NCBI GenBank assembly: GCA_017428115.1 | Contig: JAFRRK010000052.1 | Location: forward strand, 884-64,883 | Direction of reading: 5' to 3' | Length of the DNA stretch: 64,000 nt | Source of the DNA: Bacteroidales bacterium | GTDB lineage: Bacteria; Bacteroidota; Bacteroidia; Bacteroidales; P3 | In this document: piece after piece, positions 1 to 64,000 of the stretch | How the letters are laid out: each line of letters opens with the position of its first letter | How positions within the stretch are numbered: the stretch's first letter is position 1 | Position numbers and translations under genes: made by a program | The notes under the pieces: model-generated | What the model was told of the DNA's origin: nothing | The model's input: only the letters and a program-made list of their open reading frames with translations | Databases searched by the model: none

Positions 1-347
1 TTTGAGAGGTCGCGATTCTTGCCGGTGAGCTGCTGGAGGAAATTCTCCATTGTGGTGTCGTAGCGTAGCTGCAAGGCTGCGTAGGCGCGATTGATGGATG
101 TCACCGTGGCCTCGCACTCCTGTCGTGCCGCCGTCATATCGCTCAGCGACATGGTCATGGCCTGACCTTGGCGCACTAGCTCGGCATTCTCTTCGCGGAG
201 TTCCTGAAGCTCTTGTTTGGCAAGGGTGAGGCTCTTCGAGGCCTGAGTATAGTGCGACTGTAATGCCTCATACTCACGCATCGAAACACACGACGACAAT
301 GTCAAGGCACACAATAGGAAACATACAAGTTTTTTCTGTTGGTTCAT
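1..347 (-). CDS. putative lipoprotein, N-terminal part only (gene runs off the window start); possibly OmpA-family-like
   Basis: Own translation of the minus strand from ATG at 347: MNQQKKLVCFLLCALTLSSCVSMREYEALQSHYTQASKSL..., open to position 1. It has a signal peptide with a lipobox-like LSSC, followed by Q/E/L-rich coiled-coil-like sequence. It is absent from the ORF track because there is no stop inside the window. Confidence 0.5.
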   Translation of the reverse strand, partial: MNQQKKLVCFLLCALTLSSCVSMREYEALQSHYTQASKSLTLAKQELQELREENAELVRQGQAMTMSLSDMTAARQECEATVTSINRAYAALQLRYDTTMENFLQQLTGKNRDLS

Positions 348-429
348 ATATTAGTAAAGTATTAAAGAATGCGAAAGAACATCTTTTTCTTTTTAGTTTT
401 AAAAAGTAACGTGATTTAAAATAAAATCG

Positions 430-437
430 TATCTTTG
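430..437 (+). promoter_or_regulatory. Bacteroidetes-type -7 box (TATCTTTG) upstream of the ClC gene
   Basis: Exact match to the TAnnTTTG consensus, about 20 nt upstream of ATG 458. Confidence 0.45.
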
Positions 438-457
438 CCCGATTTAATTTTCGGCAC

Positions 458-2257
458 ATGACATTCGCAGATCTCTATAAGAGGCTACATATTTGGCGTT
501 TGCGGCACATATCAGAGCAGTCGTACCTGTTGCTGCTGAGTGTCGTGGTAGGTGTGTTTAGCGGTCTGGCGGCCGTGTTGCTCAAAACGGTGGTACACCT
601 TTCGGGACAACTGGTGATGAATTTCGGCAATACACACGACTTCACCGGCGGGGGCAACATACTCACCTTCGTCACTCCATTGGTAGGCATACTGCTAACC
701 ATTCTATTTGTGCGTTTTGTGGTGCGTGGCGACATTGGCCACGGTATTCCCAGCGTGCTGCTCTCCATCTCCCGACACAAAGGCAAGCTGCCACCCCGCA
801 ACATGTATTCATCGCTTGTTGCCTCCACCCTCACGGTTGCCTTTGGTGGCAGCGTGGGTCTAGAGGCGCCCATTGCCTCTACTGGCAGTGCCATAGGCTC
901 CAACGTGGGCCGATTCTTCCATGTAAGCCCCCGTGGTGTAAAGCTGTTGCTAGGCTGCGGTGCTGCGGGAGCCATTGCCGGCATCTTCAAGGCCCCATTG
1001 GCGGGAGTGCTGTTCACGGTGGAGGTGCTTATGTTCGACATGACCATGACCACTGCCGTACCCTTGCTCATCTCCGCCCTATCTGCCTCAACCGTAGCCT
1101 ACTTCCTGATGGGGCACGACGTCCAGTTTGCCTTTAAAGTCACAGAGGACTTCACCCTACACCAAATACCGTTCCTCATGGTGCTGGGGGTATTTTGCGC
1201 CTTTAGCTCTGTCTACTTCCTGCGTTGCACCGACTGGGTGGAGTCGTGGTTCTCGAGGCGTAAGAACTGGATGCGTAAATGGCTGGTTGGCGGCGTGGTG
1301 CTGGGAGTGATGATATTCCTCTTCCCACCGCTGTATGGCGAAGGATACTGGGCGCTCACCGAGCTGCTCAATGGTGCCAACGACGACGCACTGTTTGCCA
1401 ACAGCGTTTTTAACATATTCCGAGACAACTCGTGGGTAGCCCTTGCCATCCTATTTGTGCTCATACTGCTCAAGCCCATAGCCACAGCCACTACCATAGG
1501 CAGCGGCGGCGTGGGCGGCACCTTTGGTCCCTCACTTGTTGTAGGCGGCCTCAGCGGCTACTTCATCGCTGCCCTGGGCAACCAATTGGGACTGCCCCCG
1601 CAGTCGACCGCCAATTTCGCCCTCGTGGGCATGGCGGGAGTGATGACCGGCGTGATGCACGCCCCTTTCATGGGGGTATTCCTCATTGCCGAAATCACTG
1701 GCGGCTATGCCCTTATGATACCGCTCCTTATCACTTCCACAGTCACCTACATCTGTGTACAGCCCTTTGAGAATCATTCCATCTATGCTCGCAAACTGGC
1801 TCTTAAGGGAGACCTTATGACCCACAATAAAGATGCCTCAGCCTGGCACCTAATGGACCTCCAGAAACTTATCGAAACCAACTTTGCCACCGTACCTGAA
1901 GATGGCACTCTACGCGATATCGTTGAAGCCATCAAACACTCTAAGCGCAACCTCTTCCCCGTTGTAGATGCCGAAGGCAAATTCCTCGGCCTAATTGTCA
2001 TGGACGACCTACGACAGACCATTTTCGAGACAGAGTTATACGACAAACTGACTGTCAAGGAGCTGATGATGACTTTCGAAGACAAAGACATAGTCCATTC
2101 CAGCGAGTCACTTGTAGATGTGGTCAACAAGTTCCAACTAAGCAACCGCTACAACCTCATCGTAGTTGACGACAGCGGACACTATCTCGGCTTCCTCTCA
2201 CGTGCCAACACCTTCTCCGCCTACCGCCGATTCATCTCCCAAAGTTCAGAAGAATAG
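458..2257 (+). CDS. ClC family voltage-gated chloride channel with C-terminal CBS pair
   Basis: 599 aa and polytopic. It has ClC selectivity-filter-like motifs (GGSVGLEAP, GIFKAPLAG, GVGGTFGPSL) and a C-terminal tail of about 140 aa with a CBS-like repeat (NLFPVVDAEGKFLGLI ... NLIVVDDSGHYLGFLS). Confidence 0.9.
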   Translation: MTFADLYKRLHIWRLRHISEQSYLLLLSVVVGVFSGLAAVLLKTVVHLSGQLVMNFGNTHDFTGGGNILTFVTPLVGILLTILFVRFVVRGDIGHGIPSVLLSISRHKGKLPPRNMYSSLVASTLTVAFGGSVGLEAPIASTGSAIGSNVGRFFHVSPRGVKLLLGCGAAGAIAGIFKAPLAGVLFTVEVLMFDMTMTTAVPLLISALSASTVAYFLMGHDVQFAFKVTEDFTLHQIPFLMVLGVFCAFSSVYFLRCTDWVESWFSRRKNWMRKWLVGGVVLGVMIFLFPPLYGEGYWALTELLNGANDDALFANSVFNIFRDNSWVALAILFVLILLKPIATATTIGSGGVGGTFGPSLVVGGLSGYFIAALGNQLGLPPQSTANFALVGMAGVMTGVMHAPFMGVFLIAEITGGYALMIPLLITSTVTYICVQPFENHSIYARKLALKGDLMTHNKDASAWHLMDLQKLIETNFATVPEDGTLRDIVEAIKHSKRNLFPVVDAEGKFLGLIVMDDLRQTIFETELYDKLTVKELMMTFEDKDIVHSSESLVDVVNKFQLSNRYNLIVVDDSGHYLGFLSRANTFSAYRRFISQSSEE

Positions 2258-2277
2258 CCTCGCCACCCCTCCGTTTT

Positions 2278-2615
2278 TAACCCAAATCGGTCATTAGGGT
2301 TTATGCCAGATTAGTATTTGTTTCGAGCAGATTGACCTCATCGCTGGCGAACGTTGCGTAAAGCGAGAGCAGAGGAAGCTTGCTTGCTATGCCGAGCCAC
2401 AGCAATGTCAACGAAGTTAAGGCGTAGCGGGCTACGGCGAGACAGGGATGTGGACAAGATGCCGAACGTTACCCAATGCGAGAGCATAGCAAGCTTGCTT
2501 GCTATGCCGAGCCCAAGTAACGTCATGGAGCATAAAGAAATGCTGATATGGCATAAACAGACCTGAAAAAAGGAGATTAATTGAAAAGTCGGTCTAATGA
2601 CCGATTTGGGTTTAA
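2278..2615. repeat. 338-bp element bounded by inverted repeats (MITE-like or long-hairpin) with an internal ~65-nt direct repeat
   Basis: The termini TAACCCAAATCGGTCATTAG (2278-2297) and CTAATGACCGATTTGGGTTTAA (2594-2615) are reverse complements with one indel. The internal direct repeats at about 2347-2410 and 2461-2525 each contain the palindrome AGCAAGCTTGCT. The element lies between convergent genes. Confidence 0.6.
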
Positions 2616-2827
2616 CAAAAAAAGGTCGATTTTCTGGATTATAATCCAAAAATTATATATTTTTTTGGATTACGTTCCAACAAATCCATTTTATTAGTTG
2701 TATTAGTGCGTAAGTCAAACAGTCACTCATTTGAGAATCCGTTAGTCTTTGATGCGCCAAGTACTAACACGTTAACTTCAAAAAGACTCACACATTAACA
2801 AGTTAACACATTAACACATTCCTCCGC

Positions 2828-3739
2828 TTATTCTTCATCATTCCCATACTTGTCCAACATTGCCTTTATCTCTTCTTTCATCTCATCCCGTAGTGATTCG
2901 GGTTTCAGCACCTCCACCCTGCTGCCCAATGAGAGTATCTTCTGTTTAAAGTCAAAGGTCGGGCGCACACGAACCGAGAAGACCGAGTATTCCTCATTCC
3001 GTCTCAGTTCCAGTTGGGAGTGATGAAGAGGGAGCGACCGCAGATAGTTGGCCTGAAAAGCATCCACTTTTATCCAAACACTTTCGACGTTCACGTCATC
3101 CCCAAGAATGATGCCATAGCTGTCTTTAAACATCTCCTCCACATCGAAATCGGGGTCTCTCGTGTATGTCTCCTCTTGGATTTCAATATTGCTAATCCTA
3201 TCCAGCGCAAAGATATGATGCGGCATATCCTCAGTGTACTTGCCGACTACGTACCAGCGACGTTCAAACATCTTCAACGCATGGGGTCGGAAGTCGGTGT
3301 AGTGCGTTACATTGTCGCGCCAGTATGCGCCATAGTCGAACCTCATCATCCGCAACTCCTTCATGGCCTGGAGTATGGCGGGCAGTGGGTCGGTGTGACT
3401 CTCTTCTATGGCGATATATTGTGCCAACTCTTGGCTGTCCATCAGAATCCGGTTCACAGCAATAGAGTTGAGCATCCACTGACGGAAATAGCCGTTCTTG
3501 CCGCTGTCGGCTATACGATAACGGTACACGCCGCCCGACACGTAACATTCAATTTCTATTCCGAAAATATCCTTTATCTCCTCGCGGTGACGATGGAATG
3601 TGCGGTCAGAATAAAGGCGACCACCATTAATATCGTCATTGAAATAATAAGCATCGGCAATCTGCTGGAGCGTCAACCCCACATTGCCCGCCTTCATCAC
3701 AGTATCGACAAGCCAGATATATTTCTTCAAGGGTGTCAT
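2828..3739 (-). CDS. WYL-domain transcriptional regulator (wHTH-WYL-WCX architecture, BrxR/CapW-like)
   Basis: The ORF 2828..3940 is trimmed to the internal ATG at 3739 (MTPLKKYIWLVDTV...). The N-terminal HTH-like segment is LTLQQIADAYY. The central region ...ALKMFERRWYVVGKY...IFALDRI is typical of WYL domains. Length is about 303 aa. Confidence 0.8.
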   Translation of the reverse strand: MTPLKKYIWLVDTVMKAGNVGLTLQQIADAYYFNDDINGGRLYSDRTFHRHREEIKDIFGIEIECYVSGGVYRYRIADSGKNGYFRQWMLNSIAVNRILMDSQELAQYIAIEESHTDPLPAILQAMKELRMMRFDYGAYWRDNVTHYTDFRPHALKMFERRWYVVGKYTEDMPHHIFALDRISNIEIQEETYTRDPDFDVEEMFKDSYGIILGDDVNVESVWIKVDAFQANYLRSLPLHHSQLELRRNEEYSVFSVRVRPTFDFKQKILSLGSRVEVLKPESLRDEMKEEIKAMLDKYGNDEE

Positions 3740-3755
3740 AGGTTGTTCTTGTTGA

Positions 3756-4079
3756 TTAAAAAAAATGAAATCGACATAGAGACTTGCCAGCAATTGCACC
3801 ATGTTGAGTGGTATGTACAAATTTTGCGACAACCACTTTACCTTGCCTTCCGCCTTCAGTTTGAACTTGTGCAATTTTTGCACAGGTTGCCTCCCGTTCC
3901 AACTCTTCTGCCTTGTAGATATTGTTGATATGACGAACAATAGAAGTTCTGTCAGTCAGGAAAAGCTCTGCCATCTGTGCTTGTGTCATCCACACAGTTT
4001 CATTCTCAAACCTCACGTCAATCTGTGTGTTGCCATCGGCAGTCTGGTAGATGATTATCTTGTCATTAACGTTCTCCAT
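3756..4079 (-). pseudogene. RhuM-family (virulence protein RhuM-like) N-terminal stub
   Basis: The first ~79 aa (MENVNDKIIIYQTADGNTQIDVRFENETVWMTQAQMAELF...IAQVQTEGGR) match the N-terminus I recognise from ~330-aa RhuM-family proteins. The remainder is unrelated sequence and the ORF stops at 107 aa. Confidence 0.6.
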
Positions 4080-4124
4080 AATCCTATAACGTCACCTGTA
4101 TCATTTTATTGCATGGCAAAAACC

Positions 4125-4484
4125 TCATTTCCCCTCTATTACCTCTTGCATATCTTGCACCAAACAACGCAATGTCTTAAGGCGTTTGATTTGTCGGGAA
4201 TACTCATCCTTGTCAAAATAGAGTGGCACCTCGTGAAAAGGCAGCTGCAATGCGAAGAGTGCTTGCTCCCGTGTAACGTGGTACCGTTTCATCATTGCTT
4301 TGATACGTTCCCTGTTATCGGGAAACTCTACAACCATGTCGGCAATCACCTGCACACTAAAACCTATCATCTCACAAACTTCCGAACATTCAATTACCTT
4401 ATCCAAAAACTCTGGCGTCACCTCTTCTGTAACCGTACACGGGGTATCTAATCCCCGAAATCTTGATTCTGCATATAGTTTCAT
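4125..4484 (-). CDS. hypothetical 119-aa protein, co-transcribed downstream of the ParE-like gene
   Basis: Clean ORF whose start lies 17 nt after the ParE-like stop on the same strand. I recognise no motif. Confidence 0.55.
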   Translation of the reverse strand: MKLYAESRFRGLDTPCTVTEEVTPEFLDKVIECSEVCEMIGFSVQVIADMVVEFPDNRERIKAMMKRYHVTREQALFALQLPFHEVPLYFDKDEYSRQIKRLKTLRCLVQDMQEVIEGK

Positions 4485-4501
4485 AATGTCAATCTTGTTT
4501 G

Positions 4502-6400
4502 TTAATATGGTGTATTGATGTCATTGTCTTCAACGCGTAAATTGCGCATTATAAACTCGCGACGTTCTGGAGTATTCTCGCCCATATAGAATGAGAGAAC
4601 GCTTTGAGTGTCGAAGTCTTCTGGAAGTACTACAGGGTCGAGTCGCATGTCTTTGCCTATAAAAGTCTTAAACTCCTCAGGGGATATTTCTCCAAGCCCC
4701 TTGAATCGGGTAATCTCAGCATTGGGAGTATTTTGGATAGCTACGATGCGCTCTTCATTGGTATAACAATAAGTATTCTTTTGCTTGTTACGTACACGGA
4801 AAAGAGGAGTCTGTAAGATGAATACATGGCCTGTCCGAATGAGCTCTGGATAAAAACGAAGGAAGAATGTGAGCAAGAGAAGCCGGATATGCATACCATC
4901 AACATCGGCATCAGTGGCTATAACAACTCTATTATATCGTAAATTCTCAATACCGTCATAAACGGCAAGAGCATTGTGCAGGAGAAGAAGTTCCTTGTTG
5001 TTGAAAATATCCTCTATGGTTTTCAGATTATAGGTATTCTTGGTTTTCCCACGTAAAGAGAAAACTGCCTGAGTTTTGACATCACGGCTTTGTGTGATAG
5101 ACCCTGAGGCCGATTCACCTTCAGTAATGAAGATGGTACTTTCCAAACGTAGGGTGTGATGGGTGTTGTAATGTATGTGGCAGTCGCGTAGCTTGTTGTT
5201 ATTTAGAGCGACTCTTTTACTATTATCTTTTGCAACCCTTTTAATATCCGAAATTTGCTTACGTTCCTTCTCGTTGGCGTTGATTTTTTGAAGGAGTGCA
5301 TTAGCTGTCTCGTTGTGAATATGAAGATAGTTATCAAGTTGGCGTTTGAGAACATCATACACATAGGTTTTTAACAGAGGACTGTCGTTGCTCCCGTCAA
5401 CCTTGTTGGGTTCGAGACGTGTGGAACCTAATTTGGTTTTAGTTTGTGCCTCAAATACGGGTTCTTGTATACGTATACATAAGGCACAGACGAGACCTTG
5501 ACGGATGACCTCAGGTGAGTAGTCTTTCTTAATAAAATCTTTCACTACACGGGCATAAGCCTCTCGGAAGGCACTCTGGTGGGTACCTCCCTCGGTAGTA
5601 TGCTGTCCGTTAACAAACGAATAGTAATAATCGTTACTTTGGCCATTGATATGAGTGAAGGCGGCTTCAAAGTTGTCCTCCTTGATGTGAATGATGGGAT
5701 AGAGGGATTTCGATTGAAGGTTGTTCTCCAACAAGTCGAGTAGGCCGTTCTTTGAGTAATAGCGCCGACCATTATAGTAAATAGTGAGACCGCTGTTAAG
5801 ATAACAATAATACCAGATACGCCTTTCAATATGCTCCTCAACAAAGTGATAGTCGCCAAATAGTTTTCGGTCAGGGATGAATTCAACAAGTGTTCCAGAT
5901 TCGGTATTCGTGTCGGGAACGATGCCGCTGTCACTGACAAGATTGCCATCAGCGAATTGTGCGCAGCGACACATACCATCTCTGAACGACTGCACTTTGA
6001 AATAACTACTGAGGGCATTTACCGCTTTGATACCTACTCCATTCAAACCAATAGACTTTTTAAAAACCTTGCTGTCATATCTGGCCCCTGTATTGAGCTT
6101 TGAGATTGCATCAACAAGTTTGCCTAATGGAATACCACGACCATAGTCACGGATGCTAACACACCTCTCGTTAAGGTTAACTGTAATATCTATCTTCTTT
6201 CCGAATCCTGATGTAAACTCGTCAATAGAATTGTCCATCACCTCCTTGATTAGTACATAGATGCCGTCGTCATGGGATGAACCGTCACCGAGCTTGCCTA
6301 TATACATACCTGGACGGAGACGAATATGTTCCATATCTTCAAGGTGAATAATGGTATCGTCATTATACGCAATTGCGGAGAGGCTGTCAGTCTGTTCCAT
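4502..6400 (-). CDS. parE: type IIA DNA topoisomerase subunit B, ParE (topo IV B)-type, all catalytic motifs intact
   Basis: Start trimmed to ATG 6400 (MEQTDSL...). Motifs: HIRLRPGMYIGKLGDG (ParE-type N-terminus), GHKL N-box EVMDNSIDE, G1 DYGRGIP, G2 GLNGVGIKAVNALS, QTK loop EAQTKTKLGS, TOPRIM ITEGESASGS and ATDADVDGMHIRLLLLTFF, and KGLGEISPEEF. Confidence 0.9.
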   Translation of the reverse strand: MEQTDSLSAIAYNDDTIIHLEDMEHIRLRPGMYIGKLGDGSSHDDGIYVLIKEVMDNSIDEFTSGFGKKIDITVNLNERCVSIRDYGRGIPLGKLVDAISKLNTGARYDSKVFKKSIGLNGVGIKAVNALSSYFKVQSFRDGMCRCAQFADGNLVSDSGIVPDTNTESGTLVEFIPDRKLFGDYHFVEEHIERRIWYYCYLNSGLTIYYNGRRYYSKNGLLDLLENNLQSKSLYPIIHIKEDNFEAAFTHINGQSNDYYYSFVNGQHTTEGGTHQSAFREAYARVVKDFIKKDYSPEVIRQGLVCALCIRIQEPVFEAQTKTKLGSTRLEPNKVDGSNDSPLLKTYVYDVLKRQLDNYLHIHNETANALLQKINANEKERKQISDIKRVAKDNSKRVALNNNKLRDCHIHYNTHHTLRLESTIFITEGESASGSITQSRDVKTQAVFSLRGKTKNTYNLKTIEDIFNNKELLLLHNALAVYDGIENLRYNRVVIATDADVDGMHIRLLLLTFFLRFYPELIRTGHVFILQTPLFRVRNKQKNTYCYTNEERIVAIQNTPNAEITRFKGLGEISPEEFKTFIGKDMRLDPVVLPEDFDTQSVLSFYMGENTPERREFIMRNLRVEDNDINTPY

Positions 6401-6434
6401 AATGATGTTGCTATTGTTTTTATATTTCAAAATG

Positions 6435-6442
6435 CAAAAATA
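6435..6442 (-). promoter_or_regulatory. -7 box (TATTTTTG on the minus strand) of the ParE-like operon
   Basis: TAnnTTTG match about 35 nt upstream of ATG 6400. Confidence 0.5.
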
Positions 6443-6449
6443 CAACAAA

Positions 6450-6472
6450 GGTGTGCCAAATCATGACACACC
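6450..6472 (-). promoter_or_regulatory. island operator copy 1 (23-bp inverted repeat)
   Basis: Plus strand reads GGTGTGCCAAATCATGACACACC. The half-sites GGTGTGCCA and TGACACACC are near-perfect reverse complements. The motif sits 7 nt upstream of the -7 box. Confidence 0.6.
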
Positions 6473-6563
6473 TCTATTTTATTTTCAATAGACTTGAAAC
6501 CTTACAGTGAATATATTCTCACAAGCAATTCTTGTTTTCCATTTTTTTTGTTCTTTCGAGATG

Positions 6564-6571
6564 CAAAAGTA
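6564..6571 (-). promoter_or_regulatory. second -7 box (TACTTTTG on the minus strand), part of a duplicated promoter module
   Basis: TAnnTTTG match with operator copy 2 located 7 nt upstream. Confidence 0.4.
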
Positions 6572-6578
6572 TAAAACG

Positions 6579-6601
6579 GGAGTGCCACATCGTAACGCAC
6601 C
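6579..6601 (-). promoter_or_regulatory. island operator copy 2
   Basis: Plus strand reads GGAGTGCCACATCGTAACGCACC. The architecture and the 7-nt spacing to a -7 box match copy 1. Confidence 0.55.
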
Positions 6602-6617
6602 TTAAAAATATACCTAA

Positions 6618-7052
6618 TTAGTACATGCTGGCTATTCTTTCTTCAACTAAAGACACTATTGATTCAGCATATTTTTTATGGATATAATCTATAATAGACG
6701 TAGTTTTGGTTCTCGGATTTGTCGTCCATATCAAATCTGCATCTAATAGATTAGTTATCCTTTCGACCTCATTACAGGTTGATCCAGTTGTTCGTGAAGC
6801 ACATACGATTATTTTACAACCATTATCTACTAACTCATTCAGTGTTTCTAACATCCTTGAGTTTGGGTCTCCTTGGCTTTCCACTCCAACGAGAACACCA
6901 TTAACATCCACAATACCAAGAATATCTCCATCATCTCTCAACACCTGAACTTTTCTTGTGTATTTCTTTGAAAGAACATTGTACACTTCTCTAACGGACG
7001 AGGACTTTCCTTGCTGGGCAGAACCCCTATTTACAATTACGAGTGGCTTCAT
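6618..7052 (-). CDS. small (144 aa) P-loop-like protein
   Basis: A Walker-A-like GSAQQGKSS lies at aa 10-18 right after a beta-strand-like MKPLVIVN. A hydrophobic strand KIIVCASR follows later. The start is 11 nt after the upstream gene's stop. Confidence 0.55.
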   Translation of the reverse strand: MKPLVIVNRGSAQQGKSSSVREVYNVLSKKYTRKVQVLRDDGDILGIVDVNGVLVGVESQGDPNSRMLETLNELVDNGCKIIVCASRTTGSTCNEVERITNLLDADLIWTTNPRTKTTSIIDYIHKKYAESIVSLVEERIASMY

Positions 7053-7063
7053 GCTGCTGATTT

Positions 7064-7783
7064 TTATATGATTATTTTTTTATAGAAATCATGAACTGCA
7101 TTTATCATGCCTTGGTCATCATGAGATCGAGGAGATGGGTGATAGTCATCTATTAATAACAGATTGCTCTCTTGGCAAAAATGGCACCATTCATTGTACT
7201 GCAAGAAAACCATATCTGAATAAATATCTTTTGCTATATTCAGCAGGGTTCCACTTCCTCCTCCACATACAATAACATTGGGATTTAATATATTTCTAAT
7301 TTGTTCAACGATGAAATTCCTATCTCTTTCGTAATATGACTGTATAGTACTATTATATACTTTACTTCCGCCTGATATTTTCTTAACATTTACAATTGCC
7401 ATAGGATATGGCAATGCTAACTTAAAATATTCTTCACGAGTTTTATCAAAAACTGGTAGATGATTGGCATCTACTTCGTTCAACGCCCAAATACATTTAA
7501 TCATCGTCATAAAAGTTCGATGGACATTTATCTCATCTGTATCATAGAACGCCCACTCTCGGTAATCACAACCAGGATTTCCATTCGTGTCTTTTACGAG
7601 AAATAACACTTTTCGCTTTGTATTAACCCATTTGTCAACTTCCGCATATTCATCTTTGCAATTCGGGTCTCTATAATATATAAGTCCATCAAAGCAGAAT
7701 ATTTTTTGCATCTCTTCGGAATATGAATTCTTCCAACGAATGCATAATTCTGTTTCCTTTTTATCAAATTCCTTTCCATTCAT
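7064..7783 (-). CDS. hypothetical protein with SMUG-like uracil-DNA-glycosylase-superfamily motifs
   Basis: VLFLVKDTNGNPG (aa 59-71) resembles UDG motif A (SMUG1 GMNPG). HPSPRS (aa 215-220, nt 7124-7141) resembles UDG motif B (HPSPRN or HPSPLS). The intervening strand NVIVCGGGSG fits the UDG alpha/beta topology. Confidence 0.6.
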   Translation of the reverse strand: MNGKEFDKKETELCIRWKNSYSEEMQKIFCFDGLIYYRDPNCKDEYAEVDKWVNTKRKVLFLVKDTNGNPGCDYREWAFYDTDEINVHRTFMTMIKCIWALNEVDANHLPVFDKTREEYFKLALPYPMAIVNVKKISGGSKVYNSTIQSYYERDRNFIVEQIRNILNPNVIVCGGGSGTLLNIAKDIYSDMVFLQYNEWCHFCQESNLLLIDDYHPSPRSHDDQGMINAVHDFYKKIII

Positions 7784-7803
7784 ATCTCATACTTGTTTTT
7801 AAA

Positions 7804-8163
7804 TCAATAATGATATTTCGTTGGGGGAATAATTATGCATGCTTCATTCTGATAAAAGAAACTACCTGATATCTTCTTGTTCTTAGGGGGTAATCCACAA
7901 CCTTTCTCATAAAAGGTCTCTGTTCGTATATCCCATGCAATTTCGGCATTTTCATCTTTAGTCAAAAAAAGAACCCGCAATGGACACTCGTTCCATAGTG
8001 TATTTTCTATACCACTCTCTTTCCGTCTCACTGCTTCATACTCATCAATGTAAAACACTCCTTTATTCATTATACCATCGAGAGCAAAACTATTGTCTTC
8101 TATCATTAACGACTTACGCCATTCTTCGAGAATTCTCTTATTCTCTGCAACGTAACCTTTCAC
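7804..8163 (-). pseudogene. decayed or truncated paralog of the SMUG-like gene
   Basis: GTG start, 119 aa. It aligns by eye with 7064..7783: FALDGIM vs FCFDGLI, RVLFLTKDENA vs KVLFLVKDTNG, KKISGSF vs KKISGGS. It lacks the NPG loop and the entire HPSP half. Confidence 0.45.
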
Positions 8164-8182
8164 ATAAACATATTATTGCTTA

Positions 8183-8205
8183 ATTGTGCCACATCGTGAC
8201 ACTCC
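8183..8205 (-). promoter_or_regulatory. island operator copy 3 (different promoter context)
   Basis: Plus strand reads ATTGTGCCACATCGTGACACTCC. Here a T-run plus GCA lies upstream of the operator, and only a degenerate TAATATGT lies 7 nt downstream. Confidence 0.5.
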
Positions 8206-8232
8206 TGCAAAAAAAATATTGATTGTTTTCTA

Positions 8233-9453
8233 TTACACTAGGCGTTCTACAACTTTCTTGAATATTTCGGTAGTCTTAACATAGTCATATTGATTATCAA
8301 CATAATTTACATATACCCATCGTAGTTTTTCTGTGTGACTATAAAGAATGTCTTTTGTTTTTTGTGTTAGTAAATCTGTATCTAACAATTGGCCGTGATC
8401 TAAATATTCCACTTGACAATATAATGTTGAATAATGTGAACTATCCTTGTCAATACTTACTAACACTTCCTTTCCATCAAAAGGAACTATTATTCTAACG
8501 TTATTATCGGACTCTTTCTGGTCTTTACGTATAGATGGATACTTCTCAATAATATCCATCTCTGCTTTTCGGATTATACCAAATCCAATCTCATCAAACA
8601 TTGACTGAATCTCTTTTTGGAATTCGATAATATTTAATAAGTTTGCTTTAATCTTAGACAAACACTCGTTATCATTTTGGCAATCTTTAAGATTGAAGTA
8701 ATTTAAGAGATAATTTTTTAATTCCATATTCACTGTTTTTTGAATTGTTCGTAAATCAAATAATCCTTCCAAATAATCAACATATTGTTGGACGGCATTT
8801 ATCAAATATGTGTCTTTATACTTTATGTTAGGCAAAATATTATTTTTTAGCCATGGAAGAATGTTCTCTTTGAATGACAAATTGATGAATCTGTCCTCGA
8901 AAAGCTGTTGGTAATCTCCCCACGATTGAGAATTTGGTTCACTTCCTGTTTGAGAAAGATAGACAACAAAGATATCATTCTGATTAAAAAGACATTCTTT
9001 TGTCTTATCAATATATCTTGACAGCTGAGCCTCTTGATCCTGAGCATTGTATATTTTGTTTTCAATAATTATTGCATAATTGCCGACCTTATCCCTTACC
9101 CACAAATCAATACGAGCTTCTTCTTGTGTGATTTTTGGCTTTTTAATATTAATCCTATCAAATTGCCTCGATTTGCTCTTTGACTTTATATAGTCAACAA
9201 ATGATTGAAGAATCTCCCATTCTTCTCGTTCATTGACAAATTGAAGAAGTTTCAGAAGAATTCGACTATGTCCATTCTCATTAATATGGAGTTCGTCTAT
9301 CACATTGATGTGATACGGCAACTTCAGTTTCTCCTCCATATAACGTTTATGGAATTCTCTTGAGAAATTAAGAAGTTTTTTATATTCAATATCAACTGCA
9401 TGTATAATATTTTCATACAGTTTTAAGGCGGATTCTATTTCTTTTTCCGACAT
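8233..9453 (-). CDS. PD-(D/E)xK nuclease family protein
   Basis: RIDLWVRD ... YAIIIENKIYN supplies the D...(D/E)xK signature (D-x(n)-E-N-K). 406 aa and AT-rich. Confidence 0.7.
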   Translation of the reverse strand: MSEKEIESALKLYENIIHAVDIEYKKLLNFSREFHKRYMEEKLKLPYHINVIDELHINENGHSRILLKLLQFVNEREEWEILQSFVDYIKSKSKSRQFDRINIKKPKITQEEARIDLWVRDKVGNYAIIIENKIYNAQDQEAQLSRYIDKTKECLFNQNDIFVVYLSQTGSEPNSQSWGDYQQLFEDRFINLSFKENILPWLKNNILPNIKYKDTYLINAVQQYVDYLEGLFDLRTIQKTVNMELKNYLLNYFNLKDCQNDNECLSKIKANLLNIIEFQKEIQSMFDEIGFGIIRKAEMDIIEKYPSIRKDQKESDNNVRIIVPFDGKEVLVSIDKDSSHYSTLYCQVEYLDHGQLLDTDLLTQKTKDILYSHTEKLRWVYVNYVDNQYDYVKTTEIFKKVVERLV

Positions 9454-9476
9454 GATATAATATGCTTTTCGTGTTG

Positions 9477-9484
9477 CAAAGATA
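9477..9484 (-). promoter_or_regulatory. -7 box (TATCTTTG on the minus strand) upstream of the PD-(D/E)xK gene, without an operator
   Basis: Exact TAnnTTTG match about 25 nt upstream of ATG 9453. Confidence 0.4.
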
Positions 9485-9524
9485 CAAACATTTTTTATAT
9501 CTGCGCATTATATATCAAATAATT

Positions 9525-11207
9525 TCAAGATAAAAAACCTATTCGTCTGGTCTTGGCATTGTTAATCCGCTCGTTGTCACAATGGGGAGTAAGTAGGTCG
9601 ATTGTGGGAACATTGTTGCCATGCAGGATGGCATCAATGGCATAGTGGCGGGCGATATTCTCTATCTGGCCACCGCTAAAGTCGTACCGCTCGGCCAAAA
9701 GGGTGGCATCAGTGTCGCTTAGGTCGGGCAGCAGTTCATGCCAGATGGCGGTGCGGGCTTCCACTGTGGGTTTGTCGAAGCGTATCTTATAGAGGAAACG
9801 CCGCTCGAAAGCATTGTCCATATTCTGAGCCAGATTGGTGGTGGCAATCAGTATTCCGTCGAGGGTCTCCATCTCCTGTAAGATGATGTTCTGAAGCGAG
9901 TTCTCCATTTTGTCCACAGCACGTTCCGCACCCTCCTGTCGCTTGCCGATGATGGCATCTGCCTCGTTGAAGAGGAGGATGGGCACAAGGGTACTCTCTT
10001 TGACCCGCTGGCGGTAGGTATCGAAGAGAGCTTTCATGTTCTTCTCACTCTCACCGACCCACTTGCTCTTCATCTCGGAGATGTCCACCTGCATAATGTC
10101 GCGACCTGTGCGTCGAGCCAATTGCATCACCGTCTCGGTCTTACCCGTGCCAGGAGCCCCATAGAAGAGACAGGTGAGTCCACAACGGAAACCCTGCTCT
10201 TGCAGACGGGCATGAATGTCGCTGTAGTTCTTCTCCTCAAGCAGACGGGCAAGGTCGTCAATACGATGGGTGATGTCGTCGGAGTAGAACAAGGTACGGG
10301 GCTTGATGTCGGAAGCGATAATCATATTGCGCAGCGTCCTCTTCCCTTCGAGTGAGGGAAGTTGCAACTCGTCAAGCAAGTCTCGCTTCGCCTTCATTGT
10401 AAGCCTATAATGCTCCTTGTCCCCCATCCCATCGTTGTTGCTATATTCTATCAAACCCAATCGTTGAAGAAAGTTGACACCCTGCTCCAATTCCGTCCTT
10501 ATCATACGCATATCCTTCTTGCTATATATGCAATCAATATCATGAAAGCCAATACAATCATCGTTGTTGTTCACAAACAGATGACAGAACATGATAAGCA
10601 GAACAAATTCTTTGTCAAATTCTTTGTCACATATTTCGGGGATGAGGTTCTGCACCTTTTGTACGAACAACAGCTGCTGGTTATGGTGAAACAGCATCTT
10701 GAAACGTTCTACGGCAGCAGCAATATCCATCTCATCATCGTCCACCCTGTCAACAATGTCTGCAAACTCATTGAACAACTCATGGCAGGTAAGCCCGGAA
10801 CAATCCTTGGGCGTGTAGGGCTTATTCACTTTGAAAGCTTCCACCACATCAATAGGCACACGGTAGGAAACAGAACTCGACGAACGGCTACGAACAATCA
10901 AACCTCGGCGTACCAACTCGTCAATATCATTCATATAACGGATCATCCGCGTGGTACGGCAGCCCGTATATTTTGCAATGTCGCTTGCCTCGATTCTTGA
11001 GTCATCACTTTGGTCAAGAAACAACGCCATCATCACGCTCTGCTCTTTTGTGAGGCTGAGCTTGTCCGACAGATGCTTAATAAAACGCGCTGCCTTGCAA
11101 TAAAACTCTGGCGACAACTGCGATTCTTTTGCCAATTCCACGATGTTCTCGACTGCCGAAAGTAAGTCTAACTTTCTTTTCCCTTGTGTTTTACTTGCTG
11201 TTTCCAT
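9525..11207 (-). CDS. classical-clade AAA+ ATPase with an N-terminal region of about 340 aa carrying two wHTH-like modules
   Basis: Start trimmed to ATG 11207 (METASKTQGK...). Walker A is FYGAPGTGKTE. Walker B region is ILLFNEADAI (Asn where Asp is usual). The SRH/Arg-finger region is NLAQNMDNAFERRF. wHTH-like segments are IAKYTGCRTTRMIRYMNDIDELVRRGLIV and GVNFLQRLGLIEY. Confidence 0.85.
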   Translation of the reverse strand: METASKTQGKRKLDLLSAVENIVELAKESQLSPEFYCKAARFIKHLSDKLSLTKEQSVMMALFLDQSDDSRIEASDIAKYTGCRTTRMIRYMNDIDELVRRGLIVRSRSSSSVSYRVPIDVVEAFKVNKPYTPKDCSGLTCHELFNEFADIVDRVDDDEMDIAAAVERFKMLFHHNQQLLFVQKVQNLIPEICDKEFDKEFVLLIMFCHLFVNNNDDCIGFHDIDCIYSKKDMRMIRTELEQGVNFLQRLGLIEYSNNDGMGDKEHYRLTMKAKRDLLDELQLPSLEGKRTLRNMIIASDIKPRTLFYSDDITHRIDDLARLLEEKNYSDIHARLQEQGFRCGLTCLFYGAPGTGKTETVMQLARRTGRDIMQVDISEMKSKWVGESEKNMKALFDTYRQRVKESTLVPILLFNEADAIIGKRQEGAERAVDKMENSLQNIILQEMETLDGILIATTNLAQNMDNAFERRFLYKIRFDKPTVEARTAIWHELLPDLSDTDATLLAERYDFSGGQIENIARHYAIDAILHGNNVPTIDLLTPHCDNERINNAKTRRIGFLS

Positions 11208-11233
11208 ATCAATAATCTTTTTATATCCGACTG

Positions 11234-11241
11234 CAAAAATA
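11234..11241 (-). promoter_or_regulatory. -7 box (TATTTTTG on the minus strand) of the AAA+ gene
   Basis: TAnnTTTG match about 27 nt upstream of ATG 11207. Confidence 0.5.
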
Positions 11242-11248
11242 CGACAAT

Positions 11249-11271
11249 GGTATGCCATTTCGTGACACACC
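11249..11271 (-). promoter_or_regulatory. island operator copy 4
   Basis: Plus strand reads GGTATGCCATTTCGTGACACACC, located 7 nt upstream of the -7 box as in copies 1 and 2. Confidence 0.6.
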
Positions 11272-11363
11272 CAATAATTTATTTATTATTAAAAAAAAAG
11301 ATAACTTATATGCTTTGTCGGCAAAACGGCCAAGCATTCAGGGATTCTTATAGTTCTTAATTG

Positions 11364-12407
11364 TCAATCCTTGATGACAAACGCCTGTTGCTCGCCGTCG
11401 ATGTTGAATTGGAGGGTGGCACCGTCGGGGCGGACGTCGATAGTGACGGGTGCGCCCATCACCAAGGGGAGATTCACCTTGCCATGGCCTGCAGGGAGGC
11501 CACAGAGGAGGGGAATCTTGTATTTTTCAATATATTGATGCAGCATTGCCTCGACACTCTCGTAGGAAAACTCTCTCTCACAATCGGTAAAGTCACCCAA
11601 CACAATGCCCTTGCAGCGGTCTAACACCCCGTTCATGGCAAGGATGGTGAACTGGCGGTCGATATTGTGCATGCCCTCCTCTACCTCTTCGATAAAGAGG
11701 ATGAGGTCGTTTCCAATAGTGGCATCGGCCTGAGTGCCAAGGTTGGGCGCAAAGGTGCAGATGTTGCCACCTACCAGTATTCCACTGGCATGGCCCACGA
11801 TGTTTTGGGGATGCGGCGGCAACTCGTAGCGAGGCACCTGCCCCATTAGCAGGTCGCGCAACAGAGTGCTATTCAAATCGGTGCCGCCTTTGGCCAAGAA
11901 CATGCTCATCGTACCGTGGATGCTCATCACGCCCGCCCGAGCCAACAAGCCATGTAGTGTTGTGACGTCGCTGAACCCCACCAGCCACTTAGGGTGTGCC
12001 CTCCACTCGGCAAGAGGTATTTGGTCGATATAATGAATAGTGCCATACCCACCACGATTGCAAATAATTGCCTTGATGCTGGTATCGGCCAACGCCCAAC
12101 GGAGGTCGCTCACCCTTTCTTCCACAGTGCCGGCATATCTGCCCAAGTAGACCTTGCCGACATTGGGCCCTACCACGGGCACCAACCCCCATCCTCGCAG
12201 TACCTCGGCGGCTTTTTCCACCTCATCCATCGACTTAAAATATGAAGGTGACACAAGTGCCACCCTATCGCCCACCTTCAGATAGTCGGGCTGCATGCAA
12301 CGCAGTGCGACAGAACCCCTAATGGGCTTGCCCTGACCATCTGCACCGATTGGCGACAACGTGAATAGCAAGCCAACCATCAATAGAATAAAACCATTAT
12401 ATTTCAT
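11364..12407 (-). CDS. LD-carboxypeptidase (peptidase S66, LdcA-like), secreted
   Basis: Start trimmed to ATG 12407 (MKYNGFILLMVGLL..., signal peptide). S66-like segments are VALVSPS, GGYG, GFSDVTTLH and the C-terminal GHG. Confidence 0.8.
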   Translation of the reverse strand: MKYNGFILLMVGLLFTLSPIGADGQGKPIRGSVALRCMQPDYLKVGDRVALVSPSYFKSMDEVEKAAEVLRGWGLVPVVGPNVGKVYLGRYAGTVEERVSDLRWALADTSIKAIICNRGGYGTIHYIDQIPLAEWRAHPKWLVGFSDVTTLHGLLARAGVMSIHGTMSMFLAKGGTDLNSTLLRDLLMGQVPRYELPPHPQNIVGHASGILVGGNICTFAPNLGTQADATIGNDLILFIEEVEEGMHNIDRQFTILAMNGVLDRCKGIVLGDFTDCEREFSYESVEAMLHQYIEKYKIPLLCGLPAGHGKVNLPLVMGAPVTIDVRPDGATLQFNIDGEQQAFVIKD

Positions 12408-12539
12408 ATCTTTATGATTAAAAATAAGACCCTTACAACCATGCAAAGACAATTGCCCAAACATCCATCCTAGAGAAAGGGACAACACCAGCTAAAGCGA
12501 TGCAAAGATAGGCATTTTATTTCAATCCATAAAAAAAAC

Positions 12540-13046
12540 TAAAGTTTGACAAGCCATTTTACTTCAAAAAGTGACATGTTAGAAGCTGTTTCTTAGTAAT
12601 ATTTTCAATAAAAATCAGCGGGTTGCCAACATGCCTGTTATAACGTGACACCCCAAGGGGCGATACATGCATCCATCCCCATTGTCATTGTCATCGTCAT
12701 CATCGCACACTTTACTTCGTGGCATTGCTTTGGCTCGGCAAAAGAAAGCTCGGTTTCTTTGCTCTCGCCCTGTACAACGTTGTGCCACTTCTTTTTCTAA
12801 AAGTGGCACCCTAATTATTGCCCTTTTTCAGAATAATTATAACTAAAGGACTGCAGCACCCACCTCAACCACACACCATACCTTCGTCGTGCCTTCGCCG
12901 TGCCTTCGTTTCCGGAAGCGAAAACAGGGCGAAGGCAGGAACAAGTCAGCCAGTCTCCGTCACAAAACAACCCAACCGAAGACCGGAAAAAGGAAAACGT
13001 AGGGCTAAAAACAACTCGGAATGCAAGCCTGATTATACTTGTCAAC
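12540..13046 (+). repeat. intergenic repeat family, copy A (full length)
   Basis: Alignable by eye to the reverse complement of 30096-30775 and, over its 3' half, to 37385-37642. It contains the hairpin GTGCCACTT...AAGTGGCAC and tandem 11-mers CCTTCGTCGTG/CCTTCGCCGTG/CCTTCGTTTCC at 12881-12913, followed by a CGAAGGC complement. Confidence 0.75.
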
Positions 13047-13160
13047 AAAAATATAAGCTACATGAGAATACACTCACAGTCATGCCAATCATCACTTATA
13101 GCATTCGATTGCATTGAGATTGAGAAGAAGTTTTTTTTTTGGTATATTGCTTTTTTTTTG

Positions 13161-13168
13161 TATCTTTG
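13161..13168 (+). promoter_or_regulatory. -7 box (TATCTTTG) upstream of the M28 peptidase gene
   Basis: TAnnTTTG match preceded by a T-run, downstream of repeat copy A. Confidence 0.4.
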
Positions 13169-13243
13169 CTTGATTGTATCGTGTGTAAGCTGCACACCAA
13201 TTAATTTATTGTCAGAAAAATATAAAAAATATATAATAACAAA

Positions 13244-14926
13244 TTGTTAATGAAAATGAAGAAATTCATTGCCCTATTTGCCATTTTGGCGATGCTGTCG
13301 CCTTTTGGAGCCTGCCCACAGGCTAATGCCCAAAGCAAGAAAAAAGACAAGACCGAGAAGAAAGCCAAGGGAGACAAGAAAGGCAAAGCCAAAACAAAGA
13401 AAGAGGCCGCAGCAGAGGCTGAAGCGGCAAAAGCAGAAGCCATAGCGGCAGCAAAGGCTGCTGCCGAGGCACGCGAATTGGAGCTGGCATCGATGGACAC
13501 ACTGTTGAGAGCCAACACCGACACGCTGATGAAACATATACGCACACTTTCGTCGTCGCAGTACGAGGGGCGTATGGCCGGCTCGAAGGCCTATTTGGAG
13601 GCCGCCGAGTATTGCGCCGATGTGCTGGCATCGTATGGAGTAAAACCTTTCGACGGAGAATGGGGGCAATATTTTCAGGTAGAATACAACGAGATAGAGA
13701 ATTGTAATTTTGACACATACGTAAATGACAACGACACACGCACGCGATATGTGCTGGGACGCGACTATGTGTGCTCGAGTATGACGGGCCGCGGCTATAC
13801 CAATGCTCCGGTAGTGTTTTGTGGATGGGGTATAGACAACCTTGCCTTCGACGAATATGCCAAAGTGGATGTGCAAGGCAAGATAGTGCTCTGCCTATCG
13901 GGGGTTCCGGAGTTTCTGCCTGGAAATGTGGCAGGTCGCTACACCACCCTGCGCCAAAAGGCCGAAGTGGCGATGAAACACGGTGCCGTAGGACTAGTGT
14001 GTATCAACATGTCGGAAAGCTGCCGTCCTTATGAGGTGCAGCATCATGCTTATTGTGGCGAGGGTGCCCACCAGGCAACATTCCCCGTGGTGCAGCCCAC
14101 CCGCGACATGGGGGAAGCACTGTTGAATAATGAGCAGATGACGCTAGATTCGGTATACGAGGCTTTGCAGAACGACATGACGCCACAATCGTTCCACCTA
14201 CGCAAGAAATTTGAGATAAACATCAACGCCAAGTATCACCCCAAGGCCACGACAGCCAATGTGGTGGGAGTGCTGCCCGGCGTGGACGACAAGATGAAAC
14301 ACGAATATATCGTTGTGGGAGCACATCTAGACCATGTGGGTATACAGGGGAGCACATGCCTGTTTCCTGGTGCTGACGACAATGCGAGCGGCGTGGCAGC
14401 AGTGCTTGAATGCGCCCGATTGCTGACGAGTTATGCGCCTGCCGAGATTGAGTATAACAAACGCTCAATAGTGTTTGTGCTCTTCTCTGGCGGCGAGCTG
14501 GAGCAGTTGGGGTCGAGCATATTTGTGTCGAACTTCCCCAAACTGAGAAATGTAGAATGCTTTATCAATGCAGAGTGCATCGGCTCGGGCGATAGCATTA
14601 ACGTGCTTGGCAACAAACGCTTTCCCCAGCTATGGAATATAGCATCGCATAACGACTCAATCTCCACCAAGTCGCTGCTAAGAGGCTACAGAACAATGCC
14701 TCGAGGCGATGCAGCGCCATTTGCACAGATAGGCATTCCCTCAATAGTGTTTACCAACCACATGGGTGGTACTTACGACCACGTGCCCAGCGATATTTCG
14801 GAGAATATCAACCGCGACGTGCTCACCAAACGTGCCAGCCTGATGGCCGAGGTGGTATACGAACTGTCATTGGGCGACTACCAAGGACGGTCGTTCCGCT
14901 CGAAACGGTTCAAGTTTGAAGAATAG
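13244..14926 (+). CDS. M28 family metallopeptidase with PA domain and a Lys/Ala/Glu-rich N-terminal linker
   Basis: Signal peptide. M28 zinc-ligand contexts are VGAHLDHVG and GADDNASG. The true start may be 2-4 codons downstream (MKMKKF). Confidence 0.8.
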   Translation: MLMKMKKFIALFAILAMLSPFGACPQANAQSKKKDKTEKKAKGDKKGKAKTKKEAAAEAEAAKAEAIAAAKAAAEARELELASMDTLLRANTDTLMKHIRTLSSSQYEGRMAGSKAYLEAAEYCADVLASYGVKPFDGEWGQYFQVEYNEIENCNFDTYVNDNDTRTRYVLGRDYVCSSMTGRGYTNAPVVFCGWGIDNLAFDEYAKVDVQGKIVLCLSGVPEFLPGNVAGRYTTLRQKAEVAMKHGAVGLVCINMSESCRPYEVQHHAYCGEGAHQATFPVVQPTRDMGEALLNNEQMTLDSVYEALQNDMTPQSFHLRKKFEININAKYHPKATTANVVGVLPGVDDKMKHEYIVVGAHLDHVGIQGSTCLFPGADDNASGVAAVLECARLLTSYAPAEIEYNKRSIVFVLFSGGELEQLGSSIFVSNFPKLRNVECFINAECIGSGDSINVLGNKRFPQLWNIASHNDSISTKSLLRGYRTMPRGDAAPFAQIGIPSIVFTNHMGGTYDHVPSDISENINRDVLTKRASLMAEVVYELSLGDYQGRSFRSKRFKFEE

Positions 14927-14979
14927 TAGAGGCATGCCTTATTTCTTGTATATAGCTTTCTAGTTTATCGTTTAAGCAG

Positions 14980-17451
14980 ATGTACACACTCTTTAAGAAA
15001 GAACTGGCCAGTTTTTTTTCATCACTGATAGGATACTTGACCATTGTTGTATTCCTCGTTTTGACGGGGTTGATGCTATGGGTTTTTAAGTCGGATTTCA
15101 ACATCCTAGACTACGGTTATGCCGGAATGGACGGGCTGTTTGTGGTAGGGCCATTCCTTTACCTTTTCCTCATTCCAGCCATCACAATGCGCATGTTTGC
15201 CGAGGAGAAGAAAAACGGCACAATGGAATTGTTGCTCACCAAACCGTTGAGCGAGATGAAGCTCATTTGGGCAAAATTCCTGGCCGGATTTGCATTGGTA
15301 TTCATCTCGCTGCTCCCCACGTTGGTGTGCTACTTTAGTGTGGTTGCTCTTGGCGACCCCGTAGGCAATATTGACACTGGAAGCGTAATAGGCTCGTACA
15401 TAGGGATGCTACTACTGGGGGCTGCCTTTGTTTCCATTGGGCTGTTTGCCAGTTCTATTACTAACAATCAGATTGTTGCTTTTATTTTTGCTGCCCTGAT
15501 GTGTGCTTTCATGCATTTGGGATTTGAAGCGATATACCGCATGGGATTCTTGGGTGATGCCGACCTGTTTGTCCGCTCTTTGGGCATGAGCTATCACTAT
15601 GAATCGATTAGCCGGGGTGTAATAGACAGTCGCGATGTGATTTTTTTTGCCAGTGTGATAGCGGTGTTTATGATGGCGACGCGTATTGTGCTGCAAAGTC
15701 GCAAATGGCATGGCTGGCGAAACAAGAAGGACCAAAGGAGAAGTCATTGGATAGAGCTTGGTGCTGGAATACTTATCGTAGTATTTGTCAACATCATCGG
15801 GTACTATGTATTTGGCCGTTTCGACCTTACGTCGGAGAAAAGGTACACCCTCTCCAAGTCGACAAAGAACCTTTTGAAAAAGATCGATGAGCCGGTGCTG
15901 TACCGGGTTTATCTTGAGGGGGAGTTTCCGGCTGATTTTAAACGTCTGCAGAACGAGACGAAGGAGATGCTGAACCAGTTTAGAGCCTACAACAAAAACG
16001 TACAATACGAATTTGTCAACCCAAACGACTTCGACGACCAACAAGAGCGGCAAGTGTTTTATCAGAAGCTGGCACAAAAAGGCATTCAGCCCACCCAGAT
16101 ACAGGTGAGCACGGGCAATGGGGTGACGACCCAGGTGCTTATACCGGCAGCAGATGTTGTTTACAAGGGCAAAGAGACCTCGATACAGCTGTTGCAGAGT
16201 CAGAAGTATGTAGACCAAACACAACTGCTCAACAACTCGATACAAAGCCTGGAATATGTGCTGTCGAATGCCATACGAGCCCTTTCGCAAGGCCAAAAGC
16301 CCAGCATCGCATTCATGCGAGGGCATGGCGAACTGCCCCTGCCCAACATGTCGGACATGATAGGAGCGCTGTATGAGTATTACAATTTAGACACAGTGCG
16401 GATGGCTGAGAATATAAACTCACTCACCACACGAGTGGTAGACCCCAAAGATTCGACCTATCACTTCCGCAACAAATACGACCTCATCGTTATTGCCAAA
16501 CCCACTGCAATGTTCAGCGACAGGGATTTATACATACTAGACCAATATGTTATGTATGGCGGCAAATTGTTGTGGCTTGTCGACCCACTAGATGCCGACC
16601 TAGACAGCCTGGCACATGCTGGACAGGCTGTGGCAACACGACTCCCTCTAAACATTGACGAGATGCTATTCACTTATGGGGCACGCATCAATCCCGATAT
16701 CATTATGGACATCCGCTGCAGACCCATTCCGATGACAGTGGGCATGGTCGGGGATAAACCGCAGATTCAATTCCAGCCATGGATGTATTTCCCTGAAATT
16801 GTGCCACTGTCGCAACACCCTATTGTGAGGAACCTCGACCTTATCAAAACCGACTTCATCAGTAGTATCGACCTTATTGACAACGATATTGAGAAGACAG
16901 TGCTGCTTGCCACATCAGAGTATTCTCGTGTGAAGAACGCACCAGCCATCTACGACCTGAACGAGGCCAAGATAGAGCCTGATAGGAGATTGTTCAACCG
17001 TCAAAACATCCCCGTGGCAGTATTGCTGCAGGGCAGCTTCAAGTCGATGTTCCGCAATCGGCTGACACCTGACTTTATGGAAATACCCTCCATGGGCTAC
17101 CGTGAAGTGGGTGACAGCACAAGAATGATCATCCTCTCCGATGGCGACATTATTAAAAACCGTTTCAACTACAACGACGGCACAGGCTACCCCCTCGGTT
17201 ACGATTTCTATACCGAAACCATGTATGCCAACAAAGAGTTGCTGCTGAACTGCATAGACTACCTTGTGGGCGAAGAGGGTTCTATAGCCAGCCGCTCGCG
17301 CGACATAAAGATACGCAAATTGAACGTAATGAAGATTAAGGAGGAGGGAATACGCTATAAGCTGCTCAACCTCTTGCTCCCTTCGGGCATCATCATCCTT
17401 GCCGGTATTGTAATCTTCATCATCCGACGCAAACAATATTGTAAAAAATGA
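14980..17451 (+). CDS. fused GldF-like ABC-2 permease and GldG-like protein
   Basis: The N-terminal ~240 aa is a polytopic ABC-2 permease (MRMFAEEKKNGTMELLLTKP). The remainder resembles GldG (RFDLTSEKRYTLSKSTKNLL..., with a C-terminal TM anchor). Confidence 0.75.
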   Translation: MYTLFKKELASFFSSLIGYLTIVVFLVLTGLMLWVFKSDFNILDYGYAGMDGLFVVGPFLYLFLIPAITMRMFAEEKKNGTMELLLTKPLSEMKLIWAKFLAGFALVFISLLPTLVCYFSVVALGDPVGNIDTGSVIGSYIGMLLLGAAFVSIGLFASSITNNQIVAFIFAALMCAFMHLGFEAIYRMGFLGDADLFVRSLGMSYHYESISRGVIDSRDVIFFASVIAVFMMATRIVLQSRKWHGWRNKKDQRRSHWIELGAGILIVVFVNIIGYYVFGRFDLTSEKRYTLSKSTKNLLKKIDEPVLYRVYLEGEFPADFKRLQNETKEMLNQFRAYNKNVQYEFVNPNDFDDQQERQVFYQKLAQKGIQPTQIQVSTGNGVTTQVLIPAADVVYKGKETSIQLLQSQKYVDQTQLLNNSIQSLEYVLSNAIRALSQGQKPSIAFMRGHGELPLPNMSDMIGALYEYYNLDTVRMAENINSLTTRVVDPKDSTYHFRNKYDLIVIAKPTAMFSDRDLYILDQYVMYGGKLLWLVDPLDADLDSLAHAGQAVATRLPLNIDEMLFTYGARINPDIIMDIRCRPIPMTVGMVGDKPQIQFQPWMYFPEIVPLSQHPIVRNLDLIKTDFISSIDLIDNDIEKTVLLATSEYSRVKNAPAIYDLNEAKIEPDRRLFNRQNIPVAVLLQGSFKSMFRNRLTPDFMEIPSMGYREVGDSTRMIILSDGDIIKNRFNYNDGTGYPLGYDFYTETMYANKELLLNCIDYLVGEEGSIASRSRDIKIRKLNVMKIKEEGIRYKLLNLLLPSGIIILAGIVIFIIRRKQYCKK

Positions 17452-18539
17452 AAAAGAAAAATATAATCATCCTATCCGCCGTTATTGTTATCGGCATTGT
17501 GGCACTGTTGACAGCACGGCAGGGGGCAAAGTCCTCCACATTTGAACAAGACTTCCATATAGAAGACATTGATGCCGTTACCAAGATATTCATGGCCGAC
17601 AAGCAGGACAACCAGGTGCTCTTACAACGTGTTGCCGACAGCACGCACGACACCATGTGGACAGTGAACAGCATATACCCTGCAAGCCAACCCATGATAG
17701 ACCTCCTTCTTGAGACATTGCACGACATGCGCATACGCCAACAAGTGAACAAGAACGCCGTTCCCCAGGTTGTGAAATTGCTGTCAGCACGTGCCATTAA
17801 AGTGGAGGTATACCAACAGCGATATTTTATCAACTGGTTCAATGGCAAACTGAAACTTTTTCCTCACGAGAAATTAGCAGCCACCTATTATGTCGGACAC
17901 GAGACCCAAGACATGATGGCATGCCACATGTTCAAAGAAGGAGACAAAGTGCCATACATTATTCACATACCCGGGTTCAGAGGATACCTTACCCCACGAT
18001 TTGTTACCGACCCCATGGCGTGGCGCAGCCACAGTATTGTTCATTGGGACATCCGCCAGCTGCAACGCGTAGAGCTAGAGATACCCTCAACCCCCGAAGA
18101 GTCCTTTGCATTAGAGCGACAAGGCGATGGCTTTGCATTCGAATTGACACAGACGCACACCTATGTGCCCAATTTCGACACTGCACGTGTTGCCCAGATG
18201 CTCTCATGTTTTGCCAACCTTAACTTCGACGAGTTTGCCAGCCGGGTGCCAAACAGCAGTATAGACACCTCTCTCAACGCCGGACCGCGTACCATACTGC
18301 GCATCACTAATACCGAAGGTATCACTCGGGTAGTGAAGAGCTATCTTAAATACAACAACCCCAACGACACGTTGGCTATGCCCGATGATAGCATGTACGA
18401 GATGTTCGACCTCAACCGTCTGTATGCCACTATTGACGACAAGGACACGGTACTTATACAATACTATGTGTTTGACAACATCTTGCAGCCGGCCAGTTTC
18501 TTTCTTGGCCAGCAAAAGAGTCCCTTTGCCAAAGAATAA
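17448..18539 (+). CDS. membrane-anchored hypothetical protein (DUF4340-like, GldG-associated)
   Basis: ATGA start/stop overlap with the upstream gene and an N-terminal TM helix. A protein of this kind usually follows gldG. The family name is assigned from context and memory only. Confidence 0.5.
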   Translation: MKKKNIIILSAVIVIGIVALLTARQGAKSSTFEQDFHIEDIDAVTKIFMADKQDNQVLLQRVADSTHDTMWTVNSIYPASQPMIDLLLETLHDMRIRQQVNKNAVPQVVKLLSARAIKVEVYQQRYFINWFNGKLKLFPHEKLAATYYVGHETQDMMACHMFKEGDKVPYIIHIPGFRGYLTPRFVTDPMAWRSHSIVHWDIRQLQRVELEIPSTPEESFALERQGDGFAFELTQTHTYVPNFDTARVAQMLSCFANLNFDEFASRVPNSSIDTSLNAGPRTILRITNTEGITRVVKSYLKYNNPNDTLAMPDDSMYEMFDLNRLYATIDDKDTVLIQYYVFDNILQPASFFLGQQKSPFAKE

Positions 18540-18542
18540 TAG

Positions 18543-19304
18543 ATGAAGCCGCTGATACTCATAACCAACGACGACGGAGTAACTTCCCGAGGGCTGCGCC
18601 ACCTTGCCGCAGTGGCACAGGAGTATGGCGAGGTTGTTGTGATGGCACCTGACCACAATGCGTCAGGGGTGAGCTCATCTATCACCTTCACCCGCCCGTT
18701 GAGGGTGAACCTCATAAGCCAAGAAGAAAGCATCAGCATCTATTCGTGCGACGGCACCCCAGTCGACTGCGTCAAAATAGGCATAGAACATTTCTGCACA
18801 CGAAAACCAGACCTAGTCCTATCCGGCATCAACTATGGCAGCAACGCATCTATCAACACAATTTACAGCGGCACTATTGGGGCAGTGCTTGAGGCTTGCA
18901 TAAAAGGATGTCAGGCTGTAGGGTTTTCACTGCTCAACCACAATCCTGATGCCGACTTTGATGCTTGCACACCATCCATACGGCACATATTGAGCTACGT
19001 TCTTCAGCATCCTATTCCCGACTTCACAGCCCTCAACGTAAACATACCACGCCTCCCAGCAAACCAAATAAAAGGTATAAGAGTATGCCAGCAGGCTCGA
19101 GCCACATGGAAAGATATCCTTGAGAAACGCATCGACCCCATTAGAAGACCTTATTGGTGGTTGTCGTTGAAACTAGTGTGTGGAAACCCTCCGCATGATA
19201 GTGATGAGCATTTTCTTGCCGAAGGCTATGTCACCGTTGTTCCCATCCAACCCGACTTTACTGCCACTCAACACCTTCCAAGTCTCAAAAATATAGAAAT
19301 ATGA
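18543..19304 (+). CDS. surE: 5'/3'-nucleotidase SurE
   Basis: The N-terminus MKPLILITNDDGVTSRGL...MAPDHNASG is the SurE signature. Confidence 0.9.
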   Translation: MKPLILITNDDGVTSRGLRHLAAVAQEYGEVVVMAPDHNASGVSSSITFTRPLRVNLISQEESISIYSCDGTPVDCVKIGIEHFCTRKPDLVLSGINYGSNASINTIYSGTIGAVLEACIKGCQAVGFSLLNHNPDADFDACTPSIRHILSYVLQHPIPDFTALNVNIPRLPANQIKGIRVCQQARATWKDILEKRIDPIRRPYWWLSLKLVCGNPPHDSDEHFLAEGYVTVVPIQPDFTATQHLPSLKNIEI

Positions 19305-19591
19305 AGCAGCTACTACATAAAGACAGCATCGCCACAGGCATCATAACAACACTTATTTCTGAGATACTCTGTGCCGCAATGGTATGCATAGTCTTATTGA
19401 TAATGGGCACCCCCTTTACCGAACACGCTCGATGGTTTGCCATTTCGTTTGTTCCTCCTCTGCTACTACTGCGTCACTACGCCAAAACAAAAGATTATCC
19501 CACAACCCTCAAAAGCGTTATCAGCACATTCTTCATCACCTTTGTGGCGTATATGTGGATAATGATGAAATATAAGTTTATCACATTTTGA
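19301..19591 (+). CDS. small membrane protein
   Basis: Start overlaps the surE stop. It has three hydrophobic helices and sits between surE and lpxB. Confidence 0.5.
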   Translation: MKQLLHKDSIATGIITTLISEILCAAMVCIVLLIMGTPFTEHARWFAISFVPPLLLLRHYAKTKDYPTTLKSVISTFFITFVAYMWIMMKYKFITF

Positions 19592-19592
19592 T

Positions 19593-20702
19593 ATGAAGTA
19601 CTATATCATTGCAGGCGAAGCTTCGGGCGACCTCCACGGTGCCAACCTAATGCGGGCATTGCTTCGACAGGATGCCGAGGCGCAGTTCCGTTTCTGGGGA
19701 GGCGATGCCATGCAAGATGTAGCAGGCAATCCCGTACGCCATATCCATGACCTGGCTATCATGGGTTTTATCGAAGTGCTGACACACCTGCGCAGCGTGT
19801 TGGGAAATATCCATTTCTGTAAACAAGACTTACTACAATACCACCCCGATGCAGTCATCACAATAGATTATCCCGGCTTCAACCTAAAGATAGCCAAATT
19901 CGCCCATCAGCATGGAATAAAGACCATCCACTATATTTCGCCACAACTATGGGCATGGAAGAAAGGACGCATCAATGGGATGAGACGCCACCTCGACAAA
20001 CTATGCTACATACTTCCATTTGAACAGAAATTTTTCGCAAACAACAATTTCCCTCAGGCCGTATACGTGGGACATCCATTGCTCGATGCCGTCGCTCAAT
20101 ACCGACAGAAACCCTCCGACTCAATTTATTACGACAAGCCCATCATTGCCCTACTGCCCGGCAGCCGCCGCCAAGAAATAGAACGGGTACTGCCCACCAT
20201 GCTTACCATTGCCGACCATCATCCCGAATACCATTTTGTCATTGCCGGCATGACACTGATTGACGATAGTCTATACCAACAATTGATTGGCCGTAGAGCA
20301 AACCTCTCTATCGTCAAAGATAGAACATATCCTCTTCTCAGCAAAGCTTTTGCTGCCATAGTATGTTCTGGCACCGCCACATTAGAGACGGCACTTTTCA
20401 ATGTGCCACAAGTGGTGTGCTATCGTGCCAATGCCCTCTCGATAGCTATTGCCAGAAGACTCATCGGCACAAAAATCAAATACATCTCACTAGTCAACCT
20501 GATTGCCGACCATCCCATTGTTACCGAACTAATTCAAAGTGATATGAGCATTCAGCAGCTGGAAAAAGAATTTGCTCATATCACCTCCGACACCACCTCT
20601 AGGCAGCTGATGCTTGAACATTACACCCACCTACGCACCCTTCTAGGCAATGCCGGAGCATCCGACCGTGTCGCTAAAGAGATAATAGAAGTACTAAATT
20701 GA
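19593..20702 (+). CDS. lpxB: lipid-A-disaccharide synthase
   Basis: MKYYIIAGEASGDLHGANLMRAL is the LpxB N-terminal signature. 369 aa. Confidence 0.9.
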   Translation: MKYYIIAGEASGDLHGANLMRALLRQDAEAQFRFWGGDAMQDVAGNPVRHIHDLAIMGFIEVLTHLRSVLGNIHFCKQDLLQYHPDAVITIDYPGFNLKIAKFAHQHGIKTIHYISPQLWAWKKGRINGMRRHLDKLCYILPFEQKFFANNNFPQAVYVGHPLLDAVAQYRQKPSDSIYYDKPIIALLPGSRRQEIERVLPTMLTIADHHPEYHFVIAGMTLIDDSLYQQLIGRRANLSIVKDRTYPLLSKAFAAIVCSGTATLETALFNVPQVVCYRANALSIAIARRLIGTKIKYISLVNLIADHPIVTELIQSDMSIQQLEKEFAHITSDTTSRQLMLEHYTHLRTLLGNAGASDRVAKEIIEVLN

Positions 20703-22030
20703 AGAAATCCCTGCTCATAATAATCTGCCTTCTATCACTTGTTGTAGATGCCTCAGCCGAACGAGTGAGGGTTCGACTTTTTTCAAACAACAGCATCGAC
20801 AACATAGCCATATCGTTCGACCTTGGAACATATAATATCTACGCTGACGACACCATACTGATTGAACCCGAGGTAGGAATTGGCAAATCTATTGAACTTA
20901 CACCCGTAGGTCAAAAAGTACATGTCACTATCGATGGCTACAACTACGGCAACCACAACACGATTCATTTCACTGCCAACGACACTGCCTGCATACTCTG
21001 CCTCAATCCCAGAAATCTAAAACACAGAACATACGAAGGCGACCTGCATGTCTCAGTCAACAAGAATGGCAAACTATTCATTATAAACGAGGTGGAGTTT
21101 GAAACATACATCGCTGGCGTAGTACAATCTGAAATATATGGCGACAGTCCCGACATTTTCCGCGTGCAAGCCATCATCTCCCGCACATGGGCATTAAAAA
21201 ACATCAACAAACATCGTTCAGAAGGCTATAACTTTTGCGACCAAGTGCACTGCCAAGCATACCTCAACCGTTGCGTTCGTCCCGACATCATGCTTGGCAC
21301 TATGCTCAGTAGCGGCATGACCATAGTCGACAACCAAGGAAAACTAATTGACACACCTTTTCATTCTAACAGCGGCGGACAAACTGCCAATTCTGAAGAC
21401 GTTTGGCGCAGCGCCGTACCATATCTACGCTCAGTCAACGACACATTCTCCTACCACATGCGCCAAAGCGAATGGGTCAAAGTAATCAACAAAGATAAAT
21501 GGCTCAACTACTTCGCATCTAAGCACAAAGTAGACATCCACAACGATAGTATACGCAACCTGCTCCTATCTTTCAGCCAATCCGAACGGAAAGTGCGCCT
21601 ATGTGGAGTCCCTCTCACACGCATCCGCACCGACTTCCAACTCAAATCTACTTTCTTTTCAATAATCTACGACAGCGTCACCGAACGTCTTACCCTTTCT
21701 GGACATGGATTTGGTCATGGAGTGGGGCTAAGCCAAGAAGGTGCCATACGCATGGTAGGTCTCGGAATCAGCTACGACAGCATAATCCACCACTACTACA
21801 CTAGTGCCCACATTCAAAAAAATGATATTTACCCAAGTTCTTACGTCGAACACTACATCCAACAAATATCCCAAATCATAGAAGAAGACAAACAATCCAA
21901 CACCCAAACCAAATCTAAGAAAGACGATTGGTTAGGCAGACTATTCCGCCTCCGTGACCGCGAAGAACGTGAAGAAGTCTACGACCCCACAACCGAAGAA
22001 CTCGAAAACGATTGGAAATACGACTGGTAA
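20699..22030 (+). CDS. SpoIID/LytB domain protein
   Basis: Signal peptide. YIAGVVQSEIYG...QAIISRTWAL...FCDQVHCQAY...FHSNSGGQT are SpoIID-domain motifs. Confidence 0.8.
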   Translation: MKKSLLIIICLLSLVVDASAERVRVRLFSNNSIDNIAISFDLGTYNIYADDTILIEPEVGIGKSIELTPVGQKVHVTIDGYNYGNHNTIHFTANDTACILCLNPRNLKHRTYEGDLHVSVNKNGKLFIINEVEFETYIAGVVQSEIYGDSPDIFRVQAIISRTWALKNINKHRSEGYNFCDQVHCQAYLNRCVRPDIMLGTMLSSGMTIVDNQGKLIDTPFHSNSGGQTANSEDVWRSAVPYLRSVNDTFSYHMRQSEWVKVINKDKWLNYFASKHKVDIHNDSIRNLLLSFSQSERKVRLCGVPLTRIRTDFQLKSTFFSIIYDSVTERLTLSGHGFGHGVGLSQEGAIRMVGLGISYDSIIHHYYTSAHIQKNDIYPSSYVEHYIQQISQIIEEDKQSNTQTKSKKDDWLGRLFRLRDREEREEVYDPTTEELENDWKYDW

Positions 22031-22057
22031 TAATAATTGTCAAATATACAAATCACA

Positions 22058-22624
22058 ATGAAGACAAAAATTCTCTTATTCCTCACCCTCGGAATCCTCA
22101 TTGGAACGTCCGCTCGTGCACAACAAATCGAATGGAAAACCATTGAACAAGCCGCTAAAACCGATACGAAAAGCAATACCAAATTGTACTTTATCGACTT
22201 CTACACCTCCTGGTGCGGTTGGTGTAAAAAGATGGACCGAGAAACCTTCACCGACCCCACCGTAGCACTTATTCTAAACAAATACTACATCCCTGTAAAA
22301 TTCAACGCCGAAGGCAATTCCGAGTTCTACTGGAAAGGCGACAAATACAACAATGTGGCCACAGCACCAGGCAATAGGCCCAACACCCACTCATTTGCCA
22401 AAAAGGTACTGGGTGCCAAAATGGGATTCCCATCCTTCGGACTATTCAAAACCGACCAATCTCAACTCACCGTAATTCAAGGATATCAATCTGCCAACGA
22501 CCTTGTCGTCATACTATGGTATTTCGCCTCAGGCGACAACAAACGCTACAACTTTGAAAAATACCAACTAATCTTCGATAAGGAGATACGTCCGTCAATG
22601 AACGCAAAGCTAGCTAGCGAATAA
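22058..22624 (+). CDS. thioredoxin-fold protein, secreted
   Basis: Start trimmed to MKTKILLF (signal peptide). CxxC motif is FYTSWCGWCKKMD. Confidence 0.75.
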   Translation: MKTKILLFLTLGILIGTSARAQQIEWKTIEQAAKTDTKSNTKLYFIDFYTSWCGWCKKMDRETFTDPTVALILNKYYIPVKFNAEGNSEFYWKGDKYNNVATAPGNRPNTHSFAKKVLGAKMGFPSFGLFKTDQSQLTVIQGYQSANDLVVILWYFASGDNKRYNFEKYQLIFDKEIRPSMNAKLASE

Positions 22625-22656
22625 CCTTATATAAAACAACTTAACACTATTACACC

Positions 22657-23604
22657 ATGGGCCTATTCAGTAGAAAAGAAAAGAAAGAGACCCTTGACCA
22701 AGGTCTCTCCAAGACCAAAGAAAGATTCTTCGCAAAACTAACCAAAAGCATCTTGGGCAAATCATCAGTCGACGATAGCGTCCTCGACAATCTCGAAGAA
22801 ACACTCATCACTTCAGATGTGGGGGTAGAAACAACACTGAAAATAATCGACAAACTACAAGAACGCATCAAACGCGACAAATACATAAGCACTTCCGAGC
22901 TCAACTCCATCCTCCGTGCCGAGATATCTACCCTACTCAAAAAACACGATGGCGCATTCCCTGAGGACTTCGATTCACCTCTACCTCACAAACCCTACGT
23001 AGTGCTTGTTGTCGGCGTCAACGGCGTTGGAAAAACCACCACCATTGCTAAATTAGCTTACCAATACAAACAGGCTGGCAAGAAAGTCATGCTCGGCGCT
23101 GCCGACACCTTTCGTGCCGCCGCCGTCGAACAGCTCCAACTATGGGCCGACCGCGTCGATGTCCCCATCGTACAACAAGGCATGAACGCTGACCCGGCTT
23201 CTGTGGCCTACGATACACTCCAATCAGCCATCTCCAAAGGCATCGATGTAGTCCTTATCGACACAGCCGGACGTCTCCACAACAAAGTGGGTCTGATGAA
23301 CGAACTCGGCAAAATCAAGAAAGTGATGCAAAAAATCCTTCCCGACGCTCCCCACGAAGTACTCCTCGTCCTCGATGCCAGCACAGGCCAAAACGCAATC
23401 GAACAAGCCAAGCAATTCACCGCCGCCACACATGTTAATGCCCTCGCACTCACCAAACTCGATGGCACGGCCAAGGGCGGTGTGATCATCGGCATCAGCG
23501 ACCAATTCAATATACCTGTACGATATATTGGACTTGGCGAAAAGATGACCGACCTCCAAACATTCAATGCCGACGAATTTGTCGACAGCCTTTTTGACAA
23601 ATAA
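22657..23604 (+). CDS. ftsY: signal recognition particle receptor FtsY
   Basis: SRP-GTPase motifs GVNGVGKTTT, DTAGRL and TKLDGTAKGG. Confidence 0.92.
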   Translation: MGLFSRKEKKETLDQGLSKTKERFFAKLTKSILGKSSVDDSVLDNLEETLITSDVGVETTLKIIDKLQERIKRDKYISTSELNSILRAEISTLLKKHDGAFPEDFDSPLPHKPYVVLVVGVNGVGKTTTIAKLAYQYKQAGKKVMLGAADTFRAAAVEQLQLWADRVDVPIVQQGMNADPASVAYDTLQSAISKGIDVVLIDTAGRLHNKVGLMNELGKIKKVMQKILPDAPHEVLLVLDASTGQNAIEQAKQFTAATHVNALALTKLDGTAKGGVIIGISDQFNIPVRYIGLGEKMTDLQTFNADEFVDSLFDK

Positions 23605-23613
23605 TCATTCCAA

Positions 23614-24909
23614 TTGAAAATAAACATTATCACCCTCGGTTGTAGCAAAAACACCGTCGACTCTGAAAACGTTGCCGGGCACCTTATTAAAGAGGGCCAC
23701 ACCATCTATTTCGACCGCCAACAAAACGACTGCGACACCGTCATCGTCAACACCTGCGGCTTCATCGGTGATGCCAAAGAGGAATCAGTCAACACTTTAC
23801 TCGAACAGATTCAAGCCAAGAAACACTTTAACCAACGGCACGCCCATGATGCACGTCGGCGCACACTAATAGCCGTAGGCTGTCTTGTAGAACGCTACCG
23901 CGACCAGCTGCGTGTCGAGATGCCCGAAGTAGACGGCTGGTACGGCGTCCACGAGTGGAACAAACTCTCAGCCGACGCAACCAACTTTACCAGCCTCCGA
24001 CAAACTAGCACACCCCCACACTACGCCTTCCTTAAAATTGCCGAAGGCTGCAACCGCAGCTGCTCCTACTGCGCCATCCCACTTATCCGTGGCCGACATG
24101 TCTCACGACCCATCGACGATCTCGTCGCCGAAGCAAAAGACCTGGTCAGCAAAGGTGTCAAAGAGCTCATCATCATCTCGCAAGACACCACATACTATGG
24201 ACTCGACCTCTACGGAAAACGATGCCTTGGCAGCCTCCTCGAGCGCCTAGCCACCGAGAGTGGAGCCTCATGGATACGGCTTCACTACACCTACCCCACC
24301 TCCTTCCCCACCGATGCCATCGATGTCATCCGCCGTCACGACAACATCTGCAACTACATCGACATCCCGCTACAACACATCAACAGCCGTATACTTACCT
24401 CCATGAAGCGCGGTATAGACCGTAAGGGTACCCTTAGACTCCTCGACACCTTTCGCACCCAACTACCAAACGTCTGCATCCGCACCACACTCATCGTAGG
24501 ATATCCTGGTGAAACAGCGCAAGAATTCGAAGAACTGAAACAATTCGTCCGCGACGCTCAGTTCGACCGCATGGGATGCTTTGCCTACTCGCCCGAAGAA
24601 GGCACCCCTGCCGAAGCCCTTGGCGACCCGGTTAGCGAAGAAGAAAAAGAACTACGTGTCAGCGAGCTGATGGCCATTCAAGAACAAATATCCCTAGCCA
24701 AAAACCAAGCCCGCATAGGACACATCTACCGTGTCCTCGTCGACCGTCTAGAAGGCGACAACTACATCGCTCGAACCGAATACGACAGCCCCGACATCGA
24801 CGACGAAGTCCTCATCCCCACCAACACACCTCTCAAGATAGGCGAATTTTACCATGTCCGCATAACCCAAGCCTTCGAAAACGACCTCATTGCACAGCTA
24901 CTCAAATAG
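23614..24909 (+). CDS. rimO: ribosomal protein S12 methylthiotransferase RimO
   Basis: MTTase N-terminus ITLGCSKN, radical-SAM motif CNRSCSYC, and a C-terminal TRAM-like region. Confidence 0.88.
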   Translation: MKINIITLGCSKNTVDSENVAGHLIKEGHTIYFDRQQNDCDTVIVNTCGFIGDAKEESVNTLLEQIQAKKHFNQRHAHDARRRTLIAVGCLVERYRDQLRVEMPEVDGWYGVHEWNKLSADATNFTSLRQTSTPPHYAFLKIAEGCNRSCSYCAIPLIRGRHVSRPIDDLVAEAKDLVSKGVKELIIISQDTTYYGLDLYGKRCLGSLLERLATESGASWIRLHYTYPTSFPTDAIDVIRRHDNICNYIDIPLQHINSRILTSMKRGIDRKGTLRLLDTFRTQLPNVCIRTTLIVGYPGETAQEFEELKQFVRDAQFDRMGCFAYSPEEGTPAEALGDPVSEEEKELRVSELMAIQEQISLAKNQARIGHIYRVLVDRLEGDNYIARTEYDSPDIDDEVLIPTNTPLKIGEFYHVRITQAFENDLIAQLLK

Positions 24910-25266
24910 TCCCGCACCTCATTAACACAAAAATACACATTCCCATTCTTCCTCAACTCCAAACACACATTCCGTCCAAACAACCACAGCTGGGACACAA
25001 CAAACGGCATCTCCAACAGACCAACTTCATGTTGCGCCATCACTAGAAACGCCCCTTCCCAAAAATAGTCACTCACCGTGACGACAACATCGCCTATTTC
25101 GACAGAATTGTCTCGACCGCCCATCAACAACAAAAGCAAAAGCCACAGACATATAGCATAGCATGCGGCCTCTGGGCCATACAAAACTTCTCCCCGCTTA
25201 CACTCACTCCTAAAGACATCAAATACTCATAATCGGTAGAGCCACTTTATTTTTGAATCATTACCA

Positions 25267-25310
25267 TAAAAAAGAAGCACCTCCCCACGGGGGAAGTGCT
25301 TCTTATTTTT
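25267..25310 (-). terminator. bidirectional rho-independent terminator after rpmF
   Basis: AAGAAGCACCTCCCC-acg-GGGGAAGTGCTTCTT hairpin flanked by an A-run and a T-run. Confidence 0.7.
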
Positions 25311-25322
25311 ATATACCAAAAC

Positions 25323-25508
25323 CTATGCCTCAGCGTTCTTTTCAATGGCAAGTTTGCCGCGATAGTATCCGCATTCGGGGCATACGTGGTGGTACATTAC
25401 TGGAGCGCCGCAATTGCTGCACGTCGTGAGCTGGGCTTTCTCCAAACTGTCGTGTGTTCTGCGCTTCGCTGTGCGAGTCTGCGAGAATCTGTGTTTAGGA
25501 TGTGGCAT
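25323..25508 (-). CDS. rpmF: 50S ribosomal protein L32
   Basis: MPHPKHRFSQTRTAKRRTHD plus a CxxC...CxxC zinc ribbon. Confidence 0.92.
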   Translation of the reverse strand: MPHPKHRFSQTRTAKRRTHDSLEKAQLTTCSNCGAPVMYHHVCPECGYYRGKLAIEKNAEA

Positions 25509-25529
25509 AATTAATTATTTTTTATTTGT

Positions 25530-26078
25530 TTATTTATCTAACAATTGTTTCAATGCGTCCCAGCGCGGATCGTTCTCTCTCTCATCATGTGCGCCTTCGA
25601 CGTCTCTCCCATCACTCTCACCATAGTCTGTCACCCCATCTGCAATGTACTGCAGCATCTCTGGGTCGCATTCACCCTCAGCATGCACTTTTTGTATTGG
25701 CATTCTCACCGCCACATACTCATACATCCATTGGGCCAAATCTATCTGGTAAGCACCCTCGGGAAGATACACCACATTCTCGTCCTCGCTCGTCTCCGTG
25801 TCGCTGAACTTCACACACAAATGCTCCACTCCTTCCACCGGCACATCCATCTCCCCTAGGCATCGATCGCATGTTGTCTTTACCACTCCCCGAAAGGTAA
25901 AAGTAAACATCAACATACGCTCCTTACGCTCCAAAACCACTGCAAAATCGACTTTTCCTTCCCTCAATTCTTCATTTTCATACCCCTCAAAGAAGGTTTT
26001 ATCCAGCACATAACCATACTCATATCTGCCTAATTTTAAACCACTAAACTGGACTATTGTATCGATTTTTGACCTCAT
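25530..26078 (-). CDS. YceD/DUF177 family protein
   Basis: Conserved position upstream of rpmF. 182 aa, acidic, with CDRCL...P pattern. Confidence 0.75.
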   Translation of the reverse strand: MRSKIDTIVQFSGLKLGRYEYGYVLDKTFFEGYENEELREGKVDFAVVLERKERMLMFTFTFRGVVKTTCDRCLGEMDVPVEGVEHLCVKFSDTETSEDENVVYLPEGAYQIDLAQWMYEYVAVRMPIQKVHAEGECDPEMLQYIADGVTDYGESDGRDVEGAHDERENDPRWDALKQLLDK

Positions 26079-26150
26079 CTATACACTCTTATTGAGTTTG
26101 CAAAGATACGACTATTTTTCAAAATAGCAAAAAAATAATTCGTTATCAAC

Positions 26151-26185
26151 AAAAAAAACTTTGCCGTCGTCGCGACAGCAAAGTC
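26151..26185 (-). terminator. rho-independent terminator after the mutase gene
   Basis: The minus strand shows the hairpin ACTTTGCTGTCG-cga-CGACGGCAAAGT followed by T7. Confidence 0.65.
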
Positions 26186-26212
26186 TATGAAAAACCAAAC
26201 ATCTCTGTTTTC

Positions 26213-28366
26213 TTATTTACGTGCGGCCAACAGCAGCTCCATCATCTTGATGGCACTTTCGCTGATAACCGTGCCAGGGCCGAAGATGCACGCCGCACCC
26301 GACTCAAAGAGGAAGTCATAGTCCTGCGGGGGAATGACACCGCCCACAACCACCATAATATCCTCTCTACCAAGCTTCTTCAGCTCCTCTATCACCTGTG
26401 GCACCAATGTCTTGTGACCTGCCGCCAAAGAACTTACGCCCAAGATGTGAACATCATTTTCCACTGCCTGTTTGGCAGCCTCTGCCGGAGTCTGGAACAA
26501 GGGGCCCATATCCACGTCAAAGCCCAAGTCGGCATACCCCGTAGCCACCACCTTGGCACCACGATCATGCCCATCCTGGCCCATCTTAGCCACCATAATT
26601 CTCGGGCGACGACCTTCCAACTTAGCAAACTCGTCGGTCAATGCCTGAGCTTTCTTAAAGCTGTCGCTATCTTTTGTCTGCGTACTATACACGTTGCTGA
26701 TAAGATTGATTTTTGCTTTGTAACGTCCATACACCTTCTCCAAGGCATAGCTTATCTCACCCAAAGAGGCACGCTTACGTGCCGCGTCAATCGACAGCTC
26801 AAGCAGGTTGCCTTTGCCACTCCTGGCGCACTCCGTGAGCGCATCCAACGCAGCCTGCACCTCTTCGCTGTTACGCTCGGCGCGCAGTTTGGCCAAACGC
26901 TCTATCTGAGCCTTGCGCACTGCGGTATTGTCCACCTCCAAAGTCTCAATAGGATCCTCGTGGTCCAAGCGATACTTGTTGATACCCACAATGGTGTCCA
27001 CATTGCTGTCGATACGGCTCTGCTTTCTGGCACTAGCCTCCTCAATACGCATCTTAGGCACTCCGCTCTCGATAGCCTTAGCCATACCGCCCAGACTCTC
27101 CACCTCCTGGATATGAGCCCAGGCACGGTGTGCCAGCTCATGCGTCAGGCTCTCCACATAATAGCTTCCTGCCCATGGGTCAACCACACGGCATATATTC
27201 GTCTCTTCCTGCAGATAAATCTGCGTATTACGGGCAATACGCGCACTGAAATCTGTAGGCAGAGCTATAGCCTCGTCCAATGCATTAGTATGCAGGCTCT
27301 GCGTATGGCCCAAAGCTGCGCCCATTGCCTCAATGCAGGTGCGGGCCACATTGTTGAACGGATCCTGCTCAGTCAGCGACCAACCCGAAGTCTGGCTATG
27401 CGTACGCAGTGCCAACGATTTCGGATTCTTCGGGTTAAACTGATTTACAATCTTGGCCCACAACATACGTGCCGCCCTCATCTTAGCTATCTCCATAAAG
27501 TGGTTCATGCCCACTCCCCAGAAAAAGCTCAACCGCGGTGCGAAATCGTCCACGCTCATACCGGCATTGATACCCGCACGCAGATACTCCAGTCCGTCGG
27601 CCAGTGTATATGCCAGCTCAATATCGGCTGTCGCACCCGCCTCCTGCATATGGTAGCCCGAAATCGAAATACTATTAAACTTCGGCATATGCTTCGACGT
27701 ATACTCAAAGATATCCGCTATAATCTTCATCGAAGGCAACGGCGGGTAGATATAGGTATTCCTCACCATAAACTCCTTCAAGATATCGTTCTGTATCGTA
27801 CCCTGCAGCTGCTCCTGCGGCACTCCCTGCTCCTCGGCGGCAATAATATAGAACGCCAAGATAGGCAGCACAGCGCCGTTCATCGTCATCGACACCGACA
27901 TCTTGCCCAAGTCAATCTGGTCAAACAATATCTTCATATCCAGAATGCTGTCCACAGCCACACCGGCCTTACCCACATCGCCCACCACACGCTCATGGTC
28001 CGAGTCGTAGCCCCTGTGCGTAGCCAGGTCAAACGCACAGCTCAAACCCTTTTGTCCTGCCGCGATATTACGACGGTAGAAAGCGTTCGATTCCTCAGCA
28101 GTAGAGAAACCGGCATACTGGCGTATAGTCCACGGGCGCATCACATACATCGTGCTATACGGCCCGCGCAGATACGGCGCAATACCGGCGGCATAATTCA
28201 GATGCTCCATGCCCGCCAAGTCATCCTTACCGTAGACAGGCTTCACATCAATCTGCTCGGGGGTCTTCCAGTTCTTCTGAATATCATTCTCTTTCTCCCA
28301 TTGTACAAAGGTTTCTTTGTTTTCCTTTGCCGAACGGAAGTCGACTTTTGAAAAATCAGGTCTCAT
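26213..28366 (-). CDS. mutB: methylmalonyl-CoA mutase, large (catalytic, B12-binding) subunit
   Basis: 717 aa. Mutase TIM-barrel motifs are present ([18 protein letters not shown]) with a C-terminal B12-binding DxHxxG ([10 protein letters not shown]). Confidence 0.9.
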
Positions 28367-28449
28367 TATCAATCTTTTATATTAATATTCACACTTTACT
28401 ATGAGTTGCAAATATACCCATTTTTTTTAATATATCAATCTTTTTTCTC

Positions 28450-29148
28450 TCAATTCTCCCTGCTCAAGAGCGACAGCAGGCGGATAAACAGGTTGATAAT
28501 GTCTAGGTATATATCCAGCGCACAATCCACCGCGTTGTCGATGGTCTTAGGATACATCTGCGACTTGGCAATATCATACCCTATATATCCCGAAAAGATA
28601 ATCACAAACAGCCAGTCGAATGCCGCACCCCTATACCCCAGCAGGAACGTAGCCACCAGCTCGGCCACAAGGCCCACTAACAGTGCAACAAACAAAGTCT
28701 TTCCTAAGCCCAAAAACAGCTGCGGGCGTATCAGCCCAAGCAGTATCATCGTGGCAGTGACGATGCCCGTCAAAAGCAACGCCTTAGTCACAATAGCCAC
28801 CGGCAACCACGGCACTATCATACACAGCACCACCCCCATAGGCAGCACCAACAAATTGAATCCCAAGAAACTAATCCACGGATTGGACGATTTCACCGAA
28901 ATAGCAATGCCGGCAATAGCCAACACCAGATAGCCCACCAGCAACACCCACGGCTTCACACCTGCCAGCGCGGTAGTGATAGGCACAGCCAGATAGGCCA
29001 CCATCAAGGCGTTCACCAGGAACCCCCATAGCAATGTGCCGCACATCACGGCATTGTACGTCCGGACATCCACCTGGTCGGCAACGCCCGAATTAAGTCT
29101 TTCCTCCTTGCGGCTGTCGAAAACAGCCAGCGACGATGTTTGTGCCAT
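28450..29148 (-). CDS. Bax inhibitor-1/YccA family membrane protein
   Basis: Seven hydrophobic helices and the characteristic C-terminus ALDIYLDIINLFIRLLSLL. Confidence 0.75.
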   Translation of the reverse strand: MAQTSSLAVFDSRKEERLNSGVADQVDVRTYNAVMCGTLLWGFLVNALMVAYLAVPITTALAGVKPWVLLVGYLVLAIAGIAISVKSSNPWISFLGFNLLVLPMGVVLCMIVPWLPVAIVTKALLLTGIVTATMILLGLIRPQLFLGLGKTLFVALLVGLVAELVATFLLGYRGAAFDWLFVIIFSGYIGYDIAKSQMYPKTIDNAVDCALDIYLDIINLFIRLLSLLSREN

Positions 29149-29178
29149 AATCTATATGTTTTAATCAACTAATTTGTT

Positions 29179-29748
29179 TCAACCCTCACCACCATTCAGC
29201 TCCTCAGCCATAGCGAAATACCTCTTTGCCAGCTCCTCATCGCCCATGTCGCGATAGGCGCAGCCCAGATAATAGGCCGCGGCATAGTCCTCCTCGTCCT
29301 CTTCCAATGCCTTCAGATAGCACTGCACGGCCTCCTCATAGCGGTGCATATTGCCATACACCACACCCTTCTGGCACTGCACGCCGTAATACTCAGGCAT
29401 CAGCTCCAACACACGGTCGAAAGCACTCAGGGCCTTCTCAAACAGCGCATACGCCGCCGCTGCCTCCACCTTCAGCTCAGCCTCGTCACCCTCGTCCATA
29501 TCGGGGTGCTGCTCCAAATAATCCAGCCTAGCCCGCTCCAACGACATGTCTATATACTGCAGCCCCGACTGGTTGTAAGCCAGTCCCAAATCAAACCACA
29601 TCTCCACATCGTCCGACCCACGTTGCAGCTCCTTATCAATACGTTGCACATCGGCATTGCCCAACTCGCTAAGCTTTCTTAGATTCTCGTCGAGCATCTT
29701 TATCATCGAAGGTCTGTCAAGTAAATCCATCTTGGAAAATTTTTGCAA
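29179..29748 (-). CDS. tetratricopeptide repeat protein
   Basis: TPR-like repeats (WFDLGLAYNQSG, GVVYGNMHRYEEAVQCYLKALE, YYLGCAYRDMGDEELAKRYF). The start could be an internal Met. Confidence 0.7.
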   Translation of the reverse strand: MQKFSKMDLLDRPSMIKMLDENLRKLSELGNADVQRIDKELQRGSDDVEMWFDLGLAYNQSGLQYIDMSLERARLDYLEQHPDMDEGDEAELKVEAAAAYALFEKALSAFDRVLELMPEYYGVQCQKGVVYGNMHRYEEAVQCYLKALEEDEEDYAAAYYLGCAYRDMGDEELAKRYFAMAEELNGGEG

Positions 29749-30095
29749 ATGTACACAAAAAAATCGAATTATCGCCCTGCCTTACAAAAAAAAATAGCAA
29801 CGCCCGCCACTCTTGCCGTCGCCACTCCATCGCTACGGTGCTCAAAACGGCATCTTCCTCGTCCCCCATATCAACCTTCATCATACACGCATTCAACCAT
29901 TTGACCACTATTTGCCAGTCATCCGCCAATTGCTTCCCAACTGTTTACCGACAGCGAATCTGAAAGCGAACAACAGCCAGTAGCAATCCGCTCTTTAAGG
30001 TAAGGAAGGCTCAAAAATAGTAGGACTCAATTGTGGCGTCACTGAGTCCTCTGCTTTTACGGGAGCTATCCGTGTCGCTGACGAACGTCCATCGG

Positions 30096-30775
30096 GTTGG
30101 CAAGTATTATCAGGCTTGCATTCTGAGTCTTTTTTAGCCATACGTATTGTTTTCCTTTTCACGGTCGTCGGTCGGGTTGTTTGGTGGTGGAGGCTACCTG
30201 CCTTGTTCATGTCTTCGCCCTGTTTTCGTCTCCGGAAACGAAGGCACGACGAAGGCACGGCGAAGGCATGGCATGTGATTGAGGTGAGTGCTGAAGTCCG
30301 CCTGATATAATTATACCTAAAAAGTAAAAAAAATTAGGGTGCCACTTTTAGAAATAAAAAAAGTGGCACAAGGTTGTGCAAAGCGGAGAGCAAAGAAATC
30401 CACCACTTTCTTTGTCGAGCCAAAGCAACGTCGCGAAGTAAAGTGGGAGATGATGACGATGACAATGACAATAGGGATACATGCATGTACCTCCCCCAGA
30501 GGGACAGACTAGAACAGCCGGGTTGGCAACCCACTGATTTTTATCGCAAATGATTAAGTAATGGTTAACTATAAAGGCTCGGAGATCCTTACTCTCAATA
30601 ACCCCGCACGAAGTGTGGGGGCGTTGGATGGCAAGCTACGGGCGTTTCGTAGAAACGCGCTCTCAATAGTTATCATAGTTTCGCCTTGTTATTACACCTT
30701 CACTAAGAAACAGTTTTGTTTGTAAAACGAAAAATCATGTCACTCATTGAAGAAAAATGGCTTGTCAAACTTTAT
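30096..30775 (-). repeat. intergenic repeat family, copy B (inverted relative to A, with a ~158-nt extra segment)
   Basis: Its reverse complement aligns with 12540-13046 end to end. The segment 30545-30702 has no counterpart in copy A. Confidence 0.75.
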
Positions 30776-30795
30776 ATTTAATTGGTTTCTAACCA

Positions 30796-31626
30796 TTAGA
30801 GGTACGTCTTAACGCTGCCATAGTCCATGTCGTCCACCAGCAGACGGCCTTTGGTAGCGTGGCCCAGAAAGCAGCAGTTGATGCGGGCCTCGCCCATTTT
30901 GAGGAGGAAGAGGTCGTCCTGGCTCTCGGGCAACGACACCACGTAGCGGCCACGTTCTTCGCCAAAGAGGAAGGCGTCGAGCCGTATTTCGCGACAGGTG
31001 AGGATGTCGAAGCCCACGGGAGGTGTTTGCTGTGTGGGGCGGCAGCATGCCACCAAGGTGGCAAACAGGCCGCCTTGTCCGACGGCACGTGCCGTGGTGA
31101 TGATGGAGGCATCGAGGAGGCTGCCCAGTATCAGTTCGAGATAGTCGATGTCCTCCTCGACGGTGGTCATTTTCATTGGCTCGGCCACAATATGCAGGCA
31201 GCGGCGGGCATATTCAGAATCGAGGAAGTCGGTGCTGACATTGCCCACCATGTAGAGGTTCTCGCCCCGCGAAATACAGGGGTTGCCACCCTCCAGGGGT
31301 GGGGCTGGAACTACCTCTGCCACCAGTTGTTGTGCCAGGGCTATGCAGTCCTTCACACGCGGCTCGCGAACGTCCTTGTGGGTGGTGTCGGAGCCGGTAT
31401 AGAGGTATTCGTGTTTCTCCACCACATGGTGCTGCCCTTTGAGCCAGCCATAGAGGCTCTGCTGGCGGCCGTTGGCCTCCCACATGGCGAGGAGGGTACT
31501 CAATTCCTCGACCGTGGGCATACGGCCTATGATGCTCTGCACCTCCTCGAAAGCAGGCTGGCTGATGCCCATGGCCTCGACAATCTCGGCCGTGAGGAAC
31601 TCTTCGTTATGTACATTTTGTTCCAT
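30796..31626 (-). CDS. PurL/AIR-synthase-related protein (short, degenerate)
   Basis: The N-terminus GISQPAFEEVQSIIGRMPTVEELSTLLAMWE resembles the PurL N-terminal linker. The usual SEHCSYK motif is replaced by EANGRQQS. Confidence 0.45.
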   Translation of the reverse strand: MEQNVHNEEFLTAEIVEAMGISQPAFEEVQSIIGRMPTVEELSTLLAMWEANGRQQSLYGWLKGQHHVVEKHEYLYTGSDTTHKDVREPRVKDCIALAQQLVAEVVPAPPLEGGNPCISRGENLYMVGNVSTDFLDSEYARRCLHIVAEPMKMTTVEEDIDYLELILGSLLDASIITTARAVGQGGLFATLVACCRPTQQTPPVGFDILTCREIRLDAFLFGEERGRYVVSLPESQDDLFLLKMGEARINCCFLGHATKGRLLVDDMDYGSVKTYL

Positions 31627-31804
31627 GCGGCATTATTAACGCTCCTTGGCCTGTTTTATTGCATTGGGCAAGCACGACAGAGAAATGGCTCACGTTGTCA
31701 TCTACACGACATTGCATGTAAAGTGAGGATTTATTTTCCAACTGTTACAATAAAAAGGATGAAAATGCGTTTTGGGAGTGCAATAGATAAACAAGTACGT
31801 ACAC

Positions 31805-33316
31805 ATGAAAAAACATCTGTCACTGCTAGCAGCCGCGCTGCTATTTTCACTATCTGTAATGGCACAGGCCGATAAGGCCAAGTTTTTTATCGAAGGCCAG
31901 ATAGCCACTCCCACTAAGAGCGGACAGCCGTGGAAGTTGTATAATATCAGGAGCCAGGGCATCACGTTTACTGACAGCGACACCATATACGGTCACGACA
32001 CCGACAAGGGTGTGCAGCTGGTGTTTGACCATGCGGCGACGACGCATCCTCAGGGGTTTGGCTGCGGGCTGAAGTTTTACCGCTGGCAGAACAATAGCGG
32101 CCGTTGGCAGGTGGACAGCGAGGTGGAGAATGCCGAGGCGGCATATACGCAGCAGAAGGTGATGAGCATTATGCTGGTGCTGGACTGCTCGTCGTCAATA
32201 GGTGACGCGGATTTTGTAAAGCTGAAGAATGCGGCAAAGCAGTTTATTGATGTGATTGTGGACAAGTCGAGCGACGGGAATGTGCATATCGGCATCGTTG
32301 GCTTCAACTCGATGAAGAATACCAAGACATTCGACATCCGCCCGCTGACTAAGGAGACGAAGAAGGAGATGTATCAGTTTATCGACACACTGAAGTTGAA
32401 CAACCGGACCGCATTTTACTATGCCATCAACCAGGGGTTGGACAACATAAAGAAGTATGTGGGGAAGTTGAGGATAGACAAGGATAAGAAGTATGACGGC
32501 AACTTTGTGATTGCGTTTACTGACGGGTACGACAACGATTCGTTTGACCCCAAGATTGGCAAGGCGGCAGAGGGTACGGAACATCGCTATTTTCAGCATG
32601 TGAACCAGCGGATTTTGAAGGAGAAGATAGGCGGAGCACCTATCGAGAGCTATGTGCTGGCCATCAGGGGCAACGATGTAGACAGGACGAACACTGATTT
32701 TGAGCGTGTGCTGGGGGCTTTATCACACAATTCGAATGGCGACAAGTTTTACCAACTGTCGAATTTCGACAAGTTGCAGGCAGCTTTTGAGGAGATTGGC
32801 ACAAACCTTATTAATAAGTGGCAGAGCATATATTGCTATATTCCACGGGGCTACGACGGCAGGGTGAGGTGGACCATTGAGTGTGGCGATGTGGCGAGGA
32901 AGTTTTTTATGGGTGTGACCGGCAACCTAGGAGGACTGAAGTATCCGCTGCGCTATAACGAGCTGACACGGCAATATTATAGTGAGGACGGCGGCATTAT
33001 TCTGGCGGCAGGGCTGGACATGACGTTCCCTATCACCAACTTGATATCTGTGGGTGGATATGTGGAGCTGAACGTGTCGAACGGTGTGGGGTTTGGTTTT
33101 ACACCTGAGGTTGCGTTTACGTTCCCGAACAATAGTGCCATTTTGCTAGGCATAGGCTATCGCGGCACAGACCGCTTTAAAAGCAACGGTTTTCTGATGC
33201 GGGCGGGCTATAAGCACACAGGGCCATGGTATTTCACGGCATCCTATTCCGTGGGCTACGGCAACACGTTTATGGTGGGCGTTGGCTACACGATATGGGG
33301 GAGAAAGTTGCAATAG
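31805..33316 (+). CDS. secreted von Willebrand factor A (VWA) domain protein with a beta-barrel-like C-terminus
   Basis: Signal peptide. MIDAS motif is LDCSSS, followed by IGIVGFNS ... FTDGYDN. The C-terminal ~130 aa shows alternating Gly/aromatic beta-strand patterns. Confidence 0.75.
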   Translation: MKKHLSLLAAALLFSLSVMAQADKAKFFIEGQIATPTKSGQPWKLYNIRSQGITFTDSDTIYGHDTDKGVQLVFDHAATTHPQGFGCGLKFYRWQNNSGRWQVDSEVENAEAAYTQQKVMSIMLVLDCSSSIGDADFVKLKNAAKQFIDVIVDKSSDGNVHIGIVGFNSMKNTKTFDIRPLTKETKKEMYQFIDTLKLNNRTAFYYAINQGLDNIKKYVGKLRIDKDKKYDGNFVIAFTDGYDNDSFDPKIGKAAEGTEHRYFQHVNQRILKEKIGGAPIESYVLAIRGNDVDRTNTDFERVLGALSHNSNGDKFYQLSNFDKLQAAFEEIGTNLINKWQSIYCYIPRGYDGRVRWTIECGDVARKFFMGVTGNLGGLKYPLRYNELTRQYYSEDGGIILAAGLDMTFPITNLISVGGYVELNVSNGVGFGFTPEVAFTFPNNSAILLGIGYRGTDRFKSNGFLMRAGYKHTGPWYFTASYSVGYGNTFMVGVGYTIWGRKLQ

Positions 33317-33360
33317 CGCATTGTTATGAACCAATACTATAAAGTGAAAAAAGAAACGAT

Positions 33361-33846
33361 ATGAATAAGCAGCCTTTTTTACATCGCACACCGGTTAAGA
33401 TAGCCTTGCTGACGGTATTGTTTGGCCTTATCATAGTGGTGGGGTTGATACCGCTGACGATAGTACTGGTAATGGACCAAACGCTGTTTATCCGCATACT
33501 GATAGCGGCGGCGGGCATAATATGGGCAATACTGACGGTGAATTATGTGTCGTTTAAGACGGACTATTTGAAGATGTGGAAACAGTGGCGCAGAGAGGTG
33601 CGCCACAACAGAATGAGACACAGCATAGAGCAGTATCCTGAGTATATGGCCCTAAGGGCGAAGTATCCAATGGCAGTGCGACGCTATGAGCAGCACAACC
33701 GCCACCGTGAGCATCCGTTGAGCAACAAGGAGATGGTGGAGAGGGCGCTGGCAGTGAGCGAAAAGGAGTGGGCGGCACGCGAAGAATTTCGCCGCCAAGC
33801 ACAAGAGGAGAAGTCGAGCTATTCCGAAGAGCATCGCCATATCTGA
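33361..33846 (+). CDS. hypothetical membrane protein with an Arg/His/Glu-rich tail
   Basis: Two TM helices followed by a charged helical tail. No family recognised. Confidence 0.5.
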   Translation: MNKQPFLHRTPVKIALLTVLFGLIIVVGLIPLTIVLVMDQTLFIRILIAAAGIIWAILTVNYVSFKTDYLKMWKQWRREVRHNRMRHSIEQYPEYMALRAKYPMAVRRYEQHNRHREHPLSNKEMVERALAVSEKEWAAREEFRRQAQEEKSSYSEEHRHI

Positions 33847-34028
33847 AGAATACGAGTATCTGGCAACACACTTAGAATTGAGAGTGTGTAGTGGTAGAAC
33901 AAACTATTATTGCATTTACGGAGCAACCACCCGTCGCCCACTTTCTGGGAGAGAGGGGGCGAGGAGCAACAGGTTAGCTTTATACGCTCTTAGGGAGCTT
34001 ACGGTATGCAAATCAACCGTCATGAAGT

Positions 34029-34059
34029 AAAAAAGCGGGTGTTATTGCCCGCTATTTTT
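34029..34059. terminator. bidirectional hairpin terminator
   Basis: A5-AGCGGG-tgttattg-CCCGCT-ATTTTT, lying between convergent genes. Confidence 0.45.
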
Positions 34060-34100
34060 GTTATCGGATGGATAATAGATACCCCTGTTGGGACGAGGTA

Positions 34101-35165
34101 TTATTCGTGGTCGTGGTTTTGGGAAGAGGGGAAGAGGAGGTGGTGGATATTGCCCCAAAGACGTTCGGGAGCTGTGGAGGGGAGGTAACGGTATAGCCAT
34201 CGACGCTGGCGGTTGCGCTGCATGCGCGTGCGGAAGCGTTGCAGGAGGGGAAGTCCTGCGGGTATGGGTTCAAGGTATTTCTTCTCAAGAATAAGCTCAC
34301 GCATGCGGCGGATATCGTCGGGGGGGAGGGAGCCTTTGATAAAGACATGGAAGTCGGCTCCGACGAATTCGCCTGCTAACGATGTGAGGATGTTAAAGGC
34401 GGGCAGCATGCCTATGCGGCGCATGAGGGCGCGACAGCTGGCGGGGTCGAGCTGGTCGGCGTTGGCACGTAGGAAGATGCCCCAGTCGATAATGTTGCGC
34501 AGGGGAAGTTTGAACTTGGCAGTGAGGTGGCAAACGGTGTGCATAAGGAGGTAGACGAGGTTGGCCATAGGGTCGAGGTAGCCTTCGGGTGAGACGCGGG
34601 AGAGAGAGGATAGGATGTAGCGTTCGGCACGTCGCTGCGAGATATAGTTAAGGTCGAGGAAGTGGAGGTGGTTTTCAACCTGCACGCCGTCAATGGTCAC
34701 TTCGGCATGTTTGCCATCGAGGGCAGCGTCAGGACAGCCGAGGAGGGCGTTGCCGCGCTGGTAGTTGTCGGTGTTGAGGGGTAGGAAAAAGATATCTATG
34801 TCGCCACAGGCACGGGAGCATGGTATGGGATAGTGGCGCGAAAGGCTCATTCCTTTGATGAGGCCAAGGCGCAGGCCTTGTTGGTCGGCGCGTTGACGCA
34901 ATAGGGCAAGCACTTGCGCTTGGTGTTGGTAATGGTAGTGGGTGCGCTCGGCTGAGAGGGACCAGCTGAGGGCTATGTCGCCTTGTGGCTGCTGGGCTGC
35001 GGGAAGCTGCTCGATAGCGTCGTTGATCATGGTGACTACGCCGTGCTTGCGGGCAAGCCAAAAGAGTTTCTCCCATTCCGAATCGTCGGCAGGCAGGAGG
35101 TCAGGGGGCGTAGCGTTGAGGGAGCTGCGCAGTAGGGCGAGCATCTGGCGGATAGTTGCATCCAT
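34101..35165 (-). CDS. nucleotidyltransferase family protein (NTP_transf_5-like)
   Basis: 354 aa with a GDIDIFF nucleotidyltransferase motif. The overall pattern matches what I recall for the uncharacterised-nucleotidyltransferase family. Confidence 0.6.
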   Translation of the reverse strand: MDATIRQMLALLRSSLNATPPDLLPADDSEWEKLFWLARKHGVVTMINDAIEQLPAAQQPQGDIALSWSLSAERTHYHYQHQAQVLALLRQRADQQGLRLGLIKGMSLSRHYPIPCSRACGDIDIFFLPLNTDNYQRGNALLGCPDAALDGKHAEVTIDGVQVENHLHFLDLNYISQRRAERYILSSLSRVSPEGYLDPMANLVYLLMHTVCHLTAKFKLPLRNIIDWGIFLRANADQLDPASCRALMRRIGMLPAFNILTSLAGEFVGADFHVFIKGSLPPDDIRRMRELILEKKYLEPIPAGLPLLQRFRTRMQRNRQRRWLYRYLPSTAPERLWGNIHHLLFPSSQNHDHE

Positions 35166-35195
35166 AGGGCGGGGCGTTGGGAAAGAGTGATGGGG

Positions 35196-35564
35196 TTAGA
35201 AGAAGGTGACTTTCCACTCGCGACCCTGTTTTACGCATGGGACGTTGAGCTCTGTTTCGTTGCTGTCGGTCTGGATGTTGTTGGCAGTGACCAAGCGTAG
35301 GTAGACGGTGGCGGTGGTGTCGCCATCGTCAATATTGGAGCCGAGGACCTCGTATTCATAGATAGTCATATCCATATTTTCCAACAGGTTGACCAGCTGG
35401 GTGCGCTCGGGCTCCTCTAGGTTGGTGTATGTAAGGGCCTTGGTGTAGTCGTGTTCCTGCGTGGCCTTGTAAAAGTAGTCGACCACTTGGTCGGGTGTTT
35501 TGCTGCCGCATGCCGCAACGAGGATGGCAAGGAGTGAGGCAAGAAGGATGGTGATTTTCTTCAT
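35196..35564 (-). CDS. small lipoprotein (DUF4878-like)
   Basis: Start trimmed to MKKITILLASLLAILVAACGS (lipobox). Confidence 0.6.
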   Translation of the reverse strand: MKKITILLASLLAILVAACGSKTPDQVVDYFYKATQEHDYTKALTYTNLEEPERTQLVNLLENMDMTIYEYEVLGSNIDDGDTTATVYLRLVTANNIQTDSNETELNVPCVKQGREWKVTFF

Positions 35565-35681
35565 GTTTGCAATCGTTGATGTGTTAATTCGAATTTGCAA
35601 AAATACAAAAAATAATCATAATAGTATGTTTTTTTTCTTTATGTCGAATTTTATTACTATTTTTGCACACTTTTTTGAAGT

Positions 35682-36512
35682 ATGGTAGAACTACTGTTAG
35701 GCATAATATGTGGTGTAACCTTGTCGCTGTTTTTCAGCTTCGGACCTGCGTTTTTTTCGCAGCTGAGGACTAGTATACAATATGGCTATAGGAAGTCGTA
35801 CCCTTTTGCATTTGGGGTGAGCGCAAGCGATGTGCTGGTGGTATTCCTGCTGCTAACGGTTCTGCAGAATGTGAACCTCTACGAGGTGCTGCACAATGTG
35901 TGGGTGGCATCGGTAGGTGGCGCGGTGTTGATAATGATGGGGGTGCACTACTTCCGCAAGGAGGTGGACGATATAAAGGAGAAGGAGACGCGCCTAAAGT
36001 TTAAGAGCAAGGAGGGCGAACCTCGGAGGCTGTCGATTTTTGGACAAGGGTTCTTAATCAATATCGTCAACCCCTTTATCTGGATATACTGGATTTCTGT
36101 AATTGCGTTAGTTTCAGGAGAATTGAACCTTACGGTGAATGAACGCTACATCTTTTTTATTGGAATGTTGGGCACCACACTGGCATTGGACATTGTGAAG
36201 TGCAAGCTTGCCTCGATGTTGCAGAAAATGATAACGGCCAAGGTCCTGAACATCACCAACAAGGCATGCGCAATAGTGATGTGGGGATTTGCGGGATATC
36301 TGATAGTGTCGATGATACTATACCAGGTGAGCCCCAAGGCACGTGAACGCGAGCAAAACCAGCCTAACAATAAGACCGAGATGATAAAGAAGCTCCACAA
36401 CCTCCAGAAGATTGACAGCCTAGGCGAGCTGGCCCCCTGGGGACGGAGGCACGACACGGCGATGTATGAGCCTGAGAATAAGAACAAACATACCAACACA
36501 ACATCAGAATGA
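35682..36512 (+). CDS. LysE/RhtB-type translocator-like membrane protein
   Basis: The N-terminal pattern GIICGVTLSLFFSFGPAFF...GVSASD is typical of LysE-type exporters. It has a hydrophilic C-terminal extension. Confidence 0.55.
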   Translation: MVELLLGIICGVTLSLFFSFGPAFFSQLRTSIQYGYRKSYPFAFGVSASDVLVVFLLLTVLQNVNLYEVLHNVWVASVGGAVLIMMGVHYFRKEVDDIKEKETRLKFKSKEGEPRRLSIFGQGFLINIVNPFIWIYWISVIALVSGELNLTVNERYIFFIGMLGTTLALDIVKCKLASMLQKMITAKVLNITNKACAIVMWGFAGYLIVSMILYQVSPKAREREQNQPNNKTEMIKKLHNLQKIDSLGELAPWGRRHDTAMYEPENKNKHTNTTSE

Positions 36513-37270
36513 TACGCGAAGAAACCGTTTTTGGACCCATCTTCAGCCGACGGCTGGGCACATCGCTGGGCATCAACCTACTGCCCGAGAAAGGGAAAAT
36601 ATGCAACTTTGACTGCATCTATTGCGAATGCGGATGGAACAAGGACGGGCACGGCGACAGCCGCCTTCCATCGGCCGCCAAAGTGCGCGCCGACTTGGAG
36701 AACATGCTTGAGCATCTGCGGCGACAGCAGGTGAAGGTAGACTCCATCACCTTCTCGGGCGACGGGGAGCCGACTTTGAACCCCGAATTCCCACAAATAA
36801 TTGACGACACGCTTGCACTTCGCGACCAATTGGCACCTACGGCCAAAGTGTCCGTCCTGTCAAATGCCACCCGTGTGCATCTGCCGCAGATTTTTAAGGC
36901 TGTGCAAAAGGTAGACAACCCCATCATGAAGATTGACGCACCCACCAACGAGCTAATAGCCCGCATTAACAAGCCCGCCGCAGGTTACGACATTGCCCGT
37001 GTGGTAGAAGCCCTGAAACAGTTCAACGGTGACTTCATCCTCCAAACCTGCATGCTGCGCAGCAAAGAATACAACTTCGATTCGTCGCGCCACGAAGTGC
37101 TTGACGGCTGGATGGACATTGTACGGCAACTACGTCCACGCGAAATAATGGTATACACCATCGACCGACCGACTCCCGCTGAGGGACTGGAAAAGTTCAC
37201 CGTAGAGGAAATGACAGCCCTAGTGCAGCCCCTCATCGACGAAGGTTTCCAGCTACAAATCAAGGGGTAG
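36509..37270 (+). CDS. radical SAM protein
   Basis: CNFDCIYC (CxxxCxxC) cluster motif near the N-terminus and FSGDGEPTL SAM-binding motif. Start overlaps the upstream stop. Confidence 0.8.
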   Translation: MIREETVFGPIFSRRLGTSLGINLLPEKGKICNFDCIYCECGWNKDGHGDSRLPSAAKVRADLENMLEHLRRQQVKVDSITFSGDGEPTLNPEFPQIIDDTLALRDQLAPTAKVSVLSNATRVHLPQIFKAVQKVDNPIMKIDAPTNELIARINKPAAGYDIARVVEALKQFNGDFILQTCMLRSKEYNFDSSRHEVLDGWMDIVRQLRPREIMVYTIDRPTPAEGLEKFTVEEMTALVQPLIDEGFQLQIKG

Positions 37271-37384
37271 ACTCGCCCTCTCACGTCATCTCCGCCTATC
37301 CACACACCAACGCCCCACCTCGCTTTCGCGCCCTCCACTCAACCCCGCTTCATTGTCGCATTATACTCACCTTGGCGATAACGT

Positions 37385-37642
37385 GAAAAAGAAAGTGGCA
37401 CCCTGCTTTCTGCCTTTCACAGTATAATTGTACCAGACGGCCCACAGCACTCGCTTCAATCGCACGCCATGCCTTCGCCGTGTCTTCGTCGTGCCTTCGC
37501 TTCCAGCGACGGAGAAAGGACGAAGGCAGGCACTAGACACAGCCCCGCCACCACCAAAGAACCCCTCTAATGATTGTGGAAAGGGAAACAAAAGCGTATG
37601 GGGAAAAACGGCCAGGAATGAATATCAGCATTTACTTGTCAA
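37385..37642 (+). repeat. intergenic repeat family, copy C (3' half only)
   Basis: AAGTGGCACCC...CCATGCCTTCGCCGTGTCTTCGTCGTGCCTTCG...GACGAAGGCAGG...TTACTTGTCAA aligns with 12795-13046. Confidence 0.7.
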
Positions 37643-37751
37643 ACTATTAGGATTAATAATAATCAGTATCTGTAGAAAAAGATTGTGCCAAGTATCACAC
37701 CTAACAAAAGTGGGAAAACAACTTTTTTTTTTGCATATCAATTAATTTGTG

Positions 37752-37759
37752 TATTTTTG
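37752..37759 (+). promoter_or_regulatory. -7 box (TATTTTTG) upstream of infC
   Basis: TAnnTTTG match downstream of repeat copy C. Confidence 0.45.
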
Positions 37760-37941
37760 CAAATCCGAAAAAACTGCAATAATAGGTATTTCGGATAGTA
37801 TAATTATCGCATAAAGAAACAAATAGGATATATTAACCAATATAGGAGAACCAAGCTATAGCAGCACCATTTAACCCTGGCGCCCCAAACAACAGCAATA
37901 AGGGACGCAACAGAGGGCCTCAGAAAAGGGAGCCCGAACAT

Positions 37942-38433
37942 TTGATAAACGAGCGCATCGACGTGCCAATGGTACGTGTGGTGGGCGACGGTATGGAGCC
38001 CACGATAATGAATACCAAGGAGGCGCTGGCTCAGGCATATGAAGAGGGGCTGGATTTGGTGATGATTTCGCCCAACGCCAATCCGCCGGTGTGCAAGATT
38101 ATCGAATACCAAAAGTACCTCTACGAACAGAAGAAGAAGGAAAAGGAGCGCAAGGCCAACTCCACAAAGGTGGTGATTAAAGAGATACGGCTAAGCCCGC
38201 AGACTGACGACCACGACTTTGAGTTTAAGCTGAACCACGCGAAACGCTTCCTAAAGGAGGGCAACAAGGTGAAGGTGGACGTGTTTTTCCGCGGACGCTC
38301 AATAGTGTATAAGGAGCAGGGAGAGGCACAGCTGCTGAAGTTTGCCGAGGCACTGATGGAGTATGGCAAGCCAGAGGCAATGCCACGTTTGGAGGGAAAG
38401 AGGATGCTGATAATCATATCCCCAAAGAAATAG
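37942..38433 (+). CDS. infC: translation initiation factor IF-3 (the real start is probably upstream and non-canonical)
   Basis: INERIDVPMVRVVGDG...PPVCKIIEYQKYLYE are IF-3 signatures. The track start is a TTG. The frame is open back to 37846, with an in-frame ATA at 37858. Confidence 0.85.
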   Translation: MINERIDVPMVRVVGDGMEPTIMNTKEALAQAYEEGLDLVMISPNANPPVCKIIEYQKYLYEQKKKEKERKANSTKVVIKEIRLSPQTDDHDFEFKLNHAKRFLKEGNKVKVDVFFRGRSIVYKEQGEAQLLKFAEALMEYGKPEAMPRLEGKRMLIIISPKK

Positions 38434-38504
38434 AGCCCCTACCACTAGTGAGAAAAGAACCAGGTTATCGTACCATATAGTCTAACTTAAAAAACAGTAA
38501 AGTA

Positions 38505-38699
38505 ATGCCTAAAATGAAAACTAAGGCCGCTGCCAAGAAGCGTTTCACCTTCACCGGCACCGGCAAAATCAAGAGAAAGCATGCTTATCACAGCCACATT
38601 CTGACCAAGAAAGAGACCACGCAGAAACGTAATCTCGACCACACCGCACTGGTGAGCCGCGACGACGAGAAGCGAGTGAAACGTATGCTTCTTCACTAA
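38505..38699 (+). CDS. rpmI: 50S ribosomal protein L35
   Basis: [14 protein letters not shown]...H signature. 64 aa. Confidence 0.92.
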
Positions 38700-38832
38700 G
38701 ACGAGAGCCTTAGGAAAGACAATCGGAGTTATTAACCATTATTTAAAGCACCAAAGAGCAACCGCCTCAACGACGCAAAAAAAAGCCTAGAGAGAGCCGG
38801 TGGCCGCTTAAATGAAAACAAATTAAGAAAAC

Positions 38833-39180
38833 ATGCCAAGATCAGTAAATGCTGTAGCTTCCAGAGCTCGCAGAAAGAAAATCCTCAATCGCACCAAAGG
38901 TTATTGGGGCAGAGGTAAAAACGTGTGGACCGTCGCCAAAAACAAATGGGAAAAGGGCCAGACTTACGCATACCGCGACAGAAGAAACAAGAAGAGAGAG
39001 TTCCGCGCACTGTGGATTAACCGTATCAACGCCGGATGCCGCATCAACGGAATCTCCTACTCTGTGTTTATGGGCGAATTGCACAAGAACAACATCGAGC
39101 TGAACCGCAAGGTTCTCGCCGACCTGGCGATGAACAATCCCGAGGCTTTCACCGCTGTTGTGAAGATGGTAAAGAAATAA
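38833..39180 (+). CDS. rplT: 50S ribosomal protein L20
   Basis: [18 protein letters not shown]...[16 protein letters not shown] signature. Confidence 0.92.
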
Positions 39181-39222
39181 GCCAAAGAAAAACGAGTGAT
39201 TAACCTTTAAAACTTCTATGTC

Positions 39223-39576
39223 ATGGGAAAAAATCAATTAATGCAATATGTAGAGGATTTGGTTGAGCGTAAGGACCTCCCCGAGTTTAAGGCTGGCGAT
39301 ACCATCACTGTCCATTACAAGATTAGAGAAGGAAACAAAGAACGTATCCAGAACTTCCAGGGCGTTGTATTGCAGCGCAGCGGAAGCGGTTCGACTGAGA
39401 CCTTTACTGTCCGCAAGATTACCAACGGCGTGGGTGTGGAACGTATTTTCCCCATTTGCAGCCCGTTTATCGAAAAGATTGAAGTGAACAAGTACGGCGC
39501 CGTGCGCAGAGCTAGAATCTTCTATCTCCGTAATCTTACAGGTAAGAAAGCCCGTATCAAGGAAAAGAGACGCTAA
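39223..39576 (+). CDS. rplS: 50S ribosomal protein L19
   Basis: [30 protein letters not shown]...RRARIFYLR signature. Confidence 0.9.
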
Positions 39577-39606
39577 TCGATTTTCCAACAACGATAATCT
39601 GGCAAA

Positions 39607-39639
39607 GCGACTGTCTCTTTCGGGATACAGCCGCTTTTT
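39607..39639 (+). terminator. probable rho-independent terminator after rplS
   Basis: GCGACTGT...ACAGCCGC stem with one mismatch, followed by T5. Confidence 0.45.
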
Positions 39640-39744
39640 CAATCATAAAAAATTTTGTCATATAGCTGAATCTTCGTATCTTTGCATATTTGAAATAAAA
39701 GGAAAACTTCTAATAACTTATTATATATAAAGGAGAAACAAGTA

Positions 39745-41706
39745 ATGAAAGTAAATGTCAAAGACTTCGGTGTGGTGTCGCCAGAGCAACCTTGCTCCAT
39801 TATCGACATCATCAAAATGGTAAATCCCGACGGATTGAACAATTATTGTGCCGCCAAAATCGATAACAACACTGACCTTATCGACCTCCGAACTACCATT
39901 ACGACCGATTGTGACATTGAGCTGTTGGACACCACCAACAAGGAGTGCCTCTCGGTGCTACGCCACACTGCCGCACACATCATGGCCGAGGCAGTGCAGA
40001 ACCTTTTCCCCGAGGCAAAGATAACCATTGGGCCCGCCACTGAGAACGGCTTCTTCTACGACTTCGATTTCCGTCCCTTCAGCCGCGAGGATTTGGACGC
40101 CATCGAAAAGGAGATGAAGTCCATCATCAAAAAGGCCACACGCTTGGAACGCCGCGAGGTGACGCGCAACGAAGCATTAGAAATTATGACCCAACGCAAC
40201 GAACCATATAAGGTAGAGCTGCTTGAGGCCATCCCTGAAGGAGAAACCATCACCATATATCAGCAGAACAACTTTGTAGACCTCTGCCGTGGACCGCACC
40301 TGCTCAACACCCGCCCTATCAAGGGATTCAAACTGCTATCCTCTTCCAGCACCTATTGGCGCGGCGACAAGAAAAACAAGTCTCTCAGCCGCATCCACGG
40401 CACTGCCTTCTTCACCAAAGAAGACCTTGAAGCCTATCTGCAATATCTAGAGGATGTGAAGAACCACGACCACAACAAAATCGGCCGTGAACTTGAAATA
40501 TTCACCACAGTCGATGTCATTGGCCAGGGCCTGCCCCTGCTGATGCCTAAGGGTACGAAGATTGTTCAGACACTCCAACGCTGGATTGAGGACGAGGAAA
40601 CCCGCCGCGGCTACATGCGCACCAAGACCCCCCTGATGTCCAAGAGCGACCTCTACAAACTCTCTGGCCACTGGGACCACTACCGCGACAAAATGTTTAT
40701 CATGGGCGACCCCGACGACGAAAAAGAAGTGCTTGCGATGCGTCCTATGACCTGTCCATTCCAATACTTTGTGTATAAGAATAGCCAGAAGTCATATCGC
40801 GACCTTCCTTGCCGCTACGGCGAGACCTCTACCCTATTCCGCAAAGAGGACAGCGGCGAGATGCACGGCCTCACCCGCGTGCGCCAGTTCACCATCAGCG
40901 AGGGACACCTCATCGTGCGTCCCGACCAGATGGTTGAGGAGTTTAAGGGATGTATCGACCTCGCTCGCTACTGCCTCACCACCCTCGGATTGCAGGACGA
41001 CGTGACCTACCACCTCTCCAAATGGGACCCCGAAGACACCGAGAAATACATTGGCGATGCCGAAACCTGGGAAACCACCCAGCAGCATATCCGCGACATC
41101 CTCAACGAGCTGAACATCCCCTTCGTCGAAGATGTGGGCGAAGCCGCCTTCTACGGACCTAAGGTAGACATCAATGCCAAGAACGTCTACGGCAAGGAGG
41201 ACACCATGATCACCATCCAGTGGGATGCCCTTATAGCCGAGCGTTTCGACATGTACTATATCGACAAAGACGGCAGCCGGCAACGTCCATATATCATCCA
41301 TCGCACCAGCATGGGCTGCTACGAGCGTACCCTGGCCTGGCTGATCGAAAAATACGAGGGCGCATTCCCCACCTGGCTCTCCCCCGAGCAAGTGCGGGTG
41401 CTTCCCATCTCTGAGAAATTCCTCGACTACGCCGAGAAAGTGACCGCCGAACTACAACGCAACGGAATCGAAGCCACCCTCGACCGCCGCAGTGAAAAAA
41501 TAGGCTACAAACTGCGCGAAACACGTATGCAAAAAGTACCCTACGCCCTACTCATCGGCCAAAAAGAGATGGACGAACAGCTCGTCGCCGTATGGAACCG
41601 TAAAGACGGCGACCTCGGACAGAGCCAACTCGACACATTCATCGACGCCCTCTGCAAAGAGATTCGCACCAAGAGCGTCGAGCTCACAATTCGCAAAAAA
41701 GATTAA
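39745..41706 (+). CDS. thrS: threonine--tRNA ligase
   Basis: TGS domain, editing-domain motif HTAAH, class II core (RVRQFTISEGH, GPKVD) and a C-terminal anticodon-binding domain. 653 aa. Confidence 0.92.
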   Translation: MKVNVKDFGVVSPEQPCSIIDIIKMVNPDGLNNYCAAKIDNNTDLIDLRTTITTDCDIELLDTTNKECLSVLRHTAAHIMAEAVQNLFPEAKITIGPATENGFFYDFDFRPFSREDLDAIEKEMKSIIKKATRLERREVTRNEALEIMTQRNEPYKVELLEAIPEGETITIYQQNNFVDLCRGPHLLNTRPIKGFKLLSSSSTYWRGDKKNKSLSRIHGTAFFTKEDLEAYLQYLEDVKNHDHNKIGRELEIFTTVDVIGQGLPLLMPKGTKIVQTLQRWIEDEETRRGYMRTKTPLMSKSDLYKLSGHWDHYRDKMFIMGDPDDEKEVLAMRPMTCPFQYFVYKNSQKSYRDLPCRYGETSTLFRKEDSGEMHGLTRVRQFTISEGHLIVRPDQMVEEFKGCIDLARYCLTTLGLQDDVTYHLSKWDPEDTEKYIGDAETWETTQQHIRDILNELNIPFVEDVGEAAFYGPKVDINAKNVYGKEDTMITIQWDALIAERFDMYYIDKDGSRQRPYIIHRTSMGCYERTLAWLIEKYEGAFPTWLSPEQVRVLPISEKFLDYAEKVTAELQRNGIEATLDRRSEKIGYKLRETRMQKVPYALLIGQKEMDEQLVAVWNRKDGDLGQSQLDTFIDALCKEIRTKSVELTIRKKD

Positions 41707-41727
41707 AACCAGAACTTTGCAAAGCTG

Positions 41728-41758
41728 GCGGGCACCCTAATCGGTGCCCGCTTTTTTT
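41728..41758 (+). terminator. rho-independent terminator after thrS
   Basis: GCGGGCACC-ctaatc-GGTGCCCGC followed by T7. Confidence 0.8.
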
Positions 41759-41809
41759 GTATCCAATAAAAAAGGCAGGAACGTAATGCCCTGCCTTTAA
41801 ACAATCTTG

Positions 41810-41882
41810 AGCGACAGACGGGGTTCGAACCCGCGACCTGCGGCTTGGGAAGCCGCCGCTCTGCCAACTGAGCTACTGTCGC
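41810..41882 (-). tRNA. tRNA-Gly (anticodon CCC)
   Basis: The minus strand reads GCGACAGTAGCTCAGTTGGCAGAGCGGCGGCTTCCCAAGCCGCAGGTCGCGGGTTCGAACCCCGTCTGTCGCT and folds by hand into a cloverleaf. Acceptor stem is GCGACAG/CTGTCGC. Anticodon stem is GCGGC/GCCGC. The anticodon loop TTCCCAA gives CCC. T-loop is TTCGAAC. Confidence 0.9.
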
Positions 41883-41969
41883 TTATGGCTGTCTGCCCGC
41901 TCATTGACGAGTCAGACAGTTATAATAACACACCTTTTGCCTTTTTATTGTGCACAAAGGTAATTTTTT

Positions 41970-44243
41970 TTATCTGCGACGCTCGCCACCACCACTGCGG
42001 CGACGTTCACCGTCACGGCGGGGACCACGATCGCCATCGCGGCGAGGACCTCGGTCACCATCACGGCGAGGACCACGGTCGCCTTCGCGACGCGGGCCAC
42101 GTGCCGGTTTCTCTTCCTCGTAGCCTTCTGGCTTGGGGAGGAGAGCCTTGCGGCTGAGCTTAATCTTGCCGGTCTTCTCATCTATGTTGATGACCTTCAC
42201 CTGGAACTCGTCACCCTCTTCAATCAAACCTTCAAGCGTCTCAGTACGGCCCCAGTCATACTCGCTGATGTGCATCAAGCCCTCTTTGCCTGGCAGGAAC
42301 TCGAGGAAGGCGCCAAACTCTACAATGCTCACCACCTTGGCATCATACACCTGCCCCACCTCGGGAACAGTGCAAATCTCCTTAATCCACTTAATGGCGG
42401 CTGCAATATCGTCCTTGTTCTGCGAAGCCACATCCACAATGCCGAACTCGCCCACCTCTTCGATATTGATGATGGTGTTGGTCTCGGACTGAATCTTCTG
42501 TATAACCTCACCACCCTTGCCAATAACAGCACCGATAAAGTCCTTAGGGATCTGGATCTGTTCAATACGGGGCACAAAGTCCTTATAGTCGGCACGGGGT
42601 TCGGGAATGGTTTCAAGAATCTTGTCGAGGATGTAGAGCCTACCCTGACGAGCCTGCTCAAGGGCCTTGGCCAACACATCGTAGCTCAGGCCGTCCACCT
42701 TGATATCCATCTGGCAGGCAGTGATACCGTCGCGGGTGCCACACACCTTAAAGTCCATGTCGCCCAAGTGGTCCTCATCGCCCAAGATGTCGCTAAGCAC
42801 AGCCCACTTGTCGCCCTTGCTGATAAGGCCCATGGCAATGCCCGCCACAGGCTTGCGAAGTCTCACACCCGCATCCATCAATGCCATGCAGCCGGCACAC
42901 ACAGTGGCCATCGACGAAGAGCCGTTGCTCTCGAGGATATCAGACACCACACGGATGGTATAGGGACAATCCGTCTCGCTGGGGAGCACCTCCTTGAGGG
43001 CGCGCCAAGCCAAATGGCCGTGACCCACCTCGCGGCGGCTGGTGCTGCCGCTGCGCTTCACCTCGCCAGTGGCAAACCCGGGGAAATTGTAGTGCAGCAA
43101 AAAGCGGCGCATGCCCTCTATCACCGCACCGTCAATCTTCTGCTCATCGAGCTTAGTGCCCAAGGTGCAGGTAGCGAGCGACTGCGTCTCGCCACGGGTG
43201 AAGATGGCACTGCCGTGGGCCGAAGGCAGATAGTCGGTTTCGCACCAAATGGGGCGAATCTCGTCAAGCTGACGGCCGTCCAAACGGGTACGCTCTGCCA
43301 GCACCATGTCGCGCATAGCCTCGCGCTCGGTGTCGTGGTAGTAACGGTCAATCATAAACTTAATATCATCGGTGAGGGTCTCCTCGGTATAGTTGGCATC
43401 GATAAACTCCTGCTTGATAGCTTCAAAGCCCTCTTCGCGCTGATGCTTGTTGGCAATGCCCTGCTTGGAGAAGTCGTAGCACTTCTGGTACACAGCGTCG
43501 TGGATGCGCTGGCGCAGCTCCTCGTCGTTCACCTCGTGGCAGTACTCGCGTTTCTCGGTCTTACCAGTCTCGACGGTAAGCTCGTCCAGCACGCGGCACT
43601 GTATCTTGATAGCCTCGTGGGCAGCCTTCAACGCGCCCAGCATCACATCCTCGCTCACCTCCTTCATCTCGCCCTCCACCATCATGATATTGTCGGCGGT
43701 GGCGGCAACAATAAGGTCGAGGTCGGCACGCTCAATGTCCTCCATGGGGGTATTGATGACATACTCGCCGTCGAGATACGACACGCGCACCTCTGAGACA
43801 GGGCCGTTAAACGGTATGTCGGACACTGCCAGAGCGGAAGCAGCAGCCAGTGCGGCCAGCTGGTCGGGCATAGTCTCGTGGTCGCCCGAGATGAGGGTTA
43901 TCTGCACCTGCACCTCGGCATGGAAGTTGTCGGGGAAGAGGGGACGCAGTGCACGGTCCACCAAGCGGGCAATCAAAATCTCATGCTCCGAGGGGCGTGC
44001 CTCGCGCTTGAAGAAGCCACCAGGGAAACGCCCCATGGCGGCATACTTCTCTTGGTAATCAACGGTGAGGGGCATGAAATCGACGTTCTCGCCCACCTCT
44101 TTCTTAGCGCATACGGTGGCAAGAAGCATCGTGTCGTTCATCCGTACCACGGCAGAGCCGTCGGCCTGTTTGGCCAGTTTTCCAGTTTCAATTTCAATCA
44201 TGCGGCCGTCGCCGAGATCAAACTTCTTTGTGATAATGTTCAT
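41970..44243 (-). CDS. pnp: polyribonucleotide nucleotidyltransferase (PNPase) with an Arg/Gly/Asp repeat tail
   Basis: Start trimmed to [14 protein letters not shown]. It has two RNase PH domains, KH ([11 protein letters not shown]) and S1 ([20 protein letters not shown]), followed by a ~50-aa GPRRDGDR-repeat extension. Confidence 0.92.
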
Positions 44244-44425
44244 TTGTTCCTTTATTGTTTCTTTGTTTCCGCTACGTGTCGCACCGTGCGGCACGCATTT
44301 GCCTAGCATAAACACCTCTATGCAAAGGCGATATAATGATTATTAAAAGCTCTTTCAAAAAAGCCTCCCCAGAGAACCTAGGGAGGCCAACCATAACCAA
44401 ATAAATTATGAAAAACTATTACTTT

Positions 44426-44695
44426 CTACTTTCTCAAGTTAAGCTTCTTGATAAGGGCACGATAGCGCTCAATATCAATAGCCTTCAAATAATCGAGCTG
44501 ACGGCGGCGCTTGCCAACCAGACCGACCAATGCGCGCTCGCTTACTTGGTCTTTCTTATTCTTCTTCATCAGCTCAGTCAGATGCTGGATTCTGTATGTG
44601 AACAGGGCCACCTGCGCCTCAACCGAACCCGTATCTTGGGCGTTTTTACCATACTCGGCGAAAATCTCTTCTTTTTTCTCTTTTGTCAGATACAT
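44426..44695 (-). CDS. rpsO: 30S ribosomal protein S15
   Basis: MYLTKEKKEEIFAEYG...GSVEAQVALFTYRIQHLTEL signature. Confidence 0.92.
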   Translation of the reverse strand: MYLTKEKKEEIFAEYGKNAQDTGSVEAQVALFTYRIQHLTELMKKNKKDQVSERALVGLVGKRRRQLDYLKAIDIERYRALIKKLNLRK

Positions 44696-44962
44696 AACTA
44701 TTTATACTGTTTTTTATCGTTCTTTATCCTTTCGAATTCGGCTGCAAAATTACAACTTTTTTTTCATCCACAAACATTTTTTCGCAAAAAACATTCAATT
44801 TAACTCTTATTAAGAAAGTTCAACCGCCCAACAGCCCACCTTCCACCCCTCCCCAGCGCACATTGCCATTGAAATACAACTGCAACTAGCCATCAAGCCC
44901 ACCTGCCACTCCGCCCCCCTCTTGGTGCCCTTACACTACCGCCCACACTCCCTTCCGTGAAG

Positions 44963-44993
44963 CGAAGGCACGACGAAACCACGACGAAGCCAC
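44963..44993 (-). repeat. weak partial copy D of the tandem 11-mer core of the repeat family
   Basis: CGAAGGCACGA CGAAACCACGA CGAAGCCAC resembles 30244-30270. The flanks are not clearly alignable. Confidence 0.3.
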
Positions 44994-45212
44994 AACGCCC
45001 CACCATGCCATTTACGACACCGCAACACCTCCCCAAACCTCCACACCTGTCCACTCCGACCCTGTTCGCCCTCCCCACTACGGCAACCCAGCAGCACACC
45101 AACAGCAATCGAGTAGCCAGTGGGCACCGGCAGGGGCGACGCAAAGCACGAGCGAGAAGAAAAAATGACGGCCATGAGTACACAAAAAAATGCCCAAATG
45201 CATTTTTTTTGC

Positions 45213-45220
45213 TATATTTG
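45213..45220 (+). promoter_or_regulatory. -7 box (TATATTTG) at the GC-rich/AT-rich junction, about 260 nt upstream of the 1609-aa gene
   Basis: TAnnTTTG match preceded by T8. Composition switches to AT-rich immediately downstream. Confidence 0.4.
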
Positions 45221-45481
45221 CAGTTGGTAAGCAATAGTGCCGCCGAAACATAAAACACATATAACAAAACAGATAGAACAGATAGAAATAATTAAATACA
45301 TATAATAAAGGCGTTTTCGCTTTTCTTGCCACAACTGAAATCTCGACAATTTCATTTTCATTACACAAGAGAAGGGAACGTTCATGGTTTCCGTGAACTT
45401 TTCTTGTTTGTAATGATAGGTAGTCGAGAACCTCAGTTGTGAACAAAAAGGTTTCACGGTTTTTATTACAAAGTCACAAGT

Positions 45482-48400
45482 ATGAGCAGATTGACAAAAG
45501 AACAACAAGAATTATTCGACAATCTTCACAAGGACAGGCTTGAAGATTATAAAGTATTTAGCAAAAAAGATTATGGTGGACTATTTAAAAGCGTAGTAGA
45601 CAAATATCCAGAATCAGCACATTTTATCTATGAATTACTGCAAAATGCGGATGACGCAAATGCAACAAAGGTTAATATCTTACTGAAGCATGATTGTTTG
45701 TTGTTCAAACACAATGGCACTAAACACTTTAATGTAACCCCCCTTAACTCAAACATCGTTGGAGATATTAATGCTATTACAGGCATAGGGAATTCAACAA
45801 AGATAGATACACAAAACAAGATAGGCAAGTTCGGCGTTGGATTTAAATCAGTGTTTCAATATACGGACACTCCCGAGATATATGACGACACATATAGTTT
45901 TAAAATAGAGAATTATATCATACCAACACTTATTGAAGAAGATCATATTGAGCGTAAAAGAGGAGAAACTCTTTTTGTCTTCCACTTTCGAAATTCAAAT
46001 AACAATTATTTCGAGATAAAGAATAGATTAGAGAAACTTCAAAATCCGATACTATTCCTGCATAATCTTAAGAAAATTGTATGGCAAATCGAGGAATCGA
46101 ATGGACTTATAAGCCAAGAATACATTATTGAAAAAACGTTACGGCAAAAGGAGGTTTTCGATGACATTCAAATGGAACTATATGACATTTTCGACCACAA
46201 AGGATTAAAAACCATCTATTTGTTTAGTCAGAATGTCATTGTTACAAATGACAACAAAAAGACAGAACACCCTATATGCGTTGGCTTCTTTTACAATGAA
46301 GAAAAAAAGAAATTAGTAACAGCAAACCAAAACAGGAAAGTTTTTTGTTTCTTTCCCACAAAGGAATCGTTCAAAACCTGCTTCATCTTACATGCTCCAT
46401 TCTTGCTTACAGACAATAGACAGAATTTAAAGCCTAAAGAAGAAATTAATAAGGACTTTGTTAACCACTTGTCTAAGCTTGCAGCTCAATCAGTTGTAAT
46501 CCTAAAGGACTACGGAATAAAACAAAACAATCTGCTTATCAATGAGAATATCACTGAAATATTGCCACAATACGATGACTCCGACAGGCTGGGCAGTGAC
46601 TATGAATACAAAAGAATGTTTGAAGAATCCTTTAAAGAAATAATGCAAAAGAAAGCCTTATTACTATCTAGAAACAAGAAATACAAATATGTAAACAATT
46701 CCTATACATCGCCAATGAGTGTATATGAATTAGTAGAACAAAAGCAACTAGAACAACTTAAGGGATACAAAGACATTGATTTCTTAGAGTGGGAATTAAT
46801 GCAAAACATTAAGAAATGCAAAGCAGGCTGTGACTATTTTGAGGAACTATCAGAATACACTATTGAGAACTTTGCAAACGACATTACCGCAGACTTCATG
46901 GAGAAACAAAACAAAGCATGGATTTTGAAATTCTACACGTTTGTCCGTGAAGAAGCACGCAAATATTGGGTAATCTCCAATCAAACAAAAGGAAGTTCAC
47001 TTGCTTTCAGGAGTGCCCCCATCATAAAAAATCAACGAGGAGAATGGGTTGCGCCATTTAAAGATATAAGAACACCTAATGTATTTCTCCCCATTGGTAA
47101 AGGGGCTAATAATGAATATAATTTTGTTCATCGCGATTATCTATCGGAAGAAATGGCGAAAAAGCTATTTGATGCATTTGAATTTAAAAAGCCTGACACA
47201 TACGACTATATAAGGAATGTAGTCTTAAACAAATATAATGAAAATGCGAATGACATTCCAGACGAAATCATTAAAGATGACTTCAATACCTTACTAAACT
47301 ATTATAGAGAAATACGAGGTACGGAAAAAGAGAAACAATACATTCAAGACTTACGGAGCCAATACTATCTTAGAAGTAAAGACGGCCTTCTTCACCATTC
47401 GAATGAAATCTTCGTTAATAACGAGGAACTTTCAAAATATTTTGAGGGTAATTATGATGCTGACTTTTTTGATTCTTCATTTTATCAAGATTCGTTTAAA
47501 GGATTTCACAATGTTGTTGTGATGGAATTTCTTGATAAAATAATCACAAGGAAAGTACCTCATATTGAAAAAATAAAAGTTAACTATTACTCAGATTATC
47601 AATTACCAAAAGCATATAAGAAGGTCCTCCCATCATATAAATATTACAATGAGTTTATCATCCAGGACTTTGAGCTATTCGGATTCGAGACAGCTTGCAA
47701 AAAAGGTAACATAACAAAAAAGGTATCTGCTTTCCTATGGAACGACGTTGTGTGGCGTTATTCGAAAGAAACAAAATGTACTATTTCTGCGAGCAACACA
47801 CGAAGAAGCACCTACGACAACTATACGACAGACACTAAATTCAGAAGGGATTTATTGGAATTCAAATGGCTGTACAACAGCAAAAATAAAATAGTAAGCT
47901 CAAGAGAAGTTTACCAAGAAGACTTGTGCGTAGAATACGATTTGACAAATGGAGTAAAGGAGTTTATAGAGATAAGAAAAAGAGTAGAAAATCTTAGAGA
48001 GAAGTATAAAGCAACTGAAGAAGAGCAAGAAAGATATGCCCTTGGAACTGAAATAGAAACAAAATATGGAGAACTTACAAAAGAAGAAATGCTTAAAGTA
48101 CTAGATAAAGCATTAGAGGACAAACGAATACAAAAATCAAAAAGTGCTAATAAAGAGCACCTCCTTGAAATGCCTAATAATGGCCAGGATACAGCATCAG
48201 CAGACCATCTAAGTAATACAGAAGAAGACATCAACGAGAAACTTGAGAGAAAATGGGAAGAGAAAAAGAACACCCATGTCAACAAACCCAATTCTTCAAC
48301 AAATCCTAATGGTTCAACCTCGCTTAACATTGAACATACCAAAATTGGTTCAGATTCCAATAACGAACCTTTTTTTGTAGATTCCATCTCACAAAAAATA

Positions 48401-50311
48401 TCTGAAAAGAACGAGCAGGAATCTACATCTCGAGCTGAAAAAGCTTTGATATCAAAAGACACATCTGCACAAGCCCAAGCTGAAGAAACAAAAGAACAAA
48501 TTGAAATATTAGAATTACTGAAACAAACACAAAAATATAGTTTCAAATGGTTCAAGCTATTGATGGAACTAATGCATGCAGGGAGACAAAAAATCACAGA
48601 GAGAAGCGTTCAAATTGATTTTTCAAAGTATGACACAATATGTTCTGACAAAATAATACATTTAAGCGAGCCCTCCATACCTGTTCCCTCGTGGTGTAGT
48701 GATGCTGAAAAGCATTCAATCATTGCTATATCCGAATGTAAATCGACCAAGATTGAAGGAATAGTAGTAATGTCAACAGATAACAGCATTGATATTTCTA
48801 TTGAGATTAATGACCAGATTCTTCAAGCTTGTCTTGATGCTAAAAAGATACGAGTTGTTGCAACTGACAATACTAATTTTATAGATTCTCTTGAGACTAG
48901 ATTCATTCAACTCGACAAAGAAGATGAATTCGATATGAACCAGAACCTTCCGAACAATATTGAATTCATATATGGTCCCCCTGGAACAGGAAAAACAACA
49001 GAACTAGTCAACCAAGTTCATAAGATACTAGAGATTGAGCCCAATGCGAAAATACTTGTATTGACACCTACCAATAAGGCAGCCGATGTTGTGGCAATCA
49101 AAATGTCGAACGATGAAGTCTGTTATAATTACTTATCACGCTATGGAGCAACAGAAAGCCTATACTTAATAGAGGAAGTGGCTTGTGTTACAAATCGTGA
49201 CACTACGGATATGAATATGTACAATATTGTAGTTGCCACCGCTTCTAGATACGCTTACGATTTCGTTCAGCCAGACGATACTGCTATATGCGACTATCCT
49301 TGGGATTACATCTTTATTGACGAAGCTTCAATGATTGATATACTCACAATTACATTTATCCTGTATAAAGGCTCTACTGCTAAGAAAATAATTGTTTCTG
49401 GCGACCCAAAACAAATACAACCTGTCACTCAGAACGACATGCCAGAATATAACATCTTTGACATGGTTTCACTTCATGGTTTCGCTAATGCTATAGACAA
49501 TTACACCCGTTTTCCTGTTATCCCACTAATGATTCAGCACCGTTCTGTGCCAACTATTGGCACATTAGTTAGCCAATTTGCCTACGACGGACTAGTCCAA
49601 TATGATTCAAATCGCTCACCACAGAAGCCACTACAACTTGACGGACTACAAATAAAGGACATCAACTTCCTTGGCTTTGAAGTAGCTGAACTTGACGAGA
49701 TAAAAGGCCTAACAGTTGTAGGACAATCGGCTTTCAACCTATACTCTGCTATTTTTACGTATAATATGGTAGAATATGTAGCTAGACAAATAGAAAAGTA
49801 TCACAATGACTTAGAATATTCAATTGGTATCGTGTGCGCATATCGGGCACAAGCAGACGCAATCAGAAGTATGCTTGAAAACAGGCCATTGAACACTCCT
49901 AATTGTGTAGTAACGTGCGGTACAGTTCATAGTTTCCAAGGCGACGAATGCGATATTATGTTTATCGTCCTCAATCCTCCAGCACAATGTACTAATGGGA
50001 CACATGTAAATAATGAAAATATTATTAATGTGGCCATGAGCAGAGCACGGGATTATCTGTTCTTTATTCTTCCCAAAGGACAACAAAAGGGTTTCTTCAT
50101 GAAAAACCAAATTGGCAATTCTCTCAAAATGGCTGATAGTTCAATAATAGATTGTAGACATGTCGAGAAGGTACTGTTCAACAATGACAATTATATTTAC
50201 GAAAACACTCATGTTTCTTGCCACATGCCCATAAATGTCTTCTGCGATGATAATGCTATTTATGAAGTAAGAATGGGCGAAGAGGCAATAGACATTAAAA
50301 TAAATAAATAA
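45482..50311 (+). CDS. 1609-aa fusion: N-terminal sacsin/MORC-type GHKL ATPase, long middle region, C-terminal Upf1/DNA2-type SF1 helicase
   Basis: The GHKL N-box is ELLQNADDA (aa 51-59, nt 45632-45658), and GKFGVGFKSVF is the G2-like box. Helicase motifs are GPPGTGKTT (aa 1165-1173), LVLTPTNKAADV, IFIDEASMI, GDPKQIQPV, QHRS, VCAYRAQ, TVHSFQGDECD and NVAMSRAR. A Lys/Glu/Ser/Asn-rich low-complexity segment spans about aa 830-1010. Confidence 0.85.
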   Translation: MSRLTKEQQELFDNLHKDRLEDYKVFSKKDYGGLFKSVVDKYPESAHFIYELLQNADDANATKVNILLKHDCLLFKHNGTKHFNVTPLNSNIVGDINAITGIGNSTKIDTQNKIGKFGVGFKSVFQYTDTPEIYDDTYSFKIENYIIPTLIEEDHIERKRGETLFVFHFRNSNNNYFEIKNRLEKLQNPILFLHNLKKIVWQIEESNGLISQEYIIEKTLRQKEVFDDIQMELYDIFDHKGLKTIYLFSQNVIVTNDNKKTEHPICVGFFYNEEKKKLVTANQNRKVFCFFPTKESFKTCFILHAPFLLTDNRQNLKPKEEINKDFVNHLSKLAAQSVVILKDYGIKQNNLLINENITEILPQYDDSDRLGSDYEYKRMFEESFKEIMQKKALLLSRNKKYKYVNNSYTSPMSVYELVEQKQLEQLKGYKDIDFLEWELMQNIKKCKAGCDYFEELSEYTIENFANDITADFMEKQNKAWILKFYTFVREEARKYWVISNQTKGSSLAFRSAPIIKNQRGEWVAPFKDIRTPNVFLPIGKGANNEYNFVHRDYLSEEMAKKLFDAFEFKKPDTYDYIRNVVLNKYNENANDIPDEIIKDDFNTLLNYYREIRGTEKEKQYIQDLRSQYYLRSKDGLLHHSNEIFVNNEELSKYFEGNYDADFFDSSFYQDSFKGFHNVVVMEFLDKIITRKVPHIEKIKVNYYSDYQLPKAYKKVLPSYKYYNEFIIQDFELFGFETACKKGNITKKVSAFLWNDVVWRYSKETKCTISASNTRRSTYDNYTTDTKFRRDLLEFKWLYNSKNKIVSSREVYQEDLCVEYDLTNGVKEFIEIRKRVENLREKYKATEEEQERYALGTEIETKYGELTKEEMLKVLDKALEDKRIQKSKSANKEHLLEMPNNGQDTASADHLSNTEEDINEKLERKWEEKKNTHVNKPNSSTNPNGSTSLNIEHTKIGSDSNNEPFFVDSISQKISEKNEQESTSRAEKALISKDTSAQAQAEETKEQIEILELLKQTQKYSFKWFKLLMELMHAGRQKITERSVQIDFSKYDTICSDKIIHLSEPSIPVPSWCSDAEKHSIIAISECKSTKIEGIVVMSTDNSIDISIEINDQILQACLDAKKIRVVATDNTNFIDSLETRFIQLDKEDEFDMNQNLPNNIEFIYGPPGTGKTTELVNQVHKILEIEPNAKILVLTPTNKAADVVAIKMSNDEVCYNYLSRYGATESLYLIEEVACVTNRDTTDMNMYNIVVATASRYAYDFVQPDDTAICDYPWDYIFIDEASMIDILTITFILYKGSTAKKIIVSGDPKQIQPVTQNDMPEYNIFDMVSLHGFANAIDNYTRFPVIPLMIQHRSVPTIGTLVSQFAYDGLVQYDSNRSPQKPLQLDGLQIKDINFLGFEVAELDEIKGLTVVGQSAFNLYSAIFTYNMVEYVARQIEKYHNDLEYSIGIVCAYRAQADAIRSMLENRPLNTPNCVVTCGTVHSFQGDECDIMFIVLNPPAQCTNGTHVNNENIINVAMSRARDYLFFILPKGQQKGFFMKNQIGNSLKMADSSIIDCRHVEKVLFNNDNYIYENTHVSCHMPINVFCDDNAIYEVRMGEEAIDIKINK

Positions 50312-50388
50312 ATAGTTCTTCAACGTAGGAGAAAGCGGCCTAATATTCATGTACCATGCGCAAAAGGTTGGAATCAGGGGGCTGATAG

Positions 50389-50556
50389 GCGGAGGGGGGA
50401 TACAGGATAAGCAATCTGACACTTGACGAGGGGCGCCTGTGCTTGAAATTGGATGGATATCATCGGCTGGACGACCACTGCGCGGCCATTTACGACAGGA
50501 TGCGCCACGGCGAGCTGATTACGGTGAGCAAGGTGTATCGGCTGTATCATGTTTAA
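50389..50556 (+). pseudogene. possible 3' remnant of a host gene truncated by the insertion
   Basis: A host-like GC-rich open frame with no start codon (AEGGYRISNLTLDEGRLCLKLDGYHRLDDHCAAIYDRMRHGELITVSKVYRLYHV*), from my own translation. The only ATG is 19 codons before the stop. Confidence 0.3.
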
Positions 50557-50644
50557 GAGGTTCGCGCACAACCTAGTCTAACCACCGAATGGGGCAACAG
50601 CCCTTGGGAAATAATCTTTTTACAGATAATTGAAAAAAAAATAG

Positions 50645-50652
50645 TACATTTG
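50645..50652 (+). promoter_or_regulatory. -7 box (TACATTTG) upstream of the Na/Pi cotransporter gene
   Basis: TAnnTTTG match about 28 nt upstream of ATG 50680. Confidence 0.45.
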
Positions 50653-50679
50653 CAGACCGTTTGACAGGTGTGCGTTTGC

Positions 50680-52437
50680 ATGAATATTTGGGACATAATA
50701 CTGATAATTATTAAATTTGCGGGTGCCGTGGTGGTGTTTATCTACGGCATGAAACTGATGAGCGAGGGGCTACAGAGGGTGGCGGGAGGCAAGATGCGCA
50801 GGGTACTGGGGAGGAGGACCAGCAACTCGCTTCGCGGCATAGCCACCGGCACGGCAGTGACAGCCGCCATCCAGTCGTCGACGGCCACCACGGTGATGGT
50901 GGTGAGTTTTGTGAACTCGGGCATACTGACATTGTCTGGTGCCATTGCCGTGATAATGGGTGCGAACATAGGCACCACCATTACTTCATGGATTATCCTG
51001 CTGGGCATGAGCAGCAGTGCCGAGAAGTTTGTGATACCGCTTATTGTCTTTGCCATAGCAGCCCCCTTTGTGTTGATGAAGGGCGACAAGGTGAAGTCGA
51101 TTAGCGAGTTCATCATTGGCTTCGGCACTATGCTGGTGGGTCTGCAGTTTCTGCAGGATGTTATGCCCAATCTGATTCAGCACGACGCCCTGCTGGAGGC
51201 GTTGCATAGCTGTTCGGATTGGGGATTGTGGACGATATTGTTGTTTATTCTTATCGGCGCCCTGCTGACGGTGCTTATCCAGGCCTCGTCGGCGGTGATG
51301 GCCATCACCCTGATTTTGACAGCAAACGGATGGATAGGGCTTGATATAGCGGCGGCTATCATCATGGGGCAGAATATAGGCACTACCCTCACCGCCAACA
51401 TTGCCGCCAGGGTGGCAAACTCGTCGGGCAAGAAGGCGGCCAGGGCTCACTTTGTGTTTAATATGGTGGGCTCGGCACTCACCTTGTTGGTATTTTACCC
51501 CGAGATGAACCTGATAGCCTATCTTGCAGAGCTGGCCACGGGCAGTAATGCCAGGTTAGACTATAGGATGCTACCCGTGGCCTTGGTGCCGCTGGCCATT
51601 ACCATCTTCCACACCTTTTTCAACGTCGTCAACACCATCATCCTCTCGTGCTTTATACCTCAGTTTATCAAGGTTGTCGACTGGATGGTGCCTACTTCGA
51701 AGGAGGAGAACGAGGACGAGTTTCGTCTGCGGTTTATCAGCGGCGGTTTTACCAACACGGCCGAGCTGAACATACAGGCGGCGCAGAAGGAGATAGAGGG
51801 TTTTTCGAGGCGTATACTGCGGATGTTCACCTTTCTGCCCCCACTGCGCACCGCCAAGGATGACGAGGAGTTTGACAAGACCATGGCCCAGATAGAGAAA
51901 TATGAGGGTATATCCGACCGTATGGAGATGGAGATAGCCCAATTCCTCACCAAGACTGCCGCGGCCGACTTGTCGGAAGAGGGGTCGCAAAGGGTTTCGT
52001 CGATGCTGCGCATCGTGGACAACCTTGAAAGCATAGGCGACACGATATTCCAGATAGCCATGACGCGCAAGAACAAGCGCGAAACGGCAGTACACTTCGA
52101 CCAAGGGCTGAACGCCAACCTAAGCCACATGACCGAGCTGGTGCAGCAGGCACTTGACGTGATGGACCAGAACGTGAATGGGGAATTTAAGACGATAGAC
52201 CTCGATGCCGCCTATGAGGCGGAGCAGGCCATCAACAGCTATCGCGACGTGCTACGCAAGCGTCATCTTGACGCGCTTAAGCTGGGCGTGTATGATTTTG
52301 CCGTAGGCAATGCCTACAGCAGCTTGTACGCCCTATATGAAAAGATGGGCGACTATATAATCAACGTATCAGAAGCCATAGACAACAGTGTGAAGTTGGC
52401 CGAGACAATAGGCGAAAGCCCCAATAGCAAAGAATAA
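50680..52437 (+). CDS. Na/Pi cotransporter family protein with a PhoU-like C-terminal domain
   Basis: Start trimmed to MNIWDIILIIIKFAG. Duplicated NptA motifs are present (QSSTATTVMVVSF, QASSAVMAITL), followed by a helical PhoU-like tail. Confidence 0.85.
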   Translation: MNIWDIILIIIKFAGAVVVFIYGMKLMSEGLQRVAGGKMRRVLGRRTSNSLRGIATGTAVTAAIQSSTATTVMVVSFVNSGILTLSGAIAVIMGANIGTTITSWIILLGMSSSAEKFVIPLIVFAIAAPFVLMKGDKVKSISEFIIGFGTMLVGLQFLQDVMPNLIQHDALLEALHSCSDWGLWTILLFILIGALLTVLIQASSAVMAITLILTANGWIGLDIAAAIIMGQNIGTTLTANIAARVANSSGKKAARAHFVFNMVGSALTLLVFYPEMNLIAYLAELATGSNARLDYRMLPVALVPLAITIFHTFFNVVNTIILSCFIPQFIKVVDWMVPTSKEENEDEFRLRFISGGFTNTAELNIQAAQKEIEGFSRRILRMFTFLPPLRTAKDDEEFDKTMAQIEKYEGISDRMEMEIAQFLTKTAAADLSEEGSQRVSSMLRIVDNLESIGDTIFQIAMTRKNKRETAVHFDQGLNANLSHMTELVQQALDVMDQNVNGEFKTIDLDAAYEAEQAINSYRDVLRKRHLDALKLGVYDFAVGNAYSSLYALYEKMGDYIINVSEAIDNSVKLAETIGESPNSKE

Positions 52438-52453
52438 AAAAAAACATCACCTC

Positions 52454-53626
52454 ATGGACACATTGAAATATAATCTACGCGGAGTATCCGCCTCAAAGGA
52501 AGACGTTCACAACGCCATCAAAAACATTGACAAGGGACTTTACCCAAAAGCCTTCTGCAAGATAATACCCGACATACTGGGAGGGGACCCAGATTATTGC
52601 AATATTATGCATGCCGACGGTGCCGGCACTAAATCGTCGCTGGCATACCTCTATTGGAAGGAGACAGGCGACCTGAGTGTGTGGAAGGGAATAGCCATTG
52701 ACGCGGTGGTGATGAATCTCGACGACCTGCTGTGCGTGGGCGCAGTGGACAACATACTGCTCTCGTCAACCATAGGGCGCAACAAACAGTTGGTCCCCGG
52801 CGAGGTGATTAGCGCGGTAATAAACGGCACCGAGGAGTTTCTGCAACAGATGCGCGACCTAGGGATAGGCATACACCTAACGGGCGGCGAGACAGCCGAT
52901 GTGGGCGACCTGGTGCGCACTATTATCGTTGACTCGACCGTGACGGCACGCATGCGCCGCGCAGATGTAATAGACAATGCCCACATACATGCGGGCAATG
53001 TGATTGTGGGTCTGGCATCATACGGCCAGGCAACCTACGAAACCGCATACAACGGAGGCATGGGTAGCAACGGCCTGACCTCGGCTCGTCACGATGTATT
53101 CGCTAAATATTATGCCGAGCATTACCCAATGAGCTATGACTACAACCTGCCACCAGAGGTGGTGTACTGCGGCAGCCGACGCCTTACAGACGCCACGGAG
53201 GTGCCTGGGGTGGATGCCGGCAAGATGGTCCTCTCCCCCACCCGCACTTACGCACCCATCATACGCCGCATACTGGATCAATACCACCCTAAAATCAGCG
53301 GCATGATACATTGCAGTGGCGGCGCACAGACCAAGGTGCTCCACTTTATCGACAAACTGCATGTGGTGAAGGACAACCTATTCCCCATACCGCCCCTGTT
53401 CAAGATGATACAACAAGAGAGCAACACAGATTGGAAAGAGTTGTACAAAGTCTTTAACATGGGTCACCGCATGGAGATATACACCGACGCCTCAACGGCA
53501 CAGGGCATAATAGATATAGCCCACAGCTTTAATGTGGATGCACAGATAATAGGCCACGTAGAGGAATACCCAACCGCTCAGGTGACGGTGGCGACCACTA
53601 ACGGGACATTCGTATATAACTCGTAA
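52454..53626 (+). CDS. purM: phosphoribosylformylglycinamidine cyclo-ligase (AIR synthase), Bacteroidetes type
   Basis: RGVSASKEDVHNAIKNIDKGL...MHADGAGTKSSLAYLYWKETGD matches the Bacteroidetes PurM family as I remember it. Confidence 0.8.
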   Translation: MDTLKYNLRGVSASKEDVHNAIKNIDKGLYPKAFCKIIPDILGGDPDYCNIMHADGAGTKSSLAYLYWKETGDLSVWKGIAIDAVVMNLDDLLCVGAVDNILLSSTIGRNKQLVPGEVISAVINGTEEFLQQMRDLGIGIHLTGGETADVGDLVRTIIVDSTVTARMRRADVIDNAHIHAGNVIVGLASYGQATYETAYNGGMGSNGLTSARHDVFAKYYAEHYPMSYDYNLPPEVVYCGSRRLTDATEVPGVDAGKMVLSPTRTYAPIIRRILDQYHPKISGMIHCSGGAQTKVLHFIDKLHVVKDNLFPIPPLFKMIQQESNTDWKELYKVFNMGHRMEIYTDASTAQGIIDIAHSFNVDAQIIGHVEEYPTAQVTVATTNGTFVYNS

Positions 53627-53654
53627 TTATCAACCCATAATAATCATTTAGACC

Positions 53655-54047
53655 ATGTCCTCAATATTTTCCAAAATCGTAGCTGGTGAGATACCGTGCT
53701 ACAAAGTGGCAGAAACGGAGAACTGTTTCGCCTTTCTAGACATCAACCCTGTGGTACGCGGTCATGTTCTCTGCATTCCAAAGAAGGAAGTGGACTACAT
53801 CTTCGACCTAGATGATGCACTGTATAACGAGCTGTTTGACTTTGCCCACCGTGTGGCACGCAGTGTAAAGCAGGTATGCCCTTGCAAAAAAGTGGGAGTG
53901 GCAGTGCTAGGGCTGGAGGTGCCTCACGCACACGTACATCTCATCCCGATGCAAAGCGAGGGAGACATGAATTTCCACCACCATGTGCAACTCACCGACG
54001 ACGAGTTCCGCACCCTAGCTGACCAATTGGCCAAAGCATTCCAATAA
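53655..54047 (+). CDS. HIT family protein
   Basis: Histidine triad HAHVHLIP. 130 aa. Confidence 0.88.
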   Translation: MSSIFSKIVAGEIPCYKVAETENCFAFLDINPVVRGHVLCIPKKEVDYIFDLDDALYNELFDFAHRVARSVKQVCPCKKVGVAVLGLEVPHAHVHLIPMQSEGDMNFHHHVQLTDDEFRTLADQLAKAFQ

Positions 54048-54133
54048 GTCACACCCACACACAGCAATCCCGCCAAGGACCTGCACCGTCAGACTCCATG
54101 GCGGGATTCTTCATCTCAATATAGTAGGTTATA

Positions 54134-54436
54134 TAAACCCAAATGGGTCATTAGTAAAGGGAAATATAGTACACATGCTGTAAATATCAGATAATCGACA
54201 AAACAAAAGGGGACATCTATAAATCACCTAGAAGAGGTGTGACCATTAATAACACCGTATAAGCCGTAAGGCGCAGTGCGGTGATTGTCAAAACGCAGCG
54301 AGAATGCGTCCCGAAGATGAAGCAAGTCCGGTGGACTTGCGATAGTGGAGAAAAAGCGAAACAAAGAACACAACAACACGAATAAGCAATTTTTTAAAAC
54401 ACACCATAATGTATCATTTCTAATGACGGTCATTAG
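54134..54436. repeat. second element of the GGTCATTAG-ended family (~0.3 kb)
   Basis: The left end TAAACCCAAATGGGTCATTAG nearly matches the left end of 2278-2615. The right end is the palindrome CTAATGACGGTCATTAG. The interior is unrelated to the first element. It lies between convergent genes. Confidence 0.5.
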
Positions 54437-54571
54437 AGAAATGAAAACGTGAAGCATTATAGTTATGTTTAATATCGTATTTACATCATATCCAACCACC
54501 GATATGGGGTAGGTATCTCTGGCGACTAGCTGTACATTATTATAAAGGGGCGACCAAGAACGGGGTATGCA

Positions 54572-55003
54572 TCAGATAATAAAAGTCCAACAGAGGAAAC
54601 GAAGAAACTTACCTAATAGCATGAAAAGAGCACATTTAATGGGAGAAACACGATAGAAACCTAAAGCAATGGCAAACACATCACCTATAAAAGGAAGCCA
54701 GGTAAGCAGAGCGAGCCAAGCACCCCAATTGCTTATACGATTATGTTGGGCTTCCAACTTCTTACGAGAGACATGGAACCATTTCTCAATCCATTCCCAT
54801 TTACCAATCCACCCAATGGCAAAAGAAGTTAAACCTCCAAGCCAATTGCCAAGTGTGGCAAGGAGGAGGCAATAAACAGGTGGACAACCAGCAAGAAGCA
54901 CACCAGCATATAAGGCATCTGATGAGAATGGCACAACAGTGGCTGCAAGAAAAGAGCCGAGGAACAGTCCTAGAAGGCCATAGGATTGAAAAAAGTCGGA
55001 CAT
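54572..55003 (-). CDS. YqaA/DedA-related small membrane protein
   Basis: LGLFLGSFLAATVVPFSSDALYAGVL is the YqaA-family N-terminal pattern. It has four TM helices. Confidence 0.7.
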   Translation of the reverse strand: MSDFFQSYGLLGLFLGSFLAATVVPFSSDALYAGVLLAGCPPVYCLLLATLGNWLGGLTSFAIGWIGKWEWIEKWFHVSRKKLEAQHNRISNWGAWLALLTWLPFIGDVFAIALGFYRVSPIKCALFMLLGKFLRFLCWTFII

Positions 55004-55098
55004 AACCAGGGGGATAGTCGAAAGGTATAAAAAAGCGGCGGAGATGGGCTAAAAACATCATCCGCCGCAGTAAAGGGTTGGTGGTAAAAAAGAAATAG

Positions 55099-55572
55099 TT
55101 ATCGCTCGACAGTTAGAATCTCGAACTGCATGGTACCAGCAGGGACAACAACATTAACCACGTCGCCAGCGCGTTTGCCAAGGAAAGCCTGCGCAAAAGG
55201 CGAAGTTACAGAAATCTTAGCCTGTTTTAGGTTGGCTTCACTTTCAGGGACAATGGTATAGACCTGCTGAGCATTGGTTTTGATATTGCGTATAGTAATT
55301 TTAGAAAGTAACAGGACTTTAGAGATGTCTATTTTCGTCTCATCAAGCAGACGGGCATTTGCAACTAGGTCTTGCAGCTTAGAAATGCGTGCTTCGAGGT
55401 GTCCTTGAGCCTCCTTGGCAGCATCATACTCTGCATTTTCAGAAAGGTCGCCTTTGTCACGTGCTTCAGCAATGGCAGCTGCAGCCGCTGGACGCTCGAT
55501 AGCAATGAGATGGTGCAACTCGTCTTTAAGTTTCTGAAGTCCTTCTTCGCTGTAATAATTTATTTCTGACAT
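55099..55572 (-). CDS. greA: transcription elongation factor GreA
   Basis: AEARDKGDLSENAEYDAAKEAQ signature. 157 aa. Confidence 0.92.
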   Translation of the reverse strand: MSEINYYSEEGLQKLKDELHHLIAIERPAAAAAIAEARDKGDLSENAEYDAAKEAQGHLEARISKLQDLVANARLLDETKIDISKVLLLSKITIRNIKTNAQQVYTIVPESEANLKQAKISVTSPFAQAFLGKRAGDVVNVVVPAGTMQFEILTVER

Positions 55573-55659
55573 GATAGTTGATAATAATGATGGTGTTTAA
55601 AAATTAGGAAAGGCTTTGAAGAGCCTTTCCTAATTTTAGATTATGTAAAAATGGGTCTA

Positions 55660-56736
55660 CTAGAATCTGAAGGATCCACCGAGTACGTGGGTACCACGCA
55701 GATTGTCGTTCTGATGGTAAGCATAGTCGATAGTGAGACTTGTCTTGCCGTCGCCCTTCTTCTTATTGAGTGGAACATTGACGGAAGCACCAGCACAAAG
55801 ACCCTTGCTGGCTGTAGTGCGAGCGTCGTCGTTGAAAATATCGGGTTCATAAACATAACCGCAACGCAGACGCAGAACATCAAATAGGCCATATTCCAAA
55901 CCAACAGCATAGTTATCTTTCAAGAATGCATTGGAAGTGAAGGCTAGGGCAAGGGTGAGGTACTGGTTGGCACTACCAAAAAGAAAATCATAGGAAAGAC
56001 CGATCTTCAAATTGGTGGGCAGCTCCATCTCGGCAGCGGGATATTCACCCGACATGCTGTTGCCAGCAGGGTTGAAGAAAGTAAAGGCGATACCATTACC
56101 ACCGTAATAGAATGCGGGGCCCCAGTTCTTGAGAGTGATACCGAACTTCAACTCATCGTTGGCACCAGTAACATACTGGATACCGGCATCAACAGCGAAA
56201 CCAGAACCCGAGATGTTGTCAGTAGACTCGTTTATGATCTTAATGTTGACACCACCATGAATAGAAGTAGTGAATGAGTGAGCATAGGCAACATTAAGGT
56301 TCATAACCGTGGGAGAGACAGTACCGTTGATAGGCTCGGGACTTTCAACAGTTGTGACATCGATTTGTCCAACATTCGAAGTCACAACGCTCAGACCCAG
56401 CACACCACGGTCGAACATACGAATGCCCAAGCCAAAGGCATTGACATTACCACCGCTGTTGAGGCCAGTATTACCACCATAAAGCATGGTAGTGGAATAG
56501 GTGGCTTCAATCTTATTGATGAAACTCAGACCGGCAATGTTGGAATAGAAGGCATCCAGGCCACGGACATTGGCAACATTGGCACCGCCCCAACCATTGC
56601 TGCTGGCCCAAGGGTTGATAAGCAGCTGGGTGGCACCGGCAGTACCTCTACGTTTGTCGTTGCCAGCCCAAGCAGACTCGACCGACAGCAGCATTATGAA
56701 GGCTACTACTGTGATTATTCTAAATATGTTTTTCAT
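55660..56736 (-). CDS. PorV/PorQ-family outer-membrane beta-barrel protein (T9SS shuttle-like)
   Basis: Signal peptide, then GTAGATQLLINPWASSNGWGGANVANVRGLDAFYSNIAGLS, which fits the PorV-family N-terminal pattern. It has a beta-barrel periodicity and a C-terminal F. Confidence 0.6.
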   Translation of the reverse strand: MKNIFRIITVVAFIMLLSVESAWAGNDKRRGTAGATQLLINPWASSNGWGGANVANVRGLDAFYSNIAGLSFINKIEATYSTTMLYGGNTGLNSGGNVNAFGLGIRMFDRGVLGLSVVTSNVGQIDVTTVESPEPINGTVSPTVMNLNVAYAHSFTTSIHGGVNIKIINESTDNISGSGFAVDAGIQYVTGANDELKFGITLKNWGPAFYYGGNGIAFTFFNPAGNSMSGEYPAAEMELPTNLKIGLSYDFLFGSANQYLTLALAFTSNAFLKDNYAVGLEYGLFDVLRLRCGYVYEPDIFNDDARTTASKGLCAGASVNVPLNKKKGDGKTSLTIDYAYHQNDNLRGTHVLGGSFRF

Positions 56737-56768
56737 TTCTGTCTTTTTTATTAGTTAACATACAATGC

Positions 56769-59700
56769 TTAGAAACCATAATTCTGGAGGTCGACTTTGC
56801 GCATAGTGCCAAACCATTTGACAACACGCTCTCCGATACCCGGAACCTTGAAGTGGATGAGATATACACCACCGGCAATGGGGATGCCATTGTGGTTGTG
56901 GAGATCCCAATCGAGAGTAGTGGCAGAGCCCGAGGTAGGACCAAGACGGCGAACAAGAGTACCGTCGAGGGTGTAAATGGAGACTGTTGTTCCAGTAGGA
57001 ACATTGATGAAACGAACCTTAGTCTCTAACTGGCTAGCAGTCTCATAGGCATCATAGCTATAATAGGGGTTAGGAACGACGCTGATGAGACTGAGAATAG
57101 AATCCTGATAGCTCTTACGGGCAGCATTGTTTGAGGCCTGACCAGTGAGTGTAGCGATATCAGGAGTTAACTCAAACATATACATAGGATAGTTGTTGTT
57201 CTGAGCCTCGGCACCATCAAACAAACGAACAGCAGAGCCATTAGGCGACAGATAGCGACCATAAGGCGAGTTGACATCAATATCAATAGTCACATCGCAA
57301 GGAATATCGATGGGGTTGTCGAAGTGATAGCGTGGGTTAACAAATGGTATATTTACCCAAGCAGCAGATGCAAAGAACAGAGAAGCAGAGTCACGCGAAG
57401 GAATCAGCGTAGTGCTCTCGCCTTCAAGTACACCATGATTGACACGCAAACGATCGGCATCAGTGGAGGGAACAAAATCCATAAGACGCTCAAGCGAACC
57501 AAGCATCTTAACAGCCCAACGACCTGCATCATAAGAAGGAGTCTTGTAAGAAGTGACAACAGAGTTGCGACCATTAACGATATCATAGAAAGTCTGGTCG
57601 GTAGCATTCATCACATAAATGTAATGACGACCGCCGATTACATAATTCTGCGTACCATCCATGAGCTCAGAAACACTATAAGGATTCCACATCATATCAG
57701 CTCCATTATACTGAATATAGCGTGAGTCTTCACCGAAGAGAACATTCAAACGTTCGCCAGTAACGGTATTGATAGCATAACCGGGGAACCAACCCATACC
57801 AGTAGCACTGATATAATCAGGGTTACCTGGATCATCAACATTAGATTCAACTCCGGCTTCGGCAGCAGTACGTCCGAGTTTGTCAACAGAAGCATGACGA
57901 CGAATCTGGAAACGACGAGCATTACCCTGAGACTGAGTATGGTCGTCACACATCTCTAGAACTGGGCAGCGGGTCCACTTAGAAGTGTCGCTAGTGAAAA
58001 CGATGCGGACACTAGGAAGTTTTGACATATCGTTGAAGTTCAACGATTTGTTACGATAGTTATCCATCATCTTACGAGTGATGGTCCACTTGTTGTAGTT
58101 GTTGGCAAACAATGTACTAATTCTTGCCAAGCTATCAAGGATATTGTCATTGGCAACATAATAACGATAGCTGAAACCAGGATGGAAGGGAAGAGTGGAA
58201 ACGACACCATAAGGTGCCCAGCCACCAGCAACACCCTCGAATGACTGATAACGGTCAACACCTATGTATGAAGGATTCTCACGAGGATCGAGTTGAATAC
58301 CTTTATAAAAGTCTTCATCAAGATAATTTTCAGAAAGGCTAATTTCTCCACGGGTGGCAAGGAAGTCATTACGCGAACCATCCGAGAACTGAGTTCCTGA
58401 ACGTACCCAGTTCCAAGTCATATAACTATCATCATCGGGCAGGAACGACAACCAAGGCTTGGTATTATCAGCATAGGTAATTGTTGACCTCAAGACAGCC
58501 TTGTCATTCACAAAACCTCCATAATAACGAGATACAAGGTTCTCGGACTGTTGAGTAGTAATTTGCAAAGGAGTAGCAACACCCTGTGGGTTACTCATAG
58601 CCACTGCAATGCCAAGGTCGAGGAATAGCTGTTCATTATAACGGCCCAACTTGAAATCGGAACGAGCGGTAAGCACATCGCCATAGAGATAAGGATTATC
58701 TGCATAAGTGGGGTCTTCAGGTGACTTAGAGATAGTCCAGCCACAATCATCAATATTATCATCGTTATCAAACTTGATAAGATATTTACCAGCCTTGACA
58801 TTCAAGGGATCAATAATCTCAACGTGGATAGGACCATAGTTCTCTTCATAACGAGGATTAAGAATCTGGCAAGGTTCGGGATTTGCCAACATTCCGGAAC
58901 CATCAGTTCTCAATTTACCAGCAGGTTTGCCAGGGACGCCATAAGGACCCATCAACTCTTCGATAGAAGCATCGGTGAGACGGAGTACAGAGCCACCATT
59001 ACCATAACCCTCAATACGGGTTATATTGGGGCACATGCCGAACTCAGCCTGTACAACAGTACCGCCATTTTCAACAGAGGGGTCATGAGGTATAGCAACG
59101 ATGGGGGTGATTGTTCTTCCGAACTCATCCTTACGACCTGCAAGATAGGGCTCTTTCTGACCATCAAGGAAAGCAGCCTCAGTCTGAGAATACTCCTTAA
59201 AACGGTTTTGAGCATAAGCGATGCAGATAAAGTAATATTCCTTGTTGTTCACCAGATTGATGTTACGACCAGTAGCAAAAGCATCAGTGGTGATACGGAA
59301 TATGTGTTGGATACCCTGGTTGGTACCTTCAACCATGATATTGGGTTGGAGAAGGCCAGTAGTGCTGTTCTGAGTGTAATTAACAAGGGTTCCAATAGGC
59401 AGCTGTGGATTCGACTCAGTCGAATCATAGAAATTACGAATATCGCATTGGGCAACAAGCTGAGCCTTGGTGATATCACGAATATCGGCAATAGACACAT
59501 TAGCATCCTTCAGCTGATAAATCTGATAACCTTCAAATTTATAGCTACGCTGGTCGTCAGAATAGAAATAAGTAGAATCACCAGAAGTATAAGAACGCAC
59601 GATAGCAGGGTCAACTTCAGAATAATGCTCACCATAGTTGTTGCTGCTGGGATTGTCATACTTGATATAAAGAATAATCTCATTGTTCATCTCCTGAACA

Positions 59701-61559
59701 ACCATTGAAGGAGCATCGGGACCATCAAGAACCTTGAAGCAGTTCTCAAATAGAGCCTGACACACATCGTCAATTTCACGAAGAAGGTCAACCGAAGATT
59801 CGGCCTTACCCGAAGCAGCCTGCGCAAAAGGAATACCGACGGTGACATAGTTAAGTGCACCAGGTTTCAAAGTGAAAGGACCAGCTGACTGCATGAAACG
59901 GCGGTCGGCAGGGCTGTTGCCTGCAGTGACCTCAGTCCAAGAATCTACTGCATTACCGTCAGTACCCCAGTACATAGGATCACTATCGCCAGGGAACATG
60001 AAGTCACAGTCGAAATCGGTGGTACCAGTGGTGACACCGTCTCCACCGTACTTCATGCGCTGACCGTTAGTCCAGAAACCACGCAAATAATTATAATAGT
60101 CAGTAGCTTTTCTAGGCTCACCGTTAATACCGGTAGTTGAGTTATTATAGTAAACGAAACGACGCATACCGAAACGTTCGTCATCAACAATGTTATTACC
60201 GAAGTTCACACCATTAATAGCACAGTTACCAATAACATCACCGGGAATAAAGTACCATGCCTGCGGATAATAGAGGTCAGCATCATCAGTAAGGGTAATC
60301 GTATCATAGGAGCCATCGGGCAGACGGTATCTTTCAAGCTGAGAGGGGAAATAAGAACGCATCTTACCAATGTCGATCTTGGGGTTATCCTTACCATCGG
60401 GATCCATATAGGGACCCTGGAAGAAGTCAATACCAACAGCAGGAGGAATACCGGAATAAGAACCCGAACCGGGACCATCTTCCTCGTCACCATTATAGCA
60501 GTAACCAAGACCACGCTTTACGTCGCAACCCACATAGTCATCATAAGCATAACCCAAATCAGGGTCAACCCACTGGCTGAAATAGGTCTCACGAAGCTCA
60601 TATGTAGAACGGTTGATAATCTCATAGGTGTAGAAAGTCATATTGTTGATTTCGTCATTGGTAGAGAAAGCAAAAGCCTGAGCACGGATCTCCATACCAA
60701 TAGGCTGACCTTGAGTTTCAGTATGGACATTACCCATATCGTTGAACACCCACCAAATAGTCTGGTCGCCTTTCAAAACTTGGTCGGAAAGAAGACCACC
60801 AGTAACGATACCAGCCTCAGTTTCAGCAGTAACAGAGACATGAGAAGTGTAATCTCTACCCCACTGAGCCTTTAAAGTACGAGGGCAAAGGTCGTTGTTG
60901 AAATCATAATAAGGATAGTCACCATCCTCCCAATTGTAGACACCATCATGATTGGCATCAAAGAAAGGAGCTAAATAAGGAGACTGATTCTCACCGCCCA
61001 TAGCAGGCCAATTCTTAATGACTGCAGGTATTGCCTCTGGAGCAAACGACTCGTTAGGGGTGGCACCATTCTCATCATAGTCAAACATAGACATAAAGTC
61101 CAAGACTTCTGACTTAGTAATAATGTAGTGTCTGTCGTATTGGTTACAGACTGGGAGATCGATAGAGGCGGTAGACAACTCTAGAGGACCGGGCCAATAG
61201 TCGTCACCATCCTGACCGAAACGCAATGCAGCAATACGGAGCTGGTCATTGACATCTGTACCACCAATCCATAGTGCAGCGCAATAGAGAGGACAAGTGT
61301 TGCTGTTCTTTGGCAGGTGGTACTGAGCCACACTACCATCGTACCACATGTTGCCATAGCCGTTAATCAACGCTCTAACATTGTTGACGTTAAGCTCGGC
61401 AGTACTTTGTGCTCTTTTGCATCGGGCGGCTTGTGCCTTAACGGCTGCCTGGCTGGAATGGATACGCTTACAGGTCTTGCAATCCTCAGCGTATGCCGTT
61501 CCCACCAACATAACACACAGGCAGGCCACCAATACTAATTTGCTAATTATATTCTTCAT
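56769..61559 (-). CDS. 1596-aa secreted protein with a T9SS C-terminal-sorting-domain-like end
   Basis: Signal peptide. The last ~80 aa (TVSIYTLDGTLVRRL...GGVYLIHFKVPGIGERVVKWF) resemble a type A T9SS CTD. The rest is not recognised, and it is not PorU-like by eye. Confidence 0.6.
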   Translation of the reverse strand: MKNIISKLVLVACLCVMLVGTAYAEDCKTCKRIHSSQAAVKAQAARCKRAQSTAELNVNNVRALINGYGNMWYDGSVAQYHLPKNSNTCPLYCAALWIGGTDVNDQLRIAALRFGQDGDDYWPGPLELSTASIDLPVCNQYDRHYIITKSEVLDFMSMFDYDENGATPNESFAPEAIPAVIKNWPAMGGENQSPYLAPFFDANHDGVYNWEDGDYPYYDFNNDLCPRTLKAQWGRDYTSHVSVTAETEAGIVTGGLLSDQVLKGDQTIWWVFNDMGNVHTETQGQPIGMEIRAQAFAFSTNDEINNMTFYTYEIINRSTYELRETYFSQWVDPDLGYAYDDYVGCDVKRGLGYCYNGDEEDGPGSGSYSGIPPAVGIDFFQGPYMDPDGKDNPKIDIGKMRSYFPSQLERYRLPDGSYDTITLTDDADLYYPQAWYFIPGDVIGNCAINGVNFGNNIVDDERFGMRRFVYYNNSTTGINGEPRKATDYYNYLRGFWTNGQRMKYGGDGVTTGTTDFDCDFMFPGDSDPMYWGTDGNAVDSWTEVTAGNSPADRRFMQSAGPFTLKPGALNYVTVGIPFAQAASGKAESSVDLLREIDDVCQALFENCFKVLDGPDAPSMVVQEMNNEIILYIKYDNPSSNNYGEHYSEVDPAIVRSYTSGDSTYFYSDDQRSYKFEGYQIYQLKDANVSIADIRDITKAQLVAQCDIRNFYDSTESNPQLPIGTLVNYTQNSTTGLLQPNIMVEGTNQGIQHIFRITTDAFATGRNINLVNNKEYYFICIAYAQNRFKEYSQTEAAFLDGQKEPYLAGRKDEFGRTITPIVAIPHDPSVENGGTVVQAEFGMCPNITRIEGYGNGGSVLRLTDASIEELMGPYGVPGKPAGKLRTDGSGMLANPEPCQILNPRYEENYGPIHVEIIDPLNVKAGKYLIKFDNDDNIDDCGWTISKSPEDPTYADNPYLYGDVLTARSDFKLGRYNEQLFLDLGIAVAMSNPQGVATPLQITTQQSENLVSRYYGGFVNDKAVLRSTITYADNTKPWLSFLPDDDSYMTWNWVRSGTQFSDGSRNDFLATRGEISLSENYLDEDFYKGIQLDPRENPSYIGVDRYQSFEGVAGGWAPYGVVSTLPFHPGFSYRYYVANDNILDSLARISTLFANNYNKWTITRKMMDNYRNKSLNFNDMSKLPSVRIVFTSDTSKWTRCPVLEMCDDHTQSQGNARRFQIRRHASVDKLGRTAAEAGVESNVDDPGNPDYISATGMGWFPGYAINTVTGERLNVLFGEDSRYIQYNGADMMWNPYSVSELMDGTQNYVIGGRHYIYVMNATDQTFYDIVNGRNSVVTSYKTPSYDAGRWAVKMLGSLERLMDFVPSTDADRLRVNHGVLEGESTTLIPSRDSASLFFASAAWVNIPFVNPRYHFDNPIDIPCDVTIDIDVNSPYGRYLSPNGSAVRLFDGAEAQNNNYPMYMFELTPDIATLTGQASNNAARKSYQDSILSLISVVPNPYYSYDAYETASQLETKVRFINVPTGTTVSIYTLDGTLVRRLGPTSGSATTLDWDLHNHNGIPIAGGVYLIHFKVPGIGERVVKWFGTMRKVDLQNYGF

Positions 61560-61583
61560 ATCATTAATATTTTTTCTCGTTTA

Positions 61584-64000
61584 TTAGAAAGAGTAGGCCA
61601 AAGTGACTTTAAATGTACGCGGAGAGCTATATCTCCAATAGTTGTTAACCAAAGAGATTGCATAAATGTCGCGATAAGAGACAGGATCCAGATTACTATT
61701 GATAACGGTCTGGGTCTCTGGGTCGGTGAGGTAACCATCATCTTCAGTACTACCCGTGACAGGGAAGACGCTGGTAGTATTGCGAATATTGAAGAGGTTG
61801 TTGATGGTCAAAGCAACAGTCAAATTGGTCGGGCGTTTGCCAACTTTGATGGGGAAGGATTTGTCGACAATCATATCGAAGAAGAAGCACCAAGGCAAGC
61901 GAGCACCATAATAGCTTCCCACGATAGTTCCCTGGGTATGGCTGAACTGTTTGGTGTAGGGACGTCCTGACTGGGCGACAGCGATGAAGTTGACACCAAA
62001 GTTCTCAAGCAGCTTGACAGTCTTGGTACGCTCTTCACCATTCTCATCCTTGGTCACACGCGTAATAGTGGGTCCATTGTACTTAGAACCACCCATAAGT
62101 CTGTAGTCAAAGTTGAGCTTAAACTCGTGGCGACGGTCATCATAGATAGGATTGAGCATCTTAAGAGTGGTGTAACCCTCCTTAATAAGCTCGGTCATAG
62201 TAGTGGTCGAAAGACCAGTACCCTCGGCATACTGAAGAGTATAGTTTGCAGCAATACGAATGTTCTTCGACTGACGCAGGTCATAACCCACCGTCAAACC
62301 CTTAATGGTTTTAAAATCGAGGTTGTCGTAAGAATAGTAATTCTGGTTGGGATCGGCACCTGCATACTGAACCAGCTGGATAAGGTCACGGGTTTCTTTA
62401 TAGTAGGCACTGATACTGATAGCCGAAGTCTTATTCAAGGCTTGTTGGAAGCCAAGCTCATAGTTAGTGATGCGCTCAGGCTTTAGGTTGGGGTTGTTGA
62501 AGTATGACTTCTGAGTCATATAGAGATAGCTCAGATAATCGGCACGCCAGTTGTTAGAAGGACGACGGGCGATGATGTCGTAGTTGGCCTTAAACTGAGA
62601 ATTTTCGCCAACAGGGAAGGAGAAAGCAATACGGGGCATCACTACCACCTGAGTCTTATAGTCCTCAAAAGCCTCTTCGCCAACCTCATTGTTAGTCAAA
62701 CGACTCTGACCACGAGTAGTACGGTAAGGCGTAGGCTTACCCGACTTACCAGCCAATGAATTGGGCGAGCTCAGCTCAACACCATTAACATCGTACCATA
62801 TCGATCCATTACGATAGCCATAGATAGTAGGCTCGTCTGCATCGGCAGCATCAACGTAGACCACCCAATCGTCACCAGCACCAGCGTAGATATCGCCAGA
62901 GTAAGGAGCCGAACCATCTCTCAAGTCACGAACAGTATGCGACTCATACAGCAGGTAGGGGTCTTTCAACACGGGCTGGTTGGCATCGAAGAAGTCAACA
63001 CGCACACCAACGTTAAAGATAAGGTCTTGGAAGTAGAACTGATCCTGAATATACCCAGCATAATAAGTGGGAGTGTAAGCAGGGATATAACGATATTTAG
63101 GATTCGAAGGATGATAGAAATCGCTCAAGCTCCAATTGCTGCTGTTATACTTGTGACCGGCATGATCATAACCATAATAGGAAACAATCTGGGAACCATT
63201 GTTGAACAGTTCGTCGGAGGAGAACATATCCAGACCACCGGCTTTCACATAAAGCTCAGGGTTGTACCTGTCAATATCAATCCACGATTGAGAACTGACA
63301 TTGGGATAGCCATGACCAATCAAATAGTCACGGAGAGCTCTATCGAAATAGGTTTGTCCGGCGGTATTAACCAAACGGTCGTAATCGACATACAAGGTAG
63401 TACCTTCCCAACGATAATGCGGGTTGGAGAGATCCATCTGGCTGATATGGGCGTTTGCATTCTGGCGCATGATAGTCCAAAGAGAAGTAGCACCCACACT
63501 ATAAGCAGACTGGTCAACACGGTCATACTGGAAGCCGAGCTCAATAGCATGGCCCTTAATTTCGGCACTTGCCTTAGCTGCCAGATAGATATAGTCGCTC
63601 TGAGAATAGCTGAAGGTTCCATCCTGGTAACCAACATTGTTCAACAGACCAAGAATGTCGGAGGGAGTATCGCCATTAGCAAGACCCTTGAAGTAACGAA
63701 GATTGTCGATATTAGTCAGAAGAGGAGCCACATCAGGTATGCTCAACAACTGCAGGTTATAATTAGCATAAATCTGATTGCCGGCATAAGGCTGGTATGT
63801 ACTCCAATCGATCACGTCGCGCCAGCTGTTCTGGACTTGCGCAGCGCGAGAAATACCGTTATAGTTGAAAGAGGAAACAGGCTCATACGAACGCTGCTGA
63901 TAAGTTTCAACAGTGCCGTTGAAGCCATACTTGAAAACATCATTCAGCGAGCCACCGTAAACCTCGTTGTAAGTGTGAGAACGAGCACGGTTATACATAG
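61584..64000 (-). CDS. TonB-dependent receptor-like outer-membrane beta-barrel (C-terminal ~800 aa; N-terminus lies outside the window)
   Basis: NPNLKPERITNYELGFQQ motif and a terminal ...TFKVTLAYSF. The frame is open to the window end. Confidence 0.75.
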   Translation of the reverse strand, partial: MYNRARSHTYNEVYGGSLNDVFKYGFNGTVETYQQRSYEPVSSFNYNGISRAAQVQNSWRDVIDWSTYQPYAGNQIYANYNLQLLSIPDVAPLLTNIDNLRYFKGLANGDTPSDILGLLNNVGYQDGTFSYSQSDYIYLAAKASAEIKGHAIELGFQYDRVDQSAYSVGATSLWTIMRQNANAHISQMDLSNPHYRWEGTTLYVDYDRLVNTAGQTYFDRALRDYLIGHGYPNVSSQSWIDIDRYNPELYVKAGGLDMFSSDELFNNGSQIVSYYGYDHAGHKYNSSNWSLSDFYHPSNPKYRYIPAYTPTYYAGYIQDQFYFQDLIFNVGVRVDFFDANQPVLKDPYLLYESHTVRDLRDGSAPYSGDIYAGAGDDWVVYVDAADADEPTIYGYRNGSIWYDVNGVELSSPNSLAGKSGKPTPYRTTRGQSRLTNNEVGEEAFEDYKTQVVVMPRIAFSFPVGENSQFKANYDIIARRPSNNWRADYLSYLYMTQKSYFNNPNLKPERITNYELGFQQALNKTSAISISAYYKETRDLIQLVQYAGADPNQNYYSYDNLDFKTIKGLTVGYDLRQSKNIRIAANYTLQYAEGTGLSTTTMTELIKEGYTTLKMLNPIYDDRRHEFKLNFDYRLMGGSKYNGPTITRVTKDENGEERTKTVKLLENFGVNFIAVAQSGRPYTKQFSHTQGTIVGSYYGARLPWCFFFDMIVDKSFPIKVGKRPTNLTVALTINNLFNIRNTTSVFPVTGSTEDDGYLTDPETQTVINSNLDPVSYRDIYAISLVNNYWRYSSPRTFKVTLAYSF

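What the first reader, a model, noticed from the sequence alone, without database searches (positions are those of the whole stretch)
2828..11271. Integrase-less accessory island of DNA-acting enzymes between the ClC channel gene and ldcA
Nine minus-strand ORFs lie here:
- a WYL regulator
- a RhuM stub
- a 119-aa ORF
- a ParE-type topoisomerase subunit
- a mini P-loop protein
- a SMUG-like UDG-fold protein
- its decayed paralog
- a PD-(D/E)xK nuclease
- a wHTH-AAA+ ATPase

The region is AT-richer than its flanks by eye, most strongly at 6.6-9.5 kb. I found no integrase, transposase, adjacent tRNA or flanking direct repeat. It therefore looks like a defence-island or hotspot cargo rather than a self-mobile element. 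Every recognisable domain acts on DNA or is an ATP-driven remodeller. Three transcription units are linked by one shared operator (separate finding). I cannot match this gene set to any named defence system I know.
Basis: partly seen in the sequence, partly recalled or inferred. Interest (0 to 1): 0.85.

Follow-up and report, generated by a model that had tools for sequence, protein, structure and literature searches.

The report
Variable defence-gene island with spare ParE
This 8.5-kb stretch is a real, strain-variable gene island in a rumen Prevotella-type bacterium; most of it looks like an ordinary co-regulated store of anti-phage-type genes, but it also carries a rare second, diverged copy of an essential DNA-untangling enzyme subunit (topoisomerase IV ParE) whose role is unknown.

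Summary
Nine minus-strand ORFs, low GC, no integrase, tRNA or flanking repeat, and a shared operator are all present.

Comparison with related rumen Bacteroidales contigs shows an accessory island at about 2827-11281, between convergent ClC and ldcA genes. One relative has ClC and ldcA 94 bp apart. At least three other gene sets occupy this neighbourhood.

The island has a fixed frame and a swap zone:
- **Frame:** a 5' AAA+ ATPase gene and a 3' orf119-RhuM/Fic-WYL/WCX regulator block.
- **Swap zone here:** a PDDEXK_4 nuclease, a truncated UDG-like gene, an intact UDG-fold protein, a small P-loop-like protein and a ParE copy.
- **Swap zone elsewhere:** Mrr, GmrSD, a RelE toxin-antitoxin (TA) pair and DUF932.

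Transcription units begin with the same 23-bp palindrome, in most copies followed by a Bacteroidetes -7 box. This is probably the WYL regulator's site.

The ParE is not the housekeeping gene. It belongs to a five-cluster paralog lineage found only in such islands. That lineage is under purifying selection, has low GC3, and carries signature substitutions concentrated in the Toprim domain.

Verdict: a WYL-regulated defence-type hotspot, a new variant of a known kind, with one unusual cargo gene. Anti-phage function is inferred, not shown.

The parts
11218..11271 (-). Promoter/operator cassette upstream of the AAA+ gene. The palindrome GGTGTGTCA-N5-TGGCATACC lies at 11249-11271 and is followed by the -7 box TATTTTTG.
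   Evidence: The same cassette lies upstream of the AAA+ gene in L002, L091, L104-L109, L114 and L115.
9525..11207 (-). Frame gene 1: a 560-aa protein with a unique 330-aa N-terminal region and one classic-clade AAA+ domain (VCP/CDC48-like). GC3 is 0.60, like the host.
   Evidence: It is 72-94% identical across islands that carry different cargo and sit at different chromosomal sites.
8233..9453 (-). Cargo: PD-(D/E)xK nuclease of family PDDEXK_4 (PADLOC candidate PDC-S26). GC3 is 0.29.
   Evidence: It is 99.5% identical in L104, L105, L108 and L112, whereas the neighbouring AAA+ protein is 92.5-94.5% identical there.
8183..8205 (-). Operator copy upstream of the truncated UDG-like gene. This copy is not followed by a clear -7 box.
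7804..8163 (-). Remnant (N-terminal ~111 codons) of a 284-aa UDG-like gene. In L103 the intact gene sits directly upstream of the ParE paralog.
7064..7783 (-). Cargo: 239-aa UDG-superfamily-fold protein with a KDTNGNPG motif-A-like segment and an HPSPRS motif B. Candidate Brig-like DNA glycosylase. GC3 is 0.29.
   Evidence: Relatives sit in other WYL/RhuM islands.
6618..7052 (-). Cargo: 144-aa minimal alpha/beta protein with a Walker-A-like GSAQQGKS. No Pfam family. It arrived together with the 239-aa gene.
6419..6601 (-). Two tandem promoter/operator cassettes (palindromes at 6579-6601 and 6450-6472) upstream of the ParE paralog.
   Evidence: The same arrangement occurs in L103, and one copy in L091.
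4502..6400 (-). ParE2: a 632-aa paralog of topoisomerase IV subunit B. All four domains and the catalytic motifs are intact. GC3 is 0.43.
4125..4484 (-). Frame gene: orf119, a small protein family always found just upstream of RhuM/WYL. It starts 17 bp after the ParE2 stop.
   Evidence: A 3' remnant is retained in L002, L104, L105 and L109.
3756..4079 (-). RhuM remnant. The N-terminal ~85 codons are retained; the rest, including the Fic domain, has been deleted.
   Evidence: The full 331-aa RhuM+Fic is present in L002, L099, L104, L105 and L123.
2828..3739 (-). Frame gene: 303-aa WYL-WCX transcription regulator, the last gene of the ParE2 operon. GC3 is 0.60.
   Evidence: It is 91-97% identical in L002, L105 and L123.
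458..2257 (+). Core flank: ClC channel gene, convergent with the island.
11364..12407 (-). Core flank: LD-carboxypeptidase (ldcA, Peptidase_S66), co-directional with the island and upstream of it.

Best explanation
Window 2827-11281 is a strain-variable, horizontally exchanged defence-type island. It sits between the convergent core genes ClC and ldcA.

**Build**
- The fixed frame has a 5' AAA+ ATPase gene and a 3' block of orf119, RhuM/Fic (here reduced to a stub) and a WYL-WCX regulator.
- Between them is a swap zone into which different strains have recombined different DNA-targeting genes.
- Each transcription unit opens with the same 23-bp palindrome, in most copies placed just upstream of a Bacteroidetes -7 box.

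**Regulation (inferred)**
- The island's own WYL regulator probably binds that palindrome and sets expression of the whole island in response to a nucleic-acid or nucleotide signal, as BrxR, CapW and DriD do.
- The regulator would also control itself, because it is the last gene of the ParE2 operon.

**Cargo in this copy**
- A PDDEXK_4 nuclease.
- A dead remnant of one UDG-like gene.
- An incoming cassette of a different UDG-fold protein plus a small P-loop-like protein. The UDG-fold protein is most likely a Brig-type glycosylase that excises modified phage bases.
- ParE2, a functional-looking extra B subunit of topoisomerase IV that would have to pair with the host ParC.

**Shown:** anatomy, variability, paralogy, selection, operator repetition and folds.
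**Inferred:** anti-phage role, the WYL-operator link, and what ParE2 does.
For: **Empty site and alternative occupants**
- Empty site: L004 has ldcA and ClC 94 bp apart.
- L105-type: AAA-PDDEXK-RhuM-WYL-DUF4143-ClC.
- L002: ldcA-AAA-Mrr-GmrSD-RelE TA-RhuM/Fic-WYL.
- L122/L123: M28-227aa-UDG243-DUF932-orf119-RhuM-WYL.

**History and mobility**
- Remnants of the stub 5' end and the orf119 3' end in L105, L104 and L002 show these are deletion or replacement derivatives of a window-like form.
- The same frame occurs at unrelated chromosomal sites: L091 next to DarT/AbiEii, L107 after a metallo-beta-lactamase-fold gene, and L102, L111, L114 and L115.

**Operator**
- 4 copies in the window against 0.02 expected.
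- The same palindrome, usually with its -7 box, lies upstream of AAA+ and of cargo genes in a dozen loci. It is absent from the empty site and from the housekeeping parE locus.

**Composition and family context**
- GC3 falls into three layers.
- WYL + WCX domains are present. BrxR-family WYL regulators are known to sit with diverse defence islands (PMC9122601, PMC9122589).
- The UDG fold is supported. UDG-fold antiviral glycosylases Brig1 and Brig2 occur in AT-rich defence islands (PMC11078745; 10.1101/2025.10.29.685425).

**ParE2 paralogy**
- 115 of the top 120 homologs form a tight housekeeping cluster sitting in an AsmA-ParE-SerRS context.
- The window copy and four other clusters score 1398-1415 bits against an island profile. 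The next hit scores 1280 bits.
- All four island copies whose contig extends beyond the gene sit in AAA/WYL-type islands; the fifth (P0002) lies on a 2.7-kb contig I did not examine.
- dN/dS is 0.05-0.09, and GC3 is 0.43-0.47 against 0.70 for the housekeeping gene.
- 33 substitutions fall at housekeeping-invariant sites. None is in the transducer domain. Nine lie within residues 453-491 of Toprim (P about 1e-5, window chosen post hoc).
Against: - No phenotype is known for any gene here.
- PADLOC matches are to candidate systems (PDC-S26, PDC-S05/S23) or partial systems only: IetA-like AAA with no IetS.
- The WYL gene lies at the 3' end of the array, not the 5' position typical of BrxR.
- Its HTH was not detected by Pfam.
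- The palindrome-regulator link is purely positional.
- AAA and WYL have host-like composition, so the frame may be old and resident rather than recently acquired.
- The route of movement between chromosomal sites is unexplained.
- All comparison sequences are metagenome assemblies.
Confidence: 0.72

Rival explanations
1. The island is a WYL-controlled DNA-damage or stress-response island rather than an immune one. A PafBC/DriD-type activator senses ssDNA and switches on accessory repair or tolerance enzymes: a glycosylase, a nuclease, a spare topoisomerase IV B subunit and an AAA+ remodeller.
For: - The WYL regulator's only PDB sequence matches are PafBC and DriD-type WYL proteins.
- DriD and PafBC are activators of damage regulons (PMC9186387, PMC10693628).
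- The palindrome sits where a -33 element would be, and no conserved -33 TTTG is seen. That arrangement fits activator-dependent promoters (my reading).
- Every cargo domain in the window acts on DNA.
Against: - Allelic cargo in close relatives is classic restriction or toxin-antitoxin material: Mrr, GmrSD, RelE, RhuM-Fic and DarT/AbiEii neighbours.
- Presence or absence varies between strains, and GC3 is very low.
- The UDG-fold protein lacks any match to housekeeping UDG families.
- A damage regulon would not be expected to swap contents between near-identical strains.
Confidence: 0.12
2. The island is a decayed piece of a mobile element (integrative or mobilisable element, prophage or satellite) that has lost its recombinase. 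The genes are element maintenance or exclusion functions.
For: - The same frame lies at several unrelated chromosomal sites with 72-94% protein identity.
- One IMG/VR contig carries a 68% AAA+ relative, and one carries a 38% UDG-like relative.
- ParE2 matches the phage topoisomerase II large-subunit PHROG.
- A MITE-like repeat lies at the right edge.
Against: - No integrase, transposase, relaxase, replication or structural gene appears among the genes called or searched in the 20+ loci examined.
- There is no att-like direct repeat and no tRNA.
- The viral-collection hits are single short contigs with the same island genes and no phage hallmark that I saw.
- The PHROG match is generic GyrB homology.
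Confidence: 0.1
3. The ParE gene is simply the organism's housekeeping topoisomerase IV subunit that happens to lie here. In that case only 6.5-9.5 kb is foreign.
For: - It is 78-82% identical to housekeeping Prevotellaceae ParE.
- All catalytic motifs are intact.
- It is under strong purifying selection.
Against: - Close relatives with the same frame at this neighbourhood lack it and keep only an orf119 3' remnant. That would be lethal for a sole parE.
- Housekeeping ParE of this group sits in a conserved AsmA-ParE-SerRS-L31 context.
- The island copies form their own profile-score group, 118 bits above all others.
- They share 16 fixed derived residues.
- GC3 is 0.43 against 0.70 for the housekeeping gene.
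Confidence: 0.03

Closest known systems
BrxR/CapW-type WYL regulators of phage-defence islands (Picton 2022, PMC9122601; Luyten 2022, PMC9122589)
   Same: - A WYL + WCX regulator is encoded inside a cluster of diverse defence-type genes.
- A palindromic site lies at the regulated promoters.
- The regulator family travels with changing cargo.
   Different: - Here the regulator is the last gene, not the first.
- Its site is repeated at three to four internal promoters.
- It is always paired with orf119/RhuM-Fic and with a distal AAA+ gene.
- Binding is untested, and sequence similarity to solved WYL proteins is weak (E about 1e-3).
Brig1 / Brig2 antiviral UDG-fold DNA glycosylases (PMC11078745; bioRxiv 10.1101/2025.10.29.685425)
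   Same: - A stand-alone UDG-superfamily fold with no match to housekeeping UDG families.
- The best structural matches are archaeal family-4 UDG, TDG and SMUG1.
- It is located in AT-rich defence islands.
- Bacteroidetes homologues of Brig2 are reported.
   Different: - Sequence relationship to Brig1 or Brig2 was not tested, because those sequences were not to hand.
- Substrate is unknown.
- In the window, L091 and L103 the gene lies immediately upstream of ParE2, which is not described for Brig proteins.
PADLOC candidate systems PDC-S26 (PDDEXK_4) and PDC-S05/S23 (RhuM)
   Same: - The 406-aa nuclease matches PDC-S26 over its whole length (E 1e-36).
- The RhuM stub matches the N-terminus of PDC-S05/S23 models.
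   Different: - These are bioinformatic candidates, not validated systems.
- The RhuM here is truncated and lacks its Fic domain.
IetAS (AAA+ IetA plus subtilase IetS)
   Same: The AAA+ domain resembles IetA (PADLOC E 8e-30; NCBIfam IteA 95.8 bits).
   Different: - The NCBIfam score is far below the cut-off of 510.
- No protease partner is present.
- The 330-aa N-terminal region is unrelated.
Extra drug-resistant type II topoisomerase B subunits of aminocoumarin producers (gyrB^R, parY^R; from my own knowledge, not checked here)
   Same: A second, functional-looking B subunit is encoded outside the housekeeping locus and presumably pairs with the resident A subunit.
   Different: - Those lie in antibiotic biosynthetic clusters and differ in the ATP pocket.
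- ParE2 lies in a defence-type island, and its signature changes cluster in Toprim residues 453-491 and at the EGDSA to EGESA position.
Chromosomal defence hotspots between conserved core genes (general concept; my own knowledge)
   Same: The same intergenic position is empty in one relative and filled with different defence genes in others.
   Different: - Here the variable genes are bracketed by their own conserved frame genes and a repeated promoter/operator cassette.
- The frame itself appears at several chromosomal positions.

Membership tests
WYL-domain transcription regulators (BrxR/CapW/PafBC/DriD architecture) | WYL domain | tested here: met
   PF13280, E 5.5e-9, 36.3 bits against cut-off 21.8. 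PADLOC WYL model, E 1.9e-31.
WYL-domain transcription regulators (BrxR/CapW/PafBC/DriD architecture) | C-terminal WCX domain | tested here: met
   PF25583, E 6.6e-13, 49.3 bits against cut-off 23.9.
WYL-domain transcription regulators (BrxR/CapW/PafBC/DriD architecture) | N-terminal (winged) HTH DNA-binding domain | tested here: inconclusive
   No Pfam HTH model hit residues 1-110 at E <= 0.01. No structure was predicted for this protein.
WYL-domain transcription regulators (BrxR/CapW/PafBC/DriD architecture) | Binds an inverted repeat at promoters of neighbouring genes | not testable with these tools
   A candidate site exists: the 23-bp palindrome, 4 copies in the window and present in many related islands. 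Binding needs EMSA or ChIP.
Topoisomerase IV subunit B (ParE), housekeeping ortholog | GHKL ATPase, transducer, Toprim and C-terminal tail with catalytic motifs | tested here: met
   All four Pfam domains are present. Motifs ExxDNxxDE, DxGRGIP, GLNGVG, QTK, EGES, DxDxDG and KGLGE are intact. There is a full-length match to S. pneumoniae ParE 4JUO, E 2e-76.
Topoisomerase IV subunit B (ParE), housekeeping ortholog | Groups with, and shares the genomic context of, the lineage's single-copy parE | tested here: not met
   It forms a separate five-cluster group. Its context is an island, not AsmA-ParE-SerRS. It is absent from close relatives. GC3 is 0.43 against 0.70.
Topoisomerase IV subunit B (ParE), housekeeping ortholog | Score above the NCBIfam equivalog cut-off | tested here: not met
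   TIGR01055 scores 289 against 723, and PRK05644 scores 395 against 740. Housekeeping Bacteroidales ParE were not scored for comparison, so this weighs little.
Uracil-DNA glycosylase superfamily (including Brig1/Brig2 defence glycosylases) | UDG alpha/beta fold | tested here: met
   The AF2 model has pLDDT 91.6. Top Foldseek PDB hits are TDG, family-4 UDG, UdgX, SMUG1 and UNG, with prob up to 1.00, best E 6e-4 and TM 0.39-0.50.
Uracil-DNA glycosylase superfamily (including Brig1/Brig2 defence glycosylases) | Motif A (water-activating loop) and motif B (HPSP-type) | tested here: inconclusive
   H215 and P216 are invariant in 'HPSPRS'. K64, D65, T66, N67 and P70 are (nearly) invariant in 'KDTNGNPG'. 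Assigning these to the catalytic motifs is my reading and is not structurally verified.
Uracil-DNA glycosylase superfamily (including Brig1/Brig2 defence glycosylases) | Sequence homology to Brig1 or Brig2; glycosylase activity on modified bases | not tested
Activity needs biochemistry.
IetAS defence system | IetA AAA+ ATPase at equivalog level | tested here: not met
   NCBIfam IteA_antiphage scores 95.8 bits against a cut-off of 510. Only the AAA domain aligns.
IetAS defence system | Adjacent IetS subtilase | tested here: not met
   No protease domain is present in any of the nine ORFs.
RhuM/Fic (PADLOC PDC-S05/S23) | Full-length RhuM with C-terminal Fic/DOC domain | tested here: not met
   Only residues 1-~83 align. 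About 860 bp are deleted relative to L105. The intact 331-aa form with PF13310 + PF02661 is present in L002, L099 and L123.
Self-mobile integrative element (ICE, IME, prophage, transposon) | Recombinase or transposase gene | tested here: not met
   There is no such family among the nine proteins in Pfam, NCBIfam or PHROGs, nor among the genes called or searched in related islands.
Self-mobile integrative element (ICE, IME, prophage, transposon) | tRNA target and/or flanking direct repeats | tested here: not met
   The only tRNA in the window is at 41809. No boundary direct repeat was found.

The most novel reading that the evidence does not exclude
ParE2 is a true immune component, not a passenger. 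It is a topoisomerase IV B subunit held under WYL control, and it could work in one of two ways.

- **(a) Spare or decoy subunit.** It is insensitive to a phage- or competitor-encoded inhibitor or poison of the host enzyme. The signature changes lie at the EGDSA aspartate and in the Toprim stretch that lines the DNA gate.
- **(b) Partner of the glycosylase.** It works with the UDG-fold glycosylase that lies just upstream in three of four ParE2 islands (three different UDG-like subfamilies). Base excision in modified phage DNA would then become topoisomerase-mediated double-strand breaks at abasic sites.
Probability: 0.2. Interest if true: 0.85.

Novelty: new variant of a known kind. Interest (0 to 1): 0.55.

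Why it matters
- **Hotspot architecture.** Defence hotspots and WYL regulators are established ideas. This locus adds a compact Bacteroidales version. A fixed two-ended frame and a repeated promoter/operator cassette appear to let unrelated DNA-targeting genes be swapped in and out under one control circuit.
- **ParE2.** An essential-enzyme subunit has been duplicated, kept functional for a long time (synonymous sites are saturated), altered in one surface patch, and confined to immune-type islands. I found no description of a type IIA topoisomerase subunit as defence-island cargo in the searched literature.
- **If ParE2 has an immune or anti-toxin role,** it would be a new way of using target duplication in bacterial conflict. 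It would also be relevant to topoisomerase-directed antibacterials.
- **New families.** The locus yields two unannotated families for testing: the UDG239 family, and the 144-aa P-loop-like family with 862 representative clusters.

Tried and rejected
- **Fic-ParE link.** FicT-type Fic toxins AMPylate a conserved ATP-lid tyrosine of GyrB/ParE (PMC7479194). Full-length RhuM in sister islands has an HSFSDGNKR Fic motif. But the aligned residue is Phe in both ParE2 and housekeeping Prevotellaceae ParE. ParE2 as a Tyr-less immune copy is therefore not supported.
- **ParE as the housekeeping gene.** Rejected; see the rival explanations.
- **Obligatory UDG-ParE2 pair.** UDG-family relatives occur in six other contexts without ParE2. 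L102 has ParE2 without a UDG-like gene. The pairing is therefore suggestive only.
- **P-loop144 and UDG239 as a conserved pair.** This was not seen in any other UDG context. The one P-loop relative looked up lies on a 511-bp contig.
- **RNA genes.** Rfam and tRNA scans of the island and of L105/L107 found nothing.
- **Exact insertion junctions.** The intergenic DNA of the empty-site relative is too diverged to align. No direct repeats were found.
- **Viral origin.** One weak IMG/VR contig was found per query.
- **orf119.** It has no family, PDB or PHROG match.
- **P-loop144 fold search.** No match below E 1e-3. The weak PHROG 'phosphoheptose isomerase' hit was not borne out.

Full report
**1. 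What is in the sequence**

The window has 46.8% GC. It comes from a rumen Bacteroidales/Prevotellaceae organism, judged from the titles of the related contigs.

Family searches give the following:

| Coordinates | Result |
|---|---|
| 2828-3739 | WYL + WCX regulator |
| 3756-4079 | Only the N-terminal ~81 residues of RhuM-type proteins |
| 4125-4484 | Nothing |
| 4502-6400 | All four GyrB/ParE domains |
| 6618-7052, 7064-7783, 7804-8163 | Nothing in Pfam |
| 8233-9453 | PDDEXK_4 (PADLOC candidate PDC-S26, E 1e-36) |
| 9525-11207 | One classic-clade AAA domain, closest to VCP/CDC48 D2 in the PDB, after 330 unassigned residues |

Further checks on the region:
- There is no tRNA or Rfam family in 1-14000.
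- No recombinase is present.
- No boundary direct repeat was found.
- GC3 is layered. AAA and WYL are at 0.60, like the core genes (0.60-0.66). ParE, orf119 and the RhuM stub are at 0.40-0.46. PDDEXK, stub, UDG and P-loop are at 0.29-0.33.

**2. It is an accessory island with a fixed frame and a swap zone**

A genome-collection scan with LdcA returned 80 loci. An exact-protein look-up returned ten copies of the same island. A metagenome scan with the AAA+ N-terminal region returned 14 more loci.

Alternative states of this neighbourhood:

| Locus | Gene order |
|---|---|
| L004 | ldcA and ClC convergent, 94 bp apart (empty site; LdcA and ClC each 84% identical to the window) |
| L105 (also L104, L108, L112) | AAA(94%)-PDDEXK(99.5%)-RhuM/Fic(331 aa)-WYL(94%)-DUF4143-ClC(92%) |
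| L002 | M28-ldcA-AAA(93%)-Mrr_cat-GmrSD-RelE TA pair-RhuM/Fic-WYL(97%) |
| L122/L123 | M28(90%)-227 aa-UDG-like 243 aa-DUF932-orf119(89-92%)-RhuM/Fic-WYL(91%), with no AAA or ldcA |

Nucleotide alignment shows how these forms relate:
- L105 and L104 keep the first ~80 nt of the window's truncated gene (down to window position 8084) and the last ~77 nt of orf119 (from window position 4201).
- They therefore derive from a window-like ancestor by loss of the 3.9-kb block that holds the UDG, P-loop and ParE genes.
- L002 and L109 also keep the orf119 3' remnant.

The frame also occurs at unrelated chromosomal positions:
- L091/L092 sit beside DarT and AbiEii. Their order is AAA(87%)-270 aa-ParE(82%)-orf119(84%)-DUF4143-RhuM-WYL(63%).
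- L107 follows a metallo-beta-lactamase-fold gene, with a GmrSD-like gene after the AAA+ gene.
- Further examples are L102, L111, L114 and L115.

Homology to these loci starts about 70 bp upstream of the AAA+ start codon (window ~11277-11281). It ends at the WYL stop codon (2827-2847).

**3. Shared control element**

The pattern GGWGYGTYAYGAWDTGGCAY occurs four times in the window. All four copies are on the gene strand and intergenic, at 11252, 8186, 6582 and 6453. Only 0.02 matches are expected by chance.

- The full element is an imperfect 9-5-9 palindrome, GGTGTGTCA-N5-TGGCACACC.
- In most copies it is followed after 8-9 nt by GTATTTTTGCA. This contains the Bacteroidetes -7 consensus TAnnTTTG (the consensus is from my own knowledge).
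- A start codon follows 25-40 nt later.
- The same cassette precedes the AAA+ gene in a dozen loci.
- It also precedes ParE2 in L091 and L103, GmrSD and the TA pair in L002, and cargo genes in L099 and L109.
- It is absent from the empty site L004 and from a housekeeping parE locus.
- ParE2, orf119, the RhuM stub and WYL are separated by 17-45 bp. The WYL gene is therefore probably co-transcribed from an operator-bearing promoter.
- That the WYL protein binds this site is inference by analogy with BrxR, CapW and DriD (PMC9122601, PMC9122589, PMC9186387).
- The site lies where a -33 element would be and no conserved TTTG is present, so activation is as possible as repression.

**4. The cargo genes**

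*UDG239 (7064-7783)*
- It has 58 database relatives, none annotated.
- The AF2 model is confident (pLDDT 91.6).
- Its PDB matches are almost exclusively UDG-superfamily enzymes, at low TM (0.39-0.50).
- An HPSPRS motif with invariant H215/P216 and a KDTNGNPG segment are conserved.
- Relatives sit in other WYL/RhuM or restriction-rich islands.
- The closest described analogues are the antiviral UDG-fold glycosylases Brig1 and Brig2 (PMC11078745; 10.1101/2025.10.29.685425). Homology to them was not tested.

*The stub (7804-8163)*
- It is 87% identical in protein and 92% in DNA to the start of a 284-aa gene in L103. That gene lies directly upstream of a ParE paralog.
- The 284-aa protein is a full-length member of the wider UDG239 family (hhalign prob 98.6%).
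- The 270-aa protein upstream of ParE2 in L091 is related over its C-terminal half (prob 96.4%).
- So in the window a resident UDG-like gene was cut at codon ~111 by an incoming 1.2-kb low-GC cassette (7838-6596) that carries a different UDG-like gene plus the 144-aa gene.

*The 144-aa protein (6618-7052)*
- It belongs to a family of 862 representative clusters.
- A GK Walker-A pair is invariant.
- Profile matches to P-loop proteins are weak.
- Some members are fused to DUF2971, trypsin-like or HEPN domains.
- The model is very confident (pLDDT 96.9), but it has no strong structural neighbour.

**5. The ParE copy is a distinct paralog**

- Of the 120 best database hits, 115 are more than 85% identical to each other. 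An example of that cluster (P0091) lies in a conserved AsmA-ParE-...-SerRS-L31 context on long contigs.
- The window protein and four other clusters (P0002, P0003, P0004, P0036; 44 member sequences in all) are 78-82% identical to that group and 82-85% to each other, apart from P0002, which is 94% identical to the window copy.
- A profile built from these five scores them at 1398-1415 bits. The next protein scores 1280 bits, and scores then decline smoothly. In a 5.8-billion-protein collection the lineage is therefore small and discrete.
- The window copy, P0003 and P0004 lie in AAA/WYL frames, and P0036 lies beside a UDG-like gene on a short contig. The P0002 contig (2.7 kb) was not examined.
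- Pairwise dN/dS is 0.05-0.09 where synonymous sites are not saturated. GC3 is 0.43-0.47 against 0.70 for a housekeeping copy.
- All catalytic motifs are intact. The best solved match is full-length S. pneumoniae ParE.

Thirty-three positions that are at least 95% invariant in housekeeping copies are changed in at least four island copies. Sixteen of them are fixed to one residue. Their distribution is uneven:
- None lies in the transducer domain (0 of 131 conserved columns, P about 2e-5).
- Nine lie in residues 453-491 (25 conserved columns, P about 1e-5; the window was chosen post hoc).
- There is also an EGDSA to EGESA change.

From my own knowledge, that aspartate (E. coli GyrB D426, S. 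pneumoniae ParE D435) and the stretch after the PLRGK loop belong to the B-subunit quinolone-resistance region at the DNA gate. I did not map this on a structure. No ParC paralog accompanies ParE2, so it would have to use the host ParC.

**6. Interpretation**

The best-supported reading is a WYL-regulated defence-type hotspot island: a conserved frame plus exchangeable DNA-targeting cargo.

- The frame's own function is unknown. Its parts are the AAA+ ATPase, orf119, RhuM-Fic and WYL.
- The frame could itself be a system whose effector (RhuM-Fic) has been lost in the window.
- The defence role is inferred from the company these genes keep and from precedents for WYL regulators and UDG-fold glycosylases.

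Rivals are a WYL-driven damage-response island, a decayed mobile element, and ParE as the housekeeping gene. The last is essentially excluded.

I found no description of a type IIA topoisomerase subunit as defence-island cargo in the paper library. A Fic-ParE connection was considered and not supported. The Fic-target tyrosine is Phe in both paralogs (PMC7479194).

**7. Verdict**

- The island as a whole is a new variant of a known kind.
- The ParE2 lineage, and its recurrent placement behind UDG-like genes, is the element worth experimental follow-up.
- Interest is 0.55.

Noticed in passing
window 2276-2615: A MITE-like element lies between the ClC stop and the WYL stop. It has nested inverted repeats (22 nt at 95%, 25 nt, 24 nt) and an internal 66-nt direct repeat. 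Copies at 90-100% identity lie elsewhere in a related genome (L004 16695-16897). It is absent from the L105 version of this site.
   Followed up: partly
window 45482-50311 (+): A 1609-aa ORF with very low GC3 (0.33 against ~0.6-0.7 for its neighbours). It has a Sacsin/HATPase-like N-terminal domain and a C-terminal SF1 helicase (AAA_11/AAA_12). It is probably another accessory or conflict gene.
   Followed up: partly
window 56769-61559 (-): A 1596-aa ORF with GC3 0.42 and no Pfam match, next to a TonB-dependent receptor gene (61584-63998).
   Followed up: partly
L105 533-760; L107 2818-3042; L106 1395-1619: About 230 bp of conserved non-coding DNA (88% identity) lies upstream of the AAA+ promoter in islands at different chromosomal sites. 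It is absent from the window and has no Rfam match. It could be part of the module's left end.
   Followed up: partly
L096 7865-8077; L102 4121-4342; L103 368-598; L111 2920-3147; L115 5037-5258: A small DUF6140 gene (70-76 aa) recurs in these islands, often next to UDG-like or orf119-family genes. It is not present in the window.
   Followed up: no
L114 8425-11659; L115 895-4117; L120 5343-7705: In several loci the order is WYL, then an RNase_T-like gene (163 aa), then either an AAA+ gene or a UDG-like gene. This suggests that modules are stacked in tandem in larger islands, or that the RNase_T-like gene is an optional part of the frame's 3' end.
   Followed up: no
L099 4978-5490 and 7755-8270: Two 89%-identical PLDc_2 (Nuc-like) genes flank a carbonic anhydrase gene, a 223-aa gene and a UDG-like gene. 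This is a possible recombination scar or duplication within a sister island.
   Followed up: no
window 9454-9524: The AAA-PDDEXK intergenic region has its own TAnnTTTG-like box (TATCTTTG) but no palindrome. The 99.5%-conserved nuclease gene may therefore be expressed independently of the shared operator.
   Followed up: no

Follow-up and report, generated by a model that had tools for sequence, protein, structure and literature searches.

Is a topoisomerase subunit gene that lies inside a genomic island the housekeeping copy of its genome, around which the island has grown, or a second copy with a purpose of its own? The question is raised by a gene for a ParE-type B subunit in a 64-kb stretch of DNA from a rumen Bacteroidales bacterium, referred to here in its entirety as the window. 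Type IIA topoisomerase B subunits are targeted by antibiotics (aminocoumarins, and at the quinolone pocket), by Fic toxins and by phage-encoded inhibitors. To our knowledge, antibiotic producers are the only organisms with additional, insensitive B subunits, encoded by self-resistance genes, and a literature search for paralogues of ParE, or of type IIA B subunits generally, within defence islands found nothing relevant. The analysis described below indicates that the window gene is probably an accessory parE, carried as exchangeable cargo of a small hypervariable island of the defence or conflict type, which would allow an inhibitor to be bypassed by way of the host ParC.

The parE gene and its island

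The island lies between two core genes, encoding a CLC channel and an M28 peptidase, and the region comprises the following features.

458-2257: CLC channel gene, flanking core gene
2258-13243, no strand assigned: CLC-to-M28 interval, including an S66 LD-carboxypeptidase gene (11364-12407); relatives have no ParE and no island here
2828-3739, minus strand: WYL-WCX transcription regulator, 303 aa, right-end gene of the island (Pfam WYL and WCX; PADLOC WYL)
3756-4079, minus strand: truncated RhuM, a 107-aa N-terminal fragment (PADLOC PDC-S05)
4125-4484, minus strand: p119, orphan island core protein of 119 aa, without family match, 17 nt downstream of ParE
4502-6400, minus strand: island-type ParE, type IIA topoisomerase B subunit, 632 aa (Pfam domains and catalytic motifs), with its ATG at 6400
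6414-6473, minus strand: proximal junction motif, hairpin GGTGTGTCA-N5-TGGCACACC plus TTTGTTGTATTTTTGCAT, with its end 14 nt before the ATG of ParE
6543-6602, minus strand: second, distal junction motif, sharing 73% identity with the proximal one
6618-9453, minus strand: nested, very low-GC insertion of four genes (GC3 0.29-0.33), namely PD-(D/E)XK_4 (8233-9453), 119b (7804-8163), 239 aa (7064-7783) and 144 aa (6618-7052), all on the minus strand
8183-8206, minus strand: junction motif upstream of the p119b-p239-p144 cassette (motif search)
9525-11207, minus strand: AAA+ ATPase, 560 aa, with an IetA-like ATPase domain (Pfam AAA) and an uncharacterised N-terminal domain
11249-11272, minus strand: junction motif upstream of the AAA ATPase gene (motif search)
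13250-14926: M28 peptidase gene, flanking core gene

The window ParE carries the Pfam domains HATPase_c, DNA_gyraseB (82.8 bits), Toprim and DNA_gyraseB_C. The GHKL ATPase motifs EVMDNSIDE (N-box), DYGRGIP and GLNGVG are present in all island ParE copies; in the window protein they are accompanied by the QTKTK motif of the transducer loop (within AQTKTKLG) and, in the Toprim and C-terminal region, by the catalytic E427 within EGESA and by DADVDG. In one island copy (P0004/L091) the QTK loop is replaced by AATK, with the Lys retained. The window protein also aligns over its full length with Strep. pneumoniae ParE (4juo; E 2e-76). The original prediction of an undecayed ParE-type B subunit is thus borne out by the domains and by the complete set of catalytic motifs. 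The NCBIfam ParE equivalogs TIGR01055 and TIGR01058 scored the window ParE at 289-312 bits against cut-offs of 723-900, but this is a trait of the whole lineage rather than of the window copy, since canonical Bacteroidales ParE scored equally (273-314 bits, likewise sub-threshold); the gyrB subfamily model gave about 400 bits for window and canonical ParE alike (cut-off 740). As had also been proposed, the protein is unrelated to the ParE toxin of ParDE modules: Pfam assigned GyrB-type domains only and no RelE/ParE-fold toxin of about 100 aa, so the common name is a coincidence. The same holds for the predicted lack of a partner nearby, no GyrA/ParC domain being detected with Pfam in any large ORF of the window. 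Canonical parE of this order is also normally without an adjacent A subunit. No PADLOC-DB 2.0 model matched the window ParE or p119.

The neighbours of ParE in the island are of the conflict type according to PADLOC, including the IetA-like AAA ATPase (PADLOC IetA, 102 bits; NCBIfam IteA, 96 bits, below cut-off), PDC-S26 (matched by the PDDEXK_4 gene of the nested insertion), PDC-S05/RhuM-Fic and WYL. The fullest islands start with the AAA ATPase, continue with variable cassettes and p119, and close with RhuM/Fic and the WYL regulator. The AAA+ ATPase is a frequent left-end gene of the island family, with homologues in loci L001, L091, L099-L101 and L103, but is missing from the island of L104, which belongs to a sister species. 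The sister islands L090, L093 and L104 encode RhuM-Fic at full length (331-334 aa), and the WYL-WCX regulator, which weakly matches PafBC and further transcription regulators with WYL domains in the PDB, also stands at the island end in L001, L090, L091, L093 and L104. Further conflict genes occur in variant islands or their surroundings, with McrBC and Mrr in L095 and DarT and AbiEii beside L001. At the same chromosomal site, L104 carries a variant island with ParE, whereas in L087-L089 the CLC gene lies 220 bp from M28 and in L107 the order is CLC-sigma70-...-M28, with no parE in between in either case. L001 carries the same module in a different chromosomal context.

Divergence from the canonical ParE

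The canonical parE locus, seen in 60+ related genomes, has the order coaD-AsmA-parE-hyp243-serS. Among species-representative genomes, 66 of the 67 matched loci place parE in this conserved core locus, the exception being L011, and large metagenome contigs place canonical parE there as well. Neither coaD/AsmA upstream nor hyp243 downstream is found around parE in the window, L001, L011, L091 or L104, whereas these neighbours are present wholly or in part in the other species-representative loci. No canonical parE of the same genome was found within the window and the fetched loci, and none of the top 120 ParE homologues was located on the 133.7-kb contig that holds the window. Contig L046 was considered as a member of the same lineage as the empty-site loci L087-L089, and hence as a route to the canonical ParE of the host, but was rejected because the GC contents (0.47 vs 0.56) indicate probably different organisms.

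The window ParE is 76-81% identical to the canonical copies, which are 88-95% identical among themselves. The window copy and five other island copies form a clade with a long stem and 200/200 neighbour-joining bootstrap support, which joins the nearest canonical clade with 194/200. In Tajima relative-rate comparisons, island ParE showed 63-93 unique changes against 12-32 for canonical ParE (p 1e-4 to 1e-15; for the window copy, for example, 74 against 20, p~1e-8), corresponding to evolution 3-6 times faster, although part of this amino-acid acceleration could be accounted for by lower GC content. The parE gene of the window has a GC content of 42.3% and a GC3 of 0.43; GC3 is 0.43-0.47 in four island parE copies, as compared with 0.72-0.89 in canonical genes and 0.51-0.71 in the core genes of the window, in line with the AT-richer DNA noted earlier. 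The tight clustering with vertically inherited ParE at the locus of close relatives, which the original prediction had associated with plain housekeeping, is not observed: identity is at most 81%, the clade is separate, the rate is 3-6 times higher, and the window copy lies outside coaD-AsmA-parE-hyp243 at a site where two syntenic relatives have no parE. Within the genus, ParE behaves as stably inherited, since between the window and L104 it is about as conserved (94.6% identical) as the flanking genes (83-95%).

Between island copies, dN/dS is 0.08-0.095, i.e. purifying selection, with dS >1. Fifteen positions (V99I to D626N), at least 95% conserved across 182 canonical sequences, are replaced in at least five of seven island copies, and the island-specific replacements are concentrated in Toprim between residues 437 and 542. 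The position corresponding to E. coli GyrB D426 is changed too, from the canonical EGDSA to EGESA. This D-to-E exchange is conservative, and canonical lineages vary there too (D or L). The substitutions specific to the island include no known resistance change. The R of the RDG motif and the D of DYGRGIP, which we take to be the aminocoumarin-resistance sites, are unchanged in the window ParE, which carries no known aminocoumarin-resistance change.

Fic toxins AMPylate a Tyr of the type IIA B subunit (PMC7479194). The window ParE has Phe at this position, but island-specific resistance to Fic was discarded as an explanation, because all canonical Bacteroidales ParE also have Phe there and the residue is therefore not specific to the island. 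The idea that ParE compensates for, or excludes, RhuM-Fic was likewise discarded, as L104 carries an intact RhuM-Fic and ParE together.

Junction motifs, cargo slot and p119

Each 60-nt copy upstream of ParE consists of a 9-bp inverted repeat and a TTGTATTTTTGCAT box. The junction motif occurs four times in the window, every time within the island, where none would be expected by chance. The proximal sequence is also found ahead of ParE in L001 and L104 and ahead of DUF932 in L094-L096, and the tandem of distal and proximal copies recurs upstream of the DUF932 cargo in L094 and L096. The slot that follows the tandem motif and precedes p119 is occupied by ParE in the window and L104 and by DUF932 in L094-L097. 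An operator-controlled, duplicated promoter had been suggested upstream of ParE; the duplication is real (two 60-nt copies), but the supposed operator could equally be a terminator hairpin.

The 119-aa ORF reported to begin 17 nt downstream of ParE lies exactly there (gap 4485-4501). The encoded p119 has no family match in Pfam, NCBIfam, PADLOC or PHROG, a profile search of the PDB was empty, and its relatives amount to only about 20 clusters among 5.8 billion proteins; dN/dS is 0.17-0.34. The suggested functional pair with ParE is not supported, since p119 occurs without ParE in L090 and L093-L097, is 89-92% identical in ParE-less islands, and is separated from ParE by three genes in L091. 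It was accordingly rejected as a dedicated ParE partner and is regarded as an island core gene. Mimicry of the GyrA/ParC N-terminus was rejected as well: the AF2 model (pLDDT 67) gave no significant match in a fold search, with Foldseek E >=0.3, TM ~0.3 and rmsd ~8 A for the hits to GyrA/ParC.

An accessory B subunit and competing explanations

The island copies are monophyletic, evolve faster than canonical ParE and have a foreign composition, their catalytic motifs are intact and under purifying selection, and the insertion is absent in syntenic relatives. Among the explanations offered by the original prediction, a second, accessory B subunit fits these observations best, and they suggest a reserve copy, or one insensitive to inhibitors, of an essential target of drugs and toxins; we infer a second, canonical parE elsewhere in the same genome. 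The probable source of the island gene is the canonical ParE in a single lineage of rumen Bacteroidales, with the host genome presumably keeping its own copy. Transcription of parE would start from the junction promoter of the island itself, each cassette standing behind the same putative hairpin-plus-promoter motif, and the product would pair with ParC from the chromosome to form an alternative topoisomerase IV. The benefit would lie not in housekeeping but in bypassing or replacing the usual B subunit when it is blocked by a ParE inhibitor of phage, competitor or drug origin. More tentatively, this could amount to target-replacement immunity, in which the island B subunit sustains chromosome decatenation or senses the attack while the host ParE is inhibited; infection or DNA damage might be what induces it.

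Several known systems resemble parts of this arrangement. Canonical Bacteroidota ParE ('DNA topoisomerase IV subunit B' or 'type IIA DNA topoisomerase subunit B') shares the four-domain architecture, the motifs and the Phe at the Fic site, but the window copy lies in an insertion behind an island cassette motif and has the 15 near-invariant positions replaced. GyrB(R)/ParY(R) of aminocoumarin producers (Streptomyces) are extra B subunits that confer self-resistance. By analogy, the window ParE would likewise be an extra B subunit away from the housekeeping gene, without an A subunit of its own and presumed to pair with the resident one; it differs in belonging to another phylum and to a defence-type cassette island, and no inhibitor biosynthetic cluster was detected near it (Pfam; ORFs of at least 150 aa and smaller island ORFs). 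Defence islands under WYL control include those with BrxR/CapW-type regulators, and PafBC/DriD-type proteins are WYL sensors. As in such islands, a WYL-WCX regulator edges variable defence-like cassettes here, but it occupies the 3' end of the co-directional array, a repeated hairpin/promoter motif parts the cassettes, and one cassette duplicates a subunit of an essential housekeeping enzyme. T4 topoisomerase II consists of gp39/gp60/gp52, and many large phages encode a type II topoisomerase. The window ParE shares with these a type IIA B-type subunit borne by a mobile element and a weak PDB similarity (8ylu, 121 bits), but it is far nearer to cellular ParE, lacks an A subunit and lies outside a phage genome.

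A role as a defence component proper, either as a decoy or guard that senses invader inhibitors of ParE/GyrB or as an inducible 'poison' B subunit that would direct host topo IV against DNA in abortive infection, possibly together with the AAA ATPase or p119, is compatible with the genomic context but unlikely. It would agree with the defence-type cassette island and the nearby WYL regulator, with the fact that in the window, L001 and L091 ParE is preceded by an AAA ATPase, and with the clade-specific changes fixed in Toprim. However, all ATPase and Toprim catalytic residues are conserved, which favours an active enzyme over a mere decoy, ParE is present in L104 and the AAA ATPase missing, p119 is not specific to ParE, and PADLOC gave no match.

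It is improbable that the window gene is the only parE of its genome, relocated or replaced from a foreign source, with the island having grown around it. The gene is intact and under strong purifying selection, it is kept at the same site in L104 with the conservation of its flanks, and the canonical copy is one that we infer; yet two relatives have no parE at the CLC-M28 site, and so must carry it elsewhere, unrelated cargo occupies the slot in sister islands, the GC3 of parE is far below that of every core gene of the window, and the canonical synteny is otherwise universal in the order. Together with the divergence and the 3-6 times higher rate, this contradicts the sole-copy explanation in the original prediction.

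Service to a mobile element, with ParE recruiting the host ParC for the decatenation or segregation of replicating phage-like or satellite copies, appears equally improbable. Phages with their own type II topoisomerase offer a precedent, and one related island array adjoins phage head genes on an IMG/VR contig, but no integrase, replication or structural genes were detected in the window island (Pfam) and no ParE relative was found in IMG/VR. A plasmid or phage origin was rejected, as the only matches were canonical Bacteroides-type ParE of 54-58% identity, carried on what are probably chromosomal fragments. A neutral, hitch-hiking duplicate without a distinct role is very improbable: islands do acquire assorted genes and any specific function of island ParE is putative, but dS >1 with dN/dS ~0.09 and intact motifs between island copies indicates long-term maintenance by selection, and clade-specific substitutions are fixed.

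If an accessory role is correct, a diverged, functional parE cassette in rumen defence-type islands would extend the self-resistance principle to conflict between microbes or with phages, and the gene would be a possible mobile target-replacement resistance gene; should target replacement itself apply, a copy of an essential enzyme subunit would serve as a mobile immunity cassette. The compact island, with its cassettes and repeated junction motif, can be examined as a platform for gene exchange. The rumen Bacteroidales that host such islands are abundant bacteria.

Gene content and catalytic integrity of the island ParE

The island ParE gene lies in an interval of ~11 kb that separates the CLC gene from the M28 peptidase gene and holds, in order, a WYL regulator, a RhuM fragment, p119 (a 119-aa protein), ParE, four very low-GC genes, an IetA-like AAA ATPase and an S66 peptidase. 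The located features are:

458-2257, CLC gene
3756-4079 (-), RhuM fragment, a truncated 107-aa N-terminal part
4125-4484 (-), p119, starting 17 nt past the ParE stop codon
4502-6400 (-), island ParE, 632 aa from the ATG at 6400
6414-6473, 6543-6602, 8183-8206 and 11249-11272 (-), junction motif copies
6618-9453 (-), nested four-gene block between the AAA ATPase and ParE, GC3 0.29-0.33
13250-14926, M28 peptidase gene

The mechanical ORF of island ParE reaches further, to a TTG at 6448. The protein carries the Pfam domains HATPase_c, DNA_gyraseB, Toprim and DNA_gyraseB_C, and its closest solved structure is Strep. pneumoniae ParE (4juo; E 2e-76, full length). All catalytic signatures are complete (EVMDNSIDE, DYGRGIP, GLNGVG, QTKTK, E427 in EGESA, and DADVDG), in agreement with the original prediction of a catalytically intact ParE-type B subunit. 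In the island copy P0004 (L091 1282-3168), AATK replaces the QTK loop, the Gln being gone and the Lys retained. NCBIfam scores are far under all cut-offs (~395 bits for the gyrB subfamily model, 289-312 bits for the parE equivalogs); this is a lineage trait, since canonical ParE from this order reaches equal scores and Bacteroides homologues with 57% identity carry the annotation topoisomerase IV subunit B. As first noted, no GyrA or ParC gene was found anywhere in the 64-kb window, which is not unusual by itself because the canonical parE of the order is likewise not beside parC.

A ParE lineage apart from the canonical locus

Among 5.8 billion proteins searched, there were hundreds of ParE homologues ~80% identical to island ParE, on contigs of up to 690 kb with a conserved core locus, coaD-AsmA/DUF748-parE-hyp243-hyp247-serS. 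This context was whole or partial (e.g. parE-hyp243, with coaD near) at all but one of 67 loci from species-representative genomes. A conserved hypothetical gene of ~243 aa is nearly always found 3' of canonical parE (L004-L076, e.g. L004 11986-12717); it is 42-80% identical across families and uncharacterised. At the exceptions, namely the window and the related loci L001/L002, L011, L091 and L104 (82%, 94%, 81% and 94.6% identical to the window ParE, respectively), the p119 gene and RhuM/WYL genes replace the core context. The L011 copy (GCA_017617575.1, contig JAFZVY010000095.1) comes from a MAG assigned to Bacteroidaceae, for which the expected canonical ParE is only ~50% identical to it; either the gene was transferred between families or its 2.6-kb contig was mis-binned.

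Within the nearest clade, canonical ParE sequences share 88-95% identity, and the island copies are 76-81% identical to them. By neighbour-joining, the island copies were monophyletic in 200/200 bootstraps and grouped with the nearest canonical clade in 194/200, nested within the canonical diversity of the order. Tajima relative-rate tests gave 63-93 unique changes for island versus 12-32 for canonical sequences (p 1e-4 to 1e-15), and the island copies are under purifying selection (dN/dS 0.08-0.095, dS up to ~1.2). Fifteen positions with at least 95% conservation across 182 canonical sequences are substituted in most island copies (V99I, Q114K, N183D, Y190H/F, K437Q, P453T, K461T, Y466F, N472L, I480V, D481Y, N491K/R, Y527F, T542N and D626N), most of them in the Toprim domain. 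An additional change, EGDSA to EGESA, affects the residue that corresponds, by established numbering and the present alignment, to D426 of E. coli GyrB. Four island copies have a GC3 of 0.43-0.47, as against 0.72-0.89 in canonical genes and 0.51-0.71 in window core genes. On these sequence comparisons, the island copies form a lineage apart from ordinary parE. Tight clustering with vertically inherited ParE, as the only-parE reading would have it, was not upheld, the island clade being separate (200/200) and at most 81% identical to canonical ParE. Together, the empty sites, cargo-slot behaviour, base composition and universal canonical synteny make a second, canonical parE in the same genome very likely.

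An exchangeable slot and its junction motif

The window is a rumen Bacteroidales chromosome. In one relative (L087-L089; FtsY 89% and ABC protein 84% identical) the order is OmpA-CLC-M28-ABC, 220 bp lying between CLC and the M28 peptidase gene, and in a second (L107) it is CLC-sigma70-...-M28; neither has parE between CLC and M28. At the same site, a sister species (L104) carries a variant island, 227 aa-SprT-like-272 aa-ParE-p122-AAA_14-RhuM/Fic-WYL. In L001 the array is AAA-x-ParE-p119-AAA_14-RhuM-WYL, and its chromosomal setting is a different one, with DarT and AbiEii genes adjacent. The full RhuM-Fic fusion (331-334 aa) is kept in the sister islands L090, L093 and L104. The nested block, comprising a PD-(D/E)XK_4 gene (PADLOC candidate PDC-S26) and ORFs of 119, 239 and 144 aa, is an insertion inside an insertion.

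The junction motif consists of a 23-nt inverted repeat, GGTGTGTCAyGAnnTGGCACACC, followed by TTTGTTGTATTTTTGCAT. All four window copies lie within the island on the coding strand, where none would be expected by chance. In the sister islands L001, L090, L093-L096 and L104, cassettes are likewise preceded by the motif; L091 and L098-L103 gave no match, and canonical loci and the empty site lack it. The tandem pair upstream of ParE, a distal and a proximal copy, recurs upstream of a DUF932 gene in L094-L097, which fills the exact ParE slot between a p239-family gene and p119; ParE is thus one of several alternative cargoes. Of the duplicated, operator-controlled promoter originally proposed, the duplication was confirmed. 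Hairpin pairing is maintained in 95.6% of cells; two pairs are compensated, G.U pairs occur, and T-rich sequence comes next. An intrinsic terminator for the preceding cassette would account for these features no less well than an operator bound by a protein. The box downstream of the hairpin resembles the Bacteroidetes TAnnTTTG -7 element. The motif could serve as a combined terminator and promoter, as an operator, or as a site at which cassettes are exchanged by recombination, and the tandem pair might be what a lost cassette left behind. In L095 (3606-6878), McrBC-component and Mrr_cat restriction genes follow the same motif as cassettes. In L103 (IMG/VR UViG_3300031867_001825, 1-8723), an AAA-226-p117-cREC_REC-114-175 array adjoins a phage major head gene (phrog_29), and some island-family members may ride on or adjoin prophages.

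The p119 gene is real, given a dN/dS of 0.17-0.34 and the length and invariant residues retained by homologues at 47-55% identity. Its relatives form only ~20 clusters; as the original description of an ORF lacking recognisable motifs had it, no family matched, and a fold search with its predicted model (modest confidence, pLDDT 67) gave no significant match. The proposed pairing with ParE was not supported, and p119 was rejected as a ParE-specific partner: copies 89-92% identical occur in L093-L097 and a 55% homologue in L090, all of them islands that lack ParE, and in L091 three genes separate p119 from ParE, with p119 directly upstream of the WYL gene. Judged by this distribution, p119 is an island core gene.

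Proposed role of the island ParE

Since its catalytic residues are kept and a type IIA B subunit cannot cleave DNA alone, the catalytic Tyr being on the A subunit, the island ParE would most probably pair with chromosomal ParC as an alternative topoisomerase IV. A role in conflict is suggested by its own putative cassette promoter, the clade-specific fixed changes around the DNA-gate/Toprim region and the defence-type context (IetA-like AAA, PDC-S26, RhuM/Fic and WYL; in L095 also McrBC and Mrr cassettes). The role would be to bypass or replace the target of a ParE-directed inhibitor, or to sense. No account of a ParE paralogue in a defence island emerged from literature searches. The protein would belong to a known class, the accessory duplicates of a target enzyme subunit, and its closest analogues are GyrB(R)/ParY(R), the subunits that give aminocoumarin producers self-resistance; unlike these, it is carried without a biosynthetic cluster, on a cassette island ending in a WYL regulator gene.

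Elsewhere in the window, a gene at 45482-50311 (+) encodes a 1609-aa protein that begins with a sacsin-type GHKL region and has an SF1 helicase (AAA_11/12/19/30) at its C-terminus; with a GC of 35% and GC3 of 0.33, the gene is a second foreign-looking insertion and probably has a defence function.

The Tyr AMPylated by Fic toxins (E. coli ParE Y105 / GyrB Y109) has been described as conserved across prokaryotes (PMC7479194). All Bacteroidales ParE examined, canonical (L004-L076) and island (F113, window 6064-6066), have Phe at the corresponding position, and the Bacteroidales lineage as a whole may be refractory to Fic AMPylation at this site.

Follow-up and report, generated by a model that had tools for sequence, protein, structure and literature searches.

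The closest described systems are WYL-type regulators, among them activators as well as repressors. DriD of Caulobacter crescentus, a wHTH-3HB-WYL-WCX activator triggered by ssDNA, acts at promoters without a -35 element, from sites that overlap -35 at an identical distance to the -10 element (PMC13004042); from the didA sequences given in PMC13004042 we infer a distance of 18-19 bp from its dyad centre to the -10 hexamer downstream. PafBC, the sigma-adaptation activator of mycobacteria, also has ssDNA as its trigger. It is a heterodimer or fusion and reads the asymmetric RecA-NDp motif, immediately upstream of -10 in promoters without -35, via a single wHTH, and does so only jointly with RNA polymerase. 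BrxR and CapW are wHTH-WYL-WCX repressors from BREX, CBASS and defence islands, of which CapW is known to sense ssDNA; both regulators are encoded at the head of their locus, with boxes in or downstream of their own promoter.

In the window analysed here (the whole 64-kb stretch of DNA), which carries a phage-defence island of a rumen Bacteroidales bacterium, a 23-bp palindrome occurs in four copies, and the first-pass annotation proved right about their coordinates and sequences and about a spacing of exactly 7 nt to a downstream TAnnTTTG box (-7 box) in copies 1, 2 and 4. All four copies are sense-oriented relative to minus-strand genes and read GGTGTGTCA-YGATN-TGGCACACC, an imperfect dyad with T.G at position 7/17 in nearly all copies. 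When the 64 kb were searched for GGTGTGCCA-N5-TGACACACC with up to 3 mismatches, only these four sites were found, which bears out the earlier by-eye statement that the motif lies nowhere else in the window. Dinucleotide-preserving shuffles gave a mean of 0.02 sites against the 4 observed, and none of the shuffled windows reached 6 strand-matches. As only 3 of the 57 TAnnTTTG boxes in the window carry the palindrome and the other 54 lack it, it is not a common promoter element. A weak PWM match at 49184-49206 was rejected as chance, being antisense and within a 1609-aa ORF.

The palindrome marks several transcription units on the minus strand, although not three complete operons as first proposed. 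Copy 4 (11249-11271; sense GGTGTGTCACGAAATGGCATACC) with its -7 box TATTTTTG (11234-11241) opens the island as its first module and stands before the gene of an AAA+ ATPase (9525-11207; cassette family C8) with an N-terminal extension and an IetA/IteA-like ATPase domain (Pfam AAA, PADLOC IetA, NCBIfam IteA below cut-off). The adjacent PD-(D/E)XK nuclease gene (8233-9453; PDDEXK_4, PADLOC PDC-S26) had been placed in the same palindrome-headed unit but has a -7 box of its own without palindrome (9477-9484). Copy 3 (8183-8205; GGAGTGTCACGATGTGGCACAAT) is decayed: its proximal end (CACAAT) is lost, TAATATGT takes the position of the -7 box (8168-8175), with a GTG start codon just 4 nt further on, so that a degenerate box is fused to a gene fragment. 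The three genes behind it (6618-8163) have no assigned function; they are an N-terminal fragment of family C1 (7804-8163), a full-length C1 gene (7064-7783) and a member of family C39 (6618-7052). For a "SMUG-like" operon, as named in the first-pass annotation, no support was obtained in Pfam, NCBIfam or PDB sequence searches. Copy 2 (6579-6601; GGTGCGTTACGATGTGGCACTCC), with the -7 box TACTTTTG (6564-6571), belongs to a conserved tandem pair as the upstream box, and the only ORF headed by it is the remnant MENKNCL* (6519-6542; 7 residues and stop), which corresponds to a 22-aa ORF MENKNCSWEEVHYTFIDLLIKI in two related loci (L021 and L037) and to its variant MENKNCSWECVHYTFAHILKIK in L025. Copy 1 (6450-6472; GGTGTGTCATGATTTGGCACACC), with the -7 box TATTTTTG (6435-6442), heads four tightly packed minus-strand genes. 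These encode a divergent GyrB/ParE-like type IIA topoisomerase B-subunit paralogue (4502-6400), a 119-aa protein of the recurrent island family C5 without family match (4125-4484), an N-terminal fragment of RhuM/Fic (3756-4079; PADLOC PDC-S05) and a wHTH-WYL-WCX regulator (2828-3739). The description "ParE-like" holds in so far as family searches identify a GyrB/ParE paralogue, but it scores below equivalog cut-offs, and no A subunit gene lies adjacent. The intergenic gaps of 17, 45 and 16 nt contain no TAnnTTTG; the unit behind copies 1 and 2 ends with the WYL gene, and the earlier statement that no copy lies upstream of this gene is incorrect. In related loci RhuM/Fic is a full 331-aa gene with a 4-nt overlap with the WYL gene.

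Across 712 kb of related rumen Bacteroidales loci, 62 unique palindrome copies were collected. The -7 box stands at +7 in 60 of them (TAnnTTTG exact in 55, one mismatch in 5) and at no other offset in any of the 62, with 25 different 7-nt spacers in between. Positions 5-9, 11-12 and 15-19 of the palindrome are conserved in at least 56 copies and the flanks are variable; the half-sites (9-N5-9) lie 14 bp apart from centre to centre, and 19 bp separate the dyad centre, at about -31, from the first base of the downstream -7 box. Scanning metagenomes with the palindrome alone led to 27 loci, all except one with the -7 box at +7; the exception is an unrelated GC-rich contig. These data support an island-specific element and no generic promoter element. 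The cassettes headed by the modules differ from one to the next (GmrSD, Mrr, DUF932, AAA+, GyrB-like, toxin-antitoxin, unknowns), the islands being mosaics that usually end with (RhuM/Fic)-WYL, and the cassette content at the same chromosomal site differs between strains, e.g. between the window and L001 and L007. All modules share common ancestry, and constant spacing and polarity are partly inherited.

The suggestion that the adjacent WYL protein is the best candidate for the cognate regulator gains support from the gene neighbourhoods. Among 13 distinct WYL-anchored loci (59-97% protein identity, at least 7 chromosomal contexts), 12 have an upstream box on the strand of the WYL gene, and L003 is the WYL locus without a box. 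In L056 the WYL gene lies between two convergent arrays with a correctly oriented box in each. Residues R46, F48, R50, H51, R52 and E54 of the recognition helix are invariant across the WYL family and match the invariant inner half-sites, which was counted in favour of this protein as box binder. Pfam detects WYL and WCX in the single 303-aa chain; the AlphaFold2 model (pTM 0.40, TM-scores ~0.43) adds a wHTH at 1-76 and a linker helix before WYL and WCX. Profile searches against the PDB gave 2.5e-9 for DriD and 1e-6 for PafBC compared to 0.16 for BrxR and 0.3 for CapW, and Foldseek gave 6e-13, 1e-10, 9e-5 and 5e-6 in the same order, with phmmer and profile similarity to DriD/PafBC confined to the WYL-WCX sensor part. 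Both searches put the protein far closer to the activators (DriD, PafBC) than to the repressors (BrxR, CapW), and it belongs to the DriD/PafBC branch.

From conservation and co-occurrence, the dyad is probably the box of a WYL regulator, whichever the sign of regulation. Tentatively, we favour an ssDNA-sensing activator, as the DriD/PafBC kinship and the DriD-type site position at an invariant distance point to activation. The 23-bp dyad would then be the regulatory half of a portable promoter module (dyad, 7 nt, TAnnTTTG, CA) that heads individual cassettes in mosaic anti-phage islands of rumen Bacteroidales. The island-encoded protein would bind it as a dimer where sigma region 4 would otherwise read the -33 element. 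With ssDNA, or a similar signal of damage or infection, bound to its WYL domain, the dimer would dock on every box and recruit RNA polymerase, so that all cassettes fire together, in the window including the regulator's own operon. Docking on shared boxes would mean that swapped-in defence genes are switched together. Autoregulation is not universal, since some islands have the WYL gene behind an AAA_14 gene with a different promoter of its own. That a -33 element is lacking here says little, because promoters of Bacteroidetes in general show a weak one or none that can be detected (PMC7366714).

The first-pass annotation had called the palindrome a classic repressor-operator position, and its interpretation overall is partly supported; this point is not established, given the kinship and the fixed-distance geometry described above. 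As a main rival, a CapW/BrxR-like WYL dimer on the dyad (about -20 to -42) might block RNA polymerase until an ssDNA or phage cue frees it and all cassettes are de-repressed, which we consider possible but doubtful. Evidence from the site, its specificity and the WYL co-occurrence is the same for both signs. All defence-associated WYL regulators so far characterised (BrxR, CapW) are repressors that act via N5-spaced inverted repeats (11-N5-11 and 10-N5-10 for BrxR, a palindrome for CapW), which counts against an activator. Moreover, the -7 box is near consensus and might work constitutively; together with the weak -33 of the phylum it suggests a promoter active unaided. Against repression stand the far better scores of the WYL protein against DriD/PafBC and the WYL gene at the 3' end of the island, whereas BrxR and CapW genes are upstream of or divergent from their operator. 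In addition, simple occlusion would need neither base-exact spacing over 25 spacer variants nor fixed polarity.

Overlooked before was a terminator-like hairpin in the sense-strand RNA of the dyad, which is followed by a U-tract and lies just past upstream stop codons (palindrome start 8-34 nt past the stop in related loci). The sense hairpin averages -17.2 kcal/mol compared to -10.9 for the antisense and is the more stable one in 50/52 modules, and in 47/52 at least 4 T occur within 8 nt after the stem. Copy 1 with flanks gave a 15-bp RNA stem of -22 kcal/mol and was flagged terminator-like. Seven flanking pairs covary (the first is seen as AU, GC, UA and CG) with a score reached by 0/500 shuffles, and stem mismatches on the sense strand are mostly G.U. 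A second role of the box as terminator is therefore likely from these folds: with its A-rich and U-rich flanks the sense RNA probably ends transcription from the preceding cassette, and each module would be both insulator and regulated start. That the dyad is nothing else than this stem-loop, binds no dedicated protein and happens to hold the next promoter in its U-tract is unlikely. Stem and loop are nearly invariant in sequence across cassettes and genomes, beyond pairing, while the flanks vary; the element is never seen without a -7 box at +7 and is restricted to islands with the WYL family of 2828-3739. Copies 2 and 3 fold poorly, and the box is kept where the upstream gene is divergent (L025_8655, L049_2038) and no terminator is needed.

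Islands with boxes but no WYL gene in cis (two types, L026/L028/L041 and L031) would agree with a box for another factor, e.g. the RhuM N-terminal domain, the C5/C22 small proteins, the wHTH-like N-terminus of the AAA+ protein or a chromosomal regulator, and C5/C22 proteins and RhuM recur beside WYL. This is quite improbable, as L044 has no RhuM and the window just a truncated one, C5 and the AAA+ gene are missing from many box-bearing loci, none of the candidates matches a recognised DNA-binding family, and no predicted sequence-specific regulator other than WYL is recurrent. We give hardly any credence to an integron attC-like or invertase site for cassette exchange, which the strain differences in cassette content would suit but no island has an integrase or invertase gene, remnants behind modules put breakpoints downstream of the promoter and outside the dyad, and outer arms covary within a site, or to a sigma-54 promoter (TGGCAC-N5-TTGC), where the proximal arm does read TGGCAC and then TTG but with N4 spacing, mostly GT as -12 dinucleotide and a consensus sigma-A(Bfr) -7 box.

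Compared to known systems, the islands resemble integron arrays in having exchangeable cassettes at a fixed chromosomal site with imperfect inverted repeats in between, but they lack an integrase, every cassette comes with a promoter of its own, and the repeat is sequence-conserved and 5' of the gene. Intrinsic (Rho-independent) terminators share the stem-loop, the U-rich tract just past the stop codon, and, on the transcribed strand, G.U pairs along with covariation; unlike them, the element is conserved in sequence besides structure, is in every case fused to a -7 box at fixed distance and also occurs where no co-directional gene lies upstream. With BrxR/CapW it has in common the defence-island context, the proposed binding of a dimer to inverted repeats with a 5-bp spacer and multiple boxes within an island (R-BOX1 and R-BOX2 in pEFER). 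It differs in the weak sequence relationship (E 0.16-0.67), the regulator gene at the 3' end and a box that is a fixed upstream promoter element repeated per cassette. PafBC, the second-closest structural relative, parallels the proposed WYL activator with its ssDNA trigger and a motif next to -10, but here the site is a dyad and the regulator a single chain. DriD differs in its 7-N7-7 site (ATACGAC/GTCGTAT, here 9-N5-9 GGTGTGTCA/TGGCACACC), in phylum and sigma factor (here sigma-A(Bfr) with a -7 box), in targets (DNA-repair or division genes, here defence cassettes) and in its three-helix bundle, which is not evident in the AlphaFold2 model; identity is only 18-20% in full-length Foldseek alignments. 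Nevertheless, DriD is the closest solved relative of the WYL protein, and the likeness extends to a homodimeric regulator (proposed here) with a pseudo-palindromic site, half-site centres 14 bp apart, a position over -35/-33 at invariant distance to the -10/-7 element (dyad centre at 19 bp here), one site common to several promoters and linked expression of the regulator itself.

A search of the whole window with the consensus of the inverted repeat, allowing up to 3 mismatches, returned the four 23-bp copies at 6450-6472, 6579-6601, 8183-8205 and 11249-11271 (copies 1-4) and no others, as the first-pass annotation had claimed; dinucleotide-preserving shuffles of the window gave a mean of 0.02 matches. 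All four are oriented alike with respect to the minus-strand genes that they precede, with a sense-direction consensus of GGTGTGTCA-YGATN-TGGCACACC. Two further matches to the position weight matrix (PWM) were dismissed as chance, since 49184 lies antisense within a 1609-aa ORF and 3418 lies inside the coding sequence for the WYL protein, where it is kept as coding in homologues. The reported gap of 7 nt to a TAnnTTTG -7 box proved exact for copies 1, 2 and 4 (boxes 6435-6442, 6564-6571 and 11234-11241), and the palindrome is not a generic promoter element, being carried by only 3 of the 57 TAnnTTTG boxes in the window. Copy 3 has decayed, with CACAAT at the end of its proximal arm and TAATATGT in place of the -7 box; a GTG start codon follows 4 nt on. 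We refer to dyad, 7-nt spacer and -7 box together as a module, and to the genes that it heads as a cassette.

The copies sit in a low-GC stretch (0.36 vs ~0.48) flanked by genes for a ClC channel (458-2257, +) and an LD-carboxypeptidase (11364-12488, -). The genes that these two enclose, all of them on the minus strand, encode an IetA/IteA-like AAA+ ATPase (9525-11207), a PD-(D/E)XK nuclease (8233-9453; PADLOC PDC-S26), three proteins without family match (7804-8163, 7064-7783 and 6618-7052), a divergent GyrB/ParE-like protein below equivalog cut-offs (4502-6400), a 119-aa protein (4125-4484), an N-terminal RhuM fragment (3756-4079; PADLOC PDC-S05) and a protein with WYL and WCX domains (2828-3739). 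The label 'SMUG-like' for 7064-7783 had to be given up, as neither Pfam, NCBIfam nor PDB sequences gave a match. As the last four genes are separated by gaps of only 17, 45 and 16 nt, none of which contains a -7 box, and the first terminator-like hairpin of this unit lies past the WYL gene (2589-2604), the simplest reading places the latter at the distal end of the unit that copy 1 heads. Copy 2, 129 nt upstream of copy 1, heads only a tiny ORF between the tandem boxes (MENKNCL-stop; 6519-6542, -). The nuclease gene has a -7 box of its own, TATCTTTG (9477-9484, -), 24 nt before the ATG and without palindrome, and may thus be expressed independently of the upstream AAA+ gene. A second low-GC stretch of the window (44000-50400; 0.34-0.43), downstream of a tRNA at 41810-41882, consists mostly of the 1609-aa ORF (45482-50311, +) and may be another acquired region.

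The 303-aa WYL protein matched the WYL domain (PF13280, 5.5e-9, above cut-off) and the C-terminal WCX dimerisation domain (PF25583, 6.6e-13), and no HTH family of Pfam. An AlphaFold2 model (mean pLDDT 74.8) predicts a winged helix-turn-helix of three helices and a beta-hairpin at residues 3-76 (block pLDDT 77-90), followed by a long linker helix (83-105), the WYL domain (119-191) and WCX (219-299). A direct PDB search with the single protein led to marginal matches only, so that profile and fold searches were needed. The profile search ranked DriD (2.5e-9) before PafBC (1e-6), with BrxR (0.16) and CapW (0.3-0.67) marginal and thus no membership of the CapW/BrxR clade; Foldseek agreed over full-length alignments (DriD 6e-13, PafBC 1e-10, CapW 5e-6, BrxR 9e-5). 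From both rankings, the protein is a member of the wHTH-WYL-WCX superfamily and of the branch whose studied members are activators. Among 37 homologues (mean column identity 67%), R46, F48, R50, H51, R52 and E54 of the recognition helix as well as K156, R161, W162, Y163 and G166, within or beside the WYL signature RRWYVVG, were invariant, which is consistent with a DNA target that does not vary and with conservation of the ligand pocket.

Bacteroidales metagenomes are rich in homologues of this protein (856 at E <=1e-10), and contigs encoding homologues of 59-97% identity were fetched. A scan of the genome collection with the protein gave only 9 loci, and most of the comparative power came from exact-protein contig look-ups and from the metagenome DNA scan. 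The islands share a variable array of co-directional genes, usually closed by RhuM/Fic with a 4-nt overlap into the WYL gene, with GmrSD, Mrr_cat, McrBC/nSTAND3, PLDc_2, AAA, AAA_14/DUF4143, DUF932, RelE-type toxin-antitoxin and GyrB-like genes and many unknowns as cargo. All loci were scanned with the PWM, and of the 13 distinct WYL-anchored loci that extend 5 kb or more upstream, 12 had a same-strand module ahead of the WYL gene. These 13 are the window, L001, L003, L006, L007, L010, L013, L043, L044, L047, L049, L053 and L056, and L003 is the only one without it. A module downstream of WYL or on the opposite strand occurred only in L056, in a second, convergent array with its own correctly oriented box. 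Scanning 241 million metagenome records with the palindrome alone led to 27 loci, 26 of which were rumen-type assemblies with TAnnTTTG at +7. The exception, an exact 23-bp match on an unrelated GC-rich contig without -7 box (L024, 317-339), was judged to be due to chance, since a collection of this size should contain about one match to a 40-bit pattern. A phage origin of the palindrome was rejected because 2.9 million viral contigs gave no match.

The 712 kb of fetched DNA contained 62 unique modules, with an exact -7 box at +7 in 55, a box with one mismatch in 5 and none at any other offset, while the 7-nt spacer itself occurred in 25 different sequences. Dyad positions 5-9, 11-12 and 15-19 were conserved in at least 56 modules, and concerted changes were observed at positions 3/21 (T-A to A-T) and 4/20 (G-C to A-T via G.T). 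On these comparative data from modules and WYL loci, the element is a promoter component specific to these islands that travels with one WYL family, and its sequence, symmetry, polarity and spacing are under purifying selection.

As the family of WYL islands occupies at least 7 chromosomal contexts, it is plausible that islands without a WYL gene are controlled in trans from a second island. Two island types, L026/L028/L041 and L031, carry boxes without RhuM-WYL in cis and end in an AAA_14 gene. AAA_14/DUF4143 genes are headed by a different palindrome-promoter, TTTTTTGGAATAGATTCCAAAAAA-GTTG-TATCTTTG-CA (L001 ~7690-7775; also L009, L026, L028, L031 and L041), suggesting that these genomes make wider use of modules that combine a palindrome with a -7 box. 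As an AAA_14 gene preceding RhuM-WYL thus has its own promoter, the regulator need not always be under control of the box. A second GGAATATATTCC was seen ~35 nt farther upstream of this palindrome-promoter.

L001 and L007 share the chromosomal site of the window and carry different cargo. Behind several modules, which now drive GmrSD or RelE-type toxin-antitoxin cassettes, N-terminal stubs of a DUF932 gene starting with MEKE[IL]ISPTEPRKAWDGVPGF precede these genes (L001 7453-7656; L007 ~5630 and 7800; L017, L018, L027, L032 and L041). Such stubs of former first genes indicate that cargo was replaced downstream of a retained module, which argues against recombination within the dyad and for the module as a stable, selected unit. 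The same stubs account for the MEKE.../MQEYGK... frames right behind modules, which had been considered as a small HTH gene for the binder. The tandem-box unit with its double promoter is likewise conserved before different cassettes: the full form of the tiny ORF, MENKNCSWEEVHYTFIDLLIKI (22 aa), was found in L021 (~3285-3350) and L037, a variant, MENKNCSWECVHYTFAHILKIK (22 aa), in L025, and in the window it is cut down to 7 codons. The ORF may encode a micropeptide or act as a leader, or it may be a gene stub.

Further observations concern individual genes. The 119-aa ORF behind the decayed copy 3 (7804-8163, -), which starts with GTG where L030 has ATG, is an N-terminal fragment of the same protein family, C1, as the following 239-aa gene and resembles a decaying duplicate. 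The GyrB/ParE-like B subunit (4502-6400, -) has HATPase, Toprim and GyrB_C domains, and its NCBIfam scores reach about half of the equivalog cut-offs. As a cassette headed by the box, it is also seen in L030, L037 (3508-5463) and L056 (5557-7443); it has no adjoining gene for an A subunit and may be an unrecognised defence or decoy protein. Small proteins of families C5/C22 (~115-120 aa), which share the motif xQ(Q/E)AEFxL...P...F(F) and gave no family match, are repeatedly found beside AAA_14 or RhuM-WYL in the 3' backbone of the islands (window 4125-4484, -; L013, L021, L026, L037, L039 and L056). RhuM is cut to its N-terminal 107 aa in the window; related loci have a full 331-aa RhuM/Fic protein, the stop of which overlaps the WYL start by 4 nt in a conserved gene pair. 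A conserved segment, TGCAATAAAATGACACAATTGACGTTAT, precedes the RhuM ATG by ~10-40 nt (window 4086-4115, -; L006, L007, L008, L010 and L013); it includes a half-site-like TGACAC motif and may represent either one half-site alone or a region for translation initiation.

Counted upstream from the -7 box, the dyad covers nt 8-30 and has its centre 19 nt before the first T of the box, and the expected -33 position therefore falls on the dyad centre, where no TTTG recurs. The module has a near-consensus -7 box and no -33 element, the latter being weak or undetectable across Bacteroidetes anyway (PMC7366714, also the source of the promoter consensus).

The sense strand of the module can also fold as RNA. 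Calculated hairpin energies averaged -11.9 kcal/mol for the core and -17.2 with flanks, compared to -10.9 for the antisense strand, and the sense hairpin was the more stable one in 50 of 52 modules. At least 4 T within 8 nt follow the stem in 47 of the 52. In an ungapped alignment of these modules, the nine core pairs were formed in 96% and the seven flanking pairs in 60% of cases; AU, GC, UA and CG were all seen at the first flanking pair, and exceptions to Watson-Crick pairing were mostly G.U on the sense strand. The covariation score was reached by none of 500 shuffles, and slid controls gave about half of it. Covariation, G.U pairs and the U-rich tail are properties of an RNA hairpin, not of a protein site, and internal modules, the hairpins of which start 8-34 nt past the stop codon of the preceding cassette, therefore probably also terminate transcription of that cassette. 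Copy 1 was flagged as terminator-like (15-bp stem, -22 kcal/mol), whereas copies 2 and 3 did not qualify as a stable stem-loop with U-tract (z ~-1). Rfam 15 had no match in 2500-11500, either at gathering score or at E <=1, and a tRNA was its sole match in the whole window.

We consider it likely that the palindrome is the box of the WYL regulator, whichever the sign of control. For the sign we lean tentatively towards activation, in which a WYL dimer on the dyad would contact RNA polymerase from a fixed face of the helix: such contact predicts the exact spacing over 25 spacer variants and the conserved polarity, whereas simple occlusion needs neither. The preference is only modest because -33 is weak in this phylum, the -7 box is near consensus, and the defence-linked WYL regulators studied so far are all repressors. 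These points speak for the repressor operator proposed in the first-pass annotation, a reading that we regard as the main rival and as only somewhat less likely than activation. The first-pass interpretation is partly supported: a WYL-superfamily regulator and an N5-spaced inverted repeat at the promoter are present, but neither the CapW/BrxR clade nor the corresponding locus architecture was found. A pure terminator would explain the hairpin and is improbable, since stem and loop sequences are conserved while the flanks merely covary, the element never occurs without a -7 box, it persists behind divergent genes rather than 3' ends of co-directional ones (L025_8655 and L049_2038), and it tracks one regulator family. 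Slightly less credit is given to a box for another factor, which could account for the islands with boxes and no RhuM-WYL in cis; RhuM/Fic was rejected as such a binder, being absent in L044 and truncated in the window. A recombination site or a sigma-54 promoter is hardly credible: integron attC sites would come with an integrase or recombinase and promoterless cassettes, whereas the islands encode no recombinase domain, every cassette has its own -7 box and breakpoints lie downstream of the promoters. The TGGCAC...TTG resemblance departs from sigma-54 promoters (GG and GC elements in TGGCAC-N5-TTGC spacing) in its spacing of N4, mostly GT at -12 and a consensus -7 box.

Combining the likely WYL box with the hairpin, the module might be a portable three-in-one adaptor, which would terminate the cassette before it, bind a WYL activator and supply the -7 promoter, and so admit any newly acquired defence gene to a damage- or infection-induced regulon in Bacteroidales; in full, this proposal is speculative. 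Cassettes would be exchanged behind the fixed adaptor, leaving N-terminal stubs, as in an integrase-less array of individually regulated cassettes, and the fusion of terminator, box and promoter would explain how mosaic islands keep coherent regulation despite content turnover. If correct, this would be the first defence island under a DriD/PafBC-type WYL activator instead of a repressor and the first defined activator geometry for the -7 promoter of Bacteroidetes sigma-A(Bfr). An activator would further link the DriD/PafBC mechanism of 'no -35, fixed distance' to phage defence and to the unusual Bacteroidetes promoter. Bacteroidales dominate gut and rumen microbiomes, and to our knowledge almost nothing is known about regulation of immunity in them. 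WYL regulators accompany defence islands, but the only dissected examples we know of are repressors from Proteobacteria. A literature search gave no description of the box, the WYL family or the RhuM/Fic-WYL pairing; what is new is the clade, the phylum and the type of promoter, together with a box that is repeated ahead of every cassette of a mosaic island and fused to a likely terminator. One short box also makes the whole regulon of dozens of cassette families, many of no assigned function, experimentally tractable, and offers a handle for the discovery of new defence genes such as protein families C0, C1, C5 and C7, DUF932 proteins and the orphan GyrB-like protein.

Compared with known systems, the N5-spaced inverted repeat at a promoter (9-N5-9) resembles the BrxR operators, which are 11-N5-11 and 10-N5-10 (PMC9122601). 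BrxR operators, however, are located within the promoter of the regulator itself or downstream of it (PMC9122601). In CapW/BrxR systems the regulator gene heads the defence locus and its promoter contains the operator, whereas here WYL closes the island in 10 of the 13 WYL-anchored loci, the window included, with further same-strand genes following in L043, L049 and L056. DriD sites overlap the position of the -35 element in promoters without recognisable -35 elements (PMC13004042), just as the box overlaps the -33 position. Since the engineered -35 hexamer in didA replaces site positions 7-12 (sequences in Methods, PMC13004042), we infer from the printed didA sequences that the -10 hexamer lies 18-19 bp downstream of the centre of the DriD dyad. 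Box and DriD site also agree in the 14 bp that separate the centres of their half-sites (9-N5-9 here, 7-N7-7 for DriD), and the distance from the site to the -10 or -7 box is fixed in both, here at +7 in 60 of 62 modules. By analogy, the box-WYL island would work like BrxR and CapW systems as a WYL-controlled defence island, and like the DriD regulon in its geometry.
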